Source of the DNA: an uncultured Acidobacteriota bacterium
GTDB taxonomy: Bacteria; Acidobacteriota; Blastocatellia; RBC074
Length of the DNA: 64,000 nt
Direction of reading: 5' to 3'
Assembly (NCBI GenBank): GCA_963796275.1
Contig: CAWCKY010000007.1
Location: 96,001-160,000 of the forward strand
Shown here: piece after piece, positions 1-64,000 of the stretch
How positions within the stretch are numbered: the first letter of the stretch is position 1
Layout: the number at the start of each line of letters is the position of its first letter
The notes under the pieces: generated by a model
What the model was told of the DNA's origin: nothing
Databases searched by the model: none
The model's input: only the letters and a program-made list of their open reading frames with translations
Translations under genes and position numbers: made by a program

Positions 1-3000
1 TAATAACTCTCAGGAGGGGGAGATCCACTTGACCCACCTCCGCTATTCCAAGCATCGATCTCACCTTGCGAAGCCGCTTTTACTAATCCGCCTAGAGGAT
101 CGACAGAGTAAACATTGTAGCTAGAGGCGTTTCCGCTCTTCGCAATCCAGTTATAAGGGTCACGGTGGCTAAATGTCACTCCAGGAATTGAGAATATCGA
201 TGTTTGGTCATACAATCTGGTTGCGATTAACTCACCGCCCGCATAAACATAGAGCTGTCTATAAGTTGAATATATCAGATGCTGGGTATCAATACAATAA
301 CAACGTGTAATAAGATACTGCCCATTTTCCAAACTCCAAGGGATACTCCCAACAAACAACGCTTCTGAAAGAACCGTTGACCTGACATAGTACGCAGCGT
401 GACCCGTCTGAATGCTACCATCTGGACTCCTATGCCTTGAAGTTTTAGAAACCAGGTTCCCGTCGCCGTCGAACTGATAATCATCTGTGCTAGAGTAGAA
501 CTGACTGTCGTGGGGGAGTTTGGTAATTCTTACCATTCTTCCATCCGCATTCCAATCAAGAGTCTCGTCAAAGAAAATTGGACCACCAGGGGCAGTATAC
601 CTCTTGATATCACCTGCGACATCGTACTGCCAGTTGTGCTTTATATCTTGCACGTTCGTGGCTCGATCATTTATATAGGCAGCAGAAAACGTAGCTTGGT
701 TGATATACCAATATCTTCCCGACCGGCTAGTCAGATGATTGAATGGATCATAAGCATAGTCTTGTATCAACTGTTGAGGCGCGGGACTCCCTAACCCGGC
801 GGCTATGGCTGAACGAGCCTGAGTCACACGCCCGACATGGTCATAACTACGAGACTGGTCCAAAGTACGATTGTAGAGCCCCTGAACAGTTTTGAGCTGC
901 CCGTCGAGGTCGTAACCATAATTTGCGCCAACAACGCTTTGATCGTTTATGCTGGATATCAACATCCGATTGTTATACTGCGAGGTAATAGTGTAGCCAC
1001 CATAACCGTATAAGATTTGTTTTGGTGCTCCCCATGCCCTATACTTGATGTCCGCAATGTAATCGGTAACCCCGTCGCGCGGCGTGCCTGATACTTTGGT
1101 CACCATTCCAGATATATCGTGAGAATAGTCAATCGTATCGCCTGTTGGGGTCAAGATACGTTTCAGCCCTCCTCCGAGGTTGTAGTCGTAACCGACCGAA
1201 TATGTGTTCAGGTATGACTGTCCCGATCCTCCATAGATGTAACGTGAGAGGTCATCAATTACTCGGGTCTCACTTGTCATTCGGCTTAGCGTGTCATAGG
1301 TATATGTCACTATGCCAGGCCCATCATCCATTACAGTGCGATTCCCTGCTTCGTCATATGCAAAGGTGACATTTGGCGTCTGGGCAACACCAGATGGGGC
1401 ACCATAGATAATACTCGTCACCAAGTGACGATTGTTGTAACCGTATGTCGCACTCCCTCCACGCGGATCTGTTGACCTCATTAAAGTATCATTGGGGTAA
1501 TATTCATAGATATCGTATGGAGTCTCGCTCTGCGGATTCCCAACATATTTCGGCAACTGCCGCGTCTTCAGCCTCCCATGCCCGTCATAAACCATCACCG
1601 TATTTTGCGACACTCCTGAAGCATTATCTATCACGTTAATATTGGTAACCTGACTACGTGTATTGTAAGTATACGTCGTCGTCGAGTAAACGTCATTCCC
1701 ATTCGACCCGCCGTAGTGGTAGGTTCGCTCTTTCCGCACCCTCCCCAGAATATCGTATTCCTGCTCCCGCCGTCTCCCCATTTCATCCGTGTAGGTAACC
1801 AACTGACCTCCAGCACATCCGCATCCAGCGTAGCTAATTGATTTGGTGGTTAAGTCCTGGTTCGTCAAGACCGTCGGCCTCCCCTGCCAATCGTAAACCT
1901 GATAAGTCTGCCCCGTTCCCCCCGCATCATCCCCCGCCGCCTGCCAGTCTGCATCTATCTCTGCCCAATTATTCGGCCGCGCCAATCGTCCCATCTCATC
2001 ATAGTGATTTAGTTTCGCCCGATACTGCCCGACGCTTGCCGGATGGTCTGCCAACTCTGCTCGCACACGACCATGACCATCGAAGCGTGTAGCTGAATAG
2101 AACTCTGTCGCCAGATCTTTGATCGTGGTATAGGACTCGACGAACCACTGGTCCGGAGTGTATTCGTAGCGCGTGTAAGCTTCGTTGACCTGATTGGTGA
2201 CTCGCTCAAGACGCCCAATCGCGTCATAGGTTCGCGTTAATACCGCTCCCTTTGGATCCTCCGTCTGTGTAACAGCGCCGAAGTCAAAGTTGTATTTGAC
2301 CGTCGAGAAGAAATTATCTGGATCGGTCACTTTCGTCTGATAGGCAAATGTGTTGTGATTCACTCCATCCGAGAAGGAATCGGTGTAACTGATGCTTGTC
2401 TGATGATTGAGCGGATCGCGGCTGAAGATGACTGAACCTGAGGTGTTATAACCCGTCTTGTATTCCGAGACCTTGGCCCCATTGTTGGGATCGGTTACAT
2501 CCCAGCGGCGCATGCTGTTCAGGTTCCCGCGCCCCTGCACGAATAACGGACCGTAATTGGTCGTATCATGCCTTACTGGCGGGCCTTGATGCTCCTGATA
2601 TGTCCCGCCCAGATCATAGCGATAGTCCACCTTCGAGAAGAGATTGTTATTGCCATCGTAGAGGAACTGCGCGCTGGGCAGGCCGATGATTCGCCGATTG
2701 GTGTAGACTGTGTTCAGGTTGTAATCCCTGTGATTGTGCTGCAGCACCGTTGTCCCGTTGACATCATACTGATAGACATCGATCGGCAAACCGAAGCTGG
2801 TGTAACTGATCGTGCTCCGACTGCGATTGCCTGCATCGTCGTAAACATTGGTCTCAACCACACGCGGATTGAGCTGGTATGAGATTGCAGTGTTATCTTG
2901 CGTCCACTGGAGAGAGGTCCATTTCTTCCTCGCATTGCCTGACCATATCTCGGTTTGTGTCGTCAGTCCTCGTTGCCAACTAGTGGTTGCGAAGAATTCT

Positions 3001-5717
3001 CTTTGGAGCGTCCCATCCGGCGAGGTCACATACCCTTCAGTCCCATTCTGGATGGCAGGACCATAGGTAGTGTCCGTTGCCGACCACGATCCTCCGGCCC
3101 AATGCTCGATCGCCCAATCCGTCCGCATCGTGAAGCGCGGGCAATCAGATTGCGGCGCGCTGCTGTTAGCAGGCAGGTTGTAGATAGTGTATGCCCGCTC
3201 GACGTAGTCTGCGGGGAACGACTGCGGGTTCGAGTCCTCAGGTGCATATTTCCTGATCGCCTTGACCTGGGCATAGGTGTTGTATTCGAACTTGTAGATC
3301 GACCCATCGGCCAATCCGACCTGAGTCAGCACCGAGACACTGGAGCCATTGGCCACTCCCTGCAGACTGAGTCCGGGGAAATTGGTCTGGATCACCTGAG
3401 TGCCGTAGCTGAAGGTTGCCCAGGTGTGCGTCTGCCCGTTCCAGCTCTGGGTGATCGAGTTGAGGTGGAAGAAGGAGTCGTAATTGAAAGTGATCACCCT
3501 GTTCAGAGTATCGACAATCGTGCTGATCTCGGCGCCGCCAGACCCGGCGCCATAGTTGATCGTGATGTAATTGCCGTTGCGATCCTTGATCTGAGTTGGT
3601 TTGTACTCGCCGCCTTTGAATTCGAACCTCAACTGTGTGCCATTGGTCGGACGCAAGTTCATTGAGTTGTCGGCTGGATTGTAGGTCAAGTGCAGATATG
3701 ACGAATCGACCGATTCGAAGACATTCTGACTGACCTCTCGCAATTCCACAGCCTGGCCAGAGGGCATAATCAAAAGGTAAGCATTCTTCCCGGCTTGCGG
3801 GTTGAAGAAGTAGCGCTGAACAATCGGGAAACCCAGCCGGAAGCCAGGAGCCGGATTGCCTGAATCGAGGTCGAAGTGAATGGCGCTCCCAGTATTCAAT
3901 AAAACCTTCGTCTTCCCGGCCTTATCCCAACTGGCGCTCCCTCCATAGAGTGTGAAGGCCATTCCATTGATTGTGCTTCCCTCCAGCCCGACCAGATTCG
4001 CAGGTACTTCCAATCGCACCCACCGTCCCTCCGGAGGCAATGGCCCCATATATCTCAGACTCGCCGTTCCCTCCACTGCCCCAGGAAAATTATTAGCCCC
4101 CCAATAAGCGCGGTGATCCCAGCTACCATCATTCCATTGCAACATGATCGAGCTTGGCTTGTTGATCGGATCAAGATGGACATAAGCATATAGTCTATCA
4201 CCAGCATTGACCTGCAAGGTCTGGGTTGCCCCATAGAAGTAGTGTTGATGGACGCCTGATGCAACAGCGGATTGGTGATAAGCCGTCCCCGAATATGGAC
4301 TTGGGGTAGCGCCGACCCAGGTCCAACTATCTCCTCCAACGGTTGCTCCTGCCGGCAACGAATCATCGAACCACACTATATCTCCAGCATTGGTAGCCTT
4401 GCCTGCCTTATCCCAATGCGCCATCCCACCATCGAGCGTGAAAGCCATCCCATTGATCGTTTTCCCTGCCAACCCCACCTCGCTTGACAGCACTTCCAGC
4501 TTCACCCATCCTTCTGTCGCTGGTAACGGCCCCATATACTTCCGGCTTGCTGTTCCATTTGTTCCAAATACGATGTTGTTGGCTCCCCAATAGGCTCGAT
4601 GCTCCCAACTACCGTTTTCATGCCACTGAAGCATAATCTCATTGGGAAGATTCGCTGGGTCGAGATAGACATAAGTATAAAGTTTCTCCGCCGGAGCAGT
4701 GTTACTAATCTGCAGGGTCCGGGTTGCCTCATAGAAGAAGTATTGATGGAAACCCGCTGCAGCAGCGGATTGATGGTAAGCCGTCCCTGAATACGGACCG
4801 AAGCTAGCGCCAACCCACTTCCAACTGTCTCCTCCGTTGGCCTGTAGAATAGCACCTGCCGGCAGTGAATCATCGAACCAGATGATATCTCCGCTGCTGT
4901 TGGCCTTGCCTGAGTTATCCCAATAGGCTCTGTTGACGCCCGATGCCCAGAGCGTGAAGGCCATCCCACTGACTGTCTTGCCCTCCAATCCAACTTGGCT
5001 TGCAGACACTTCCAAACGCACCCATTGTCCTGCTGCAGGCAATGGCCCCATATTGCGCCGGCTGTTTATCCCATCAGTTCCGAAACTGAGTGCGTTGGTT
5101 CCCCAATAAGCCCGATGCTCCCAGCTTCCGTTCTCAAACCACTGTAGCATGACCTCGCCGGGAGGATTGGCAGGATCGAGATAGACGTAACTATAGAGTT
5201 TATCCCCGGCATTGATCTGCAGGGTCTGGGTGGCTCCATAGAAATTGTGCACATGATAACCTGCTACGAGATTGGATGGATGATAAAACGACCCCGAATA
5301 TGGATTCAGGCCAATAGAAGGACTTATCCACGTCCAACTATCTCCTCCTTCACCCATTGGCACCGCTCCTGCCGGCAATGAATCTTCGACCCACGCCGCA
5401 TCGTCAACGACTACTTCAGGACCTACTCTTGTATAGAGCAGAGAGTTAAGTGAAAGCCCGAGGTTTACATCCAATCCGGCACGTCCGGGAAGATTGAGTA
5501 GAGAAAGCCCCCAGTTGAAATTGCGCGAAAGCAGGTCTTCTCCCGATGCGCCCTTGCGATTTCGAGGATCGAGCTGTGCCATGGCGAGATCGGCTTCCGT
5601 TTGAAACATCAGGCTTGCAGCAGCCTTTGTCGCGCTCGGAGACAACATAACAGGCGAATCAGAGACCGCTCGCTCGGCGCCGTTGATCGAAATATCCAGT
5701 GATGGGTTGTTCAGCAT
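1..5717 (-). CDS. RHS/YD-repeat protein, 3' end outside window (>1,900 aa), with three inserted Trp-rich domains
   Basis: Hand translation of several segments gives AQLDPRNRKGASGEDLLSRNFNW...LPGRAGLDV, IKDRNGNYITINY, TYDAIGRL and YSVDPLGG (DPxG at ~90-101). The segments at 5609 and 101 are in the same frame. The ORF track lists no long fragment here, consistent with one open-ended frame. In-frame stop at 5784-5786; candidate ATGs at 5717, 5648 and 5609. Confidence 0.88.
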   Translation of the reverse strand, partial: MLNNPSLDISINGAERAVSDSPVMLSPSATKAAASLMFQTEADLAMAQLDPRNRKGASGEDLLSRNFNWGLSLLNLPGRAGLDVNLGLSLNSLLYTRVGPEVVVDDAAWVEDSLPAGAVPMGEGGDSWTWISPSIGLNPYSGSFYHPSNLVAGYHVHNFYGATQTLQINAGDKLYSYVYLDPANPPGEVMLQWFENGSWEHRAYWGTNALSFGTDGINSRRNMGPLPAAGQWVRLEVSASQVGLEGKTVSGMAFTLWASGVNRAYWDNSGKANSSGDIIWFDDSLPAGAILQANGGDSWKWVGASFGPYSGTAYHQSAAAAGFHQYFFYEATRTLQISNTAPAEKLYTYVYLDPANLPNEIMLQWHENGSWEHRAYWGANNIVFGTNGTASRKYMGPLPATEGWVKLEVLSSEVGLAGKTINGMAFTLDGGMAHWDKAGKATNAGDIVWFDDSLPAGATVGGDSWTWVGATPSPYSGTAYHQSAVASGVHQHYFYGATQTLQVNAGDRLYAYVHLDPINKPSSIMLQWNDGSWDHRAYWGANNFPGAVEGTASLRYMGPLPPEGRWVRLEVPANLVGLEGSTINGMAFTLYGGSASWDKAGKTKVLLNTGSAIHFDLDSGNPAPGFRLGFPIVQRYFFNPQAGKNAYLLIMPSGQAVELREVSQNVFESVDSSYLHLTYNPADNSMNLRPTNGTQLRFEFKGGEYKPTQIKDRNGNYITINYGAGSGGAEISTIVDTLNRVITFNYDSFFHLNSITQSWNGQTHTWATFSYGTQVIQTNFPGLSLQGVANGSSVSVLTQVGLADGSIYKFEYNTYAQVKAIRKYAPEDSNPQSFPADYVERAYTIYNLPANSSAPQSDCPRFTMRTDWAIEHWAGGSWSATDTTYGPAIQNGTEGYVTSPDGTLQREFFATTSWQRGLTTQTEIWSGNARKKWTSLQWTQDNTAISYQLNPRVVETNVYDDAGNRSRSTISYTSFGLPIDVYQYDVNGTTVLQHNHRDYNLNTVYTNRRIIGLPSAQFLYDGNNNLFSKVDYRYDLGGTYQEHQGPPVRHDTTNYGPLFVQGRGNLNSMRRWDVTDPNNGAKVSEYKTGYNTSGSVIFSRDPLNHQTSISYTDSFSDGVNHNTFAYQTKVTDPDNFFSTVKYNFDFGAVTQTEDPKGAVLTRTYDAIGRLERVTNQVNEAYTRYEYTPDQWFVESYTTIKDLATEFYSATRFDGHGRVRAELADHPASVGQYRAKLNHYDEMGRLARPNNWAEIDADWQAAGDDAGGTGQTYQVYDWQGRPTVLTNQDLTTKSISYAGCGCAGGQLVTYTDEMGRRREQEYDILGRVRKERTYHYGGSNGNDVYSTTTYTYNTRSQVTNINVIDNASGVSQNTVMVYDGHGRLKTRQLPKYVGNPQSETPYDIYEYYPNDTLMRSTDPRGGSATYGYNNRHLVTSIIYGAPSGVAQTPNVTFAYDEAGNRTVMDDGPGIVTYTYDTLSRMTSETRVIDDLSRYIYGGSGQSYLNTYSVGYDYNLGGGLKRILTPTGDTIDYSHDISGMVTKVSGTPRDGVTDYIADIKYRAWGAPKQILYGYGGYTITSQYNNRMLISSINDQSVVGANYGYDLDGQLKTVQGLYNRTLDQSRSYDHVGRVTQARSAIAAGLGSPAPQQLIQDYAYDPFNHLTSRSGRYWYINQATFSAAYINDRATNVQDIKHNWQYDVAGDIKRYTAPGGPIFFDETLDWNADGRMVRITKLPHDSQFYSSTDDYQFDGDGNLVSKTSRHRSPDGSIQTGHAAYYVRSTVLSEALFVGSIPWSLENGQYLITRCYCIDTQHLIYSTYRQLYVYAGGELIATRLYDQTSIFSIPGVTFSHRDPYNWIAKSGNASSYNVYSVDPLGGLVKAASQGEIDAWNSGGGSSGSPPPESY
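3912..5403 (-). repeat. Three tandem ~160-aa coding repeats inside the RHS gene (approx. 4905-5403, 4398-4889, 3912-4382)
   Basis: Each unit reads W(V/F)(E/D)DSLPAGA..GGDSWxW..PYSG..YH.S...G.H...FY.AT.TLQ...YV.LDP.N.P...MLQW..GSW(E/D)HRAYWG.N...MGPLP...WV.LEV....VGL.G....GMAFTL......WD..GK. Confidence 0.93.
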
Positions 5718-6383
5718 CCGCCAGAGATCGCTTCCCGAGCCGTCAATAGGGTATCCGCCGCCTTGACTTGAGAGGATAGCGTGTTAATAAAGTGCTTTGT
5801 TTGCGTCCGATAATGCATCTAATGTAACCGATATATGTATAATAGACAGTTACATGGATGTTGGGTTGCTGCTGACGGCCGTCACTCCAGGATTGCCGCG
5901 GCTGGCCATGCCACAAAGGTCAACCGGAGATCGACGCCGATTGCCACAACGCTAGGTCTTTAAGCTGGGTTCCGTTAGAAACTGATTTTGTTGCAAAAGT
6001 GGCGTCACTCCACGAAAAAATAGAATTAAATTTTGAAAGATTCCCATTAAATCAATCACGCCATTTCCTCGGCTCCCGACACAAACAATCTATCTTATTT
6101 TCGCTGCCTTTTGGTCAAGGCAATGGATCCAACGTTAGCCTAGACTAGAGAGGAGAGAACTATCTATAAACGCCGCGCAATTTTTTTTATGCTTTCACTG
6201 TTCGTCGTTGGAAGTACCGATTCTTCAGGAAAACCAGTACCGAAACACAAGCCGCGACAGACGGTGGTGGCACACTACCGGCTCACCTAAAGGATACCGA
6301 CTTTCGCCGCTCGTCGCGCCGGCAGCGGATCAAATTCTATACAGCAGGAAGTTCTGTATATCCGTGCTTCCGCCGCCAGGTTC

Positions 6384-9119
6384 TCAATGCCACGTGAAGG
6401 GACCGGATATGGTTACTTCAGGACTCGGTGCGGTTCGGTTAGCGCCGTATGCCGGATCCGCCGCAATCGCGGCATCGACGAACCCATAGAAGACTCCACG
6501 AGAGAGCGATGTCCAGAGCTCGATATCGCCGATCAATTGCGCAGTCCCCGAAATATCGTAGGCGCCGATGGCGTTCATAATCGACGCCACTCGGGCTGAT
6601 CCGTGAATCCTCGCCGATGCGTTGTTGACGATCGTCAACGCAGAGACCCGCGCATTCTCATAGACCTGCCCGTTGAGCACCTGCGCGAAGTCCTCGACTA
6701 CAGCTTCGTCGCGCACCTGAGCGTTGCCGCCAACTATCGCCCAGCCTGCGATTCGGGCGTTGCCGCTGACGACAGCGTTCCCCAGAACTTGCGCGCGGGG
6801 ACCTACAAATGCCGTCGGGTCGACTCGCGCAGTGCTCGCCACCCATCCGCCGCCGTTTGGATGTGGCGCTCCTGAACCACCTGGAGTTGCGGCATCGGGG
6901 TAACCTTCAGGCCACGCGCCCTCGAGTTCGACCATCCACGGATAGCGGTAGATCGTGTAGTACATTTGATCCCACAGAATCTTGTGCATCATCGAAGGAG
7001 TCGCGACCACAACCAGCCACAACTCCGTATCCCCGGAGTCGACCTGGAATGAGATTCGTCCATTCGCGCCTCGCTGCATAGGAGAGTATCGCGTCGCACC
7101 CGATGAACTACGCGCAACCAGCCCCCACCTCCAGTCGGAACCTGGTGGCGGTATAGTCGCAGGCTGCCGAGCAAACGTGCCGTACTTGGTCGATGCCGGG
7201 GTAGTCTGTACGACCCCCTTGAATGTCACCGTCACAGTACTGTTCTGCCCCGGTTGCCCCGGTTGCCCCGGTTGTCCCGAGTTATCCGGCACCAGGCGCA
7301 CCAGGTTGTAGCCCCAGCGCTGAGGAGCCCAAAACTCGGGAACGGCGAATCGCCGACGCTCGAGATCGAGGTCCTGCAGTACAGTGACGCGCGTGCGCCG
7401 CATTCCCGCGCGATCCGCATATGAGCCGAACCGCAAGCGATAGACATTACCGTTCGGGTAGTCCCAGGTGGCATTGTGCAGTGCCCAGCTGCCCAACACA
7501 TCGTTGAGCTGATTCTGGGACCAATCCATGTTACGAGCCAGAACCGTGAACGGGTCCTCATCGCGATATCCAGCTTCACCGGGTTCCTTCGAGAGTGCCC
7601 AGATGTCATTCACTGCTCGATAACAATACCTGTCCTTGATGTATTCCCAGAACTGCCAATTGCAGTATCGATTCCTTGTGGAACCGTAGTAGAGATGCGG
7701 ATAGTTGACCAATAACTCAGCGCAATTGACCTGGTCGCGAAAGAACTGATGTCTCATCCATTCCGCGTGGCTTTCCCAGGACCAGCCCGTGTACTCCGAA
7801 TCGCGCATGCCGCGCGTGGCGAACTGAATGGAATGCGTCAGCTCGTGCGCCAGAGCTCCCGGGTCTTGAAACGCGTTATAGTGAAGCCACATCGCGGGAT
7901 GGCGCTGCCCGGTCCCGCCGCCCGATGCCCAACCCTGGTTGCTGACATTGACGTCGACCTTGTATTTGACGGCATCATTAGCATAGGGTTTCGGATAACC
8001 GATTTCAGTAATATACCTGGTCCAAATGTACTCGAGTAATTTGAGGCCGGTTTCGACCTGTGCTTGCGTCAATGGCACGCCGCTCGAATCATTCCATCTG
8101 GCGGCGAAGTGCTCCGAGGTGTAGATGGTGCTCGAGGAACCGGGGTTGAGAACCTGGTATACCCCATTGTCCGCGTCGTTGGCGGGGCCAGGACAGTAGC
8201 CCGGCTGTATTGAAGCCGACGTGATCGTCGTCTCGGACCCGCTGCTTGCCGCCCAGTCACGAAGTGAAGTCCCATAAGCTAGTGCGCGTCTATCTGCGCT
8301 GACGTTACTTGAGATGGGCCAGTACCACCACTCGACGATTTCGAGATTCTGCGACGCAGCAGCAGGCGAAGCGAAGCCCAGCCGAGCGCGCCCATCGTCC
8401 GGATCAAGACTGAGAGCCAGATCGATCCTGGCGTTCAGCAGCGGTTTATTCAAATCGTCGAGATAGATGTTGAGCTGCCCCGGATGCTCCGGTTGCTCCG
8501 TTAAAGTTACATACTCGACCAGTATCAAATGCGTCTGGCCGTCATCCAATGCCGGTATCTCTTCGGGTTCCACTCGTCCCAACAAGAAAGGTGCATTTTG
8601 TAAGGCAGCTATTCCTGTTTGATGATGTTTGAGTTGAATGCCTCTATCTTGTCGGCAGGATGACAGATCGCCGTACAGGTTTAGATCGACTACTATGCTG
8701 TTGGGCAAGACAGCATGACAGTCGCCCTCGGCGGTGGCAGTCTCTCCAGCGTTCTGTATGGCGAAGGCAAGGGCGATAGGATGTTGAAGTGAGGCTCGAA
8801 TAGCATTGCCGTTAATCCGGAAACGGAAGGCGCTTGCGAATCCATTCGTCACGTTGAGCGGCTCACGGTTCCACACGGCGCCCGCGCGCAGTTGCAGTGC
8901 AGGCCGTTCTCCTTGCACCACACCGGCGCTACCGGCAAAGCGCAGATGGTTGATATTTCCAGCAGGGAAGAGAAGTCTCATCCCGGACGAGAGCGCAGGA
9001 TCGGATGCTAATGAACTGTGCTGCCCCAGAGTGAACAGAGGTAAAAGCGTCAGGGCATAAAAGATCAGCAGGACAAATATGGAAAGAACTTTTTTCAAAG
9101 CGGGCACTCCTTTCTTCAA
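6384..9119 (-). CDS. Secreted L-type lectin domain + Svx/AvrXca (DUF6055)-like zinc metallopeptidase + C-terminal left-handed beta-helix
   Basis: Signal peptide; legume-lectin-like GAVWN..LNVTNGFASAFRFRI; HELTH...WESHAE zincin motif; HPNGGGWVASTARVDPTAFVGPRAQVLG hexapeptide repeats; 9-bp repeat encoding GQPGQPGQ at ~7246-7275. Confidence 0.75.
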   Translation of the reverse strand: MKKGVPALKKVLSIFVLLIFYALTLLPLFTLGQHSSLASDPALSSGMRLLFPAGNINHLRFAGSAGVVQGERPALQLRAGAVWNREPLNVTNGFASAFRFRINGNAIRASLQHPIALAFAIQNAGETATAEGDCHAVLPNSIVVDLNLYGDLSSCRQDRGIQLKHHQTGIAALQNAPFLLGRVEPEEIPALDDGQTHLILVEYVTLTEQPEHPGQLNIYLDDLNKPLLNARIDLALSLDPDDGRARLGFASPAAASQNLEIVEWWYWPISSNVSADRRALAYGTSLRDWAASSGSETTITSASIQPGYCPGPANDADNGVYQVLNPGSSSTIYTSEHFAARWNDSSGVPLTQAQVETGLKLLEYIWTRYITEIGYPKPYANDAVKYKVDVNVSNQGWASGGGTGQRHPAMWLHYNAFQDPGALAHELTHSIQFATRGMRDSEYTGWSWESHAEWMRHQFFRDQVNCAELLVNYPHLYYGSTRNRYCNWQFWEYIKDRYCYRAVNDIWALSKEPGEAGYRDEDPFTVLARNMDWSQNQLNDVLGSWALHNATWDYPNGNVYRLRFGSYADRAGMRRTRVTVLQDLDLERRRFAVPEFWAPQRWGYNLVRLVPDNSGQPGQPGQPGQNSTVTVTFKGVVQTTPASTKYGTFARQPATIPPPGSDWRWGLVARSSSGATRYSPMQRGANGRISFQVDSGDTELWLVVVATPSMMHKILWDQMYYTIYRYPWMVELEGAWPEGYPDAATPGGSGAPHPNGGGWVASTARVDPTAFVGPRAQVLGNAVVSGNARIAGWAIVGGNAQVRDEAVVEDFAQVLNGQVYENARVSALTIVNNASARIHGSARVASIMNAIGAYDISGTAQLIGDIELWTSLSRGVFYGFVDAAIAADPAYGANRTAPSPEVTISGPFTWH

Positions 9120-9446
9120 CGAGACTTGAAAAAACTGTGGCCTCGCAATTTGTGTTGTTCTTAGATGTGTTGCAGGTTGCCGGATAAATACTGAGAATCA
9201 ATCATATGTTCCGGCATATGTTCCGGCATTGGCTCAACAATAATTGAGTCGGTGGATGGCCGTCTTGTACAGGATTAGGGTTTCAGGCTATGGAGACGCA
9301 GGTAGATTGGAGGCAGAGTCCCCCTTCGTGGGGGCCCATTTGCCCCCACGTTCTTATGTTTTGTTGGGTGTTATCTGAATGATAAGGAAGATCAGCGCGT
9401 TCCCGCGGCGGATCAAAGCTACGAGCTAAGTTACCACGGGCAGCTA

Positions 9447-11951
9447 TTAGCGCCGGCCACGGAAGCCACCGCCTCCATGGAACCCGCCGAAGCCGCCAGA
9501 TCCGCCGCCAAAACGACCGCCGCCCCAGCTGTGATCACCGCCCAAATCACCCATGCTTCTTCCTGCAGAATCATCGCCCTTCCATCCGCTCCAGTTTCCA
9601 CCCCAGGAAGAGCCGGCGGCCCGCGATGCGCCAAAATCTCTCGCCTGTTGAGAAGACTGGAGCGATTGTAGCTGGTTGCGGTCTGTGTCATCCCATCCCT
9701 TAGCGCCGTATTTCTGATATGTGCCCGTCGCCGCATTGGCGTGATAGATGTTCCCGTCGTGGTCGGCATAATAATTGTTGTTCACCTGTCCGACTCGCGT
9801 CGTCCCTCCGGCCGGACCGGTCGCCACACCCCGTCCCAGGGTAGTGCTCTGCCCGGTCGCTGCATTGTTGACGGTCGCACGGCTACCCGCCGCGCCGACT
9901 CCTGTCGTGGGGTTGTATGTCGCGCCGCGGGCCCCATATGCCGAGTTACCAGTGTAGACGTTCTGAACTGCGCCTCGCTGTCCGGCTGACATCCTCCCGG
10001 TGACGGAGTTGTATGAATGGCCGACCTGGTTGCTCCAGGCATTGCCGGTCCACGCGTTGTAACCTCCGGACGTGCGGCTCACCACGCTCGTCGCGCCATA
10101 CTGGCGATATATATTGCCCGTTGTTCCGGCCCATCCGCCTGGTCCCCAAACTGCCCCTCCGCCGTGATAGCCATAGGCGGCACCATAAGCGCCGTAGCCG
10201 TAATAACCGCGATAGGCGCCCCAGTAAGGTGCCGCGCCCCATCCCCAGGCGCCGGCCCAACCTACATCCGTAGCGCCCCAGGCCCAACCCATGCCGAAGC
10301 CGAAAGCCCAGCCGACCCAGGGCGTCCAGGTCATATTTGTCGCATAACCATAAGTGCCCGGCGTCGGGTAATAGACGGTCGATGAAATGTAGGCCGGATA
10401 GGTGTAACCGGTACCATAAACCACCGCGCCGTCCGCGGAGACAATAGTACCCAGGTAGCCGGGCGTATAGCCGACCACGACAGTCTCGGGCGTACTTTCG
10501 TAGATATTGACGTACGTAACATAGTAGACCGGCGAACTCGGCGGGATCGAATAGACGACTGCCGGAACCGAACTCGCCACCACCCAGGGGCTCTGTCCCG
10601 ACGTGGAGCTGAACCACACTCCGTTGTCGACTGCGTACCACTCCGCCGGCGATACTTGGATGATCGGATCCGACGAGTTGAAAACGTAGCTCAGCGACGT
10701 GCCGGGAATAGGCTTCAGCATCGGGGCGCCGCTAATGACTGGAGTGAAATGGGTGTTTGCCCGGTTGACCGTTGCCATTTGCGGAATATCAGCGGCGATG
10801 ACGGCCTCCTGAGCCTGCGGAGTTCCCGGGATCGAAGCTTTCACGTTCTCCTTTGGGCTGTCGTCCGGGATCTTGGCGAAGTCCGGCGGCAGGCTCGTGC
10901 CCGGTACGTATTGCCATGGACTGGTAAAGTTGGGCGCGCGGAACCAGCGGCCTGTGACCAGGATGTAAATTTTCTGATCTTTCAAATCCTTGACTATATC
11001 CGCTGTCGTGTTTTTCACGTAGAGCAGGTTCGTGCCCGCGATAGGTACCCAATCCGGTTGGCCATCCGTTACGATCAACTCGGTGGGTATGGTCTCCACA
11101 TAAAGAGTGGGCGCGCCAGCCTTAAGTGAAGGCTTCTTGTTCTCGTTCTTTTCATTGGGAGGGCCCGCCATCAGATCAACCACTTTTTCTTTCGCAAGTT
11201 GCTGCGCTACCCGGTCAGCGTCGTGCGGCGTCTTCGTTGCCACCGTCCACCGTCCTGAAAGAGCCTCGGCTTCCATGAATCCGTCGAAAAGGTGGATATA
11301 GAACTTCCCCGAGTTATCACGCAGTAATAGCGCTCGCGTATTAACGGCGCGCTCCAGCGAAGTATGCGGCACGGCGCCCCAGACCGGCTGACCGTCAATG
11401 GAGATCAGTACCGCGGCGCTCTCGGAGAAGATGAAGTTCGGCGGCTCGTTTATGACGGGAACGGCCCGACCTTTCTTCTCTGCGCGCAAAACGGCGAGAT
11501 CCGCCTGAAGTTTGTCGAGCGGAATGGTTGCAGGCCCTTTCTCGAGAATCGCCTGGATATTCTTCTGATACATAGCTGCCTTGGCCGCCGCTGACGGGAA
11601 GTTGGCCTTCTCGACCGTAATATTCTGGAACCTCACGGTTCGCGCCTCCCGATCGACGATGGTAGCGGCACTGATATTGATTGCCCCGAAGGTGGGATAC
11701 TTTGCGCCTGAGGGCTTGACCGAGACTGCGGCGTGGCCCGTAAGATTGTAGCCATCCCAACTCTCCAACTGTGGTTCGTATAAGGTGTATTTCGCCCCGT
11801 TCACCTGGGCCGACTTGGGCCACGGGTCCGGGCTCACTTGTTCAAGTGAAGGCTGGTTGATCTGCGTTTGCGCGCAAACAACCGACTGTTGCCCGGACCA
11901 CGTTAGAGTCACAACGATCAGGCAAATCGTCAATGAATGGGATGACTTCAT
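9447..11951 (-). CDS. Large exported uncharacterised protein ('carbohydrate-binding family V/XII'-type annotation) with Tyr/Gly-rich segment and Gly/Arg tail; paralogue of 53821-56454
   Basis: Signal peptide; YEPQLESW, LLYVKNT, LVTGRWF, ASIPGTPQAQEAV and IPPSSPVYYVTYV all have counterparts in the 877-aa ORF. Confidence 0.75.
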   Translation of the reverse strand: MKSSHSLTICLIVVTLTWSGQQSVVCAQTQINQPSLEQVSPDPWPKSAQVNGAKYTLYEPQLESWDGYNLTGHAAVSVKPSGAKYPTFGAINISAATIVDREARTVRFQNITVEKANFPSAAAKAAMYQKNIQAILEKGPATIPLDKLQADLAVLRAEKKGRAVPVINEPPNFIFSESAAVLISIDGQPVWGAVPHTSLERAVNTRALLLRDNSGKFYIHLFDGFMEAEALSGRWTVATKTPHDADRVAQQLAKEKVVDLMAGPPNEKNENKKPSLKAGAPTLYVETIPTELIVTDGQPDWVPIAGTNLLYVKNTTADIVKDLKDQKIYILVTGRWFRAPNFTSPWQYVPGTSLPPDFAKIPDDSPKENVKASIPGTPQAQEAVIAADIPQMATVNRANTHFTPVISGAPMLKPIPGTSLSYVFNSSDPIIQVSPAEWYAVDNGVWFSSTSGQSPWVVASSVPAVVYSIPPSSPVYYVTYVNIYESTPETVVVGYTPGYLGTIVSADGAVVYGTGYTYPAYISSTVYYPTPGTYGYATNMTWTPWVGWAFGFGMGWAWGATDVGWAGAWGWGAAPYWGAYRGYYGYGAYGAAYGYHGGGAVWGPGGWAGTTGNIYRQYGATSVVSRTSGGYNAWTGNAWSNQVGHSYNSVTGRMSAGQRGAVQNVYTGNSAYGARGATYNPTTGVGAAGSRATVNNAATGQSTTLGRGVATGPAGGTTRVGQVNNNYYADHDGNIYHANAATGTYQKYGAKGWDDTDRNQLQSLQSSQQARDFGASRAAGSSWGGNWSGWKGDDSAGRSMGDLGGDHSWGGGRFGGGSGGFGGFHGGGGFRGRR

Positions 11952-11962
11952 AATCGATCTCC

Positions 11963-12904
11963 CTAATTGCCGGCTATGCCTTTATTGACGAGAACCTTGA
12001 CCTCAACGCGGCGGTTCTGAGCGCGACCCTCTGCCGTTTCGTTCGTTGCCGCGGGATTGGTGGCTCCCATAGCCATGGGCGCAAGAATGTGCCGCAGCGG
12101 AATTTTTCCCGTCTGAGCCAGGAAATCCACGACGGCTGTTGAGCGGCCCGCACTCAATTTCTCATTCACCGCTGCAGTTCCTGTCGAGGATGCGTAGCCC
12201 GCCACCTGAATCAAGAATCCGCTCTGCCCCGCGGCATTGGTGGCCAACTTCAACAAATCCTGCTTGGCCGTGTCGGATAGAACGGCGCTATTGGTCTCGA
12301 AATAGACCGTTGTCGTGTCCTTAATGTCATAGTCGGATAGTTCGCTGAAACGCTTGTTCAGCTCGGCCTCATCGCCCGACACTTTAGCTATCCGCTGTTG
12401 GTTGGCCTGAATTTGTTGCTGGTTAGCCTGAATCGCTTGCTTGTTTGCCTCGACCCCTTGTTTATTGACGTCGACCTGTTGCCCGGTGGCTTTGAGTGCC
12501 TGTTGAGTTGGAACCAGGCCCGCCTGGATTTGTTGAGCGGTTTGCAGGTCGTCCCCGTTGAAGCTGACGCTCTTAGCATCCACCTGGCCATTAGCAGTGC
12601 CCACCCCGCTTACCTCGACTTTGAGACCGGGAATGAGGGCTGTCACCAGGAGCTTCTTCTTCCGGATACCCAATGCCCCTTTTTTCATCGCAACACTGGT
12701 GTCCTCGCCAAGGACCACGGTAACGGTCTCATTGTTGGCGGTCCGTATCGTCATGTTTTCTCCCGCCCGGGAAGTGATGAGACCATTTAACTTGACTTTC
12801 TGGCCGCTCGTAATTGATTGGCTTAAAGCGCTATTGCTTGTGGCAAAGACTGCAAACGCCACTGTTATAGCGCCCAAGAAAAATTTTATTCCATTCTTTC
12901 TCAT
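11963..12904 (-). CDS. OmpA-family protein (N-terminal beta domain, Gln-rich coiled coil, OmpA-C peptidoglycan-binding domain)
   Basis: VYFETNSAVL..IQVAGYASSTG..NEKLSAGRS..GRAQNRRVEV; signal peptide. Confidence 0.9.
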   Translation of the reverse strand: MRKNGIKFFLGAITVAFAVFATSNSALSQSITSGQKVKLNGLITSRAGENMTIRTANNETVTVVLGEDTSVAMKKGALGIRKKKLLVTALIPGLKVEVSGVGTANGQVDAKSVSFNGDDLQTAQQIQAGLVPTQQALKATGQQVDVNKQGVEANKQAIQANQQQIQANQQRIAKVSGDEAELNKRFSELSDYDIKDTTTVYFETNSAVLSDTAKQDLLKLATNAAGQSGFLIQVAGYASSTGTAAVNEKLSAGRSTAVVDFLAQTGKIPLRHILAPMAMGATNPAATNETAEGRAQNRRVEVKVLVNKGIAGN

Positions 12905-12924
12905 TGGTTCTTCTCCTATAGAAA

Positions 12925-12993
12925 TTGGGGATGGAGCCCAGGGCTGGGGATATACTAAATCCTTGCTTCAGCCTCCCCGCCTCCATCCTCCAA
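12925..12993. repeat. Imperfect inverted repeat of a dispersed family, related to 26656-26790
   Basis: TTGGGGATGGAG...CTCCATCCTCCAA. Its reverse complement resembles GGGGATGGAGGCTGGGGCTGGACTAAGGATTTA at ~26659. Confidence 0.55.
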
Positions 12994-13025
12994 TTTCAAT
13001 TTCATTGTTTCAGTCCATCATCCGT

Positions 13026-13712
13026 TCAGAAGCGAACGATAAGTCCGCCAACAAATTCGCCCTGGTTCGACCACTTCGAGCTGCCTACGACGCCGCAATA
13101 GAAAGCGTTGCACCAGATGCCGTCCGCTTGCGAGCCGATGTAGGTCGGTGTCCAGCGGCCCTGCATCTTTATGCCAAACATGGGTGTCAGAAAATACTTT
13201 ACGCCGCCGCCATACGTCATTCCGAATTTGGCTTTGTTCTCCAAATTGATGCTGAAGGGAGTGATTGATCCCCCAGGTATGGCGGTGAGAGTTCCCGGCG
13301 CGTACTCCGTAACGCCCATGCCGGCAATGGCGTATGGGCGAAACTTTGAATCTCCGTCCTTGAAGTTATAGGTGATGACGCCCATATAGTTGTAAATCGG
13401 GTTGGCGACGATATCGGCTTTGTCGCCGACCACATCGCTAACTGTCAGCCTGCTTTTCTGTCGGCTGAAGAGAAAGCCTACTCCGACGTTGTCGTTCACG
13501 TTGTAGTCGGCCTGTAGTCCCCACGAGAATCCGCTGTCCGCCCCGACCCTGTCGACAGCACGGCCATTGATAACTACCGGGTTGATGTCAAAGCCTGAGG
13601 CGAAGGTATAACCTAGAGACCCTGAGACTTCGACCTTCTTATCCTGAGCCAGAGCAGCGAAATTTAGCGCCACCAGGATCACAGACAACAAAAATGCTTT
13701 GCGGCGAATCAT
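13026..13712 (-). CDS. Outer-membrane beta-barrel protein (8-stranded OMP-type)
   Basis: Start moved to ATG 13712 (AGGAG RBS; MIRRKAFLL signal peptide); amphipathic strands, FRPYAIAGMG, terminal Phe. Confidence 0.85.
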   Translation of the reverse strand: MIRRKAFLLSVILVALNFAALAQDKKVEVSGSLGYTFASGFDINPVVINGRAVDRVGADSGFSWGLQADYNVNDNVGVGFLFSRQKSRLTVSDVVGDKADIVANPIYNYMGVITYNFKDGDSKFRPYAIAGMGVTEYAPGTLTAIPGGSITPFSINLENKAKFGMTYGGGVKYFLTPMFGIKMQGRWTPTYIGSQADGIWCNAFYCGVVGSSKWSNQGEFVGGLIVRF

Positions 13713-14265
13713 GATAAAAACTCCTTCTTGGTATTTGTTCACCCAACCTCGGAAGCAGCAAACAGCCGGCCCTTCCGGGCGCGGATGAATGCGCTTCCTG
13801 CTGATGGTGGCTGAGGTATATGAATCTCCCTCAGCCTTATAATCCCAAAGAGGATGCTCTCCCCTCCGGTTGTACCGCCTGCTCCTTGGCGTACGCCAAA
13901 AGCATCGCGTGCTCACCCCAGCAGTAATTACAAATCTTCCGTAATGATTGTAATGACAGCAGAGCGGGCTGAGTACTGTCAGTTTTGACTGTATTTTGAA
14001 AAAAAAATTACAGAGAGTCGGGACGGCTGGCATCGCAGAAATCGCTATAACATTCTATATCGAAGTTACAACGAAGAAGGAGATTCTCGCTCGTTGACTG
14101 CGCTCGCACGCCCAGAGAGACAAAGAGACTCGAAGAGGAAGAGATGGAAAGTGAACTCATTCTTCGGCGGCTGGAGCAGAGCCATTGGAAACTCGATGGA
14201 ATAGGCGGTACGGCGAATAGCCTGTAAACTAAGCTATTGATGTTTTAGATGGCGATTCAAGTTCG

Positions 14266-14349
14266 AATCAGTACCGCGAGCGGTAGCGAGCGTTGTACCC
14301 GAACCTGTTGATCGATTGAGACCCGCGCTACCACTCGCGGTACTGATTC
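14266..14349. repeat. REP-like palindromic element
   Basis: GAATCAGTACCGCGAGCGGTAGCG...CGCTACCACTCGCGGTACTGATTC. The same arms recur at ~62928 and ~63245. Confidence 0.8.
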
Positions 14350-14500
14350 GTCGATCATCAAGAAACTCTTTGAATTAATTCCAGCGATCTCCGTAATCGG
14401 CTCAAAACTCGGAATTCAAACACCCAAATCCCACTCAACCATCTGCGATATTTAAGAGCTTCAGGGAAATCACTCAGGTTCCCCAAACTGTCGCGGAAAA

Positions 14501-14610
14501 TTGATAGTCGATAATAGATAGTTGATAGTTGATTAGGTTGATACAGATCGTTGCCCAAGTGTTTGCGAATTACCGACTATCAACTATCAACTATCAACTA
14601 TCAACTATCT
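14501..14610. repeat. Inverted heptamer tandem arrays
   Basis: Degenerate (TGATAGT)n at 14502-14536 faces (ACTATCA)x5 at 14576-14610. Confidence 0.85.
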
Positions 14611-14652
14611 AGTTCACTGGTTACCCTATCGAGTTCCCTGGTTACCCGCTCG

Positions 14653-14666
14653 GGCACGAGGCTTGC
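14653..14666 (+). promoter_or_regulatory. Sigma54 -24/-12 promoter
   Basis: GGCACG-AGGC-TTGC, 70 nt upstream of the 14736 ATG. Confidence 0.75.
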
Positions 14667-14735
14667 CATCCTTACCATCGCCCATTTACTACTAGAAGTA
14701 GATCAAAGACTCATCTGTGCTCTCCGCTTAAGAGA

Positions 14736-15503
14736 ATGGCTTTGTTGGTTTTGGTTAAACAAATAGCGGGGATAATCGCATTATTAACATGCTCAGGTCT
14801 CGCGTCTGCTGTTGCGAGGGCGCAGTCTGGCGGAGGTTCGATGCGTCCTGACCGCGCGCTCGAGTCGGGCATCATTACGGATCGAATCTCACCAAAGGAT
14901 TTAAGACGATGGGATGCGATCAAACGTATCGTCTTTGCCGAGGACGTCATGGGCTTGCCATTACACCCCACGCTTCGATCGTTGTGGGAGCAGCTTGATA
15001 AGAGCCGCCACGCCGTCTACATCGAGTTGTATTGCAAGGGCCGCACAATCACGAGTACGGCCGGCTCTTTTCACATTGAGCAATTCGACCCGCTGGGTGA
15101 AAGGCAAGTGGCTATCATTCGCCTCTACCTCTCGAATATAGATCGGGCAAGCGTCGAGCCCCTTCCCCTGCGCCCCAACGGGTACATCCCCTTTCTAGGG
15201 CTCACCCGGGTGGAACGTTATGCCGAGGTGCTCGGGCATGAACTGGCGCACGCAGTTCATATTTTGAACGACGTGAAACGCGCCCGGATGGTTGAAGAAA
15301 TGATCGAGCAGACCAACGAGGAGTTCCTCTGGCAGGGTAGGCGATACGGATACACGAAACTCAAACCGGAGTTGCTGCAGCGCATAGCAACACGTGACCT
15401 TTTCCTGAAAGAGCTGGAAGAGCCGGCGGAGATGATTGAGATGATGGTCTGGAGCGAGATAGTGCTTGGCAGATGTCGCGTTCGGCGGCACCTCTCTCGA
15501 TAG
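14736..15503 (+). CDS. Exported hypothetical protein with HExxH zincin motif
   Basis: Signal peptide (..AVARAQ); EVLGHELAHAVH. Confidence 0.7.
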   Translation: MALLVLVKQIAGIIALLTCSGLASAVARAQSGGGSMRPDRALESGIITDRISPKDLRRWDAIKRIVFAEDVMGLPLHPTLRSLWEQLDKSRHAVYIELYCKGRTITSTAGSFHIEQFDPLGERQVAIIRLYLSNIDRASVEPLPLRPNGYIPFLGLTRVERYAEVLGHELAHAVHILNDVKRARMVEEMIEQTNEEFLWQGRRYGYTKLKPELLQRIATRDLFLKELEEPAEMIEMMVWSEIVLGRCRVRRHLSR

Positions 15504-15761
15504 GGGAAATTTACTTAGCGATGCTCAGGAATAGATCTGGCTGCCGCATGTTGAAACCCTGCGCTGTCAGGTATTTTCCCTAAATGAATCAGTCGGTAAA
15601 CGCGTCATTTCAAAATTTCTGCGACATTACTCGGCTCCCATTACCTTTCGTGGCCAGTTAGTGTTCGCATTTGTCGTCTCTTTCTTCCGGTCGTTTGGAA
15701 AAGAGATTAGCATCAATAAGTTATTTAAAAGTTATTTAAAGCGGAAAACCTCAACCGGCGG

Positions 15762-15776
15762 TGGAGTGAGGTTTGC
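15762..15776 (+). promoter_or_regulatory. Possible sigma54 promoter
   Basis: TGGAGTG-AGGT-TTGC upstream of the bEBP at 15898. Confidence 0.5.
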
Positions 15777-15897
15777 GATGAAATTGCATAGCAGGTTATA
15801 ACCTGCTCTACCTCCGGAAGCGGGGGAAACGCAAGTTAGAAAGCCTGACCTATATTGTCGGAGGAGTCGTTCATACCGGATTATTGGCAGGCCGGTT

Positions 15898-17028
15898 ATG
15901 GCAAGTAAAACAACAAGTTTCGGGATGGATGAGCGGCGGCGGGATACTGAAATGAGGTTGCGGGAGAGGGAAGAGGGTTTGAACTCGGCCTCTGATAACG
16001 CGCCCATCAGAGAAGAGGTCCCGCACTCCCACGGTTTTGACCAGATCATTGGGAAGAGTAAGGTTCTCAAAGAGGTATTGCAGGGGGCACAGCAGGCGGC
16101 GCCCACCGACACTACCATACTCATCCTCGGCGAAACCGGGACAGGAAAAGAGCTCTTAGCCCAAGCTATCCATTCGATCAGCTTGCTCCGCGATCGCCAG
16201 CTGGTCAAAGTCGGCTGCGCCACACTGCTCCCGACCTTGATTGAGAGCGAGTTATTCGGGCATGAAAAGGGAGCCTTCACTGGTGCTAACGCCAGCCGCA
16301 TTGGCCGCTTTGAACTGGCAAACGAGGGGGCGATCTTTCTGGACGAGATTGGGGAACTGCCGCCGGAGTTGCAGGCTAAACTATTGCGAGTACTCCAGGA
16401 GGGAGAGTTCGAGCGCCTGGGCTCGAGCCGGACAATCAAAGTTGATGTGCGGGTCATCGCAGCAACCAACCACGACCTGAAAGAGGCTGTGCGGCGGGAG
16501 AAATTCCGTACCGACCTTTTCTACCGTTTGAGCGTGTTCCCGATTCGGATGCCCGCTTTGCGGGAGCGACGGGAAGACATACCACTCCTCACACACTTTT
16601 TCATAGAGCAAGCCAGTGAGCGCATGGGAAAGCCCATCGAAGAGGTCTCGCAAGAGGCGCTGGAGGCTATGGAGAAGTACCACTGGCCTGGGAATGTTCG
16701 AGAACTGAAGAATGTCATCGAACGAGCGGTGATCATCACACCTGATGGTAGGCTGCGATTGCTGGATAGTCTACGAGTGAATCAGGAGATGGAATTGGGT
16801 CTAGACCTCGTGGATAAAGATGCGGCCAGAGGACTGGACGAACGGTACACGAGGTTGGAGGCAGTCGAACGGCAGCACATCTTGCAGATGCTAGAGCATA
16901 CCTTTTGGCGGATCGAGGGGGAACAAGGCGCAGCAGCGATTCTGGGGTTGAACCCGGGAACTTTACGGTCACGAATGAAGAAATTGGGGATTCAGCGGCC
17001 CAAAATTTATGGGAGTGAATTGAGGTAA
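15898..17028 (+). CDS. Sigma54-dependent activator (bEBP1), AAA+ and Fis-HTH, no sensor domain
   Basis: [52 protein letters not shown]. Confidence 0.93.
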   Translation: MASKTTSFGMDERRRDTEMRLREREEGLNSASDNAPIREEVPHSHGFDQIIGKSKVLKEVLQGAQQAAPTDTTILILGETGTGKELLAQAIHSISLLRDRQLVKVGCATLLPTLIESELFGHEKGAFTGANASRIGRFELANEGAIFLDEIGELPPELQAKLLRVLQEGEFERLGSSRTIKVDVRVIAATNHDLKEAVRREKFRTDLFYRLSVFPIRMPALRERREDIPLLTHFFIEQASERMGKPIEEVSQEALEAMEKYHWPGNVRELKNVIERAVIITPDGRLRLLDSLRVNQEMELGLDLVDKDAARGLDERYTRLEAVERQHILQMLEHTFWRIEGEQGAAAILGLNPGTLRSRMKKLGIQRPKIYGSELR

Positions 17029-17061
17029 TTATCCAAATTTTTAGATAATCCACTCTTCCGC

Positions 17062-17092
17062 CGCCATATTTGGAGGATCACCAAATATGGCG
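17062..17092. promoter_or_regulatory. Palindromic candidate activator-binding site directly after bEBP1
   Basis: CGCCATATTTGG-AGGATCA-CCAAATATGGCG (12-bp perfect arms, no U-tract). Confidence 0.55.
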
Positions 17093-17618
17093 ATCGCTTC
17101 AAGTACTCTATTCACCTTTATCAACTGTATGCTTTTTTAAAAAGCTGTATGGATATTGGTTAGCAGACCTATATCAAGGATGGGATCTGTTCGACACATA
17201 AGCGGCACATGAGTTGAGTTACTTAAGATGATGACAAAATCAAAAAGATTGCCACTTTCGAGGAGAAAATTATACGGCAAAAGCGCAAGAGAAATAAGAA
17301 CCTAAATAAGCTCTATCTTAGTACATACAAGTGATTCGGGCGATTCACATCGATGCAACCAAAACTGATGTGAAAGCGGTCATACTCCCCAGTGTTACCG
17401 CGCTGACCAGAAGGATGGATGGGTTTCCTACACTCATTCCTCGACTGAGTTCGCTTTCGCATGATCTTCCTCCCTAATGGCCAGGACACCCGTGCCTGGC
17501 GATCACTTACATCATAACAAGATAGAACCACCAGCTAACCGGCCGAATCGTTCGGCACGGTTACGGTAGAGCTCTCGTCAGGAACCATTGCTGAAGAGGT
17601 GTAGGAGAGGAGGAGATC

Positions 17619-19355
17619 ATGTATATTTCAGGAATTACTGAAATCAGTGAAAATCCACAATTCGAACAAACCCAACAAAAGAACGTAAAGCTATCCGGTG
17701 AGGGCGTGAAGCTAGCCACCGCCGGAAGGGAATTCATCGGCCCGCATTTTCTGATGCGGCAGCTCAACCCGGCTCTCAATTATCAGCGCGACGATAACCA
17801 GCCGGATGTTGAAGCGCTGCGCGAGCCTATCAATCATAATCATTACAATGTAGACATCAGTTACCGGGAACTCATCGAGCGCGAGCTGACCGAGGACGCT
17901 CTGTCCGATGGCGAACAACGCTATCGCCACTTGATCGACGCCGCCCCGGTGATGGTCTGGATGTCGAGTACCGACGGCCTTTGCACGGACTTCAACCAAC
18001 CCTGGCTGGAATTCACAGGGCGCACCCTGGAGCAGGAGTTGGGTGAGGGTTGGTTGGAGGGCGTGCACGCGGAGGATAGGCAGCAATGCATCGACGATTA
18101 TCTGGCTGCCTTCCGCGAGCGCGAGAGCTTCACCCTGCAGTACCGGTTGCGGCGCGCCGACGGGGCGTACTGCTGGGTGCTCGACAACGGTGTCCCGCAT
18201 TACACGCGCGAAGGCGACTTTCTCGGTTACATCGGCTCGTGCATCGACATCACCGAGAGCAAGCACATGCAAGAGGAATTGGCCCGTGCTCTGCTCGAAG
18301 TTCGCCAGCTCAAGGAGCAACTCCACAACGAAAGCATCTACCTTCGAGATGAGGCCAATATCGCCACCCACTTCGGCCAGATCATCGGTCACGCCGAATC
18401 ACTCAAGTCGGCCCTTCTTCAGGTTGAGCAGGTCGCGGCCACCGATTCTACTGTCATCATCACCGGAGAGACCGGCACTGGCAAGGAACTCTTCGCCCAG
18501 GCCATCCACTCACTAAGCCCGCGACGCGAGCGCCCGCTGGTCAAGGTCAATTGTTCCGCGCTCCCGACCACACTGATCGAGAGCGAGCTATTCGGCCACG
18601 AGAAAGGCGCTTTCACCGGCGCGAATGCGAGGCGTATTGGCCGCTTCGAGCTGGCCCACGGCGGGACGATCTTCCTGGACGAAATCGGTGACCTTCCGCT
18701 GGAATCGCAGGCGAAGCTGCTGCGGGTGCTGCAGGAGTGGGAATTCGAACGGCTGGGATCGAACAAGACCATCAAAGTTGACGTGCGGGTGGTGGCGGCA
18801 ACCAATCAAGGTCTGGAAGAGTTGGTCCGTGAAGGGAAATTCCGGGCTGACCTCTACTTTCGGCTGAGCGTCTTCCCCATCCATCTCCCACCGTTGCGTG
18901 AGCGGCGGGAGGATATCCATGCGTTGGTTAGCTTCTTCGTGAACCAGTTCAGTCAAAAACTGGGCAAACATATCGAAATCATCACGGCTGAGGCGCTGGA
19001 GGCGCTGGAGCGCTACGCGTGGCCTGGGAACGTGCGGGAATTGAAGAACGTCCTTGAGAAGGCAGTGATCTTAAGCAATGGCGGCAAGCTGAGGCTGGCC
19101 GATGGCGTGCAGCCCATTTGGGCGGCGGAGCCCAGTGCGGAGGCGGTCATTGAGCCGAAAGCAATTGAGACGGATGCACCCCATCGTGTCGGACGGCTGG
19201 AAGAAGTGGAGCGGAAACATATCCTGGACGTGATGGAGCAGACCTACTGGCGAGTGGAAGGCGAGTACGGCGCCGCGGCGATCCTTGGTTTACGTCCCGG
19301 GACGCTGCGATCACGCATGAAGAAGCTCGGTATTCGCCGGCCATCGCGACGATAG
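17619..19355 (+). CDS. PAS-domain sigma54-dependent activator (bEBP2)
   Basis: PAS/PAC (APVMVWMS..FNQPWLEFTG..VHAEDR..YIGSCIDITE), GAFTGA, Fis-HTH. Confidence 0.93.
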   Translation: MYISGITEISENPQFEQTQQKNVKLSGEGVKLATAGREFIGPHFLMRQLNPALNYQRDDNQPDVEALREPINHNHYNVDISYRELIERELTEDALSDGEQRYRHLIDAAPVMVWMSSTDGLCTDFNQPWLEFTGRTLEQELGEGWLEGVHAEDRQQCIDDYLAAFRERESFTLQYRLRRADGAYCWVLDNGVPHYTREGDFLGYIGSCIDITESKHMQEELARALLEVRQLKEQLHNESIYLRDEANIATHFGQIIGHAESLKSALLQVEQVAATDSTVIITGETGTGKELFAQAIHSLSPRRERPLVKVNCSALPTTLIESELFGHEKGAFTGANARRIGRFELAHGGTIFLDEIGDLPLESQAKLLRVLQEWEFERLGSNKTIKVDVRVVAATNQGLEELVREGKFRADLYFRLSVFPIHLPPLRERREDIHALVSFFVNQFSQKLGKHIEIITAEALEALERYAWPGNVRELKNVLEKAVILSNGGKLRLADGVQPIWAAEPSAEAVIEPKAIETDAPHRVGRLEEVERKHILDVMEQTYWRVEGEYGAAAILGLRPGTLRSRMKKLGIRRPSRR

Positions 19356-19458
19356 CAGTAGGCAGCGGCGCAAAAGGCGTATTTCGTGCTTCCCGCGTTA
19401 TGCCGCAACTTCTGTGCAATTTCAGATTACTCATTGCGCATGATCAATGATAGCCCGA

Positions 19459-19582
19459 GCAAATAGGTCATCAGTGACAAACAACAAATGGCAAATTGCA
19501 TTTGAAGACGGAGATGGCCGTGCAAATAGGTCATCAATGGCAAACGACAAATGGCAAATTGCATTTGAAGACGGAGATGGCC
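19459..19582 (+). repeat. Tandem duplication, 61-bp unit with 63-bp period
   Basis: GCAAATAGGTCATCARTGRCAAACRACAAATGGCAAATTGCATTTGAAGACGGAGATGGCC twice. Confidence 0.9.
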
Positions 19583-19592
19583 TGAGCCTTGC
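19578..19592 (+). promoter_or_regulatory. Sigma54 promoter
   Basis: TGGCCTG-AGCC-TTGC, downstream of bEBP2 and upstream of the NarL-type regulator. Confidence 0.65.
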
Positions 19593-19869
19593 AATATATC
19601 TGGTATGTGGGAAACCCCACAGTGTACTAATGGGAGATGCTGGTTTCCGCCGCGGCGCTGACATTCTCGTCTTTCGAGACAGGAGCCAGAGCGGTTGTGG
19701 TAGTAGTAAATGGGTACTGCCACGTCGCTTTGGGAACAGTGAGGGGCGGCCCAGGGAGCATCTCTCGTTGATCTCCATACTTTCGTTTCGGGAGAGCACA
19801 ATTTGACTTGGCGGCAGCCACGTGGGCTGCTGCCAAGACTTTTATCTGCATGTCTCAATGGAAGGAACT

Positions 19870-20511
19870 ATGAAACCAGCGCGGATCATATTGGCCGATG
19901 AGCACACCATATTGCTGGATGCCCTCAAAAATTTGCTCCAACCCGAATTCGAAGTGGTCGGAACCTTTATCGACGGGCATACATTGCTCGAGGCTGCTCC
20001 GGGGCTTAGTCCTGATGTGATTGTACTTGATATCGGAATGCCAACGATGAATGGGCTGGTTGCGGGCAAAAGGCTGAAGCAGGTGATGCCGAGGGTCAAA
20101 CTGATCTACTTGACGATGAATCAGGATCCAGATGTAACTGCCGAAGCTCTGCGCTTGGGGGCCATGGGATACATTCTCAAGAACTCCGCCGCTTCAGAAC
20201 TTATTTATGCAATACGAGAGGCGCTCCTCGGTAGAAACTATGTGACGCAACTGATGACTAAAGATATTGTCGATTCATTCATCCTGAATCATGCGCGGGG
20301 AAGGAGTCGCAACAAACTAACCATACGTCAGAAAGAGGTGCTCCAGTTATTGGCCGAAGGCCGCACGATGAAGGAGGTGGCTTACATACTCGACATCACG
20401 CCGCGGACAGTCGCTTTCCATAAGTACACCATGATGGAACAGCTTCAGATCAAGTCCAGTGCGGAATTGATCCAGTTTGCGATGAAGAGTTCGATGGTGA
20501 CCGCTCCTTAA
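19870..20511 (+). CDS. NarL/FixJ-family response regulator
   Basis: REC (ADEH, VLDIGMP, YILK) plus LuxR HTH (LTIRQKEVLQLLAEG..TVAFHK). Start moved to the ATG after GAAGGA. Confidence 0.92.
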   Translation: MKPARIILADEHTILLDALKNLLQPEFEVVGTFIDGHTLLEAAPGLSPDVIVLDIGMPTMNGLVAGKRLKQVMPRVKLIYLTMNQDPDVTAEALRLGAMGYILKNSAASELIYAIREALLGRNYVTQLMTKDIVDSFILNHARGRSRNKLTIRQKEVLQLLAEGRTMKEVAYILDITPRTVAFHKYTMMEQLQIKSSAELIQFAMKSSMVTAP

Positions 20512-20820
20512 ACCCCTGGTTTACCCAGAGTCTATGGCAGCCACGCTCCCACTGCATCTGTTCAGTATAAGCAGGCAGGAACCATGAACATGAAAATAAA
20601 TCACGAACAATGAACATGAAAAAGTAGAAGCATGCGCCGACCAGAAAGTCGGCCATGAGCGTGGGCGGTGAGCTCTGTGCGCCCGCCACCGCTTTTCAAG
20701 ATGACGGGAACAGCCTCCCCTACCCGCCCACGCTGCACGCTCCCCCTCCACACAATCTTGGTCATGTCATAGAGCAGTCAAGAAAGCGGAATCACAAGTC
20801 AGATTGAAGGAGATCTTCAA

Positions 20821-21849
20821 ATGAAATCTGTCATACGAAGTCTTACGATTTTCCGTATAGCGATGTTGGCGCCTATGCTATTGATCAGTCTGCACGCTCA
20901 CGCGCAGACCGACCCTCTGCCTTCATGGAACGACGGCCCGGCCAAGCAAGCGATTCTCGCGTTCGTGCGAGCGACCACCGACCAGTCGAATTCGAAGTTC
21001 GCGCCGCCTGAGGCCCGGATCGCCACCTTCGATCAAGATGGCACTCTCTGGGTCGAGCATCCGATGTATACACAGGTGATCTACTGCCTCGAGCGGGTCC
21101 AAGTGCTCGCGGAGAAGAAGCCGGAGTTGAAGAACGTCGAGCCGTTCAAGACAGTGCTCTCCGGCAATCGCGAGGCGATCGCCAGGCTCTCGATGCCGGA
21201 CCTCGAGAAGATTCTCGGCGCCACGCTCAGCGGCATGACGGTGGAGCAGTTCAGCGCCGAGGTGAAGAGCTGGCTGGCGACCGCCAGGGATCCGCGTTGG
21301 AGGCGACCCTACACCGAACTTGTTTATCAACCGATGCTGGAGCTGCTGCGTTACCTGCGCGCCAACGACTATAAGACCTACATCGTCACCGGCGGCGGCC
21401 AGGATTTCGTGCGCGTATACTCCGAGCAGGTGTACGGCGTCCCATCAGAGCATGTAATTGGTAGCGCGGGAGGAACCGCGTACGGATACGATGAAAGCGG
21501 CAAACCGACGCTCACCAAAGAGCCCAAGCTTCTGCTCAATGACGACAATGCGGGCAAGCCCGAAGGTATCCACCTCATGATCGGGCGCCGGCCGTCCGCA
21601 GCGTTCGGCAACTCGACGGGCGACCGGCAGATGCTGGAGTACACCGGGGCAGGCGACGGCGCGCGCCTGATGATGTTGGTGCTGCACGACGATGCGAAAC
21701 GCGAGTATGCCTATGGCCCAGCCCAGGGGCTGACCGACACCAAGGTCGGTGCCTTCACCCAGACCCTCTACGATGAGGCGAAGAACAAGGGCTGGACTGT
21801 GATCAGCATGAAGGACGACTGGAAGCGCATTTTCGCGTTCGAGAAATGA
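20821..21849 (+). CDS. Exported HAD-family hydrolase (acid phosphatase-like)
   Basis: LPSWNDG, FDQDGTLW, IVTGGG, AFGNSTGD; signal peptide. Confidence 0.9.
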   Translation: MKSVIRSLTIFRIAMLAPMLLISLHAHAQTDPLPSWNDGPAKQAILAFVRATTDQSNSKFAPPEARIATFDQDGTLWVEHPMYTQVIYCLERVQVLAEKKPELKNVEPFKTVLSGNREAIARLSMPDLEKILGATLSGMTVEQFSAEVKSWLATARDPRWRRPYTELVYQPMLELLRYLRANDYKTYIVTGGGQDFVRVYSEQVYGVPSEHVIGSAGGTAYGYDESGKPTLTKEPKLLLNDDNAGKPEGIHLMIGRRPSAAFGNSTGDRQMLEYTGAGDGARLMMLVLHDDAKREYAYGPAQGLTDTKVGAFTQTLYDEAKNKGWTVISMKDDWKRIFAFEK

Positions 21850-21874
21850 ACAGCGCTTTTTAGGAGGAATAAGA

Positions 21875-23443
21875 ATGTACAAAGCCGCCACCTCGATTCA
21901 TGGATCCGTGGCGCGGGTACTACTTTTGTTTGGTCTTCTGCTCCCGATAACATGCTGCAAAAAAGAACCGCCCACGGCTCCGGCTGGGGTTGTAAAAGAA
22001 TCGCCAACGGTTCCGGCTGAAGTTGTAAAAGAAACGCCAACGGCTCCGACTGGAACTGCAAGTATCCCGAAATTATCGCCAGACGACCCCCCGCCTCCAT
22101 CTGATGGCGTGCGGCTACCGCTAAACGTCGAGCGCCATACCGGAGATTTGGACGAGATGGTGAAGCGGGGTGCCATTCGTGCTCTTGTCATACTCAACCC
22201 CGTCGGCTTCTTCTACGACAGCGGTGTGCCAAGAGGCGTGATGTACGAGGCTTTGAGGGATTTCCAGAGTTTCACTAACGAGAAGTTGAAGACAGGCGCA
22301 AATAAAGTGGAGGTTACATTCCTTCCCGTCAGAATCGATCAGCTTGAGGCGGCTCTCACGGAAGGCATGGGAGACATCATCGCCTACGCGGTAACCATCA
22401 CTCCCGAGCGTGAGCGGCGTGCAGCGTTCTCGACGCCGATTGAGAAAGATGTAAGTCAGATTATCGTCACCGGGGCCAAAAACGGTGCTATCTCCACGCT
22501 CGAGGGGCTTGGCGGAAAAGAGGTCTACGTCAATCCGCTCACTGTTTATTACGAAAACTTGCAGAAGGTGAACGATTCGCTCCTAAAGTCCGGCAACGCG
22601 CCAATCGTGATCAAAGCCGCGAACGAGAACCTGTCTAACGATGATCTGATCCAGATGGTGAATGCCGGGTTGATTCCGGCAACCGTGACGACGGGAATGC
22701 GGGCTGATCTGTGGTCGAAAGTTTTGAATAACATCAAGCCACATCCTGAACTCGTGATCGCCAGCGGAGTGGAGCTTGCCTGGGTCATGCGAAAGAACAA
22801 TCCTCGACTAAAGCAAATTGTAGATGAGTATGTCGAGTCGCACGCGGCGGGGACGTCATTTGGTAATACCCTGCTTCGACGCTACCTGAAGAACACCGAC
22901 TGGGTAAAGAACTCGACCTCAAAGAAGCAGATGGAAAAGTTCCGCGCCCTGGACGCGATCTTCCAGAAGTATGCAGTGCAGTACGATTTCGACTATCTAT
23001 TGCTTGCGGCTCAGGGTTACCAGGAGTCCGGGTTGAATCAGGACATGAAGAGTCCGGGCGGTGCGGTGGGCATCATGCAGGTCATGCCGAAAGACGCCGC
23101 GGCCAGTCCAATCGATATTCCGAATGTGAGTAATGCGGCCGGCAATATCCATGCCGCCGCGAAAATGCTGCGCAACATCGCTGATACGTATTTCAATGAT
23201 CCCGATATTGATCCTCTTAACCGCGCATTGTTCGTGCTCGCCAGCTATAACGCAGGGCCGAACCGAATCGCAGGTCTTCGCAAACAGGCGAAAGAACAGG
23301 GTCTTGACCCTAATGTCTGGTTCGATAATGTCGAACTGGTAGTTGCCAAAAACATCGGACAAGTGACGGTCATGTACGTCCGCAACATCTACAAATACTA
23401 CGTCGCTTATAAGCTGGCGCTTGAGCAGGCGAAACTGAGGTAG
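21875..23443 (+). CDS. MltF-like lytic transglycosylase (substrate-binding domain + SLT domain)
   Basis: TGDLDEM, YQESGL catalytic Glu, GIMQVMP, ASYNAGP; 11-aa KExPT.P repeat x3 near the N-terminus. Confidence 0.88.
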   Translation: MYKAATSIHGSVARVLLLFGLLLPITCCKKEPPTAPAGVVKESPTVPAEVVKETPTAPTGTASIPKLSPDDPPPPSDGVRLPLNVERHTGDLDEMVKRGAIRALVILNPVGFFYDSGVPRGVMYEALRDFQSFTNEKLKTGANKVEVTFLPVRIDQLEAALTEGMGDIIAYAVTITPERERRAAFSTPIEKDVSQIIVTGAKNGAISTLEGLGGKEVYVNPLTVYYENLQKVNDSLLKSGNAPIVIKAANENLSNDDLIQMVNAGLIPATVTTGMRADLWSKVLNNIKPHPELVIASGVELAWVMRKNNPRLKQIVDEYVESHAAGTSFGNTLLRRYLKNTDWVKNSTSKKQMEKFRALDAIFQKYAVQYDFDYLLLAAQGYQESGLNQDMKSPGGAVGIMQVMPKDAAASPIDIPNVSNAAGNIHAAAKMLRNIADTYFNDPDIDPLNRALFVLASYNAGPNRIAGLRKQAKEQGLDPNVWFDNVELVVAKNIGQVTVMYVRNIYKYYVAYKLALEQAKLR

Positions 23444-23449
23444 AAATCT

Positions 23450-24718
23450 ATGGAAGCTTTAGAATTCATACGCTCGCATGCTCTGGCTCTGTCACCGCTT
23501 ACGAAGTTCGCCCTGGGAATGGCGATTATTTTCGGCGTCCCATTTCTATCGCGCCGCGTGCGGATCCCCGCGGTTGTGGGATTGTTGTTATGCGGAGTCG
23601 TGCTTGGTCCCTATGTTCTTGACTTTATGGGCACGCAGAGACCGGTCGCGGACTTTTTTGCGGGTTTGGGAATATTGCTGCTGATGTTTTTCGCCGGTCT
23701 TGAGATCGACCTCGCTCTCTTTCGCCGCTCACAGCGCAAGTCAATCCTGTTCGGCCTCATCACTACCAGTCTCCCTTTACTCCTCGGCACCGGGGTTGCC
23801 CTGTTTTTTGGCTACGGGGTCATCGCGGCGATCGTAGTGGGGTCACTACTCGCGTCACATACATTGCTCGGGCTGCCGATCCTGACACAGCTTGGCGCGC
23901 ATCGCACAGAGCCTGTGACGATCACAGTCGGCGCGACGGTTTTATCCGACACGCTGTCTCTCGTCGTTTTCGCCATGTGCGTTTCAACATATGAACGCGG
24001 CTTTTCGATGGCAAATCTCGCAGTGCAACTCATCGAGATCATAGCCATCATCCTGCTCCTACTGTTCGGTCTGGGATACGCCGGCCGCTACATCTTAAAT
24101 AAGGTGGGAGACGATGAGCAGGCGTATTTCATCTTGATGTTTGGGATTATGGCGACAGCCGCCGTCCTGGTTCAACTTATCCATCTCCCGGCTATAGTCG
24201 GAGCATTCCTTGCCGGGCTGGCGGTCAATGCGGCGGTTCAACATAAGCCGGCCAAAGAGAAGCTGGAGTTCTTTGGAAATTCCTTTTTCATCCCGATCTT
24301 CTTTGTAGTGACGGGGTTCCTGATCAATCCGATCGTATTCGTCCGAAGTATCATCGATAATTTCGCACTGGTGGCAGCCATTATCGTCGCGCTAATCGCA
24401 GGCAAATGGATAGCAGCTCAAGTTGTTGGTCGCGCATTCAACTACACTTCCGCCGAGCGTATGACGGTATGGTCGCTCACCCTGCCTCAGGTGGCTGCGA
24501 CACTTGCGGCTGCGCTTGTCGGCTTTAATACCTTTAACCCTGCGGGCGAGCGCCTGATCGATGACAGGATTCTCGATGCGGTCTTTGTCCTGATGCTGAC
24601 GACTGCCACTCTTGGACCTATTTTGACTCAGCATTATGCGCCATTGATGCTTGAATCCCGGGCCTCTAGAAGCCCTGAACGAGAGCCGCTGAAGGGCACG
24701 CCGGGAGTCGTCGGCTGA
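23450..24718 (+). CDS. Cation:proton antiporter (CPA2 family)
   Basis: Many TM helices; LMFFAGLEIDL, IVGAFLAGL, FIPIFF. Confidence 0.9.
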   Translation: MEALEFIRSHALALSPLTKFALGMAIIFGVPFLSRRVRIPAVVGLLLCGVVLGPYVLDFMGTQRPVADFFAGLGILLLMFFAGLEIDLALFRRSQRKSILFGLITTSLPLLLGTGVALFFGYGVIAAIVVGSLLASHTLLGLPILTQLGAHRTEPVTITVGATVLSDTLSLVVFAMCVSTYERGFSMANLAVQLIEIIAIILLLLFGLGYAGRYILNKVGDDEQAYFILMFGIMATAAVLVQLIHLPAIVGAFLAGLAVNAAVQHKPAKEKLEFFGNSFFIPIFFVVTGFLINPIVFVRSIIDNFALVAAIIVALIAGKWIAAQVVGRAFNYTSAERMTVWSLTLPQVAATLAAALVGFNTFNPAGERLIDDRILDAVFVLMLTTATLGPILTQHYAPLMLESRASRSPEREPLKGTPGVVG

Positions 24719-25252
24719 TAGTGATAGTTTGCCTATTGGAGGGGATTGGGAGATGCGCCATGCCAATCGATGTTACCGAAGTCTCGAAGAGTCGGTGGAT
24801 GCTCTTCCTTCACACAGGGCGCAGGTGGATCCGAGCAGTAACCCGCCGTGAAGATCGCAGAACTCGAAGATATCAAGTCGAGCGTCGAGTCCTGGTACAT
24901 TTTTCTCTCTATGTCTGTAATAAGTGACAGTTCCCAATCGCTTTCTCTACCGATACACTCAGCCTGACTTCTGACGATTGTTGTGATCGCCAGCACCGAT
25001 CACATGAATGGGCGCAATCACTTTCTTGAAAAAATACGGTTGAAATCACGTTTCGCCAATAGATTCTTTTAGCTCTGCTCTCATTACGAGATCGTCCCTC
25101 TCCGGAGAATCTGGTCGAGCTCAACAAGTGAGGGCAGCGGCAAGGGCGGCAGTGGTTGGAACGTCAGATTCCCGACGCGCAGGTCGGCAGGAGAGTCATC
25201 TTCCGCATAATCTGCAACATTATTCGATCTCCAAATAAGGAGGAATGAGCAT

Positions 25253-25738
25253 ATGGCAGGCCTGGTGGTACTGAGATTTGAAACGCCCGACGGCGCCGTG
25301 AAGGGGCTCGAGATGGCGCAGAGCCTGCAGAGACAACCAGAGCTCCACATCCTCGATGCAGCGATCGTCAGCTGGCCGGAAGGAAAGAAGAGGCCGAAGA
25401 CCCGTCATCTTGGACATCCTGAAGCTCCCGGCGCTATCGACGGCGCCTTCTGGGGATTGCTGTTCGGTTTAATCTTCTTCGCGCCTTTGTACAGGATGAC
25501 GGTCGGTGCGGCGGAAGGAGCGTTGGGCGGACGCTTCAGCGACTATGGGATCGACGACGAATTCATCGACGAGGTGCGCACCAAGGTGACCGAGGGGGCC
25601 TCTGGTCTCTTCCTGCTTCTCGGAGCGGTGACGACCGACAAGGTCGTTGAGGCCTTCAAGTCGGCGCCGCATTTCGAGCCGATCGCCAGCAATCTCATCT
25701 ATGAACAGGAAGGGATGTTGAGGGAGGTGATCGCATAA
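25253..25738 (+). CDS. DUF1269-family membrane protein
   Basis: DAAIVSWPEGKKRPKT, GAFWGLLFGLIFFAP, DYGIDDEFI. Confidence 0.85.
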   Translation: MAGLVVLRFETPDGAVKGLEMAQSLQRQPELHILDAAIVSWPEGKKRPKTRHLGHPEAPGAIDGAFWGLLFGLIFFAPLYRMTVGAAEGALGGRFSDYGIDDEFIDEVRTKVTEGASGLFLLLGAVTTDKVVEAFKSAPHFEPIASNLIYEQEGMLREVIA

Positions 25739-26277
25739 GTAGACCTCGTAACCGCTTTCAAATCGCATTCGTTCTGTGCGCGATTTTGTTCTATCGCGGC
25801 GGTCTCGCGCAGGCGCAAGATGTGCATTACAACTATGTTCAGGGGACTGATTTCAATCAGTACAAGACTTACAAATTGGTTGAGGTAGGTGGCGAACACC
25901 CCAATCAGATACTGGATGGGCAAATCAAACAAGCTATTGAATTGCAGTTGGCTACGAAAAGGTTGACCAAAACCGACAACGACAATTCTGATATGTATGT
26001 CACATACCAAATTGCGGTAAATCAGGAGAGAGAATGGAACGCCTATGGTACGGGAGGCGGTTGGGGCTGGGGTGGTGGTATGGCGACGTTGACCAGCTCA
26101 ACCATCGATATCGGCACCCTCGTTCTCGATATCTATGACGTGAAAGCGCAAAAACTGATCTGGCGCGGTAATGCAACCAAAACTCTGAACCCGAGCAAAA
26201 ATCCGCAGAAAAACCTGGAACGGTTGAATAAGGGCGTTGCGAAGTTGTTAAAGCTTTTCCCGCCGCCGGTTAAATGA
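25735..26277 (+). CDS. DUF4136 protein with apparent ATA (mutated or non-canonical) start
   Basis: DFNQYKTY..GTLVLDIYD..LIWRG..FPP. The frame extends upstream through a signal peptide to ATA 25735, behind GGAGGT. Confidence 0.8.
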   Translation: MSRPRNRFQIAFVLCAILFYRGGLAQAQDVHYNYVQGTDFNQYKTYKLVEVGGEHPNQILDGQIKQAIELQLATKRLTKTDNDNSDMYVTYQIAVNQEREWNAYGTGGGWGWGGGMATLTSSTIDIGTLVLDIYDVKAQKLIWRGNATKTLNPSKNPQKNLERLNKGVAKLLKLFPPPVK

Positions 26278-26811
26278 GGCGTGCGGGCAATTCAGAATGG
26301 GAAATTTCATTACACAAGGCACAAATGAAGTCCATCAAATGGATCAAGGACGGTGAGGATAATTTTTCTTGATCTCGGGGATTCCTCCATATGTCATAGT
26401 TTCCATAAAGTAACGCAGACCGATTGGCCTCTCCTCCCATCCATACCTTGTTGCTTACGTTGAATAAAGATTAAGCCGGCAGCATATTACACAAACCCAT
26501 CGGTGTTCGACGGGAGTGGTGTGAGTGTTGCCATAGTAAGGGGGAGGCATCCATGGAAGGGTGGCTCTCGATCGCGAATGAGTCGCCTAGGAGTAGTGGG
26601 AGAGAGAACTAACCTTTCGTTCTTTGCGCGAGCGACGCATTGAAACGATGAAAATTGTGGGGATGGAGGCTGGGGCTGGACTAAGGATTTATTAAATACC
26701 TAGATTCATGCTTGTTGCCCAATACAAAACCTTCTCCTGGGTGATGAACTAAGGAGTTAGTAAATATCCAGCCTCCAACCTCCAACCCCCGCCATTTTCA
26801 TGGGAGGGCTG

Positions 26812-28236
26812 ATGAAGACCGGGTTGGAGACCAATAAAATTGCAAGAGCGCACTTATCCTGTTGGTCCGTTTTTCTGCTGGCTCTACTCGCCCCTGCATT
26901 GCTGGCGCAAACGCTCAATTCGGCGAAGGACTACTGTCAGCGCGGCCGCGACAGTCTTGAGCGCGGACAGGCGAGTCAGGCTATCGCCCACTACGATCGT
27001 GCCATTGAATTGGACTCGAGCTTGGCTGCCGCCTTCCTCGGACGCGGCACTGCGCGGATAGAGATGGGAGATCTCGATGGTGCGCTAGCCGACTTCGACC
27101 GTGCAGTTGAACTCGACCCGCGTGACTTCCAGACCTATTACGATCGGGGCAACCTGCGTCGGATGATGAATGATTTGGTAGGAGCACTGGCTGACTTCGA
27201 CCAAACTCTCCGGCTCAAACCGCGCCTGTTTGATGTCTACAACAGTCGCGGGGCAATCTATTTTGAGCGTGGGGATTGGGAAAAGGCCATCGCTGACTTC
27301 AACCGGGCGCTGGCGCTCAATTCACGCTACTCCTCGGCTTACTACAACCGTGCCCTCGCCTATTATGCTCAGGGCAATAGGGCGGCCGCCGTGCCTGACC
27401 TGATCCGCGCCATAGAACTTTTCGATTACGTCGACAGAGCAAAGGGGATGATCGAGTCCAACCCTTTCCTCTCAGAAGCGCACATGTTATACGGCAATAT
27501 CAAAATGGACGGCGGGGATGTGAACGGCGCTATCGCCGAGTTCAGCAGGGCGATAGAAGCAGACCCGGACTCTATCGGCGCTTACAATAACCGCGGCGTC
27601 GCATGGCATGTGCAGGGGAACCTGGATCGGGCAGCGGAGGACTACGAGCAAACAATCAGGCTCGACCCGACATTCGCTCCGGCCTACCTTAATCTCGGCA
27701 CGATTCGGGGTACGAAAGGCGAGCTGGATATGGCCATCGCCGACTACAACCGCGCCATCGAGATCAACCCGAATCTGAGTTTGGCCTTCGACCTGCGCGG
27801 CACCGCGCGAGAGGAGAAGGGCGAGATGAACGCGGCAATCGCGGATTACAACCATGCGATCAAACTCAATCCGCAGCTGATTACCACCTATATCCACCGT
27901 GGCATGGCGCGCTATAGCCTGAGAGACTGGGATAGGGCCATTGCAGACCTCACTAAAGCCCTCGAACTATATTCCCGACCGGATTCGGCTACCGATCCCA
28001 ATATAGTGCCGCTGGATCAAATTACCGCCATCGGCAAAGGCGAGAGCCGCCAGCAGGGCATCATCGGCTACCTGGCGCGGGCCTATGCTCAGCGCGGCCT
28101 GGACCGGCTGCGGCAGCGAAAAGTGGCTGAGGCCGAGCAAGATTTCACCCGGGCTCTTGAGCTGGATCCCGGCTTGAAGGCCCGGATTGAGCAGGAAATC
28201 AACCAGGTGAAGCGACAGCTTGCCGCTTCACGTTGA
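26812..28236 (+). CDS. Exported tetratricopeptide-repeat protein
   Basis: About 11 TPRs (AYNNRG..AIADYNRAIEINP); signal peptide. Confidence 0.92.
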   Translation: MKTGLETNKIARAHLSCWSVFLLALLAPALLAQTLNSAKDYCQRGRDSLERGQASQAIAHYDRAIELDSSLAAAFLGRGTARIEMGDLDGALADFDRAVELDPRDFQTYYDRGNLRRMMNDLVGALADFDQTLRLKPRLFDVYNSRGAIYFERGDWEKAIADFNRALALNSRYSSAYYNRALAYYAQGNRAAAVPDLIRAIELFDYVDRAKGMIESNPFLSEAHMLYGNIKMDGGDVNGAIAEFSRAIEADPDSIGAYNNRGVAWHVQGNLDRAAEDYEQTIRLDPTFAPAYLNLGTIRGTKGELDMAIADYNRAIEINPNLSLAFDLRGTAREEKGEMNAAIADYNHAIKLNPQLITTYIHRGMARYSLRDWDRAIADLTKALELYSRPDSATDPNIVPLDQITAIGKGESRQQGIIGYLARAYAQRGLDRLRQRKVAEAEQDFTRALELDPGLKARIEQEINQVKRQLAASR

Positions 28237-28291
28237 CTGAATTTCTACCCTTAGAGGGCATTGGCATATAAACCCTGAAGAGGTTTAAGAA

Positions 28292-28428
28292 AGGTAGCCA
28301 GAGTTGGAGCGCAGCGGAACACTGGGACCCCCCCAAAGTTTCGCAACCTTAAGGGATGCGAGAAATGCTGGATGTGACAACATACATATCCACCAGCGGT
28401 TTCCGCTGCGCTCCAACTCTGGCTACCT
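28292..28428. repeat. REP-like element with perfect 28-bp inverted arms
   Basis: AGGTAGCCAGAGTTGGAGCGCAGCGGAA (28292-28319) and its reverse complement (28401-28428). Confidence 0.88.
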
Positions 28429-28584
28429 AAATCTGCCCCTGCCCCTCCGCGCATCAGTATCCTTAATTCAATGTCTTTGAATATCCGGGAGTGAAACCTG
28501 ACTACCTTCCTTACATCCTTCACTCTTCCGTATAGATCATCCTTGGCGCCGAATTGTATGCGATTAGCGTTGCCGCGGCGTGAA

Positions 28585-29112
28585 TTAGCCGTGGGTTTCA
28601 ACCGGGTTGATACCCTGTCGGGCTCTGTCGGTGTACGATGTGAGGTCCCCATCGTGGTGGGAGACCTTGTCATTACCCGTCAGATTTTTGCACAAACACT
28701 TCTTCGTCGCGTAGCGACGGCATGATTGTAGCCGTGGGTTTCAACCCACGGAGGGCTTGAAGATATGGGCGCGTCGCGTTAGCGACGCCTGAATTCTGCC
28801 ACGGTGGTTGAACTCTGGTATGCTGGATGGGGTTCTGAGGTGCGGCATCTTCTCTTCATCCCATGTCTGATCCAGCGCCCCAGCCGAGGCGCAAAGGCCA
28901 TGCGCCTCCTGCGCAGAACCGAAAAGTTTTTGGTAAGGACAGGAGGTTTGAATCTTGAACCTGGTTTCAACCCACCGTATACATGCGAGATTATCCCGAG
29001 TCGCGTAGCGATGCCTGAGTTTCACAACTGCCGCTGACGCGACGGGGAGTTTTTACAGTCTTTCCGTGCATTAAAACAGATTCAACACACGGTGGACTTA
29101 AACGTCGCTGAC
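28585..29112. repeat. BIME/REP-like cluster
   Basis: Repeated GCCGTGGGTTTCAACCCACGG and CGTCGCGT(T)AGCGACG hairpins, several of them degenerate. Confidence 0.8.
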
Positions 29113-29286
29113 CCAACGAGGAGCATTTTACTGGCTTTCTGTGCGTTAAAACACACGGCGGGGACGAGAAAATGGCTACCTTCTTTCTGCCCATCTGAAT
29201 CCTTAATTCAATGCTTTTTCCCCGATGGGGGATAGAGATGGCGAGGTTCTATTACCGAAGTACGACGATGGAGGCAAACCTTCGAC

Positions 29287-29424
29287 CTTGATCACCCTTT
29301 CGGCCACTACTGCCACACACCCACCATTTATTCGTGCATAGAAAAATATGCAAGCATAAATCAGATAGGCGGTCTATTTACCACTCATCCGACCAAACCG
29401 GTAGTGGCCGAAACGATGATCAAG
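29287..29424. repeat. Imperfect long inverted repeat
   Basis: CTTGATCA..TTTCGGCCACTAC ... GTAGTGGCCGAAA..TGATCAAG. Confidence 0.7.
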
Positions 29425-29455
29425 GCTCGAACTTTCCCTAACCATCAGTCAATCT

Positions 29456-30493
29456 TTACTTCTGACTCAGGGCGCTATTCACCAATATCTTCACCTCGAC
29501 GCGGCGGTTAAGCGCGCGACCCTCGGTCGTGCTGTTGTCGGCGACGGGTTGCGAGATGCCCATGGCGGCGGGCGTCAGCATCCGGCGCAGCGGCATACCT
29601 TTGATCTGCTGCAAGTACGCGACAACCGCGTCAGCGCGTCGCTGGCTCAACTGCTGGTTGAACGCCTCGACCCCGGTGGAATCGGCATAGCCGGCCACTT
29701 GGATCATATATCCTTCAGTGTTCATCACCTTCTCGGCAATGTCATCCAGTACGAGCGTGGCCTCCGGCGTGAGCTTCGCGCTGCCAGTAGCGAAGCCAAT
29801 CGCAACAGTATGCCTGATCTCATACTCATCCAGCTCCGAAAATCGCTTTTCGAGCACATCCGTCTCCTGTTGAGTCCGTCCGAGATCTGCCTTCAATTGC
29901 TGCTGCTGGTTCTGCATCTCCACCTGCCTGGCTCTCATCTCCTGCTGCTGGCTCTGCATCGTCACCTGTCTGGCTCTCATCTCCTGTTGCGCGGTCAGCA
30001 TCTCTGCCTGCTGGCCTTCCATCTTTTCTTGCCGGGTCTTCATCTGCGCCTGTTCGGTCTCCAGCGGCGCAACACCACCACTGATGGTCTGCGCCAGTTG
30101 CATGGAGTCGTTGTCGAATGTGACCTTGTCCGCCATCAGCTGCCCCTGTGAATTGCCTTTTCCCTTGACCGTGACCCGCAGGCCGGGGATCAGTTCGGTA
30201 GCACTCCAGTGATGCTTCCAACACAGTGCTTTCGGCGACTCGACCTTGGTGCTGCTGTTGAGAACGGCGATCGTGATAGTCTTTTTCTTATCACGCACTG
30301 TCATGGTGTCTCCGTTGCGGCCGGCGATCACCCCCTCCACCTTGGCCTTTTTGCCGTCGGTGTAAGTGCGTGGTACAAAATTTTGGGAACTCTGACTGGC
30401 GGCGCTCACGAAACCAACACTGATCAACCCCAGCGTTAATATGATGGCTATGAGTCTCGAGCCCATATTTTTCTTACCCATAACGTTCCTCAT
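29456..30493 (-). CDS. OmpA-family protein with coiled coil; paralogue of 11963-12904
   Basis: LIPGLRV, KRFSELDEY, IQVAGYADSTG, GRALNRRVEV; 14-aa repeat QQEMRARQVxMQxQ. Confidence 0.9.
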   Translation of the reverse strand: MRNVMGKKNMGSRLIAIILTLGLISVGFVSAASQSSQNFVPRTYTDGKKAKVEGVIAGRNGDTMTVRDKKKTITIAVLNSSTKVESPKALCWKHHWSATELIPGLRVTVKGKGNSQGQLMADKVTFDNDSMQLAQTISGGVAPLETEQAQMKTRQEKMEGQQAEMLTAQQEMRARQVTMQSQQQEMRARQVEMQNQQQQLKADLGRTQQETDVLEKRFSELDEYEIRHTVAIGFATGSAKLTPEATLVLDDIAEKVMNTEGYMIQVAGYADSTGVEAFNQQLSQRRADAVVAYLQQIKGMPLRRMLTPAAMGISQPVADNSTTEGRALNRRVEVKILVNSALSQK

Positions 30494-30505
30494 GACTTTC
30501 TCCTC

Positions 30506-30978
30506 TTACATTTGTTGCGAAACCAAAAATTCGCAGTCCGAGATAATTGGCCGTGCCCGAACCGTGGGTTGCGCCGGGCTTGGCCATGGCGAATGGCGCT
30601 TGAGCCGGATTCGCTTGGCTGCCGGCATCACCAACGTGATCGGGAGCACACACGATCCTGGTGCCAGCGCGTCCCTACTCAACTGCGACGTCCGGCGTAC
30701 AAGGCGCCACCGCCGATCTGATCCCTTCTTCGATCGGGGCCCGAATGATGATGTTTGCCCTCGCAGCTTACGCTGGCCCACCACTTGAAAGTTGCATCCG
30801 CCGTCTGTTGTGAGTTCGCACCGACAGTCGTCAAGGTCATTGGCTGGCCTTGTGGAATAACAAAGCCGGCGCCGACGTTGAAGCCGAACTTCGGCGCTCC
30901 CCTTTGCGTCTGTTGGCCAGACCCACCCACCCCTGTCAGGAATAGAAGTCCAACCAGTACTTTCAATGCGCGGTTCAT
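30506..30978 (-). pseudogene. Decayed outer-membrane beta-barrel gene
   Basis: Signal peptide plus KFGFNVGAGFVIP, followed by barrel-like fragments (ANIIIRAP, IGGGALY) spread over different frames with stops. Confidence 0.45.
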
Positions 30979-31035
30979 TTCTATTCCTCAGCAAACTAGC
31001 GAGAGCACAGGAGCTCCCGATAATTGCCGATCGAT

Positions 31036-31374
31036 TTAATCGCATGGTTTCCGTGGGCATTTACACATATCCTTGTGGCAAAATGAGCGGCAGCGGTAGT
31101 CCTCTCTCTGGGTGCCGTCCGTGTTACAGTCAGTTTTGCAGTGGCAGTTTACCTGCTCTTTGGTCGGCTTATGGTTGCAACTCTGTTCTGGACGCTTGTG
31201 CCCGGGGTTGCCCTCTTCCTGACCGGGCTCCTGACCTGGCTCTTGCGCCACAGCCATGTGGCAGCCGACATGGCTCCCCGTAGTGACGGGCCGCTTCACC
31301 AACGCGCCCCCGATGAGCATGGTGATGAGAGCGGCCAGCAGAAATCCTGCCTTCGTTCTCTTCCTCGAGATCAT
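31036..31374 (-). CDS. Small exported Cys/His-rich protein
   Basis: GGAGG RBS before ATG 31374; basic plus hydrophobic N-terminus; nine Cys in the last ~47 aa. Confidence 0.65.
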   Translation of the reverse strand: MISRKRTKAGFLLAALITMLIGGALVKRPVTTGSHVGCHMAVAQEPGQEPGQEEGNPGHKRPEQSCNHKPTKEQVNCHCKTDCNTDGTQREDYRCRSFCHKDMCKCPRKPCD

Positions 31375-31453
31375 TGGATGTACCTCCGCCGCGAACGACG
31401 CCTCCTGCGCTTCCGCCAAATTTTTTATATTGTTTTATCTCCCGGGCGGTTCG

Positions 31454-32077
31454 CTAATTGGACTTCTGCGCGACAACTTCGATGTCGTCCTGTGCCTGGG
31501 CCACCACTAAGCCGCATACGGTCGCATTGCCGTTTTCGTCGAACTTGCAGCCCCAGAGCGCGGCGGCTTGCGCATTGCATTCGCCCTTATCGAGCTCAGC
31601 CACATACCATCCTGAGCCGGCAGGCCTGCGAAGCTTGTTGCCTTCATTGTAGACCGCAATGAGTATCCCTCCACTGCCTCGGCTCGTGCCGCCCGCGCAG
31701 GTGAAGTCTTTCTCGACGTAGAGAAAGGTCATCTTGTCCGTGGGGTCATACAGAAAGTCGGTTTTCTCCGTTGTCCCGTCGGTGTCATAGTCCACCTCCT
31801 GGCTCCAGACGTAGCTCGGGTTCGACCTGTTTATGGTGAGCCGGCCTGTGCCGATAGTCGTCGCTTGCTTGGCGTTGGCCGGCGGCTTGACGTTCTTCGC
31901 TGCAGTGACGGTAGCAGCGCTCGGCTTTTGCTTGCTATCCAATCCCACCTGGCCGGTGCTCTGACCGGCGTTGACTGGCGCTATCGCATCGTGCATCGCC
32001 TTCTCATTCTTCTCCCCGTACAAAGCGAAGCTCATCGCCAGTATGCAGGAAACGCTCATCCATATTGTTTTGCTCAT
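31454..32077 (-). CDS. Exported hypothetical protein
   Basis: AAGGAG RBS, signal peptide, low-complexity linker, beta-rich domain with four Cys. Confidence 0.8.
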   Translation of the reverse strand: MSKTIWMSVSCILAMSFALYGEKNEKAMHDAIAPVNAGQSTGQVGLDSKQKPSAATVTAAKNVKPPANAKQATTIGTGRLTINRSNPSYVWSQEVDYDTDGTTEKTDFLYDPTDKMTFLYVEKDFTCAGGTSRGSGGILIAVYNEGNKLRRPAGSGWYVAELDKGECNAQAAALWGCKFDENGNATVCGLVVAQAQDDIEVVAQKSN

Positions 32078-32451
32078 CGTCTGCTCCTTTCCTGTGCCTC
32101 AAACTTTTGTAGTATTCATTACCTGTTTCCTTCTCAAGTGCCACCGCGGAAGCCCAAAGCGGCGCGCTAACTTAATCCTATCCGGCCAATGCTCTCCCTG
32201 AATTAACATTCATGCCGCCCGGCACCCGCCTGGACTCATCGGCGCCAGGCTATATACGTCCCCGGATTTTGACTCCTCGGAACTATAGCCCGCTCCTCCA
32301 ACATCAAGCTGAGGCTAGCGTCAAATGACCGCGCCCATTTAAGCAATGCACGAGTGCTCTTTGCTATCTCACTGACAAATCGGCTCGCTCGCCGCTTGAG
32401 TGAGTAGTGAGCAGATGTACGGTCAAGAGGAAGATGGCAGATAGAATTAGA

Positions 32452-32466
32452 GCAATTCGTACGCCA
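32452..32466 (-). promoter_or_regulatory. Sigma54 promoter
   Basis: TGGCGTA-CGAA-TTGC on the minus strand, ~375 nt upstream of 32077. Confidence 0.6.
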
Positions 32467-32653
32467 CGACGCTGTAGCAATGGAGAGTCTGGGATAATGC
32501 GTTTACAGGCCTAGCGATTGACCGGAGACGGTCCTGATTCCATGGCTGTTGATCGCCTCGGTAATGATTGACGGAAGTTGCGTTATGTCAAGGAAGCTTC
32601 GAAATATGCCAGGGCATGAGGCATGGGCAGAGGGATCAGTGGGCCCAGCTACA

Positions 32654-33679
32654 TCAATGATCGGCGTAGTAGCCTTCTCTCGTGCGGACGACCAGTCGAG
32701 GCAACTCGGGCGGAGAATTGACGCGCACCTTGATCTTACGCCACTTGCCATCGCGGCTGAAGTTGGCCGGGATATAGCCGATGCTGTATTGCCTGCGTAA
32801 CTCCAATGCGATGCGCACCACAGCCTCCTCCAACTCTCCATTGAGACGCGGGAAGAAGGCTTTCCCTCCGGTCATCTTGGCGAGGTCGGTGAGAAGCATT
32901 CGCCCCTCTTCATCGATATGGTCGCCGAACGCACCGTAGCGGTTCACAATGCCGATACAGTAGACCGTGACGTCAGACTCTTTCAACAGCGAACGCAGAT
33001 CCTTGAACGAATAGCGTGAGGAGTTATCCTCCCCGTCGGAGATGATTAACAGCGCACGCTTCTTGTAGCGGCCCTGATTAACGCTCTCAACTCCGAAATA
33101 GGCAGCGTCGTAGAGCGCAGTGGAGCCGCCGGCCTCGATCTTGGAGAGTACGCGCACGGCAGTCTCGCCGTCGGTTGACTTGGCGATCAAGTAGGCGCGG
33201 TAATCGAAGGGAAGGAGAAAGAAGTCGTCGCTGCGGTGGCTCGTCTCGATAAATGCTTTGAGCGCCTCGCGCGCCCGGTCGATCTTGTCGCTCATGCTCG
33301 ATGATGTATCGAAGACGATGCCGATGCTTGCCGGCGCATCGATGTTGTTGAAGAATTCGATCTTCTGCATGACCTTGTCTTCGTAGATTTCGAAGTGCCG
33401 AGCGTCAAGACCGGGCACCGGATTGTGCTGCTTATCAGTGACGGTTACGTTAAGAGTGACGAGCTCAGTATGCATTCGGGCGACTGTCTCACCCACCGCC
33501 CCGTTCCCTTGAGCCGTGCTTTGAGTTGAAATGCTCTCCGATTTGACTCCGTCTTGCCCCGTTTGCGGATTAGGCGGATCGGGCCAGGTCTGTTGCGTGT
33601 GGGCCACCAATAGGCCGGGAATCAGGAAAAGAAACATGATCATCGCAAAAAGCGAACGCAGAGGTTTGGACATTGGCAT
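32654..33679 (-). CDS. Acidobacterial-type VWA domain protein
   Basis: LVTLNVTVTDK, MIDAS DTSSSM, TALYDA, IISDGEDNSS, ELRRQYSIGY. Confidence 0.92.
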   Translation of the reverse strand: MPMSKPLRSLFAMIMFLFLIPGLLVAHTQQTWPDPPNPQTGQDGVKSESISTQSTAQGNGAVGETVARMHTELVTLNVTVTDKQHNPVPGLDARHFEIYEDKVMQKIEFFNNIDAPASIGIVFDTSSSMSDKIDRAREALKAFIETSHRSDDFFLLPFDYRAYLIAKSTDGETAVRVLSKIEAGGSTALYDAAYFGVESVNQGRYKKRALLIISDGEDNSSRYSFKDLRSLLKESDVTVYCIGIVNRYGAFGDHIDEEGRMLLTDLAKMTGGKAFFPRLNGELEEAVVRIALELRRQYSIGYIPANFSRDGKWRKIKVRVNSPPELPRLVVRTREGYYADH

Positions 33680-33740
33680 TTCCTCCTATTTTGGCTCGTA
33701 GGAAGACCATTGTTGACCGGTGGATAGATTGACAATTCAC

Positions 33741-33755
33741 GCAAGCTCCGCACCA
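33741..33755 (-). promoter_or_regulatory. Sigma54 promoter
   Basis: TGGTGCG-GAGC-TTGC, 62 nt upstream of the VWA start. Confidence 0.65.
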
Positions 33756-34257
33756 CAACTCGCGTGGACCAGGGCTTTCGACTAAATGCTTAAGGGTATA
33801 AAACTTGCGGCGTCTGAGCGGAAGGCTGGGGAGAAATCAGCAAGCGACCTCAGCTAAAACAATTTTACGGAAACCGCGAGATAACAACGAATCGTTGAAC
33901 GATCGCTGAGAGGAAAATTCCGAAGGGAGTGCTTAATACGCGCTTCGGAATTTTCCTGCAAAAACTTGAAATTCTCACGGTTTTTCGGACAACCTGAGGC
34001 CGCATCGCTGCAGATCATTTCTTGGCATAGGCTTTGGCAGCAGCAGGAGAATCTCGGGATGCAGGCGCACTTTGTCCAAATCACTCCAGGATAATCAGAC
34101 GCGATGCTAATACCGGGCATCGGACATGGCATGAAACGCAACAGCGAGTGCGCTGTTGTGTATCCTTATCCTTAAGCGCCCTCTCATCATCCGAGCCTGA
34201 CGACAAGACCGGCACTCGCGACAAAATTGTTGCCGTGTGCATTTTTATGTTCAAAAT

Positions 34258-34467
34258 TTACTTCCTTCCTCGCGTCGACTCGATCGATGCCGGATCACTA
34301 CTACTATTAGCGTGCAGGATAATAAAACGATGATTGCAAACTCGGCATGAATATTTCTCATTCTCCCGTAGACCGAAGATTAACCAAGCTTGTCCGCATT
34401 GCGGGCAAGTTTGGAAGAGCTGCTTCAAAGATTCTTCAAATTGCTGGGTCTTGTTTTTCTTATCCAT
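34258..34467 (-). CDS. Small zinc-ribbon protein (69 aa)
   Basis: GGAGA RBS before ATG 34467; CPQC-x16-CRVC. Confidence 0.55.
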   Translation of the reverse strand: MDKKNKTQQFEESLKQLFQTCPQCGQAWLIFGLRENEKYSCRVCNHRFIILHANSSSDPASIESTRGRK

Positions 34468-34964
34468 AGTCTTTCTCCATACATGCGCGCGGCGCATTAC
34501 CAATTCAGAAATCTCTCTATTTACTGAGTACAATCTGCGTGCCATATCTGACGATACTACAGCCGACAAAGCCTTTTTGGCCGAGCGCTCACTGAGAGTT
34601 CCCGCGTCCTGCTGGCCCATCAATTGTTTTTTTGTGGCATTGTGGGACACGGCATTGGAGAAATGCTACAGTCCATTTGTCAGACTGTTCGACTGATGAT
34701 TTCATATCCAAAGCATGTGCTGAAGAGCAACTGAAATAATAGGTCCATCCGGATGGCTGCGTTTTTAGGAATCACCACGAGTTTGGATACCATATTGATG
34801 TTCGATCACGGATTCGTTTGTGAGATGAACGTTCGCGCCGATATGGTGATATGCAACACCTCAGCTTGGCTTGCTCATACTTGCTGATTAAAGAATGTCG
34901 GTTCGTGCACAGATCATGTGGGAGCCGAGCCGCCTCTTACATAGAGTTTCAAAATACATTTCGG

Positions 34965-34978
34965 GGCACGATGATTGC
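34965..34978 (+). promoter_or_regulatory. Sigma54 promoter
   Basis: GGCACG-ATGA-TTGC; a second match TGGATAG-CATA-TTGC lies at 35004-35018. Confidence 0.7.
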
Positions 34979-35059
34979 ACCGCTACGATATTGGATACTA
35001 TATTGGATAGCATATTGCACCGATTGCAGGATGCGAGACGTTTACGCCTAACAGGGGAG

Positions 35060-36421
35060 ATGATGAGGAGAGTTTTTTGGACAGGTTTACTGATCTGCCT
35101 GGTGATCTTGATCATGGCCGGCATCGCGCTCGCGTATACAGGAGAAGGAAATGCGCATGGAATCGATCCGATCGTGATAGGTGGGTTGGCAGTCTTCCTG
35201 TTGATTGCCAAGCTGGGAGGCGAATTTTTCGAAAGGATCAAACAGCCTGCCGTGCTCGGCGAGCTCTTGGGCGGGATCATCATTGGTAATCTCACGATCG
35301 TCGGTTTTATGGGATTTGAGTCGCTCAAGACCAATGCGGTGATCAGCGCTCTGGCTGAGATTGGTGTGATCATACTTCTCTTCGAAGTCGGATTAGAATC
35401 AAACATTGGTGAGATGCTCGAGGTCGGCTGGTCATCACTTTTGGTTGCACTCGCAGGCGTTATAGCCCCTTTCTTTCTCGGTTGGGGTATCGCCGCTTAT
35501 TTCCTACCGGGAGAAGGAACGCTAGCTCATCTCTTCATCGGCGCGACGCTGTGCGCGACGAGCGTCGGGATCACGGCACGCGTGCTCAAAGATATTGGCA
35601 AATTACAGGCGCGCGAATCGCGTATTATTCTGGGAGCAGCAGTGATCGATGATGTGTTGGGACTTTTGATCCTGGCTGTCGTAGCCGGTGCCATCAACGC
35701 TGCCAACACCGGAACGGAGCTGTCGCTGGCTGGTATTGCGCTAATCACCGTCAAAGCGATTGTCTTTCTGGTAGGCGCAGTTGCTGCCGGGCGATATCTC
35801 ATGCCGCATCTGTTTCATCAAGCGGGCAAGTTGGAAGTGCGCGGAGTGCTGTTGGCGCTGGCATTCTCATTCTGTTTTCTATTGGCTTGGTTGGCCGCGG
35901 AGGTCGGGTTAGCGCCGATAATCGGCGCTTTTGCCGCCGGAATGGTGCTGGATGATTCCCACTACGAATCCTTCCGCACAAAGGGAGAGAGGAGCCTCGA
36001 AGAACTGATTCAGCCCGTGAGCGCACTGCTGGTCCCGGTCTTCTTCGTTCTGATGGGGTTGAAGGTCGATCTGCGGGCGTTCGTGCAGCCGGGGCTGCTC
36101 ATGTTCGCCGTCACGCTAACGATCGCCGCCATCATAGGCAAGCAGGTTTGCTCACTGGCCGTTGTCGACAAGGATGTGAGCCGTCTCGCCGTCGGATTTG
36201 GCATGGTGCCGCGCGGCGAGGTTGGATTGATATTTGCCGGGATAGGCGCATCCATGATGCTGCGCAACGCACAGGGCGTCGATGAACCGGTCATCAATGT
36301 GGCGACCTTCGGTGTGGTTGTCTTCATGGTTGTCGTTACGACATTGCTGACGCCGCCCGCGCTCAAATGGGCGATGGCGAATAATGGCCGGACGGCCGAG
36401 CGGAGAAGAGGAGTGGTCTAG
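35060..36421 (+). CDS. Cation:proton antiporter (NapA-like CPA2)
   Basis: QPAVLGEL, LFEVGLES, ATSVGITARVL, AAVIDDV, PRGEV. Start moved to the ATG after GGGGAG. Confidence 0.92.
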   Translation: MMRRVFWTGLLICLVILIMAGIALAYTGEGNAHGIDPIVIGGLAVFLLIAKLGGEFFERIKQPAVLGELLGGIIIGNLTIVGFMGFESLKTNAVISALAEIGVIILLFEVGLESNIGEMLEVGWSSLLVALAGVIAPFFLGWGIAAYFLPGEGTLAHLFIGATLCATSVGITARVLKDIGKLQARESRIILGAAVIDDVLGLLILAVVAGAINAANTGTELSLAGIALITVKAIVFLVGAVAAGRYLMPHLFHQAGKLEVRGVLLALAFSFCFLLAWLAAEVGLAPIIGAFAAGMVLDDSHYESFRTKGERSLEELIQPVSALLVPVFFVLMGLKVDLRAFVQPGLLMFAVTLTIAAIIGKQVCSLAVVDKDVSRLAVGFGMVPRGEVGLIFAGIGASMMLRNAQGVDEPVINVATFGVVVFMVVVTTLLTPPALKWAMANNGRTAERRRGVV

Positions 36422-36593
36422 CTCTTCGCTCAGTAAGGAGAGATAGCCTTTTCCCGAGATGCTTCTCAGGCGACTAGATTCCCAGGGTAAAGGAGGCCTG
36501 TCAGGATATTACCGATATCCATGCCGGAACGGGCAGCGCTGGGAAGTAATCTGCAATCAGACTGCCCGCCCCCCGCCCATCATTTCGGCGGCT

Positions 36594-37421
36594 TTATCGA
36601 GTTTCATTACGCGGAACTTTGACCGGTTCGCGCGGGATGGAGATCGGAATCTCAGCCTTCTCTTTGTCCTTCGATCCGGTCAGCGCTTCGAAAAGCTGAA
36701 TCGGAATGGGAAAAACGACCGTTGTGTTCTGCTCAACGCCGATCTCCGTCAGCGTCTGGAGATATCGCAATTGAATGGCGACTGGCTCGGTGGCAATTGC
36801 GTTGGCTGCGCCGACCAGCTTTTCGGCGGCCTGATACTCGCCTTCGGCATGAATTATCTTGGCGCGTTTCTCCCGCTCGGCTTCCGCTTGTTTAGACATC
36901 GCGCGGCGCATCTCCTGCGGCAGGTCCACCGCTTTGATCTCGACCAGCGATACCTTGATGCCCCAGCGATCGGTCTGCTTGTCAAGAATGTCCTGCAACC
37001 GTGCATTGAGTTTCTCGCGTTCGGAGAGCAGTTCATCCAGCTCAACCTCGCCCAGGACTGAACGCAGCGTTGTCTGCGAGAGCTGTGAAGTGGCGTAGAG
37101 ATAGTTCTCGACCTCTACGATGGCGAGTCGCGGCTCGATCACTCGAAAGTAGACCACCGCGTTGACCGAGACCGTGACGTTATCGCGCGTGATGACATCC
37201 TGCGGAGGCACGTCCATCGTCACCGTTCGCAGACTGACGCGCACCATCCTGTCGATCGGATAAAAGACCAGTGCGATTCCCGGCCCTTTGGCTTTCGATA
37301 GCAGCCGCCCCAGACGGAAGATCACACCTCGCTCATATTCCGGAAGAATCCTGATCGAGTTGAATAGGTAGAGAACGAGCAGCCCAATAACGACAAGCGG
37401 AAATGAAAGAAATTCCAACAT
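36594..37421 (-). CDS. Slipin / SPFH (stomatin-like) protein
   Basis: [49 protein letters not shown]. Confidence 0.95.
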
Positions 37422-37481
37422 TAGTCATCACCTCCAACGACATGACGCAGGTTGTCCCTGCGGCGGGTTCCCAAAGATGCT

Positions 37482-37826
37482 TCATAACATCTCGCGATCT
37501 GCAATGGCGGACACCGGCCTTGGTATGACGGCCTTGCCGGGGCACGGTTCGATCTCAAGCGTCAATCCGTCAATTCCGATGACACACACTGTTTCGCCTT
37601 CCTCAATCTTCGCGCGCGCATACGCCCACCAGTATTCACCCTGCACACTCACTCGGCCTTCCGGCGCAACTTCGGTCACCGCCTTACCTTTCAAACCGAT
37701 CATCCTCGACGTGCCCGTCTCAATGCCGGTTCGATGCGAACTGATGACCAGTCTGATCAGGAATGCCAGAATGACCGCATTGGCGGTGATGAGCCCCAGA
37801 ATAAAACTGAGAGCGAAATTCGACAT
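37482..37826 (-). CDS. Short NfeD-like protein (TM helix + OB fold)
   Basis: MIGLKGKAVT..PEGRVSVQGEYWWA..IDGLTLEI; lies upstream of the slipin gene. Confidence 0.85.
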   Translation of the reverse strand: MSNFALSFILGLITANAVILAFLIRLVISSHRTGIETGTSRMIGLKGKAVTEVAPEGRVSVQGEYWWAYARAKIEEGETVCVIGIDGLTLEIEPCPGKAVIPRPVSAIADREML

Positions 37827-38024
37827 CGCGTTAGTTACCTCAGATTCAAATTGGTTGTTCTCAGCACATCATCCCATGCCATTAGTTATTACGATACATG
37901 TTAATGTATGTTCATACAAATTTTGTTAAAATATACATTCATGATCTTTTTAACTGATGGAGTGAGGGTGCCGAGCTCCGGTGTTGTCGATTGGAGTGGT
38001 AGCGATAAGAGAGGAGGCGTTGAA

Positions 38025-39031
38025 ATGCCGAGGAGAAGAGATGCCGACGAGAGGTTGCACCAGGTCTTGAAAGTGGCCTACCTGTTTTACGAGAAGGAGC
38101 TGACCAAGACCGAGATCTCGCACGAGATTCGCGCTTCCGCCACGCAAGTGATCAGGCTGCTCGAAGAGGCGCGCGAACGGGGATTCGTACAGATCGAATT
38201 CAATCCGCCGCGGCTCCATCGACTGGGAGAGGAGTTGAAGAAGAGATATGACTGGCTTGAGGAGGCCATAGTAATCACTTATGCCGATGATCTGGCCTTT
38301 CTGCGGCGCTTGCTCGGCAAGGCTGCGGCCAATACTTCGAAGCTGCCGTACCGGATGGAGCGAAAGTAGCTCTTGGCGGCGGCGACACGATGTATGAGAT
38401 GGTCATGGCGCTGCCGCAGAAAGAGCGAAACGTCTTCCTCGTGCCTGCGGCGATCATCGATTCCGGCCCGGTTCTCACACATATCGATCCCACTGTGCTT
38501 TTGACTCTCCTCTGGGTCAGGAGCGGCAGGCTGCCTGGCCAGGCTCACTTCGCCACCGGGCTGCCACTGAACAGGCCACTCTCGCGACAGAAGCTCAAAG
38601 ATGAATATGAAGTTTTCTCCCGCAGAAAGGCGGTCCAAGTGGTCCTCGCTGAGATGAAGCGGGCCGATTTTATGTTTGCCAGTCTAGGATGTCTGAAGGC
38701 TGATCCGGGCTACGAGAAGTTATCTCCACGCCCGCATAAGTACTTGCTCGAACACCTGAGATTGACAGAGGCAGCGCTGGCGCGGGAAAGGGTAGTCGGC
38801 GACATCAACTACTCATTCTTCGATGAGGAGGGAGGAACATCTCCTGCATGGAATGTCTTTCCATCACTCGGAGTGGATGAGCTCAAGAAAATGGTTAAGG
38901 TTAAGAAGAGGATAGTGGTAGTGGTGGGGAGATACAAGCTTCCGGCATTGAAGGCAGCGCTCAGGGGCAGATTGTTCAATGTACTCGTTACGGATGAGAT
39001 AGCGGCGAAAGAACTTCTCAATACTGAGTGA
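38025..39031 (+). pseudogene. SorC/DeoR/CggR-type sugar-binding regulator split by a frameshift at ~38331
   Basis: HTH (KVAYLFYEKELTKTEI..RLLEEARERGFVQI). One extra base at 38331 restores AAxYFEAAVPDGAKVALGGGDTM..VGDI..AALRG..NVLVTD. Confidence 0.8.
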
Positions 39032-39314
39032 GCTTATTATCTGGATCGGTGCGCATCTTCAAGTCGATTGCGGCCGTTCTTCAAACTGTGTTCTTGAAGT
39101 TTGTCCACTCAAACGGGGGCATTACGTGTGCCGTGGATAAAATCCTGAGCGGATAATGCCAACCCGGATTATTGGAGAAATTACTGAGGTTTGAGCGGAA
39201 AAATGCGCGATAGACCGAGAATTTAGGGAACATACCTTGCGACAAAACGACATCCTGGCGGCCATCCCTAGCCTATTTACGTTATTTGATAACCCACCAC
39301 CTTCAACCGCTGTC

Positions 39315-39329
39315 TGGCATCAAGGTTGC
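39315..39329 (+). promoter_or_regulatory. Sigma54 promoter
   Basis: TGGCATC-AAGG-TTGC, 65 nt upstream of the USP gene. Confidence 0.8.
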
Positions 39330-39393
39330 CTATTCAGATGTTTGTTTGTAATGCGTAAATTCCTGGTGTCGAGGCATATATAAAGGAGGAGGT

Positions 39394-39855
39394 ATGAAAA
39401 TCCTTTTGGCAACCGATGGCTCCGATTACAGCAAAGCTGCAGTGAAGGCAGTCGCAGATCGACCGTGGCCCGAAGGCAGCGAAGTCAGGATAATTTCCGC
39501 TATGGCAGACCTATACGTGCCCACGACCGAGGGATGGGTGCTGCCCGACAGCTACTACGATGACATGGAGCAGGCGGCGAGGGGACAGGCGGAGGCTGCG
39601 ATAAGAGATGCGGCCGAACAGATCAGGTCAGGTAAGACTGCCGGGCTGCAGATCGCCAGTGAGATCAGGAGCGGCTCAGCCAGAGATGTCATTCTGGACG
39701 AAGCTGATAAGTGGGACGCTGATTTGATCGTTCTCGGCTCCCACGGTTACGGCGGTTTGCGGCGGTTTCTGCTCGGTTCTGTCTCGCACGCCGTCGCCAC
39801 TCACGCACATTGCTCGGTCGAGATCGTACGCCAAAAAGGTGCTGGAGAAAATTAA
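39394..39855 (+). CDS. Universal stress protein (UspA family)
   Basis: MKILLATDGS..DLIVLGSHG..LLGSVS..HAHCSVEIVR. Confidence 0.95.
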   Translation: MKILLATDGSDYSKAAVKAVADRPWPEGSEVRIISAMADLYVPTTEGWVLPDSYYDDMEQAARGQAEAAIRDAAEQIRSGKTAGLQIASEIRSGSARDVILDEADKWDADLIVLGSHGYGGLRRFLLGSVSHAVATHAHCSVEIVRQKGAGEN

Positions 39856-40047
39856 ATGAGTACGGGGCAGATGTGAGAGAAGACCGCAAAGCAATGGCAA
39901 AGGGTTCACCGCACCGAGGCAGCGTGTGGGAAGTCAGAGTAGCCATAGGTGATTTGAGAAAGTAAATTTGGGCCGAATTTATACATGCCTTATGCCAGAC
40001 TTTTGTTGAACAAACCCAGGGTCTAATTGCTGCTTATAAGTTTACGA

Positions 40048-40686
40048 CTAACCCGACACGAGGCGATGTCTGATCGCGAATTGGATCAGCTCGGCGTTGG
40101 TTTTAAGCCGCAGCCGTTCCATAAGACTGTATTTATGAAAGGCGACTGTGTGGAGGGTGATGTCAAGGATTGCAGCGACCTCTTTCATCGATTTTCCCTC
40201 CGCCAGCAACTGGAGAACTTCTCTTTGACGCGTTGTCGGTTTAATACGTTTCGTCCGGCGTTTGGCGGCCGTGATGAAAGACTCGACCATGCCTTCCGTC
40301 ACCAGCGGCGTCACGTAATATCTGCCATTGACCCCCTCTCGGATCGCATACGGCAATTCCCTAGCAGATGAGTTCTTGAGGATATAGCCCGAGGCCCCGA
40401 GACGAAATGCCTCAGCGGCGAGCTCCGGGTCTTGATCCATCGTCAAATAGATCAATTTGACCGACGGCGATGACTTCTTGATTTGTTTGCCGGCGTCCAA
40501 TCCGTTGAGCAGCGGCATTGAGATGTCGAGCACGATAACGTCAGGTTTGAGTTCGATTGCGGCTGCAAGCAGAGCGCGCCCATCGGCCACCGTTCCGACT
40601 ACGTCGAATTCGGGTTCGAGTAATCGTTTGAAGGCTTCTAAAATAAGGATGTGGTCATCTGCAATTAAAATACGCGTGCGTTTCAT
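40048..40686 (-). CDS. NarL/FixJ-family response regulator; paralogue of 19870-20511
   Basis: ADDH, LDISMP, RQREVLQLLAEG, TVAFHKY. Confidence 0.93.
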   Translation of the reverse strand: MKRTRILIADDHILILEAFKRLLEPEFDVVGTVADGRALLAAAIELKPDVIVLDISMPLLNGLDAGKQIKKSSPSVKLIYLTMDQDPELAAEAFRLGASGYILKNSSARELPYAIREGVNGRYYVTPLVTEGMVESFITAAKRRTKRIKPTTRQREVLQLLAEGKSMKEVAAILDITLHTVAFHKYSLMERLRLKTNAELIQFAIRHRLVSG

Positions 40687-40747
40687 TTTATCCTCCAGGG
40701 AATGAGAATCAGTTTATAGGTTTATCTCCTATTGAGAGAACAGGTGG

Positions 40748-41440
40748 TCAGCAGTCTTGAGTGGTCAGAGGGATATGCACATCTATCTGTGTCCCGCGCG
40801 ACAATTCCGAGCTGATCGAAATCTCGCCGCCCACCAGACGCAATCTCTCCTGCATACTGATAAAACCCAGCCCACCTCTCATTTTGACAGAATCGGTATC
40901 AAAGCCTGCACCTTGATCAGCAATGCGCAATTGAATTGCCTGCGCGGTGCCCGTCAATTCCACCCGCGCCTCCTGCGCGCCGCTATGCTTTATCACGTTA
41001 CTCAGTCCCTCCTGCACGATGCGAAAGAGGCACAGCTCGACATCTTTGGAAAGCGATGCCGGAATGTCGCGAGCGCTGAATTTCACGCATAATTGCTGAT
41101 ACGTTGAAACTTCATTGCAGAGCCCTCTGATAGCCGCTACCAGCCCGAGCGTGTCGAGCTTGGACGGATGGAGTTGGTAAGCGATACGGTGGATAGCTGT
41201 CGATATCGATCGGATACTATTCCTCAGAGTTTGCGCCCACTGGCGGAGTTCATCGGCAGAACCAGGAGGCTGTCGCCCGAGCTGCTCAAGTTCGAGTGAG
41301 AGAAGTGCCAGCCGCTGATTCAAGTCATCGTGCAACTCTCGCGCGATGCGGGAGCGTTCCTTCTCCTGGGCCTCGATCAGCCGCCTGCTCAATTCCAACA
41401 TTCTCTCTTCCGTTAATTTCTTTGATGTTTCGGTGATCAT
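40748..41440 (-). CDS. NarX-type histidine kinase core (HisKA_3 + HATPase), no sensor domain
   Basis: QEKERSRIARELHDD, QEGLSNVIKHS, DQGAGF, GLGFISMQER. Confidence 0.9.
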   Translation of the reverse strand: MITETSKKLTEERMLELSRRLIEAQEKERSRIARELHDDLNQRLALLSLELEQLGRQPPGSADELRQWAQTLRNSIRSISTAIHRIAYQLHPSKLDTLGLVAAIRGLCNEVSTYQQLCVKFSARDIPASLSKDVELCLFRIVQEGLSNVIKHSGAQEARVELTGTAQAIQLRIADQGAGFDTDSVKMRGGLGFISMQERLRLVGGEISISSELSRGTQIDVHIPLTTQDC

Positions 41441-41769
41441 CGTTCGGCCCTTCGCCGCACAGCATCAACCACCTCCATCCCTGCCGTAGGTGAAAGCAAC
41501 TTGAATTCTATCGCCGATGAATCCCGCAATAGGCTGGTAGCGCCGAATAAAACGGCGAAGTCTCTCGACAAGAAATGATTATTCAAATCCTCCCGCGTCT
41601 CCCATTCCTCGATCAAACACACGGCATTCTCGTTTCCCATCTCAAGATAGAAGTGGCAGCCCAGGCACCCCTTCTGATGTTGGATGGAGTCAGTCAATGA
41701 CTGAAACGTTTGCAAGATTTCGCGTGAGTTATATGGAAGCACGGTAACTCTGATAATAGCCATCATCAT
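41437..41769 (-). CDS. Antibiotic biosynthesis monooxygenase (ABM)-like protein
   Basis: KGCLGCHFY..LIEEWETREDLNNHFLS; its stop overlaps the kinase start (ATGA). Confidence 0.8.
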   Translation of the reverse strand: MMMAIIRVTVLPYNSREILQTFQSLTDSIQHQKGCLGCHFYLEMGNENAVCLIEEWETREDLNNHFLSRDFAVLFGATSLLRDSSAIEFKLLSPTAGMEVVDAVRRRAER

Positions 41770-41820
41770 AAATAACGTTTCCTTCAATGAGACATCGAAA
41801 TCTCCGCACCGTGATTGCGA

Positions 41821-41856
41821 CCGCACACTTATCATTTACCGCACACTTATCATTTA
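41821..41856 (+). repeat. Perfect 18-bp tandem duplication
   Basis: CCGCACACTTATCATTTA x2. Confidence 0.92.
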
Positions 41857-41859
41857 AGT

Positions 41860-41874
41860 GCGATTTTCAGGCCG
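41860..41874 (-). promoter_or_regulatory. Possible sigma54 promoter
   Basis: CGGCCTG-AAAA-TCGC upstream of ABM-HK-RR. Confidence 0.45.
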
Positions 41875-41992
41875 CAGTTCCCGCTCGCTGAAGCAACGAT
41901 CTAAATTGTTTTGGCTGATAGTACTTTGGGAGATTACAAGGTCGTTTTACGGCGGTCTTAGATAAACAGATGATTCGCGTTATTCAGCAAAT

Positions 41993-42008
41993 TCGCGGAA
42001 TACCGCGA
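41993..42008. promoter_or_regulatory. Palindromic candidate UAS after bEBP3
   Basis: TCGCGG-AATA-CCGCGA, ~120 bp upstream of the 41860 promoter match. Confidence 0.5.
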
Positions 42009-42014
42009 GTGGAT

Positions 42015-44966
42015 TCAGGAATGGCCATCGGATTTCTGGATTCCGAGTTTAATCATGCGAGTCCGAAGCGTGCTCGGGTTAAGACCCAGAGAATCGGCTG
42101 CTCCGCCGGGCCCGCTGATTTTCCAATTTGTATGCTCGAGTCTTTGGATGATGATCTCGCGTTCCAGTTCTTCGAAACTCTTTATGTTCGCGAAATGGCT
42201 TCCGGTATTTAGTATTGCTTCGAGTTTATCTGCCAGTTGAAGCACGGGGCCCTGAGTATTGATCACCGCCCTTTCAATTACATTGGACAATTCCCGGACA
42301 TTTCCCGGCCATCCATAATTTTGTAGAGCTTTCATCGTCGCCGGTTCCACGCTCTTAATGCCACGGCCCATTTTTCTGCTGAATTGGTTGATAAAGAAGT
42401 TTACCAGAGTAGTGATATCTTCTTTTCGATTGCGGAGCGGAGGCACGGTTATGGGGAAGACGTTGAGCCGGTACCATAGGTCTTCGCGAAAGAGACTTTT
42501 TGTGACTTCCAGCTGCAAGTTACGGTTGCTGGCGGCAATGACTCTCACGTCGACTTTTATAGTTTTGGAACCGCCTACCCGCTCGAATTCACCATCCTGA
42601 AGTACGCGAAGAAGTTTGGGCTGCAGTTCCAGCGGTAACTCACCTATCTCGTCTAGAAAAAGCGTCCCGCCGTTGGCGAGTTCAAACCGCCCGACCTTTC
42701 GTGATTGAGCGCCGGTAAAAGCTCCTTTCTCGTGACCGAACAATTCGCTCTCGATCAGGTTGGCAGGCAACGTGGCACAATTGACTTTCACCAGAGGCCG
42801 GTCTTTGCGCGGGCTGGCCTGGTGAATCGCGCGGGCGATCAACTCTTTCCCGGTACCGGTTTCGCCCATAATCAGAACGGTCGTGTCGGCCGCGGAAACC
42901 TGTTCGACTTTATAGAGCACGTACTTGAGTGCGTCGCTGTTACCGATAATTTCCGTGAAGTTGTGGGTGAGCCTGATCTCTTCTTGTAGATAAACGTTTT
43001 CAGCCTGGAGTTGATTTTTCAGCTCGCTCAGCTCGGCGAGCGCCGTCTGCAACGCTTCCTCGGCGCGTTTGCGCTCGGTGACGTCGCGCGCCATCCCTCG
43101 TACGATAGGGTAGTCAACACCATCCAGGCGCAAAGTGTTGTTGTATTCCCAGATTCGCCTCTCCCCCTTGTTCGTCTCAACCATCATCAACCCGGACGCC
43201 ATCCCCTCTCGCGTTATCATCGCCAGATACTCATCAAACTGGTCGCGAAACTCAGGAGCCATCATATCTCGCATACTATTGTCACTGATGTAATAGTCCG
43301 GGGCGTAGCCCAGGGCCTGGATCATCGCCGGGTTGGCGGAAAGAATTCGCCCAGACAGATCGTGGGTGCAAATCAGGTCGAGGCTGTTCTCGACGATGTC
43401 GCGGTAGCGATCTTCGCTTATCCGCAGTGCAGCCGCGGCATGCTCACGAAGGGTGATGTCGCGCAGGATGACGGTATAGAGTTTCTGACCGCCCGCCTCG
43501 ACCTGCGAGATGGAGGCTTCGATGGGAAACTCGCTGCCGCCGGCGCGCTGCCCATGAATCGCGCCTAGTTTGCCCATGGCCCGTCGCGTGACGAACGTTT
43601 CCTTGAAAGCTCGGATGTGCTCGCGGTGAAGCTCGCGGAACCGTTCGGGCAGAAATCGCTCGATTGGCTGGCCCATAGCCTCCGCCTCGGAACAACCGAA
43701 CATCGCCTCGGCCGCGCTGTTGAATAAGACGACCCGCTGGTTTTCATCGATGGTGATAATCCCGTCCATCGCCGATTCGATGATACCAGCCAGGCGCGCG
43801 CGGTGCTCCATCACCTCCGCCTCCGCTCGCTTGCGGGCGATGGCGTTGGCGAAACTCTCTCCGACGACCTGCAGGCGCGCAACTAATTGCTTGGGCCAGA
43901 TGCGAAACGAATGAAACGTACAAAACACCAGCACGCCGATGCTCGATCCGCGGATTGAGAGCGGGATGGACAGGCTCGATTTGAGCCCTTTCTCTAGACA
44001 ATATTGCCGCTCTGCGTTCGCCTCAGCCGGCAAATCGTCGGGGATACGTGACAGAACCACGTTAAACTGGCTAAGGATCTGTCGCGTATACCATGGAAAT
44101 GCATTTCTATCGATGTTCTTGGGGAAGGGGTTTATCTCGGGAGCAAGAGTTGAGTATGTTATGTGATACAGCGTCTGATCGGGCGAGAATTCGGAAATCA
44201 AAATTTGATCGACCCCGAGAAACTCGCTGAGGCGAACAAGCCACTGATCGATCGCCTGGTCGACTTCATCAACCGGTAAATAGACGAAGGCGGCCGAAAG
44301 TTCCGCCAGCAGAGCCTCGAAGCGATGGCGCTCCTCCGCCGATTGCCTGGCCTTTCTCAGCCTATTCTGCAATCTCAACAAAACGTAGATGAGCAGAGTC
44401 TGGATAATGCACAGGGCGATGATGCCGACAATGTACAATTCATATTCATCCCAGACCGATAAATTCTTAAACAGGACGATGCTCCCGCGCGGTAGTCTCT
44501 TCTCGCTTATTCCCCAACGCCGCATTTGGCGCCATTCGAACATATCCAGATTCGTATCGGTATCGAGTATGGGGATTGCCGCTGGTCGCTCTCCGTTCAG
44601 AATCCGCAGTCCCATTTCGGTGGATTTGACGCCGATGGCCTTGAAGCTGAGCAGGTGACCGCCGATTATGCCTTTCCCGAGGAGGGAGTCAGCGGTGCCA
44701 TAGATTGGTTCGTTCGCAGCCTGGCCAAACAACCGCAGAGCCTCTGGAGTGTCATAGGGGTTTCTGATGCCATTTTGAAACATCGAAACATAATCATCTT
44801 CCGCCGCCCCTGGAGAAGATAGGAATATCAGCGCTGTGTGGATGATGATCAGACCAATTATCAGATGACGACATAGTCTGAGGTGAGACATTACTCTACC
44901 GTTGATCCCGGGCTGAGTCGCAGTAGAGTTGTGAAAATTTTGCCTTAATAAGGTCATGGCAAACAA
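42015..44966 (-). CDS. Membrane-anchored GAF-PAS-PAS sigma54-dependent activator (bEBP3)
   Basis: Partial periplasmic sensor plus TM helix, GAF, two PAS (one FixL-like), GAFTGA, Fis-HTH. Confidence 0.92.
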
Positions 44967-45720
44967 TGATCTCCGTCTCCTAAGTCACATCCGTACTTGA
45001 GACATAGGGTTGAAATCAGGTCTGCCACTTATCTATTTGTTCTTTCCGATAGCAATTCTAACACACACACATGGGAATGGAAGTTAAAGCGCTTGGTCAG
45101 AGGAGTTATAGCGATCAGAGCGACCCCCCTGCCTTGATGATAACCTGTAACTTTTTCCTAGTGAAACCTACATGTATTACCAGTATCCAGTTCATTCATG
45201 TATCCATAAAATTCGATCTTGGAAGATTGTCAAATCTGATCGTAATGGATTTGTCATGGCTGGCCGCGAATCACGGACAAGAAGATGTCACCAAATTTCT
45301 CGTCTCCGCCATGTAAGTAATGGGTATGACCATTACTATTCTGAAGGCACCGTATTAAAGCTACGGGGTGCTGTTCTCGGTGCTGCTGTTTTAGGGCAGC
45401 AGCACCGCTTTTTATCATCCTCCCTCGACTGGTATCACGGCATCAGCAGTTTTTCTCATCGGACCTATAAATTCTTGGAGTAGTCCGCAACTTTAGCCAT
45501 CGATAAGTCAGTCTTGCGGAGAGGGTCATGGAGGCGATGAGTTACGATCACCGGATAAGGAAACTGGTGTCTTTTCGGTCTATCTTGAGATTGCAATGAA
45601 GTTCCATGACATTTGAAAGGACGCAAACGGCAGGAAGAGGTTGTCTGTGTTGATGGCCCGGAGAAGAGATCAAAAGTCCGCCGACCAGAAAGCCGGTAGG
45701 CGGACGTTGGAGGGGTACTC

Positions 45721-47766
45721 ATGGCAGTTGTTCTTAGAATAAGCGATAAAATCGTGGGCAAATCTCTGAAGAAAGCCAAATTGGACAAGTCCCGCGGTTC
45801 GGTAGTGACTTCTGAAGCGTTCACAGCAGATCAAAGCAAATACAAAACGGCGGAGTTGAGTTTCGGCAGATTATTTGAATCGGCGCCGGACGCGATGGTT
45901 CTGGTTGATGCTGAGGGCCGAATCGTGCTCGTAAATTCCCAAACGGAGCAATTATTCGGCTATCGGCGTGAAGAGCTGATCGGCGAGTTAATCGAGTTGC
46001 TTATACCGGAACGTTTCCGTGATGGTCGATTTGGCCACCAATCCTGCTATTCATTGGATACGCACATCCGGCCCAGCGGCGTCGAACTAGTCCTTGAGCC
46101 ATACGGCTTGCGGAAAGATGGGGGCGAATTTCCGGTCGAAATCAGCCAGAGTCCCTTGGAAACGAAAGATGGGGTGCTTGTTTCGACCGCTATTCGCGAC
46201 GTCAGCGAACGCAAGCGCATACGAGAGCTGGGCTCGGAGCTCGGGTTTGAAAAATTATCGTCTCGATTATTGGGAACCTTCATCAATCTTCCCACGGCCC
46301 AAATGGATGGCGAGATTGCGAACGCTCTGGAGCAGATTGTCGGGGTGTTTGGCACGAACCGAGCCATTCTCTGTGAGATCGACTCCAGCATGAGTAACCC
46401 GATCGTCCCCCACCGGTGGGATTGGCCTGGAATTCCGCACTCCCGAGAGATAGCAAAAGACAGCCTGCCCTGGTTGTACGATCGTATCCTAAAGGGAGAG
46501 ATAACCGAGCTCTCGCGCCCGGAAGAATTGCCCAAAGAGGCCGTCGCCGAACTCGAGTTTATGAAGTCGGCTGGCCTCAGATCGGCTCTCGTTATTCCAT
46601 TACTGATTGACGGCAAACTGATCGGGTGCCTGGCCACATCCAGCTACCGCAAGCGCATCCCATGGGATACTGTGTTGATCTCGCGATTTCAACAGGTGGG
46701 GAACATTTTTGCGAATGCGCTGACGAGGAGGCGGAATGATGAGAAACTGCAGGCCGCCTTCTCACAGATTTCAGATTTAAAGGAGCGATTGGAGCGAGAG
46801 AATACCTATCTGCGGGAAGAGATCGAGTTCGAGCACAGCCATACGACCACCGTAATCGGGCAGAGCATCGCCATTCGCAGCGTATTGAAGAAAGCTGAGC
46901 AGGTCGCATCTACTGACTCGGTCGTGCTTCTTTCCGGCGAAACGGGCGCGGGCAAAGAGTTGATAGCCAGAACTATTCACGAGCTAAGCAAGCGGAAAGA
47001 CAAGGCGATGGTGAAAGTCAATTGCGCTGCTATGCCTGCGACTCTGATCGAAAGCGAGCTGTTCGGTCGCGAAAAAGGCGCCTACACGGGAGCGCTTTCA
47101 CGTGAGATCGGGCGCTTCGAACTTGCCAACGGCTCGACTATCTTCCTTGATGAAATCGGCGAGTTGCCAACCGAGTTGCAAGCCAAGTTTTTACGGGTCC
47201 TGCAAGATGGTGAATTCGAGCGCCTGGGAAGCTCCAAGACTATGCAAGTTGATGCGCGCGTGATCGCGGCAACCAACCGTGATCTGCAGGTCGCTATCAA
47301 GGATGGCAAATTCCGCGAAGACCTCTACTATCGATTGAGTGTTTTCCCCATCGATATTCCTCCCCTGCGGGAACGCCGCGAAGACCTGCTGGCCATTACC
47401 TGGCATCTCCTGAAGGATTTATGCAAACGGATGGGTAGAAATGTGGAGCGCATCGACCCCGCTACATTGAAAGCGTTTCTTGCGTATTCGTGGCCCGGAA
47501 ACGTCCGCGAACTACGTAACGTTATAGAGCGATATCTCATCCTAAATCCCGGACCAGTATTTCGGGCTGAGGTCCCCGGATCAGATGAATCCCCGCCGCT
47601 TGCCGGGCAAAATCTCGACGAAGTCGAGCGCCGTCATATACAGCAGGTGCTACAGAAAACTCGCTGGCGTATCCGCGGTAAGGGCGGTGCGGCGGAAACT
47701 CTCGGATTGAAGCCGACCACTCTGGAGGCGCGCATGAAGAAGCTGGGAATCACTCGTCCACAATAG
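45721..47766 (+). CDS. PAS-GAF sigma54-dependent activator (bEBP4)
   Basis: [52 protein letters not shown]. Confidence 0.93.
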
Positions 47767-47816
47767 TTCAAAGGAAATCAGCGTCCGCTGATACAGTGCC
47801 GTAGCCGCCAATAAGA

Positions 47817-47843
47817 TATTAGGCCGCCCACGAAATATTGGAG
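47817..47843 (+). promoter_or_regulatory. Conserved 27-bp motif, copy 1
   Basis: TATTAGGC-CGC-CCACGAAA-TATTGGAG. Confidence 0.65.
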
Positions 47844-48022
47844 GTCTTTCCGCCTTTGCCGAACCATCCGGACTTATTCTGTGCAGTCGCTGGCAAACAG
47901 TCCTTCCATCCTCAGAAGCCGAAACCTTCTAAATGGTGATGTTATTTCATCACCACTCATAAGCTCAACACACAGCGAAACGATCAGGCCATTGTTTGGT
48001 ATTCAGTTGCGGCTGCGATGTT

Positions 48023-48037
48023 CGGCATTCCCCTTGC
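48023..48037 (+). promoter_or_regulatory. Sigma54 promoter
   Basis: CGGCATT-CCCC-TTGC upstream of the ABM gene at 48130. Confidence 0.7.
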
Positions 48038-48129
48038 AGTCCTTAGCAGGTGGGATCGTTATTCTCACGCGTTTGCGCATTGGAGAATTGACCCTCGGGA
48101 AAATGCGAGCTTAAGGAAGAAGGAGCGAG

Positions 48130-48459
48130 ATGATTATAGAGTTGGTTGGTATCGTTGCTTCTCCGGAGAAACGTGAGGAGTTGGGTCGGGCATTATCATT
48201 TTTGTTGGGGCCAACTCAGGTGGAACCGGGTTGCCTTGGCTCCCTCCTTTATCGGGATTTGTCAGATGCGAATGTGATCTATTTCGAATCTCGCTGGGAT
48301 ACTCTGAACGATTTGACACGACACGTTCGCTCTGAGGGATACAAAAAATTACTACTATTGATGGAACTGGGAGCTGAGCCACCAACTATCGAGTTTTTAA
48401 CGGTTACCGAGGTCAGAGGATTGGAGTTCATCGAAGCCGTTCGGAGGAGGCGAACCTGA
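48130..48459 (+). CDS. ABM-like protein
   Basis: EPGCLGSLLY..FESRWDTLNDLTRHVRS. Confidence 0.85.
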   Translation: MIIELVGIVASPEKREELGRALSFLLGPTQVEPGCLGSLLYRDLSDANVIYFESRWDTLNDLTRHVRSEGYKKLLLLMELGAEPPTIEFLTVTEVRGLEFIEAVRRRRT

Positions 48460-48543
48460 GCCTGTCTGGCTCGCTGATGCAGGCTGAAACAGCAATCTGC
48501 GAACGCGAGGGGCAGCACTGCTAATCAACAGAAGGAGGCAATC

Positions 48544-49089
48544 ATGAAAATAGCACGAATCGTTTTAAGTTCCTGTTTGCTCTTGATTGTGACCAACAAT
48601 GTGTTGGCACAGAAGGTCAACGTGGACTGGGACAAGGCCACCAACTTCTCAGTTTATAAGACGTACACATGGGCCAAGGGCACTCCGGCTCAGAACCCGA
48701 TGATGGCCGATCGAATAGTCAGAGATGTTGATGCACAACTCGCGGCCAAGGGGTTACAAAAGGTTGAACCCTCCGCCAACCCGGATCTGGTTGTCATCTA
48801 TCATGCAGGAAGAGATACCGAGACCCGAATGAATACAATCGACACAGGTATGTATGGTCCTGGATGGGGTCGTTGGGGTTATGGGGGAATGGGGTCGTCG
48901 ACCACTTATGTCGATAATATTCAGGTCGGCCAATTGATCGTCGACATCGGCGATGTCAAGAATAAAAAGTACATCTGGCGTGGAACGGCGAGTGCAACTA
49001 TCCCTGACAAGCCTGAGAAAGGTGAAAAGACGATCAACAAGGCGGTGACGAAGATGTTTCAGAAGTTCCCGCCCCCGGTAAAGAAGTAA
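48544..49089 (+). CDS. DUF4136 exported protein
   Basis: AQKVNVDWDK..NFSVYKTY..GQLIVDI..IWRG..KFPP. Confidence 0.88.
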   Translation: MKIARIVLSSCLLLIVTNNVLAQKVNVDWDKATNFSVYKTYTWAKGTPAQNPMMADRIVRDVDAQLAAKGLQKVEPSANPDLVVIYHAGRDTETRMNTIDTGMYGPGWGRWGYGGMGSSTTYVDNIQVGQLIVDIGDVKNKKYIWRGTASATIPDKPEKGEKTINKAVTKMFQKFPPPVKK

Positions 49090-49199
49090 TTACGGTCGGG
49101 GTGCGAGATAACAATCATACATTCGACCGCTGGCAAGTGATTTACATCTCATATGTGCGAGTCGCAATGAAGAAGTGAACGGAAGCTTTTCGTCCATGA

Positions 49200-49226
49200 T
49201 ATTGGAGCGACCACGAATTATTGGAG
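49200..49226 (+). promoter_or_regulatory. Conserved 27-bp motif, copy 2 (between convergent genes)
   Basis: TATTGGAG-CGA-CCACGAAT-TATTGGAG. Confidence 0.7.
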
Positions 49227-49287
49227 CCCTGTTTTCCGAGTTGTAACAGCAAACTGTTCAACTGTTCTAAATGTATCGAGCCGGGAT

Positions 49288-50760
49288 TCATCTGATACTC
49301 TCGATCTTGGTACCGATCACTTCGCCGGAAACGATCAATTCTACGCGGCGATTTTTCTGTCTTCCATCAGCGGTACTGTTATCCGACACCGGCATCGAGA
49401 ACCCCTTACCGACGGCAGTCACTTGATCCGAGGCAATCCCTTGTGAAATCAGGTATTCGCGGACTGCATTGGCGCGCTGTTCGGAAAGTTTCTGATTGAA
49501 CTCTTCGCCCCCGACGTTATCAGTGTGACCTTCGGCCTCAAGTTTCAGGCCTGGATAGTTGAGGACGATGCCGGACAATCGGGCGAGTTTCTCGCGAGCC
49601 AGCGGCCGCAAGGTGTATTTGCCGGTATCGAAGAGGACATCGCCCATGTTAATGATCAATCCTCGATCACTATCTCTTGTTTCCAGAATAGCGTTGAACT
49701 GCTGCAACAACCGTGCGCGTAATTCCGCTTTTTCGCGCGCGGCCTGTGCCGCGTTCTGTTTTGCCAGATCCTCGGCTTGCTGGGCCTTTACTCGCGCCGC
49801 GTCAGATTCGGCGCGCCGTTGCGCCTCCTGGGCGGTCGTCACTTCAGCGCGCTCCCGCCTTTCCGCCTCGAAACGTCTACCTGCTTCGGCTTTCTCGGCC
49901 TCGGCTTTGGCGAGCGCTTCATTCTCGCGCTGCCGGGCGAGCGCCTCCTCTCTCTGCCTGTTCAACGACAACGTTCGGGCGTCTTCGGCAAACTGCACTG
50001 CCTGACGGGCATTCGTTGCGATCTCCTTCTTGCTCTGATTTCTCGCGACCGCATTTTCTGCTAACTCCAGACTTGATTTCGCGCGGTTGAAAATGTCCGG
50101 GGCGTACTTCTCCGCACCGAGCGATTGAGCGATATGAATCGCGTTGCGGGCTTCGTAGAGTTCCAACGGATATTTCTTGAGGTCCAAGGTCATGCCCAGC
50201 GGGTTTGCCAGCTTGCGGTACTGGTCCCACTCAAGCAAATCGAATTGAGCGTCGAGCAGAAAAAGTTTTCCTTTGACCTTGTCTCGCGGCTCGTTTATCA
50301 GCACTACTTTAGTGCTGGGACGGCGGACTGCGAAATAGGGTTCCGCGGTGACCGCCAGCGCGAAGACCTGGAGTTGTGTAGTCACATCCAGCTTGCTCTC
50401 ACCCTTATCAAGCAGCAATTCGCCGAGATTCTCTACCCGGCCTTCGGTAGAAACCGACCAGAGGACATAGGTCAAATATTCGGCCCCGAACTTGGTGGCC
50501 AGCGGCAAATCGCGAAACTTGGCATTAACTCGTACGAAACCTTGTTTGCTCTCTACCTTGGCCTCGCCCCCGGCGCCCGGTAACAGATCTGTCGGTTTGA
50601 AATCGATGGTTGTCGATCCACCGAGGACCTTATAGTTCACGGCTTTGATTGGTCTTGAAACAAGCTCTTCCCTGATTGTAGGTGACGTGGTTTGTCCCGT
50701 GGCGCGCGGACCCAAGGAAATCAATCCCAATATCAAAAAAACAATTTTTATTCCAGACAT
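49288..50760 (-). CDS. OmpA-family protein with DUF4398-like helical region
   Basis: GDVLFDTGK, EGHTDNVG, LSEQRA, GRQKNRRVE. Start moved to ATG 50760 (signal peptide). Confidence 0.9.
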   Translation of the reverse strand: MSGIKIVFLILGLISLGPRATGQTTSPTIREELVSRPIKAVNYKVLGGSTTIDFKPTDLLPGAGGEAKVESKQGFVRVNAKFRDLPLATKFGAEYLTYVLWSVSTEGRVENLGELLLDKGESKLDVTTQLQVFALAVTAEPYFAVRRPSTKVVLINEPRDKVKGKLFLLDAQFDLLEWDQYRKLANPLGMTLDLKKYPLELYEARNAIHIAQSLGAEKYAPDIFNRAKSSLELAENAVARNQSKKEIATNARQAVQFAEDARTLSLNRQREEALARQRENEALAKAEAEKAEAGRRFEAERRERAEVTTAQEAQRRAESDAARVKAQQAEDLAKQNAAQAAREKAELRARLLQQFNAILETRDSDRGLIINMGDVLFDTGKYTLRPLAREKLARLSGIVLNYPGLKLEAEGHTDNVGGEEFNQKLSEQRANAVREYLISQGIASDQVTAVGKGFSMPVSDNSTADGRQKNRRVELIVSGEVIGTKIESIR

Positions 50761-50840
50761 AATCTTCCCCTTTACCGGCATGAGACTCTTCAACGGGCCC
50801 TGAGGAACCCAATTGCTCAAATATCCCTCGGCCATTCGCG

Positions 50841-51016
50841 TCACTTCACCAGCGGAATATCGACTGCGAGTTCGTACCGCAGCAGAGCGCGGATTTTGTT
50901 TTCAATCTGCAGGTAGCGCGCCGCCTTCCTGCCGGGCAGCACACCGGAAACGAGCAGCAGCAATGACATTACAAAGATCGAAACAGCAAAACTCTTTTCA
51001 GCATAGACTGATTCAT
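50841..51016 (-). pseudogene. Remnant of an exported helical protein gene
   Basis: GAGGAG RBS and ATG; a frameshifted signal peptide (FAVSIFVMSLLLLVSG) is joined directly to VLPGRKAARYLQIENKIRALLRYELAVDIPLVK-stop. Confidence 0.55.
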
Positions 51017-51109
51017 TGTAAATCTCCTCATGAGTTGATTGCCGGATAGATCATCGCCGCAGATGCGGCATTGCCACAGGCGTTGCAGTGCAGGCTATTT
51101 CAGCGAAGG

Positions 51110-52091
51110 CTACTTCTCATCGACGGGACTCCACGTTTTGTCCGGGTTGAAGCGCTCAATTTTCCTCGCGATCTCCAGGGTGTTCGGACCGAGATCCTTT
51201 TGATAGACCACGCCGTCGTGGCTCACCATGAAAGTTTTCACGCCAGTGATGCGGTACTGAGCGGGGGCTGCGATGAGCGCGAAGCCGCCGATCATGGCAC
51301 CCTCTACCACGAAATCCAGCTTGCCTAGGGGGGCTGCTGGGCCTTGTCCTTTCAAGATCTTGAAGTAATAACCGTGGTAAGGCTCGTATTTGCTGCTGTA
51401 GCCATGCTCGATCGCGAGGGCGATCGGTTCTCCCACCGGGCCGCCCCATGAACCGTCGGGGTTCTGCCAGGCCAAACCATCTCGCTTTCCGGGTGTGCTG
51501 ACGATGCGTTGCGCGTACTGATTCACGCTGGAACCGTCGTGCTTCTGAAGGGCATATTCGTGCTGCGCCTCCACGAAGCCGCGGCAAATTTCAATGGCAT
51601 CCAATTCATTCCTTCCGATTCGACGGTATAAAAGCTCTCGACGCCCGGCTTTCGCATCGAATGACCACTTTCCGCCGGATTTCACCAGCGGCACGGGAGC
51701 CGGCCAATCGCCTTTGCCGAGGTTAAGAATCGCACGATTCTTGTTCCTGGGATCGATTGATACTCTCATTCGAACACGGGCCTCTGCGGCAAACTCCATA
51801 GCCTTCTCTTTGTCATAAGCCGGTTCACCAGTTTCAATCAGATCTTGTCCGTCGGGCCCGAAAATCGCATCGAGCTCAGCGACATCGAATTTTTCAGCCG
51901 CTTCGACCAAAGCTTCCGCCGCTTGTTGTGGCGTGTCGAAAGTTCTTGGTTTCGAGCGCGAGGTCGCAGGTGCCTTGCCGGCCTCATGCAGACACAGCAG
52001 GCGGGGCGGGCGACATCAACATCGCGATGACTAGTCCGCAAGCCAGCCTGAAGAGGACTGAACAACGCAGGGTCATTGATTGTAAGCTCAT
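51110..52091 (-). pseudogene. DUF2950 protein with a frameshift after the signal peptide (~51990)
   Basis: Body RTFDTPQQAAEALV..RRIGRNELDAI..PYHGYYFKIL..GVKTFMVSHDGVVYQKDLG. The signal-peptide frame from ATG 52091 ends AVSA-TGA in a different frame. Confidence 0.8.
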
Positions 52092-52115
52092 GTTTTTCCT
52101 CACTGACATGACTGA

Positions 52116-53477
52116 TTACCTCCGGCGACCACCGCCTCCTCTCGATCCACCGCCGCCTCCCCGAGATGCTCCCATGCTCGAAGCGCCGCGCGAACTGCTT
52201 GCATGGGACGCACTCCCGCTGTAGCCTCCGGAACCGCCACCGAAGGCGCTCCGATTCGCACCACCTGAGCTGCTTGGAATATTGCGGTTTCCAACGTGAT
52301 CACCGCCGCCACCGCTGGCGCGGTCGCTCACCCCGGCGCCACTCGCGCGGCTGCCGCTCCCGCCGGCGCGATCGCTCACCCCGGTGCCACTCGCACGGCT
52401 GCCACCACTGCTGGAGCGATCGCTCACCCCGGCGCCCGCACCTCTAGTGCCTGCGCCGCTGCCGAGGTTACCGCCTTGCCGGTCGATTTGCTGACGCGCA
52501 CCCGACTGACGACTGGACAATGAATCTCCACGCGCCGTGCCACCGAATCGGTCGGCTGTCGCCTGGTTCGCGTAAGGAGTTCCACCGCGATGCTGCGGAT
52601 TGTGCTGCCATGTGTTCCCGGTATTGCTGACGCGGTTGCCACCGCTGATGTTGGCGCGGTTGCCGCCATTTATATTGGCGCTGCGATTGAAATTGTTGTT
52701 CACATTGATGTCGATGTCGTTGTGTCCCCAGCCGGCACCCCAGCCCCAACCGCCGCCCCACGCAGCGCCCATTGCAACACCAACTCCGAAGGAGATTGCG
52801 CTCGTGGCAATCACTGCTCCCGTCGGGTAGGGCGGGTAGTAGATCGGGGGATACGGATAAACCGGCGGACCGTAAACAACCGTGGGGTTATAAGTTGGGA
52901 CATAAACCACCTCCGGATTCGCCTGCTGTACCACGATGACTGTTTTGCTCTCCACCACCTTGGTCTCGACTTTCTGTTGATCGCTCGACTTCAAAGCCCC
53001 GGTGTCCTTGGCTTTTTTGCGCATGCGTTGCACGGCATCCATGACGTCGCTCTGCTGCGCGAGAAAAGCGTTCCCGAGATCAGTTGTCCATTGAATGTCA
53101 TCAGCGAGTCGTTTAACCACGTCCGGCAGCGCTGCCATCGCCTGAATGCTGGGGTCCCATGATCGTTTCGAGACTGCATCCACCAGCGCCTTGTCCTTGA
53201 GATTCGGATTTTTCGTCAGCCACTGCTGAAGCTGGATGATTTCGAGAGGATAGGTTGAGGCGACCAGCACCTGGCTTAAGAGTTGATCCGGGTAGAGAGC
53301 AATCGGCGCAACCAGCGCATCAAGCTGATCGGCCGGGATATTGGGAGCGTCTGATGATGCCGCAGGTTGCTGTGGCTCTTGTACCATCCCGCCAAAGACC
53401 CCCTGCGTCATGAGCAACGCACATAGACTTAGGATGATATACAGACTCCCTTGCTTCCGCTGGGTTGCCACCTTCAT
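52116..53477 (-). CDS. DUF3300 protein
   Basis: LDALVAPIALYPDQLLSQVLVASTYPLE, WDPSI, VYVPTYNP; Gly/Ser/Arg tail with a 15-aa repeat x3. Confidence 0.92.
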   Translation of the reverse strand: MKVATQRKQGSLYIILSLCALLMTQGVFGGMVQEPQQPAASSDAPNIPADQLDALVAPIALYPDQLLSQVLVASTYPLEIIQLQQWLTKNPNLKDKALVDAVSKRSWDPSIQAMAALPDVVKRLADDIQWTTDLGNAFLAQQSDVMDAVQRMRKKAKDTGALKSSDQQKVETKVVESKTVIVVQQANPEVVYVPTYNPTVVYGPPVYPYPPIYYPPYPTGAVIATSAISFGVGVAMGAAWGGGWGWGAGWGHNDIDINVNNNFNRSANINGGNRANISGGNRVSNTGNTWQHNPQHRGGTPYANQATADRFGGTARGDSLSSRQSGARQQIDRQGGNLGSGAGTRGAGAGVSDRSSSGGSRASGTGVSDRAGGSGSRASGAGVSDRASGGGGDHVGNRNIPSSSGGANRSAFGGGSGGYSGSASHASSSRGASSMGASRGGGGGSRGGGGRRR

Positions 53478-53527
53478 ATCGACATATCTCCTTTCTTGTG
53501 GTGTCCGAACTTATGCTCTATAAGATG

Positions 53528-53542
53528 GCAATCTTTGCGCCA
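53528..53542 (-). promoter_or_regulatory. Sigma54 promoter
   Basis: TGGCGCA-AAGA-TTGC, 51 nt upstream of the DUF3300 start. Confidence 0.82.
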
Positions 53543-53645
53543 AAAAAACGCTGGCCGCTAAATCTTCCGGATTTTGTGGAAGTGATTTAGATTGCTAGTC
53601 TTGCCAGGCTGATTCAGATTTGGGCAGAATATCCGCTCCCCAGTA

Positions 53646-53672
53646 TATTGGAGCGCCCACGAATTGTTGGAG
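53646..53672 (+). promoter_or_regulatory. Conserved 27-bp motif, copy 3
   Basis: TATTGGAG-CGC-CCACGAAT-TGTTGGAG, ~105-130 bp upstream of the 53528 promoter. Confidence 0.72.
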
Positions 53673-53820
53673 GTCAGTTAATTCACACAGACCTGGCAGC
53701 ACGAGCGACGCCTGCGAAAACCCGCTGGATCTCTCCCTGCATTTCCCCCATATATTTATTGCCATCAATTATTGTGGAGGCGGGTGATGAACAGCCTTGT
53801 CCCAAACTTCATCGCTTAAT

Positions 53821-56454
53821 TCAGCGCCCGCGACCCCCGCCACGGAAGCCGCCACCACCACTACGAGAACCGCTCCCGCCCCGATAACTTCCTCCGCTAC
53901 GATGGCTGCCTGAACTATAACTCCCCACATTTCGATTACTGCTGCCGCTGGTACGGTAGTCGCCGAAGTCGTTTGTGCGCTTGGCCCCGCTCGAACGGGC
54001 TGACCTGTCGGATTCGAGCTGGCCATAGGTAGATTGATCTAGCTGTCTGCCCTGGCTTCCGAATTGGCCTCCCGACGTTGCTGAACCTCCGGCGCGGTCG
54101 CGAGATTGGGCGCTTCGTTGCTGCTGTGTGCGAGTCGCGTCTTTCCGAAACATCGGATCGTTCTCCGGGACCCCAGCTCGCTGAGCGGGCGATGCATCTT
54201 TCCGGAGCATCGGATCGTTGGCCGAAATTCCAGTCTGTCTCTGTTGCTGTCCCGGTGCCGCGTCCTGGCGCTGCGGCTTGTCGACCGGCTTCCATCCGCC
54301 GTTTTCAAACTTCTGCCAATTACCGCCATCGCTGCGTTTGTAGACGCTCCCATCCTGCCCCGCGTAGATATTGTTTCCGCTCGACCCGACGGAGCCGCCG
54401 CCTTCCGGCCCGCGCCGGCTGACCATTCCGCCTTCACCGGTCCGCGTCACGCGCGTCGTCTCTCCCGTCTGCCTGTTGGTGTACCGCTTGGTGTGGGCCC
54501 AGTCGTCTCCGCGCTGGACATTGGTCGACCCCCAATTGCCGTAGACGTTCGACCCCTGACGCGTCTGAGCGTAAGCGCCGGTGCGCGGGTTGTATGCTTG
54601 CGCATATCCGCGGGATCCGTAAGGCCCGTAAGCTGCTGCGCCTCGCGCATACGTCCCTGTGCTCGGATTATACCTGGCTCCATAATTTACTCCGCCGTAT
54701 GGGCCATAAATCCCACCCGCCGCGCCATAGGCGCCGTTATACGGGTTATACCAGGCGCCAGCGCCGTAGGTATGATGATAAGGGTAATAGATCGGATAAT
54801 AGCCTCCGTACCAGGCGTAAGGCGGGTAGTACCAGCCTGTCCCCCAGACGGTACATCCCCAGGCGATCATCATCCCGCTGTAGCCCGCCATGGCCGCCAC
54901 TGCCACCCATTCGCTGTCGCTCTCATCTTCCTTCACCGTTACATAGGTCACATTATGCGCCGGAGAACTGGGCGGAATTTCGTATATCGTACCCGGCACC
55001 GATCCCGTCACCTCCCACGGCCCTGTTGGACTTTTCGCCATAAACCAGACACCCTGGAAGCACATGTAATAGATGTCGCCGACCTTGATGATGTCCTTGT
55101 CGGTGTTGATCGCCCGCTCGACAGACGTCTTCTCGATGGCCTGGAACTGGGGATCGCCTTGATAGACGACTTCTGGCGCATTTACCTGTTTTTTATTGAC
55201 GCGGGCAGTTTGCGGTATTTGCGCAAGTAAGACGGCCTCGGCTGCCTGCCGTGTCCCCGGCACGGATGCGAGTACGCGCGAGCGCGGGTGCTCGAGCGAA
55301 ATCTTCTTGAAGTCCTCTGGGAGGTTAGTTGTGGCGAAGGTCCACGGACCTGTGAAATCGGGCGCCGTGAACCACCGGCCCGTCACAAGATAATAGACCG
55401 GGCCGCCTACCCATAAGCGAAAAAGATCGCTTTCAGTGTTGCTCACCCAAAGTAATTGCGTGCCAGGTACTAAAACGTACTTCGGATCACCCTTGAGCAA
55501 AATCATTTCGGAGGGCTCGAAGCTGACGAAGACCATCGGCGCTTTGTCCGCAAGTTTTTTGGCGGGCAGATTGGACTTTACGTCTTTAAAATTCTCGTCA
55601 GCGGGAAGTTTGTTGAAGCTCTGGGGTAGGTTGTCTGCCGACTCCCATGGGCCTTTCACGTTGGTCGCTTTGAGCCATTTGTCTTTGTTGCGCAGGTAGT
55701 AGCTGTTGGTCGGGCCATACTGAAAAACATCCCAGTTGGTGTTGATGGCGAACTTGAGATCGTTTTCCTTGATAGGGCTCCAGATAGGCTCGCCGTCGAA
55801 ATTGACCAATATCGCCGGCTTCTTACTGAAAAAGATAGTGGGCGGGTCCGATTTGATTCCCTCTACCTGCTTGGGAATGATCAGGCTCGTGTCTATATTG
55901 GCGAGAACGCGGTCGAGCGCAATGACCCGATCCTCTTTGGGGATCGCCTTGATGATTTCCGCGACGACCTCGTTGGCCTGCTCCTTCGAGAGCGTCGAGA
56001 AGTTCGATTCGGTGATCTTCAGCGACGCGAAGTTCACGAGCCGTTCATCAATGGATGCTTTTGTGTCCGCTTCAAGTTTGACGGTCCCGAGCGCGGGCTT
56101 GCTGGCGCCTTTCGATAGGTATGAGACGGCTGCGTAGGCTGTCATGTGTTGCTGGTTTTCCCAACTGGAGACCTGCGGCGCATAGAGAAGTATGTTGCCG
56201 CCGCTCGGAGTCTTGTAGGCGCGCGGCCAGCCCCCATCGACGGTCTGCGCCGCTGTCGCTACCCGGGCGGGAGACGTTGGTTGCGGCACGGCTTTTCTCG
56301 CCGGCGGCAACGGCGTCTGTGCCGGTACCGGCGCGCTGGATGAAGTAAACAGGATCAAGAGCATGGCGCTCGCAATGCAGCTCCACGTTTTATCATGACG
56401 TAATCGCATGTATTTATCAGAAAGCCTCATAGGTTTTGGCGTAGCGCCAGCCAT
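53821..56454 (-). CDS. Large exported uncharacterised protein; paralogue of 9447-11951
   Basis: YAPQVSSW, LLWVSNTESD, LVTGRWF, ASVPGTRQAAEAV, IPPSSP..VTYV; YNPxTG repeats; Gly/Arg tail. Start position uncertain. Confidence 0.8.
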   Translation of the reverse strand: MAGATPKPMRLSDKYMRLRHDKTWSCIASAMLLILFTSSSAPVPAQTPLPPARKAVPQPTSPARVATAAQTVDGGWPRAYKTPSGGNILLYAPQVSSWENQQHMTAYAAVSYLSKGASKPALGTVKLEADTKASIDERLVNFASLKITESNFSTLSKEQANEVVAEIIKAIPKEDRVIALDRVLANIDTSLIIPKQVEGIKSDPPTIFFSKKPAILVNFDGEPIWSPIKENDLKFAINTNWDVFQYGPTNSYYLRNKDKWLKATNVKGPWESADNLPQSFNKLPADENFKDVKSNLPAKKLADKAPMVFVSFEPSEMILLKGDPKYVLVPGTQLLWVSNTESDLFRLWVGGPVYYLVTGRWFTAPDFTGPWTFATTNLPEDFKKISLEHPRSRVLASVPGTRQAAEAVLLAQIPQTARVNKKQVNAPEVVYQGDPQFQAIEKTSVERAINTDKDIIKVGDIYYMCFQGVWFMAKSPTGPWEVTGSVPGTIYEIPPSSPAHNVTYVTVKEDESDSEWVAVAAMAGYSGMMIAWGCTVWGTGWYYPPYAWYGGYYPIYYPYHHTYGAGAWYNPYNGAYGAAGGIYGPYGGVNYGARYNPSTGTYARGAAAYGPYGSRGYAQAYNPRTGAYAQTRQGSNVYGNWGSTNVQRGDDWAHTKRYTNRQTGETTRVTRTGEGGMVSRRGPEGGGSVGSSGNNIYAGQDGSVYKRSDGGNWQKFENGGWKPVDKPQRQDAAPGQQQRQTGISANDPMLRKDASPAQRAGVPENDPMFRKDATRTQQQRSAQSRDRAGGSATSGGQFGSQGRQLDQSTYGQLESDRSARSSGAKRTNDFGDYRTSGSSNRNVGSYSSGSHRSGGSYRGGSGSRSGGGGFRGGGRGR

Positions 56455-56528
56455 CGGAGTTCCACTAATCCCGGCACAATCTACATCCGGGTAAACTGTT
56501 TATCTTTGAAACTCCAAAATCGTATGTA

Positions 56529-56543
56529 GCAAGCTTGGGTCCA
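56529..56543 (-). promoter_or_regulatory. Sigma54 promoter
   Basis: TGGACCC-AAGC-TTGC upstream of 56454. Confidence 0.65.
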
Positions 56544-56794
56544 GACAAATAACTCTACCGGGGCATTTACAATGCTTTTTAGCAGAATACGTAGTTTGAT
56601 GGCACGTTCGAGTGCAATAGCTTGCGATACCGCTGACGAATCAGAAACGCGAGCAGCATCACGCATCTCAAAATATGTAGGTGATATTCGAGCAGATGAT
56701 TTAACCCTTCAGGACTGTGTGTTCAGCGGAATATAGAAATCCTTCAATATTGGAGCCTTTATAGGTGTGTTTCTTAGAGCTCAGGAGCGAAAGC

Positions 56795-56821
56795 CTCCAA
56801 TAATTCGTGGAGCCTCCAATA
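56795..56821 (-). promoter_or_regulatory. Conserved 27-bp motif, copy 4
   Basis: Reverse complement reads TATTGGAG-GCT-CCACGAAT-TATTGGAG; an extra TATTGGAG half-site lies at ~56748. Confidence 0.72.
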
Positions 56822-57231
56822 TTATGGGGTGTGAAAGTGTGAGGTTGCTGTCATAGACACATTAAACCTTGAATGATGCGCCTACTCCAACACACCAAGA
56901 TCACCCTCAGCTTTCAAAGACAATTTTCGTAACAATTGCCCGCATTGTGTTGTGTGTCGTACTATCGATTCGGAAGAGGCATCTCCATCCGTCGTGGTAT
57001 TCTCATAGAACTTGTATGTTAACCAAGAAGCGAGAGGTGCCAGAAGACCAGAAGCCCGGACATCTGTTGCAACTCTCGGAGCGATGAGTCCGGCCGAATT
57101 CCCCCTGAATTTTCGCGGAGTCTCTTGTGACCAACCTGAATGTAGATGCTGGGAATCTTCGACAGAGGACAGCCGTTCATCAACAGTTTCGGTGTATTTT
57201 TGTTAGTTATTGCTATATGGAGTTTGGCTAA

Positions 57232-59337
57232 ATGAGAAAACTTCCCATTATTTTTATTTGTGCATTCTGTTTGATCTTCGTTCCCGTTCGTTTCGCTGAC
57301 GACGGGATGTGGACGTTTGACAACCCTCCGCTCAAGCAGTGGAAGGAGAAGTACGGGTTCGAACCGTCGCGCGAATGGCTGGATCACGTGCGGCTCTCCA
57401 CCGTGCGTTTGAGCGAGGGCGCGGGCGGCGGGACCGGATCCTTCATTTCGGCTGACGGCCTGGTCTTCACCAACCAGCACGTCGGGGCGGGGCAGGTCGC
57501 GAAGCTTTCGGCGAGCGGGCGTGATTTCGTCAAGGAAGGTTTTTACGCCTCAACGCGCCAGGAAGAATTGAAATGCCTCGACCTCGAAGTCAATGTGCTG
57601 GTCTCTTACGAGGATGTGACTAAGCGAGTACAGGGCGCGGTCAAATCCGAAGCCTCGGACAAAGAAGCCGCCGCGCAGCGCAAGGCCGAGATGGCTGCGA
57701 TAGAAAAAGAAGAATCGGCGAAGTCAGGCCCTGATGCCTTGATGCGGTGCGAAGTCGTGACGCTTTACAACGGCGGCGAATATTGGCTTTACCGCTTCAA
57801 GCGATATACCGATGTGCGGCTGGTCTTTTCGCCCGAGGAGCAGATCGCATATTTCGGCGGCGATTATGACAACTTCACTTTTCCGCGTCACGACCTGGAC
57901 ATCACTTTCTTCCGCGTTTACGAAGAGGGGCGGCCCGCTAAGATCGAGCATTATTTGAAATGGGCGTCGCCTGCTTCAGGAGAATCGGTCGGCGAGGGTG
58001 AGCTGGTTATCGTGCCGGGATTTCCCGGATCGACCGCGCGGTTGTTGACCGTCGCGCAACTGCGTTATCAACGCGATGTCGGGAATCCGCTGCAAATGCA
58101 GGTGTGGACTTCGCGCAGCGCCGCATTGAAGAATTACGCCAAGCGCGGCCCCGAGCAACAACGACAGGCATCGCAGTCGATCCGCGGTCTGGAGAATTCG
58201 ATCAAGCGGCTGGTCGGCCAACAGGCGGGCCTGGAAAATCCGCGCATCTTCAAAAAGAAAGAAGACGAAGAGACCGCGCTGCGGAAAGCCATCTCGTCTA
58301 AAATCGAATGGCAGCGCGCTTACGGCGACGCATGGACGCGGATCGAGAAGGCTTATGCGTCTCTGCCCGCTATGTCGAATCGGATCGCTTTCTCTAATCT
58401 CACGGCCTCACGGCTCGGCGCGACCGCGTCATCTTTCGTGCGCTATGCCGAAGAGATCGGCAAGCCGAACGAACAACGCCACGAGGAGTTCCGCGACAAT
58501 CGAATCGCGGCGCTGAAGCGCAACCTGCTCTCACCCGCGCCGATCTACCCTGAAATGGAGGTGGCGTTACTGGCGGCCTGGCTGGAAGAGGGGCAAAAGG
58601 CTCTTGGCCGTGACGACCCATTCGTTCGAGCGGCGCTCGCCGGTTCGACTCCGGCCGAACTAGCGAAGCGAGTCATCGGCGGAACGAAGCTACACGATGT
58701 CGCGTTCCGCCAAGCGTTGTTTGAAGGCGGCGCTGAAGCGATCAGCAAATCCGACGATTCGCTTATTGACCTCGCGCGCAGAATCGAGCCGATCGTGCGC
58801 GAGTTGCGCACCTGGAATGAAGAGAATATCCAGAACATCGAAACCGGCGCAGGTGAGAAAATCGCCAACGCGCGGTTCGCTGTCTACGGCAAAACGGTCT
58901 ATCCGGACGCCAACTTCAATTTGAGGATCGAATACGGAACAGTCGCGGGCTACGAAGAAGACACGACACTCGTTCCATTTAAGACGACGTTCTACGGGTT
59001 GTTCGATCGCGCAGCCAGCTTCAATGAGAAGCCGCCTTACCATTTGCCGCCGCGTTGGAAAGAAGCTAAATCCAGGTTGGACTTAGCGACGCCGCTCAAC
59101 TTCGTCTATTCAGCGGATACCATCGGCGGCAACTCCGGCAGCCCCATCATCAATCGCAAAGCCGAGATCGTCGGTATAAATTTCGACAGCAATATTCAGA
59201 AATTGCCGAATCGGTATCTCTACATCGACGAAAGCGAGGGCGCGCGGGCTGTGGGCGTACACACGGCTGCAGTCATCGAAGCGCTGCAGAAGTTGTACGG
59301 CGCGGGAAAGCTGGTGGAGGAAATCAAAGGGAAGTGA
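57232..59337 (+). CDS. Peptidase family S46 (dipeptidyl peptidase DPP7/DPP11-like)
   Basis: [35 protein letters not shown]. Confidence 0.93.
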
Positions 59338-59444
59338 CGAAATCGCACTGATCGATGCGGAGCCCCGCGGCGGCGACCCCAGGACGGTATTCCGTGATTT
59401 ACACCCATTCCGGGCGAGGAGCCCGTGAAAGAGAAGGGAATTGG

Positions 59445-60833
59445 ATGAAAACGAACACATTCTCAGTCTCTATCTATTCGGCGATATTCAAACTGAGCGT
59501 CTGCGGCTTTGTTCTTCTCGCGGCGATTCCAATCGGTGCGCAAAGACAAGCCGTTCAAGACAATTGGCCGTCGTTTCGCGGCAATCACGCGGCTGGCGTG
59601 GCTGACGGGCAAAATCTTCCCGAGGTCTGGGACGGCGAGAAGGGAACAGCTATCAGATGGAAATCCGCTATTCCCGGATTGGCGCATTCGAGCCCGATTG
59701 TCTGGAGCGACAAAATATTCGTCACAACGGCGATCAGCAGTCGCGGTACGGCCAACTTCAAACCGGGCCTTTACGGGGACGGCGACGCGTCAGATGATCG
59801 TTCTACTCACCGATGGAAGGTTATCTGCCTACGCAAAAAGACGGGCCAGGTAGTTTGGGAACGGACGGCTTACCAAGGTTCCCCGGTCGACAAACGTCAC
59901 ATCAAATCTACCTACGCCAGCTCCACGCCCGCGACCGACGGGCGTTACGTCGTCGCACTCTTCGGCTCGCAGGGGCTTTACGCCTTCGATATGAATGGCC
60001 GCCCCGCGTGGAAGAAAGATTTGGGGCGGATGGATATGGGAGCCTACGACGTGCCCGATTATGAGTGGGGGCCGGCCAGTTCGCCCATCATCTACAAAAA
60101 TATGGTCATCGTTCAGGTCGATCAGCAGAAGGCATCGTTCCTGATCGCCATCAACATCGAGAACGGCACCACCGCATGGAAAAGCGAGCGCGACGAGTTG
60201 CCTTCGTGGGGCACGCCCACGATCTATCCGGGCAAAAATCGGGTTGAGCTGGTTACCAACGGATCGAAATTCATTCGCGCCTACGACCCGGAGACCGGCA
60301 AAGAGCTATGGCGTTTAGGCGGGAGCTCGAAGATCACCGCGCCCACGCCGGTCTTCACCAATGACCTGATCGTCGTCGCCAGCGGGCGCCGCCCTGAAAT
60401 GCCAATCTTCGCCATTCGCGCGGGAGCGAGCGGCGATATCACGTTGAAAGCGGGCGAGAGCTCGAATGAGGGCGTTATCTGGTCGAAGCAGCAGGTCGGG
60501 CCGTATATGCCCACGCCGCTCATCTACCGCGGGTTGCTTTACACGCTTCGCAATCAGGGCATCATCTCCTGTTACGATCTGGCAACCGGGGAAGAGAAAT
60601 ATACCGAAAGGGTTCCTCATCAGGGCAGCGGGTTCAGCGCATCGCCTGTGGCATCGGACGGCAAAATCTATCTGGCGAGCGAAGACGGCGACATCTTCGT
60701 GGTCAGGGCAGGCGCGAAATTCGAACTGCTCAACAAAAATGGCGTTGGCCAGTTGCTGATGGCGACGCCCGCGATTTCAGAAGGCATGATGTTTCTTCGC
60801 GCCGAGCGCGACCTGTTCGCGATCGGTCGTTGA
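59445..60833 (+). CDS. PQQ-like beta-propeller repeat protein
   Basis: [32 protein letters not shown]. Start moved to ATG 59445. Confidence 0.88.
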
Positions 60834-60986
60834 TAGGTCCAACGGCGGCATCGTATAGAAAGAAGGGCATTCGTGGTTGGATGTTTTTATTGAGGGCTGA
60901 TGCACGTTAGTCCCCATTCGATAGAGACATAACAATTCTTTCGCAACTTTTCACGCGCTGAAGGCGAACAGGCTCTATCTCGCCCT

Positions 60987-62825
60987 CTATTTTCCTGGTC
61001 GGGACTTCCTGAAATAGGTGTTATAACTTTCCATTTCCAGATCGAAGTAGGGAACGAAGACAAGTTCCTTGCCGTTAACAAACGCAACGTAGCCATCCAG
61101 CCGTCCTTCGACAGGCTTCAGCGCCTCAGGCAGATCGATGGGGGTTTCAGCAAGCCCGTCCCAGGGATTGAGACCGACATACATAACAGCGCCGCGCAGC
61201 ATCGCCACGACTTCAGGGTGGCTCTCATCTATCGGCAGTGTTCGCCATGTTTGCGGCACGACGACATCAACCGTATCGCCCTTCTTCCAGACACGCTCAA
61301 TCGCCGCATAACGCCCCGCTAACACGGGGGCGGCGGGCCGGCCGTTCAGGCTAATCGTCGCACCGCTTGTCCACGCCGGGATGCGTACCTTAAGTATGAA
61401 TTTTCCACCGGAGCGGATCGTGATTCCGCAAGTGTCTTCAGAGGGGTAATTCGTCGCCTGCGCGATTTCGACCGTGCCGCCCGGCCTTTTCCAACTGACC
61501 GTCGAAGGCGTGAACAAATTGACGTAAAGTGAGTCGTCGTCGTGAAAATATATATCGCGCACGTAATCGGCAACGCATTGCATCAGCGTGCCCGAACAAC
61601 AGGGCCATTTGCGGTGGTAATACTTCTTGACGGCATTGGCTCCGTAATTCGAGTAATACGGGTAACCACCGTCGTTGTCGGGCGAACGCGTCGCCAGAAT
61701 AGTGTTATAGAGCGTGCTTTCCAGCCCGTCCGCATAACGCGGGTCACCGGTCAGGCGAATGAGGTAGCGCGCCAGTTTCAGATCTGCATAACTTCCGCAC
61801 GGCGTTTCAAAATGGGCTGTGGAACTGGATAGGCTTTCGAACAGCTTGCCCTTACCCGGCTGAATGAACTGCTCTTCTGGTCCCCAACCACCGGATGCGA
61901 AGCGTTGCGGCTCCAGGAATCTCCAGGCATTCTCCAGCGCTTTCCTATATTTGGGATTGCCGGTCGCGAGATAGGCCTGCCCGCCCGAGCTCAGCGCGAT
62001 GGTATGGCTATAGGCGTGCTTGGTGGGTAATACGTCCTTTCCCGCCGCCAACGGGTCGAACCATTCAGTATCTAAAAGATAGTGGACGGCCAGATCATAA
62101 TATTTTTTGTCGCCGATTACTTCGGCCGCTGAGAACAGGTTTTCTGACAGCACATATGTTTCATCGTATGGCGGATCCTTCTTACCGATCCGGTCTCTGC
62201 TCACCGGCGAGAAGTAGGGGCGGCATTTTGCTATCACCTCCGGCAGCAATTCTTTTGCCTGCTCGATGCCGCTCAGCCGGTAGGCGTCAATCAAGCCGAC
62301 AACATACTTGTCCATCACATACGCCGGCCACATTTTTTCTGCGCCCGGCCCGGCATAAGGGTTATCGGTTCGCGAGAGAAATTCTCCGAACCCGGCTACC
62401 AGGGCGCGCACCTTGCTGTGGCACGCTTTATCCCCCGTCGCCGCACCGATCCGCGAGAGGCCGGAGATATACTGCCCAAAAGTCAGCGCGGGTACGAAGC
62501 CATTAGAATCATACCAGCCGCCCATATCCGGCCCGGGAGCGGGGAGGCCGACTCGCTGGCGGAAGACCTTGAGCAGCCGGTCATTCGATAAGGAAAGGTA
62601 ATGCGTATGAATCCGGTCGTACTGGTGCTTGAGCAACCCGCCGGTCAGCCTTACTGTCCCGAAAGGAAACTCGCGCACTACCTCTACGCCCGCGGTCGTG
62701 GCAGTCTTAGCCAGCGTCTGGCCCTGCAACACCGAGAGTGTTGTGGCGGCTGCCGTACAAGCAGACCAACCAAGCATTTCGCGGCGTGATAAGCTGCAAT
62801 TCGCATCTCCGGTCGTGTCTTTCAC
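60987..62825 (-). CDS. GH127/GH146-like beta-L-arabinofuranosidase, Tat-exported
   Basis: SRREML Tat motif; ETPCGS and WPCCSGT Cys/Zn-site motifs; LKVRIPAW; GTG start after AGGAGG. Confidence 0.85.
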   Translation of the reverse strand: MKDTTGDANCSLSRREMLGWSACTAAATTLSVLQGQTLAKTATTAGVEVVREFPFGTVRLTGGLLKHQYDRIHTHYLSLSNDRLLKVFRQRVGLPAPGPDMGGWYDSNGFVPALTFGQYISGLSRIGAATGDKACHSKVRALVAGFGEFLSRTDNPYAGPGAEKMWPAYVMDKYVVGLIDAYRLSGIEQAKELLPEVIAKCRPYFSPVSRDRIGKKDPPYDETYVLSENLFSAAEVIGDKKYYDLAVHYLLDTEWFDPLAAGKDVLPTKHAYSHTIALSSGGQAYLATGNPKYRKALENAWRFLEPQRFASGGWGPEEQFIQPGKGKLFESLSSSTAHFETPCGSYADLKLARYLIRLTGDPRYADGLESTLYNTILATRSPDNDGGYPYYSNYGANAVKKYYHRKWPCCSGTLMQCVADYVRDIYFHDDDSLYVNLFTPSTVSWKRPGGTVEIAQATNYPSEDTCGITIRSGGKFILKVRIPAWTSGATISLNGRPAAPVLAGRYAAIERVWKKGDTVDVVVPQTWRTLPIDESHPEVVAMLRGAVMYVGLNPWDGLAETPIDLPEALKPVEGRLDGYVAFVNGKELVFVPYFDLEMESYNTYFRKSRPGK

Positions 62826-62927
62826 ATTCCTCCTCTGGAAGCGCCTGTGTTCGCACGCTTCCAGCGTGCTGGATTTCGGCAAATGGACCCATAGCTAAAA
62901 CTCGGCACGCTGGAAGATTCTGCTGGC

Positions 62928-63265
62928 GAATCAGTACCGCTGATGCGCACCAAGATCAGGATAAGGCGGGTTCCTTTGCCCCAATGGGGCCCCCAATATA
63001 GTAGCCAGGGGTGAAGCGCATAGCGCGTAGCCCCTGGAACGCATCACCAAGAAGCGCCGAGCCCTGAAAGGGCGTCATAACGAGCGATTTATTGCGCCCC
63101 TACTACAGGGCTTAACGACTTGCTTGCCATCTACCAGGGGCTACGCGCTGCGCGCTTCACCCCTGGCTGTTAGATTTGCGCGCCGTTGGCGCTTAATGGA
63201 CAAGATTGTACAAAGTTGACAGCTTATCTTGTTGCACATGCACCACCGCTCGCGGTACTGATTCG
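62928..63265. repeat. Nested REP-like elements
   Basis: AGCCAGGGGTGAAGCGC..GCGCGTAGCCCCTGG (63003-63037) with an inverted copy at 63134-63168 and a GCCCTGAAAGGGC hairpin, flanked by GAATCAGTACCGC / GCGGTACTGATTC arms. Confidence 0.82.
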
Positions 63266-63336
63266 TTGTCCAAAATGAATTTACCAGCAAAATCTGGAAG
63301 CGGCGAACCCCGGCGCAATTCACTGTTTCATTTTTT

Positions 63337-64000
63337 TCAAAAGGTCAGGCGCAGGCCTATCTGAATGTTGCGTGCCAGATTGACCTGACTAGTGACCTTG
63401 CCGAAGTTTGAGCTGGTGGGATCCAGATTCGGCCCGCCAAACTGCGGCGTGTTCGTCGCATTGAAAACCTCCACCCGAAGTTGCATCTGAGTCCTTTCGG
63501 TAAACTTGAAGTTCTTGATCAACGAGAGATCGATCTGGCTGAGCGGCTGCGATCGGAACCCTGAAAGCCGCGATGGAAAGGTGATGATGTTGTTGCCGAG
63601 CTGGATACGCTCATCGCTCCGCTGCAACGCGGGGTTAATCGTGCCATTTCGGCGTACTTCCCCGTCGGTAAAGTAGAACCCGCTGGTGTCGAAGACCACT
63701 CGGTTGGGATCGGCGATTGTACTGACCGTGTTGCTAGTGATGTTCGTCCGTAGCTCACTGGGGTCCCCGAAGTAGGCGACAGGGTCCCATCCCAGCGGGC
63801 GTCCGCCTTGATACTGGTAGAGATACCCTGGACCTGAAACCCTCCGAACAGATGGTCGAGCAGGCGGCCTCCATTCGACAGGAAGCGGCGACCTTTTCCC
63901 ACGGGCAATTCATAAATACCGCTGATGACTACGCGATGGGGATAGTCGTTGTTGGAGATTCGGCGTTCATAGCTTGTGTCTGTCTGGTTCAACAGCGACA
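63337..64000 (-). CDS. 3' end of an Oar-like TonB-dependent receptor (partial), frameshifted at ~63821
   Basis: PHRVVISGIYELPVGKG.. and DLSLIKNF..QLRVEVFNATNTPQF..RNIQIGLRLTF. Removing two bases (TC) in GGTATCTCTAC joins the frames as GIYQYQGGRP. Confidence 0.85.

Follow-up and report, generated by a model that had tools for sequence, protein, structure and literature searches.

A rare tandem-repeat motif linked to sigma-54-type promoters as the candidate enhancer of a small acidobacterial regulon

A 27-bp motif that occurs nine times in the 9.46-Mb genome of a soil acidobacterium is probably the UAS of a small sigma-54 regulon, bound by the activator bEBP4 and switching on the promoters linked to it. 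Four copies lie in the 64-kb stretch of DNA analysed here (the window; Table 1) and five in a 23-kb stretch of another contig, and eight of the nine stand upstream of a correctly oriented sigma-54-type promoter, which supports the enhancer reading put forward in a preliminary description of the window. The switch is of an ordinary kind, conventional in mechanism and not described before; our literature search found nothing on the motif. To our knowledge, the use that Acidobacteriota make of their dozens of sigma-54 activators is almost uncharted, and one of these now gains a candidate DNA site, a promoter set and a testable regulon.

A search of the window with the pattern TATTGGAG-N3-CCACGAAW-TRTTGGAG recovered the four copies of the preliminary description at 47817, 49200, 53646 and, on the minus strand, 56795, while 100 dinucleotide-preserving shuffles contained none. 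All four lie between ORFs and keep 19 bp between their two TTGGAG boxes, in agreement with the intergenic location and fixed half-site period claimed for them. Three copies are exact; copy 1, which starts 50 bp past the stop codon of the bEBP4 gene, has three mismatches and the first box TATTAGGC, and an extra inverted TATTGGAG box is found beside copy 4 at 56748-56755 (+). The dyad thought to be embedded in the motif can be traced but is weak: in the best 16-bp registers an average of 4.6-4.75 out of 8 pairs are complementary (16 copies, four genomes), so that the dominant feature is a direct repeat, CTCCAAyA followed by a GTGG or GGGG tail, with a period of 19 bp. Two tandem 16-bp units, CTCCAAyAATTCGTGG and CTCCAATATnnTGGGG, spaced 19 bp centre to centre and divergent in their 3' halves, make up the putative UAS.

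Table 1. Features of the candidate regulon in the window
Feature	Position	Strand	Remarks
bEBP3 gene	42015-44966	-	GAF-PAS-PAS-AAA+-HTH; adjoins bEBP4; rival or partner candidate
bEBP4 gene	45721-47766	+	PAS-GAF sensor, sigma-54 AAA+ domain, C-terminal HTH_8 (Pfam)
UAS copy 1	47817-47843	+	First box degenerate; same orientation as promoter; 179 bp upstream of -24
Sigma-54-type promoter CGGCATTCCCCTTGCA	48023-48038	+	91 bp before ABM start codon
ABM-domain protein gene	48130-48459	+	Pfam; operon 48130-49089
DUF4136 protein gene	48544-49089	+	Pfam; operon with ABM gene
Copy 2 cassette	49134-49226		Reads towards lower coordinates; abuts DUF4136 stop codon
UAS copy 2	49200-49226	+	Between convergent DUF4136 and OmpA genes
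OmpA-family protein gene	49288-50844	-	Pfam; operon 49288-53477
DUF2950 gene	51110-51910	-	Pfam; operon 49288-53477
DUF3300 gene	52116-53477	-	Pfam; operon 49288-53477
Sigma-54-type promoter TGGCGCAAAGATTGCC	53527-53542	-	49 bp before DUF3300 start codon
Inner box TAAATCACTTCC	53578-53589	-	Between UAS and promoter
UAS copy 3	53646-53672	+	Inverted relative to its promoter; 103 bp upstream of -24
877-aa protein gene	53821-56454	-	Hydrophobic N-terminal segment; Gly/Tyr/Ser/Arg-rich tail
Sigma-54-type promoter TGGACCCAAGCTTGCT	56528-56543	-	73 bp before listed 877-aa gene start codon
UAS copy 4	56795-56821	-	Same orientation as promoter; 251 bp upstream of -24

Genome-wide, eight copies were found with up to three mismatches, all within the two loci; a profile search likewise gave eight hits at E <= 3.3e-6, and the next, weak hit (E = 1.1, C6:84454-84481) is the ninth copy, which carries a 1-bp insertion. 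The preliminary description had raised the alternative of a REP/MITE-like repeat, present in many copies unlinked to sigma-54 promoters. What we find is nine copies in 9.46 Mb, at two loci, eight of them with a sigma-54-type promoter, and the motif is therefore neither a REP nor a MITE. The broader idea of a repeat or structured RNA with no protein-binding enhancer role is highly improbable. Although the first unit could form a short hairpin in some copies (8-bp stem at C6:101355), the folding z-scores of the nine copies range from -1.69 to +0.57 with no fold in common, Rfam gave a single match at E <= 1, to a eukaryotic lncRNA (E = 0.28), which is spurious and does not cover the motif but another part of the stretch, and the motif occurs in both orientations relative to its flanking genes, most copies being upstream of, and outside, the predicted transcripts.

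The -24/-12 matches proposed near 48023, 53528 and 56529 are present, at distances of 179, 103 and 251 bp from the respective copies of the motif. Scored against the consensus TGGCAC-N5-TTGCW, with GG at -24, GC at -12 and 10 nt between them, eight of the nine genome copies have a correctly oriented, outward-facing GG-N10-GC site downstream at a score of at least 9 of 12, a simple score that is unspecific in itself (15 hits of at least 9 in 20 kb of the window, mostly intragenic); the -12 element is TTGC at all eight. A comparable site accompanies 9.1% of random non-ORF positions and, with TTGC required, 3.0% of random genome positions (promoter-type sites with TTGC number 0.066 per kb per strand genome-wide), and binomial figures for the linkage overstate independence because copies and cassettes alike are paralogues and the relatives share ancestry. 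From UAS to -24 the distances in this genome are 81, 92, 93, 94, 103, 110, 179 and 251 bp, six copies being inverted with respect to their promoter (81-110 bp) and two in the same orientation (179 and 251 bp). Variable in distance and present both ways round, the motif is placed as enhancers are, an arrangement from which we infer function in either orientation; its two tandem units provide the kind of repeated site on which enhancer-binding proteins can assemble as oligomers. The genome has one PF04552 match, the rpoN gene (C3:1419712, E = 4.5e-58), and encodes about 45 PF00158 activators.

Six of the nine genome copies belong to a conserved cassette of ~130 bp composed of an inverted UAS, a CTCGCAAG box, a AAATCACTTCC box and the promoter, elements that align over 14 cassettes from four genomes. 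Between UAS and promoter, the atpB, HlyD and GH94 cassettes are 68-73% identical, compared with 57 +/- 3% in shuffled controls. In most cassettes the AAATCACTTCC box lies ~30-35 bp upstream of -24, and by eye it partially fits the IHF consensus WATCAANNNNTTR, expected at about -40 to -80 between UAS and promoter, best in the HlyD copy and poorly in others; the inner box TAAATCACTTCC of the window is a candidate site for such an architectural (IHF-like) protein. The presence of further conserved boxes, and a 19-bp direct-repeat layout unusual for activators of the bEBP class, could also mean that the motif is the operator of a non-AAA+ factor (a repressor, co-activator or nucleoid protein) and that the true enhancer is another box, e.g. 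CTCGCAAG. We regard this as improbable, since the motif is better conserved in every cassette than any other part, is kept without the inner boxes at the ABM and 877-aa copies, shows enhancer-like freedom of distance and orientation and co-occurs strictly with the DNA-binding domain of bEBP4; a Pfam scan of 64 of the 83 ORFs listed for the related loci revealed no other DNA-binding gene.

Copy 2 does lie between convergent genes, as first described, but the position left unexplained at the time can be accounted for by a cassette without a promoter. Its inner boxes are present on the minus strand (CGACTCGCA at 49156-49164 and GTAAATCACTTG at 49134-45), no promoter match reaches a score of 8 on either strand of 49050-49330, and the GG/GC promoter is absent from its expected site at about 49107; the copy looks like a relic cassette that has lost its promoter. 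Two cassettes of relatives are aimed at a gene's 3' end, one with a good promoter (G023 4969) and one in which GA replaces GG (G010 L033).

The motif is present in 4 of 87 genomes of the family, this one included, and in 4 of 401 of the class, and no match turned up in the sequences searched beyond a single small clade of Acidobacteriota. Three relatives (G008, G010 and G023) and an independent metagenome contig (L057) also carry motif and cassette, before orthologous genes for ABM, DUF4136, DUF3300-DUF2950, OmpA and glycogen phosphorylase. Of the eight copies examined from the three genomes, six have an inverted-orientation promoter at 92-104 bp; the genes that follow them are DUF3300-DUF2950, DUF4136, glycogen phosphorylase, a DcaP-like porin and OmpA. 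In G010 and G008 it is the orthologous DUF3300-DUF2950 pair that the cassette precedes. The relatives' ABM genes retain a same-orientation UAS and promoter (promoters CGGCATTCACTTTGCA in L057, CGGTATCCGCCTTGCA in G010 and TGGCATCCGCCTTGCT in G008), and the order activator stop codon, UAS, promoter, ABM gene is also seen in L057, G010 and G023; in L057 the activator is 71% identical to bEBP4 and the UAS begins 31 bp past its stop codon. The other 79 loci, which carry more distant activators, gave no strong motif hit (826 kb over all 80 loci).

bEBP4, nominated in the preliminary description as the cognate activator, has an AAA+ domain (PF00158 at 1e-69) with both Walker motifs, GETGAGKE and IFLDEI, an HTH_8 domain at residues 632-675 (PF02954) and a GAYTGA variant of the GAFTGA loop, which none of the other activator AAA+ domains examined in this genome (42 in all) shares. 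Two papers describe such variants as functional in other activators (PMC6615313, PMC3105312), the first reporting that they are compatible with activation on their own. The recognition helix of bEBP4 is unique among 44 C-termini of this genome and identical in all orthologues, which occur only in motif-bearing genomes (4 of 87 in the family) and always near motif copies, a pattern that argues for bEBP4 as the probable binder. Among 40 relatives, matches above paralogue level are confined to G010, G008 and G023 (66-77% identity; no more than 57% in the others), as are, among the 86 other family genomes, matches to the PAS-plus-GAF sensor; the DNA-binding domain is 83-85% identical in these three and at most 62% elsewhere. 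Negative protein searches in the relatives are the weaker for the many frameshifts in their assemblies.

Co-occurrence separates bEBP4 from its neighbour bEBP3 imperfectly, because a bEBP3-like gene adjoins the bEBP4 orthologue in G010, G008 and G023 and its helix, read across frameshifts, is close to that of bEBP3. bEBP3 and its relatives might then be what binds the UAS, either by themselves or together with bEBP4 in a mixed ring like that of HrpR/HrpS, a possibility to which the unlike 3' halves of the two UAS units and, for the mixed ring, the GAYTGA loop of bEBP4 would lend themselves; HrpR-dependent HrpS is reported always to carry GAYTGA (PMC3105312). We consider it unlikely. The NPSTLR-type helix is common to several other activators of this genome and a 63%-identical bEBP3 DNA-binding domain is found in the motif-less genome G001, so the bEBP3-type domain does not track the motif. 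Neither the bEBP3 sensor (aa 1-660) nor, at E <= 1e-13, its DNA-binding domain has a specific match at the G010, G008 and G023 loci, though frameshifts blunt both searches; in L057 an OmpA-like gene, and no second activator, lies directly upstream of the bEBP4 orthologue; and GAYTGA variants are reported to be compatible with activation alone (PMC6615313).

With bEBP4 as the binder, each 16-bp unit of the UAS would hold one dimer of this PAS-GAF-AAA+-HTH protein. On receipt of a signal by the sensor domains, the bound activator would assemble into an AAA+ ring, and looping of the intervening DNA, perhaps assisted by a protein at the AAATCACTTCC and CTCGCAAG boxes, would bring it into contact with sigma-54 holoenzyme at a GG-N10-GC promoter 81-251 bp distant; ATP hydrolysis would then open the promoter. 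In the window this would switch on ABM-DUF4136, DUF3300-DUF2950-OmpA and the gene for the 877-aa protein, which matches no family in Pfam or NCBIfam. On the other contig the predicted targets, all of them preceded by motif copies, are GH94-glucoamylase and isoamylase-MscS, the operons of a second F-type ATPase and of an RND efflux system, and a cluster that codes for a small secreted protein, acetate kinase, a radical-SAM enzyme, glycogen phosphorylase, transaldolase and phosphoketolase. The regulon is thus wider than the envelope genes first proposed, five copies on the other contig standing before carbohydrate and energy operons. Judged by its genes, the regulon may serve as an energy- or oxygen-limitation programme in which glycans are mobilised towards acetyl-phosphate and ATP; the annotated targets include no hydrogenase or formate genes. 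The widespread but little-studied secreted pair DUF3300-DUF2950 is described as universally co-localised and without a known function (PMC4653623). Its grouping with ABM, DUF4136 and OmpA-type envelope proteins, and in this genome also with glycogen/glycan catabolism, acetate kinase-phosphoketolase and the second ATPase, yields a concrete hypothesis on when it is used.

More tentatively, and with the balance somewhat against it, the ~130-bp module may have spread by copy-and-paste, recruiting unrelated operons into an ancestral envelope regulon to give a lineage-specific survival programme under one PAS-GAF sensor. The ABM/DUF4136/DUF3300-DUF2950 envelope genes would be ancestral; the second ATPase, the RND pump, the glycan hydrolases and the glycogen-to-phosphoketolase-to-acetate-kinase route would be recruits, and the copy at 49200 would have arisen as an insertion of the module that has since decayed. 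In a bolder version, the GAYTGA activator would also share a mixed ring with the paralogue encoded beside it.

Enhancer and -24/-12 promoter modules of NtrC-family activators are known from NtrC at glnAp2, NifA at its UAS and FhlA at hyc/fdhF. As here, tandem activator sites in either orientation lie ~80-250 bp upstream of GG-N10-GC, and the activators, like bEBP4, combine a sensor, an AAA+ domain and a C-terminal Fis-type HTH; where IHF sites usually lie, between UAS and promoter, a conserved element is found in our cassettes. The site sequence is new, however, the gene set is different, and 19-bp direct repeats with weak internal dyads replace the textbook two-fold NtrC-type site. The best-scoring named family for bEBP4 is FhlA (NCBIfam NF011958; residues 293-679 against profile positions 304-688), with which it shares the AAA+ plus HTH match, an HTH in the style GxGGAAxxLGLxxxTLxxRMxKLGI and a GAF domain in the N-terminal sensor. 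The bEBP4 sensor is PAS plus GAF, unlike that of FhlA, and at 393 bits against a cut-off of 830 bEBP4 was rejected as an FhlA equivalog. HrpR/HrpS of Pseudomonas syringae are likewise adjacent paralogous activators, one with GAYTGA, but they have no sensor domains and serve a single promoter, whereas both proteins here carry large sensors (PMC3105312). Finally, promoter reuse and mobile promoters have been described in prokaryotes and resemble our case in placing near-identical regulatory cassettes before unrelated operons of one genome, although the unit here is a complete enhancer and sigma-54 promoter with fixed spacing (PMC3575422).

The 27-bp element lies at exactly the four window positions put forward in the preliminary description, each between ORFs, and its pattern found no match when the window was shuffled 100 times with dinucleotide composition preserved. 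At up to three mismatches the whole genome (G000; 9.46 Mb in 7 contigs, 54% G+C) holds just eight copies, the four of the window and four on another contig, C6 (78.6-101.4 kb). A profile built from 16 copies recovered the same eight in G000 (E at most 3.3e-6), and its next match (E = 1.1), at C6:84454-84481, proved to be a ninth copy in which one base is inserted. Copy number and clustering rule out a REP- or MITE-like repeat, and the genome counts do not reveal the many copies unlinked to sigma-54 promoters that the preliminary description had weighed as its alternative. A structured or small RNA was likewise rejected, since no Rfam family matched the motif region and the folding energies of the nine copies do not surpass those of shuffled sequences (z -1.69 to +0.57). 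The idea of a promoter for a small RNA containing the motif, made up of a TGCGAGTCG box and 'ATTTAC' 5' of the motif, was abandoned because the same boxes sit between the inverted motif and the sigma-54 promoter. On sequence grounds, a CsrA-type double GGA site and a recombinase (dif-like) site were also discarded, the copies being mostly upstream of transcripts, in both orientations, and not inverted repeats.

Promoters were scored against TGGCACG-N4-TTGCW, with GG and GC obligatory and a maximum of 12. For eight of the nine copies there is a site of 9/12 or more, directed away from the motif to a gene start, which bears out the proposed link to -24/-12 sites, and TTGC is present at -12 in all eight motif-linked promoters. 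Such a site is found at 60-300 bp for 9.1% of random non-ORF positions, and for 3.0% of random genome positions if TTGC is required; the corresponding nominal binomial probabilities for 8/9 are 4e-8 and 6e-12, both overstated given the relatedness of the copies. Taken alone the simple score is unspecific, with 15 sites of at least 9 in the 40-60 kb region of the window, mostly inside genes. G000 encodes one rpoN and about 45 sigma-54 activators. The motif is very probably a sigma-54 enhancer, or UAS.

Features of the window, of contig C6 and of related genomes (G008, G010, G023); the motif pattern is TATTGGAG-N3-CCACGAAW-TRTTGGAG
Feature	Location	Strand	Remark
Motif copy 1	window 47817	+	3 mismatches to pattern
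Motif copy 2	window 49200	+	pattern match
Motif copy 3	window 53646	+	pattern match
Motif copy 4	window 56795	-	pattern match
Promoter, ABM	window 48023	+	179 bp from motif
Promoter, DUF3300	window 53542	-	103 bp from motif
Promoter, 877-aa gene	window 56543	-	251 bp from motif
Promoter, isoamylase	C6 78526	-	93 bp from motif
Promoter, GH94	C6 84343	-	110 bp from motif
Promoter, ATP synthase subunit a	C6 85398	+	94 bp from motif
Promoter, HlyD-type subunit	C6 92892	+	81 bp from motif
Promoter, small secreted protein then acetate kinase	C6 101474	+	92 bp from motif
PAS-GAF-AAA+-HTH activator (bEBP4)	window 45721-47766	+	
ABM gene	window 48130-48459		
DUF4136 gene	window 48544-49089		
OmpA-family gene	window 49288-50844	-	
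DUF2950 gene	window 51110-51910	-	
DUF3300 gene	window 52116-53477	-	
877-aa gene	window 53821-56454	-	without any family
Operon	C6		GH94, then glucoamylase-family gene
Operon	C6		isoamylase, then MscS-type channel
Operon	C6		F-type ATPase
Operon	C6		RND efflux (HlyD-type, AcrB, OEP), then PPK2 and SpoIIE-type phosphatase
Operon	C6		small secreted protein, acetate kinase, radical-SAM enzyme, glycogen phosphorylase, transaldolase, phosphoketolase
Cassette target	G010		DUF3300-DUF2950
Cassette target	G008		DUF4136, then DUF3300-DUF2950
Cassette target	G008		glycogen phosphorylase
Cassette targets	G023		DcaP-like porin fragments, OmpA

A pair of 16-bp units spaced by 19 bp describes the element best, and the left halves of the units (CTCCAAyA) are almost invariant; the dyad previously described as embedded in the element amounts to weak within-unit symmetry only (mean 4.6-4.75 complementary pairs of 8). 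All six copies close to their promoter (81-110 bp) are inverted relative to it and form a cassette of about 130 bp that reads, promoter-ward, CTCCAAyAATTCGTGG, 3 bp, CTCCAATATnnTGGGG, ~35 bp, CTCGCAAG, ~8 bp, TAAATCACTTCC, ~30 bp, TTGGc..aaGCTTGC. The ABM and 877-aa copies share the promoter's orientation, lie farther off (179 and 251 bp) and have no inner boxes; the 877-aa copy has one additional inverted TATTGGAG box (56748-56755). In sigma-54 promoters an IHF site is usual at the place where a AAATCACTTCC box lies here. Since this box fits the IHF consensus only in part, we regard it as no more than a candidate IHF-type site.

In copy 2 the UAS, CGACTCGCA and GTAAATCACTTG are ordered as in the other cassettes and directed to lower coordinates, with neither GG nor GC at the expected -24/-12 place, where the sequence continues directly into the DUF4136 stop codon. 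The stretch after its UAS is closest to the DUF3300 cassette of a related genome, G010 (74% identity vs 57 +/- 3% for shuffles). We read copy 2 as a cassette whose promoter has been lost, a reading that explains its position between convergent genes.

Surveys detected the motif in 3/40 relatives, in 4/87 genomes of the family (G000 counted) and, across a sample of the class, in those same 4/401; the counts cover G004, a genome flagged as unpublished that gave no match. In G001 (87% complete) and G002 (73% complete), which belong to the genus of G000, searches turned up neither motif nor bEBP4 orthologue, while both are present in two other genera, and this patchy distribution may stem from loss, transfer or incomplete assemblies. 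Scanning bacteria and archaea at one genome per species gave 11 motif loci, seven in three uncultured Acidobacteriota MAG records and four as single matches in unrelated taxa, with about 2 matches expected by chance from the information content of the pattern over 596 Gb. In G008, G010 and G023, six of the eight fetched copies have an inverted-orientation promoter at 92-104 bp, and the ABM genes of all three retain a same-orientation UAS with a promoter of the type yGGyATyCnCCTTGCw, at 11-nt spacing in G023. In the ABM UAS of G008 (locus L029, ~10470-10515, minus strand) an insertion of 11 bp, close to one helical turn, separates the two units; the second box is ATGGAG, and a score-10 promoter, TGGCATCCGCCTTGCT, still follows ~80 bp downstream of this UAS. 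Judged by the genes behind the sites in G010, G008 and G023, the core regulon (ABM, DUF4136, DUF3300-DUF2950, OmpA or porin) is conserved across three genera. In one G023 cassette (locus L031, 4969-5103) a good promoter, TGGCTCCAAGCTTGCC, stands 93 bp from the UAS and points into the activator orthologue at its 3' end, where it would give an antisense transcript; the UAS of this cassette also serves the ABM gene on the opposite side.

The choice of bEBP4 as cognate activator, made in the preliminary description, is supported by orthologues that track the motif. Only in G010 (66%, residues 20-575), G008 (77%, 348-680) and G023 (77%, 481-681) does full-length bEBP4 find matches that exceed the level of paralogues, the other best matches in the 40 relatives and among the G000 paralogues reaching at most 57%. 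Its PAS-plus-GAF sensor as a whole is matched in just these three among 86 other family genomes, the remainder matching the PAS domain only (E at least 7e-33), and its last 58 residues are 83-85% identical there and at most 62% elsewhere. In each of the three, motif copies stand at 0.4-15 kb from the orthologue. The helix-turn-helix, rightly described as distinct, is identical across all orthologues and unique among 44 activator C-termini of G000. Among 42 examined AAA+ domains of G000 bEBP4 alone has GAYTGA instead of GAFTGA or GSFTGA, as do its orthologues, a variant known to be functional (PMC6615313, PMC3105312). The best named family is FhlA, at 393 bits vs a cut-off of 830. Eighty metagenome loci were fetched with bEBP4, and both a full-length orthologue (71% identity) and a strong UAS match occur in only one, contig L057, in which the UAS lies 31 bp past the orthologue's stop codon; next come CGGCATTCACTTTGCA and an ABM gene encoding a protein that begins MIIELVGIVA, as in the window.

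A second activator, bEBP3 (42015-44966, minus strand), might bind the UAS instead, as a related gene adjoins the bEBP4 orthologue in G010, G008 and G023, and its helix, read across frameshifts, is close to that of bEBP3. By manual reading this gene is broken by frameshifts, which blunt the finding that neither the sensor nor the DNA-binding domain of bEBP3 has specific matches in the relatives. Against bEBP3, its sensor seems not to be conserved at their loci, the helix type is common to several other G000 activators and a 63%-identical domain is present in a motif-less genome; moreover, L057 has an OmpA-like gene, and no second activator, upstream of its bEBP4 orthologue. Binding by bEBP3 retains a residual probability, and a mixed ring of bEBP4 and bEBP3, by analogy with HrpR/HrpS, would be a minority possibility. 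We consider bEBP4 the probable binder of the motif.

The genes flanking the window copies are those described previously. Several further features lie nearby. A strong terminator-like hairpin (45367-45407, plus strand; 13-bp stem, then a T-rich tail) occupies the 755-bp gap separating the divergent bEBP3 and bEBP4 genes, within a 103-aa ORF (45172-45483) matching no family in Pfam or NCBIfam. The OmpA-family gene has a sigma-54-like site, CGGCGCGCTACCTGCA (50908-50923, minus strand; score 9, CTGC not TTGC), 64 bp 5' of its start codon and without a UAS of its own; the G023 OmpA gene has its own full cassette. Divergent from the control region of the 877-aa gene are a peptidase S46 gene and a BamB/PQQ-like beta-propeller gene (57232-60833, plus strand), and no sigma-54 match of score 8 or above facing them was reported in 56420-57260.

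On C6, five motif copies stand before five operons, to which genes past the first are assumed to belong by their spacing and strand. Behind one UAS-sigma-54 cassette lies a complete second F-type ATPase operon (C6:85494-92525, fetched as L001 15494 to L002 2525), with subunits a, b, delta, alpha, beta and epsilon by Pfam, the beta and alpha subunits sharing 69% and 56% identity with other copies in G000. The GH94 gene (L001 10182-11054 / 11039-14041) and the AcrB-type gene (L002 4440-6134 / 6049-7617) each consist of two overlapping ORFs jointly covering one Pfam profile, through either a genomic frameshift or an assembly error. The C6 genes suggest that stored or external glucans are mobilised to acetyl-phosphate and ATP, with an extra ATPase, and from this gene content the regulon may be an energy- or oxygen-limitation programme.

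Among the matches listed from openly accessible full texts on DUF3300/DUF2950 and on Acidobacteria sigma-54 regulons, none described this motif or regulon, and no title of the latter group concerned a regulon of Acidobacteria. Published work treats DUF3300 and DUF2950 solely as a secreted, uncharacterised pair with universal co-localisation (PMC4653623), lists E. coli yacH as a DUF3300 protein (PMC9600279) and describes in general terms the reuse of near-identical promoters before unrelated genes (PMC3575422). Overall, the observation underlying the preliminary description is confirmed, and its interpretation is supported and extended. The UAS-activator-promoter set is not a new kind of system; it adds a new, well-delimited case, from a narrow acidobacterial clade, to the standard mechanism in which a bacterial enhancer-binding protein acts with a UAS and sigma-54 promoters.
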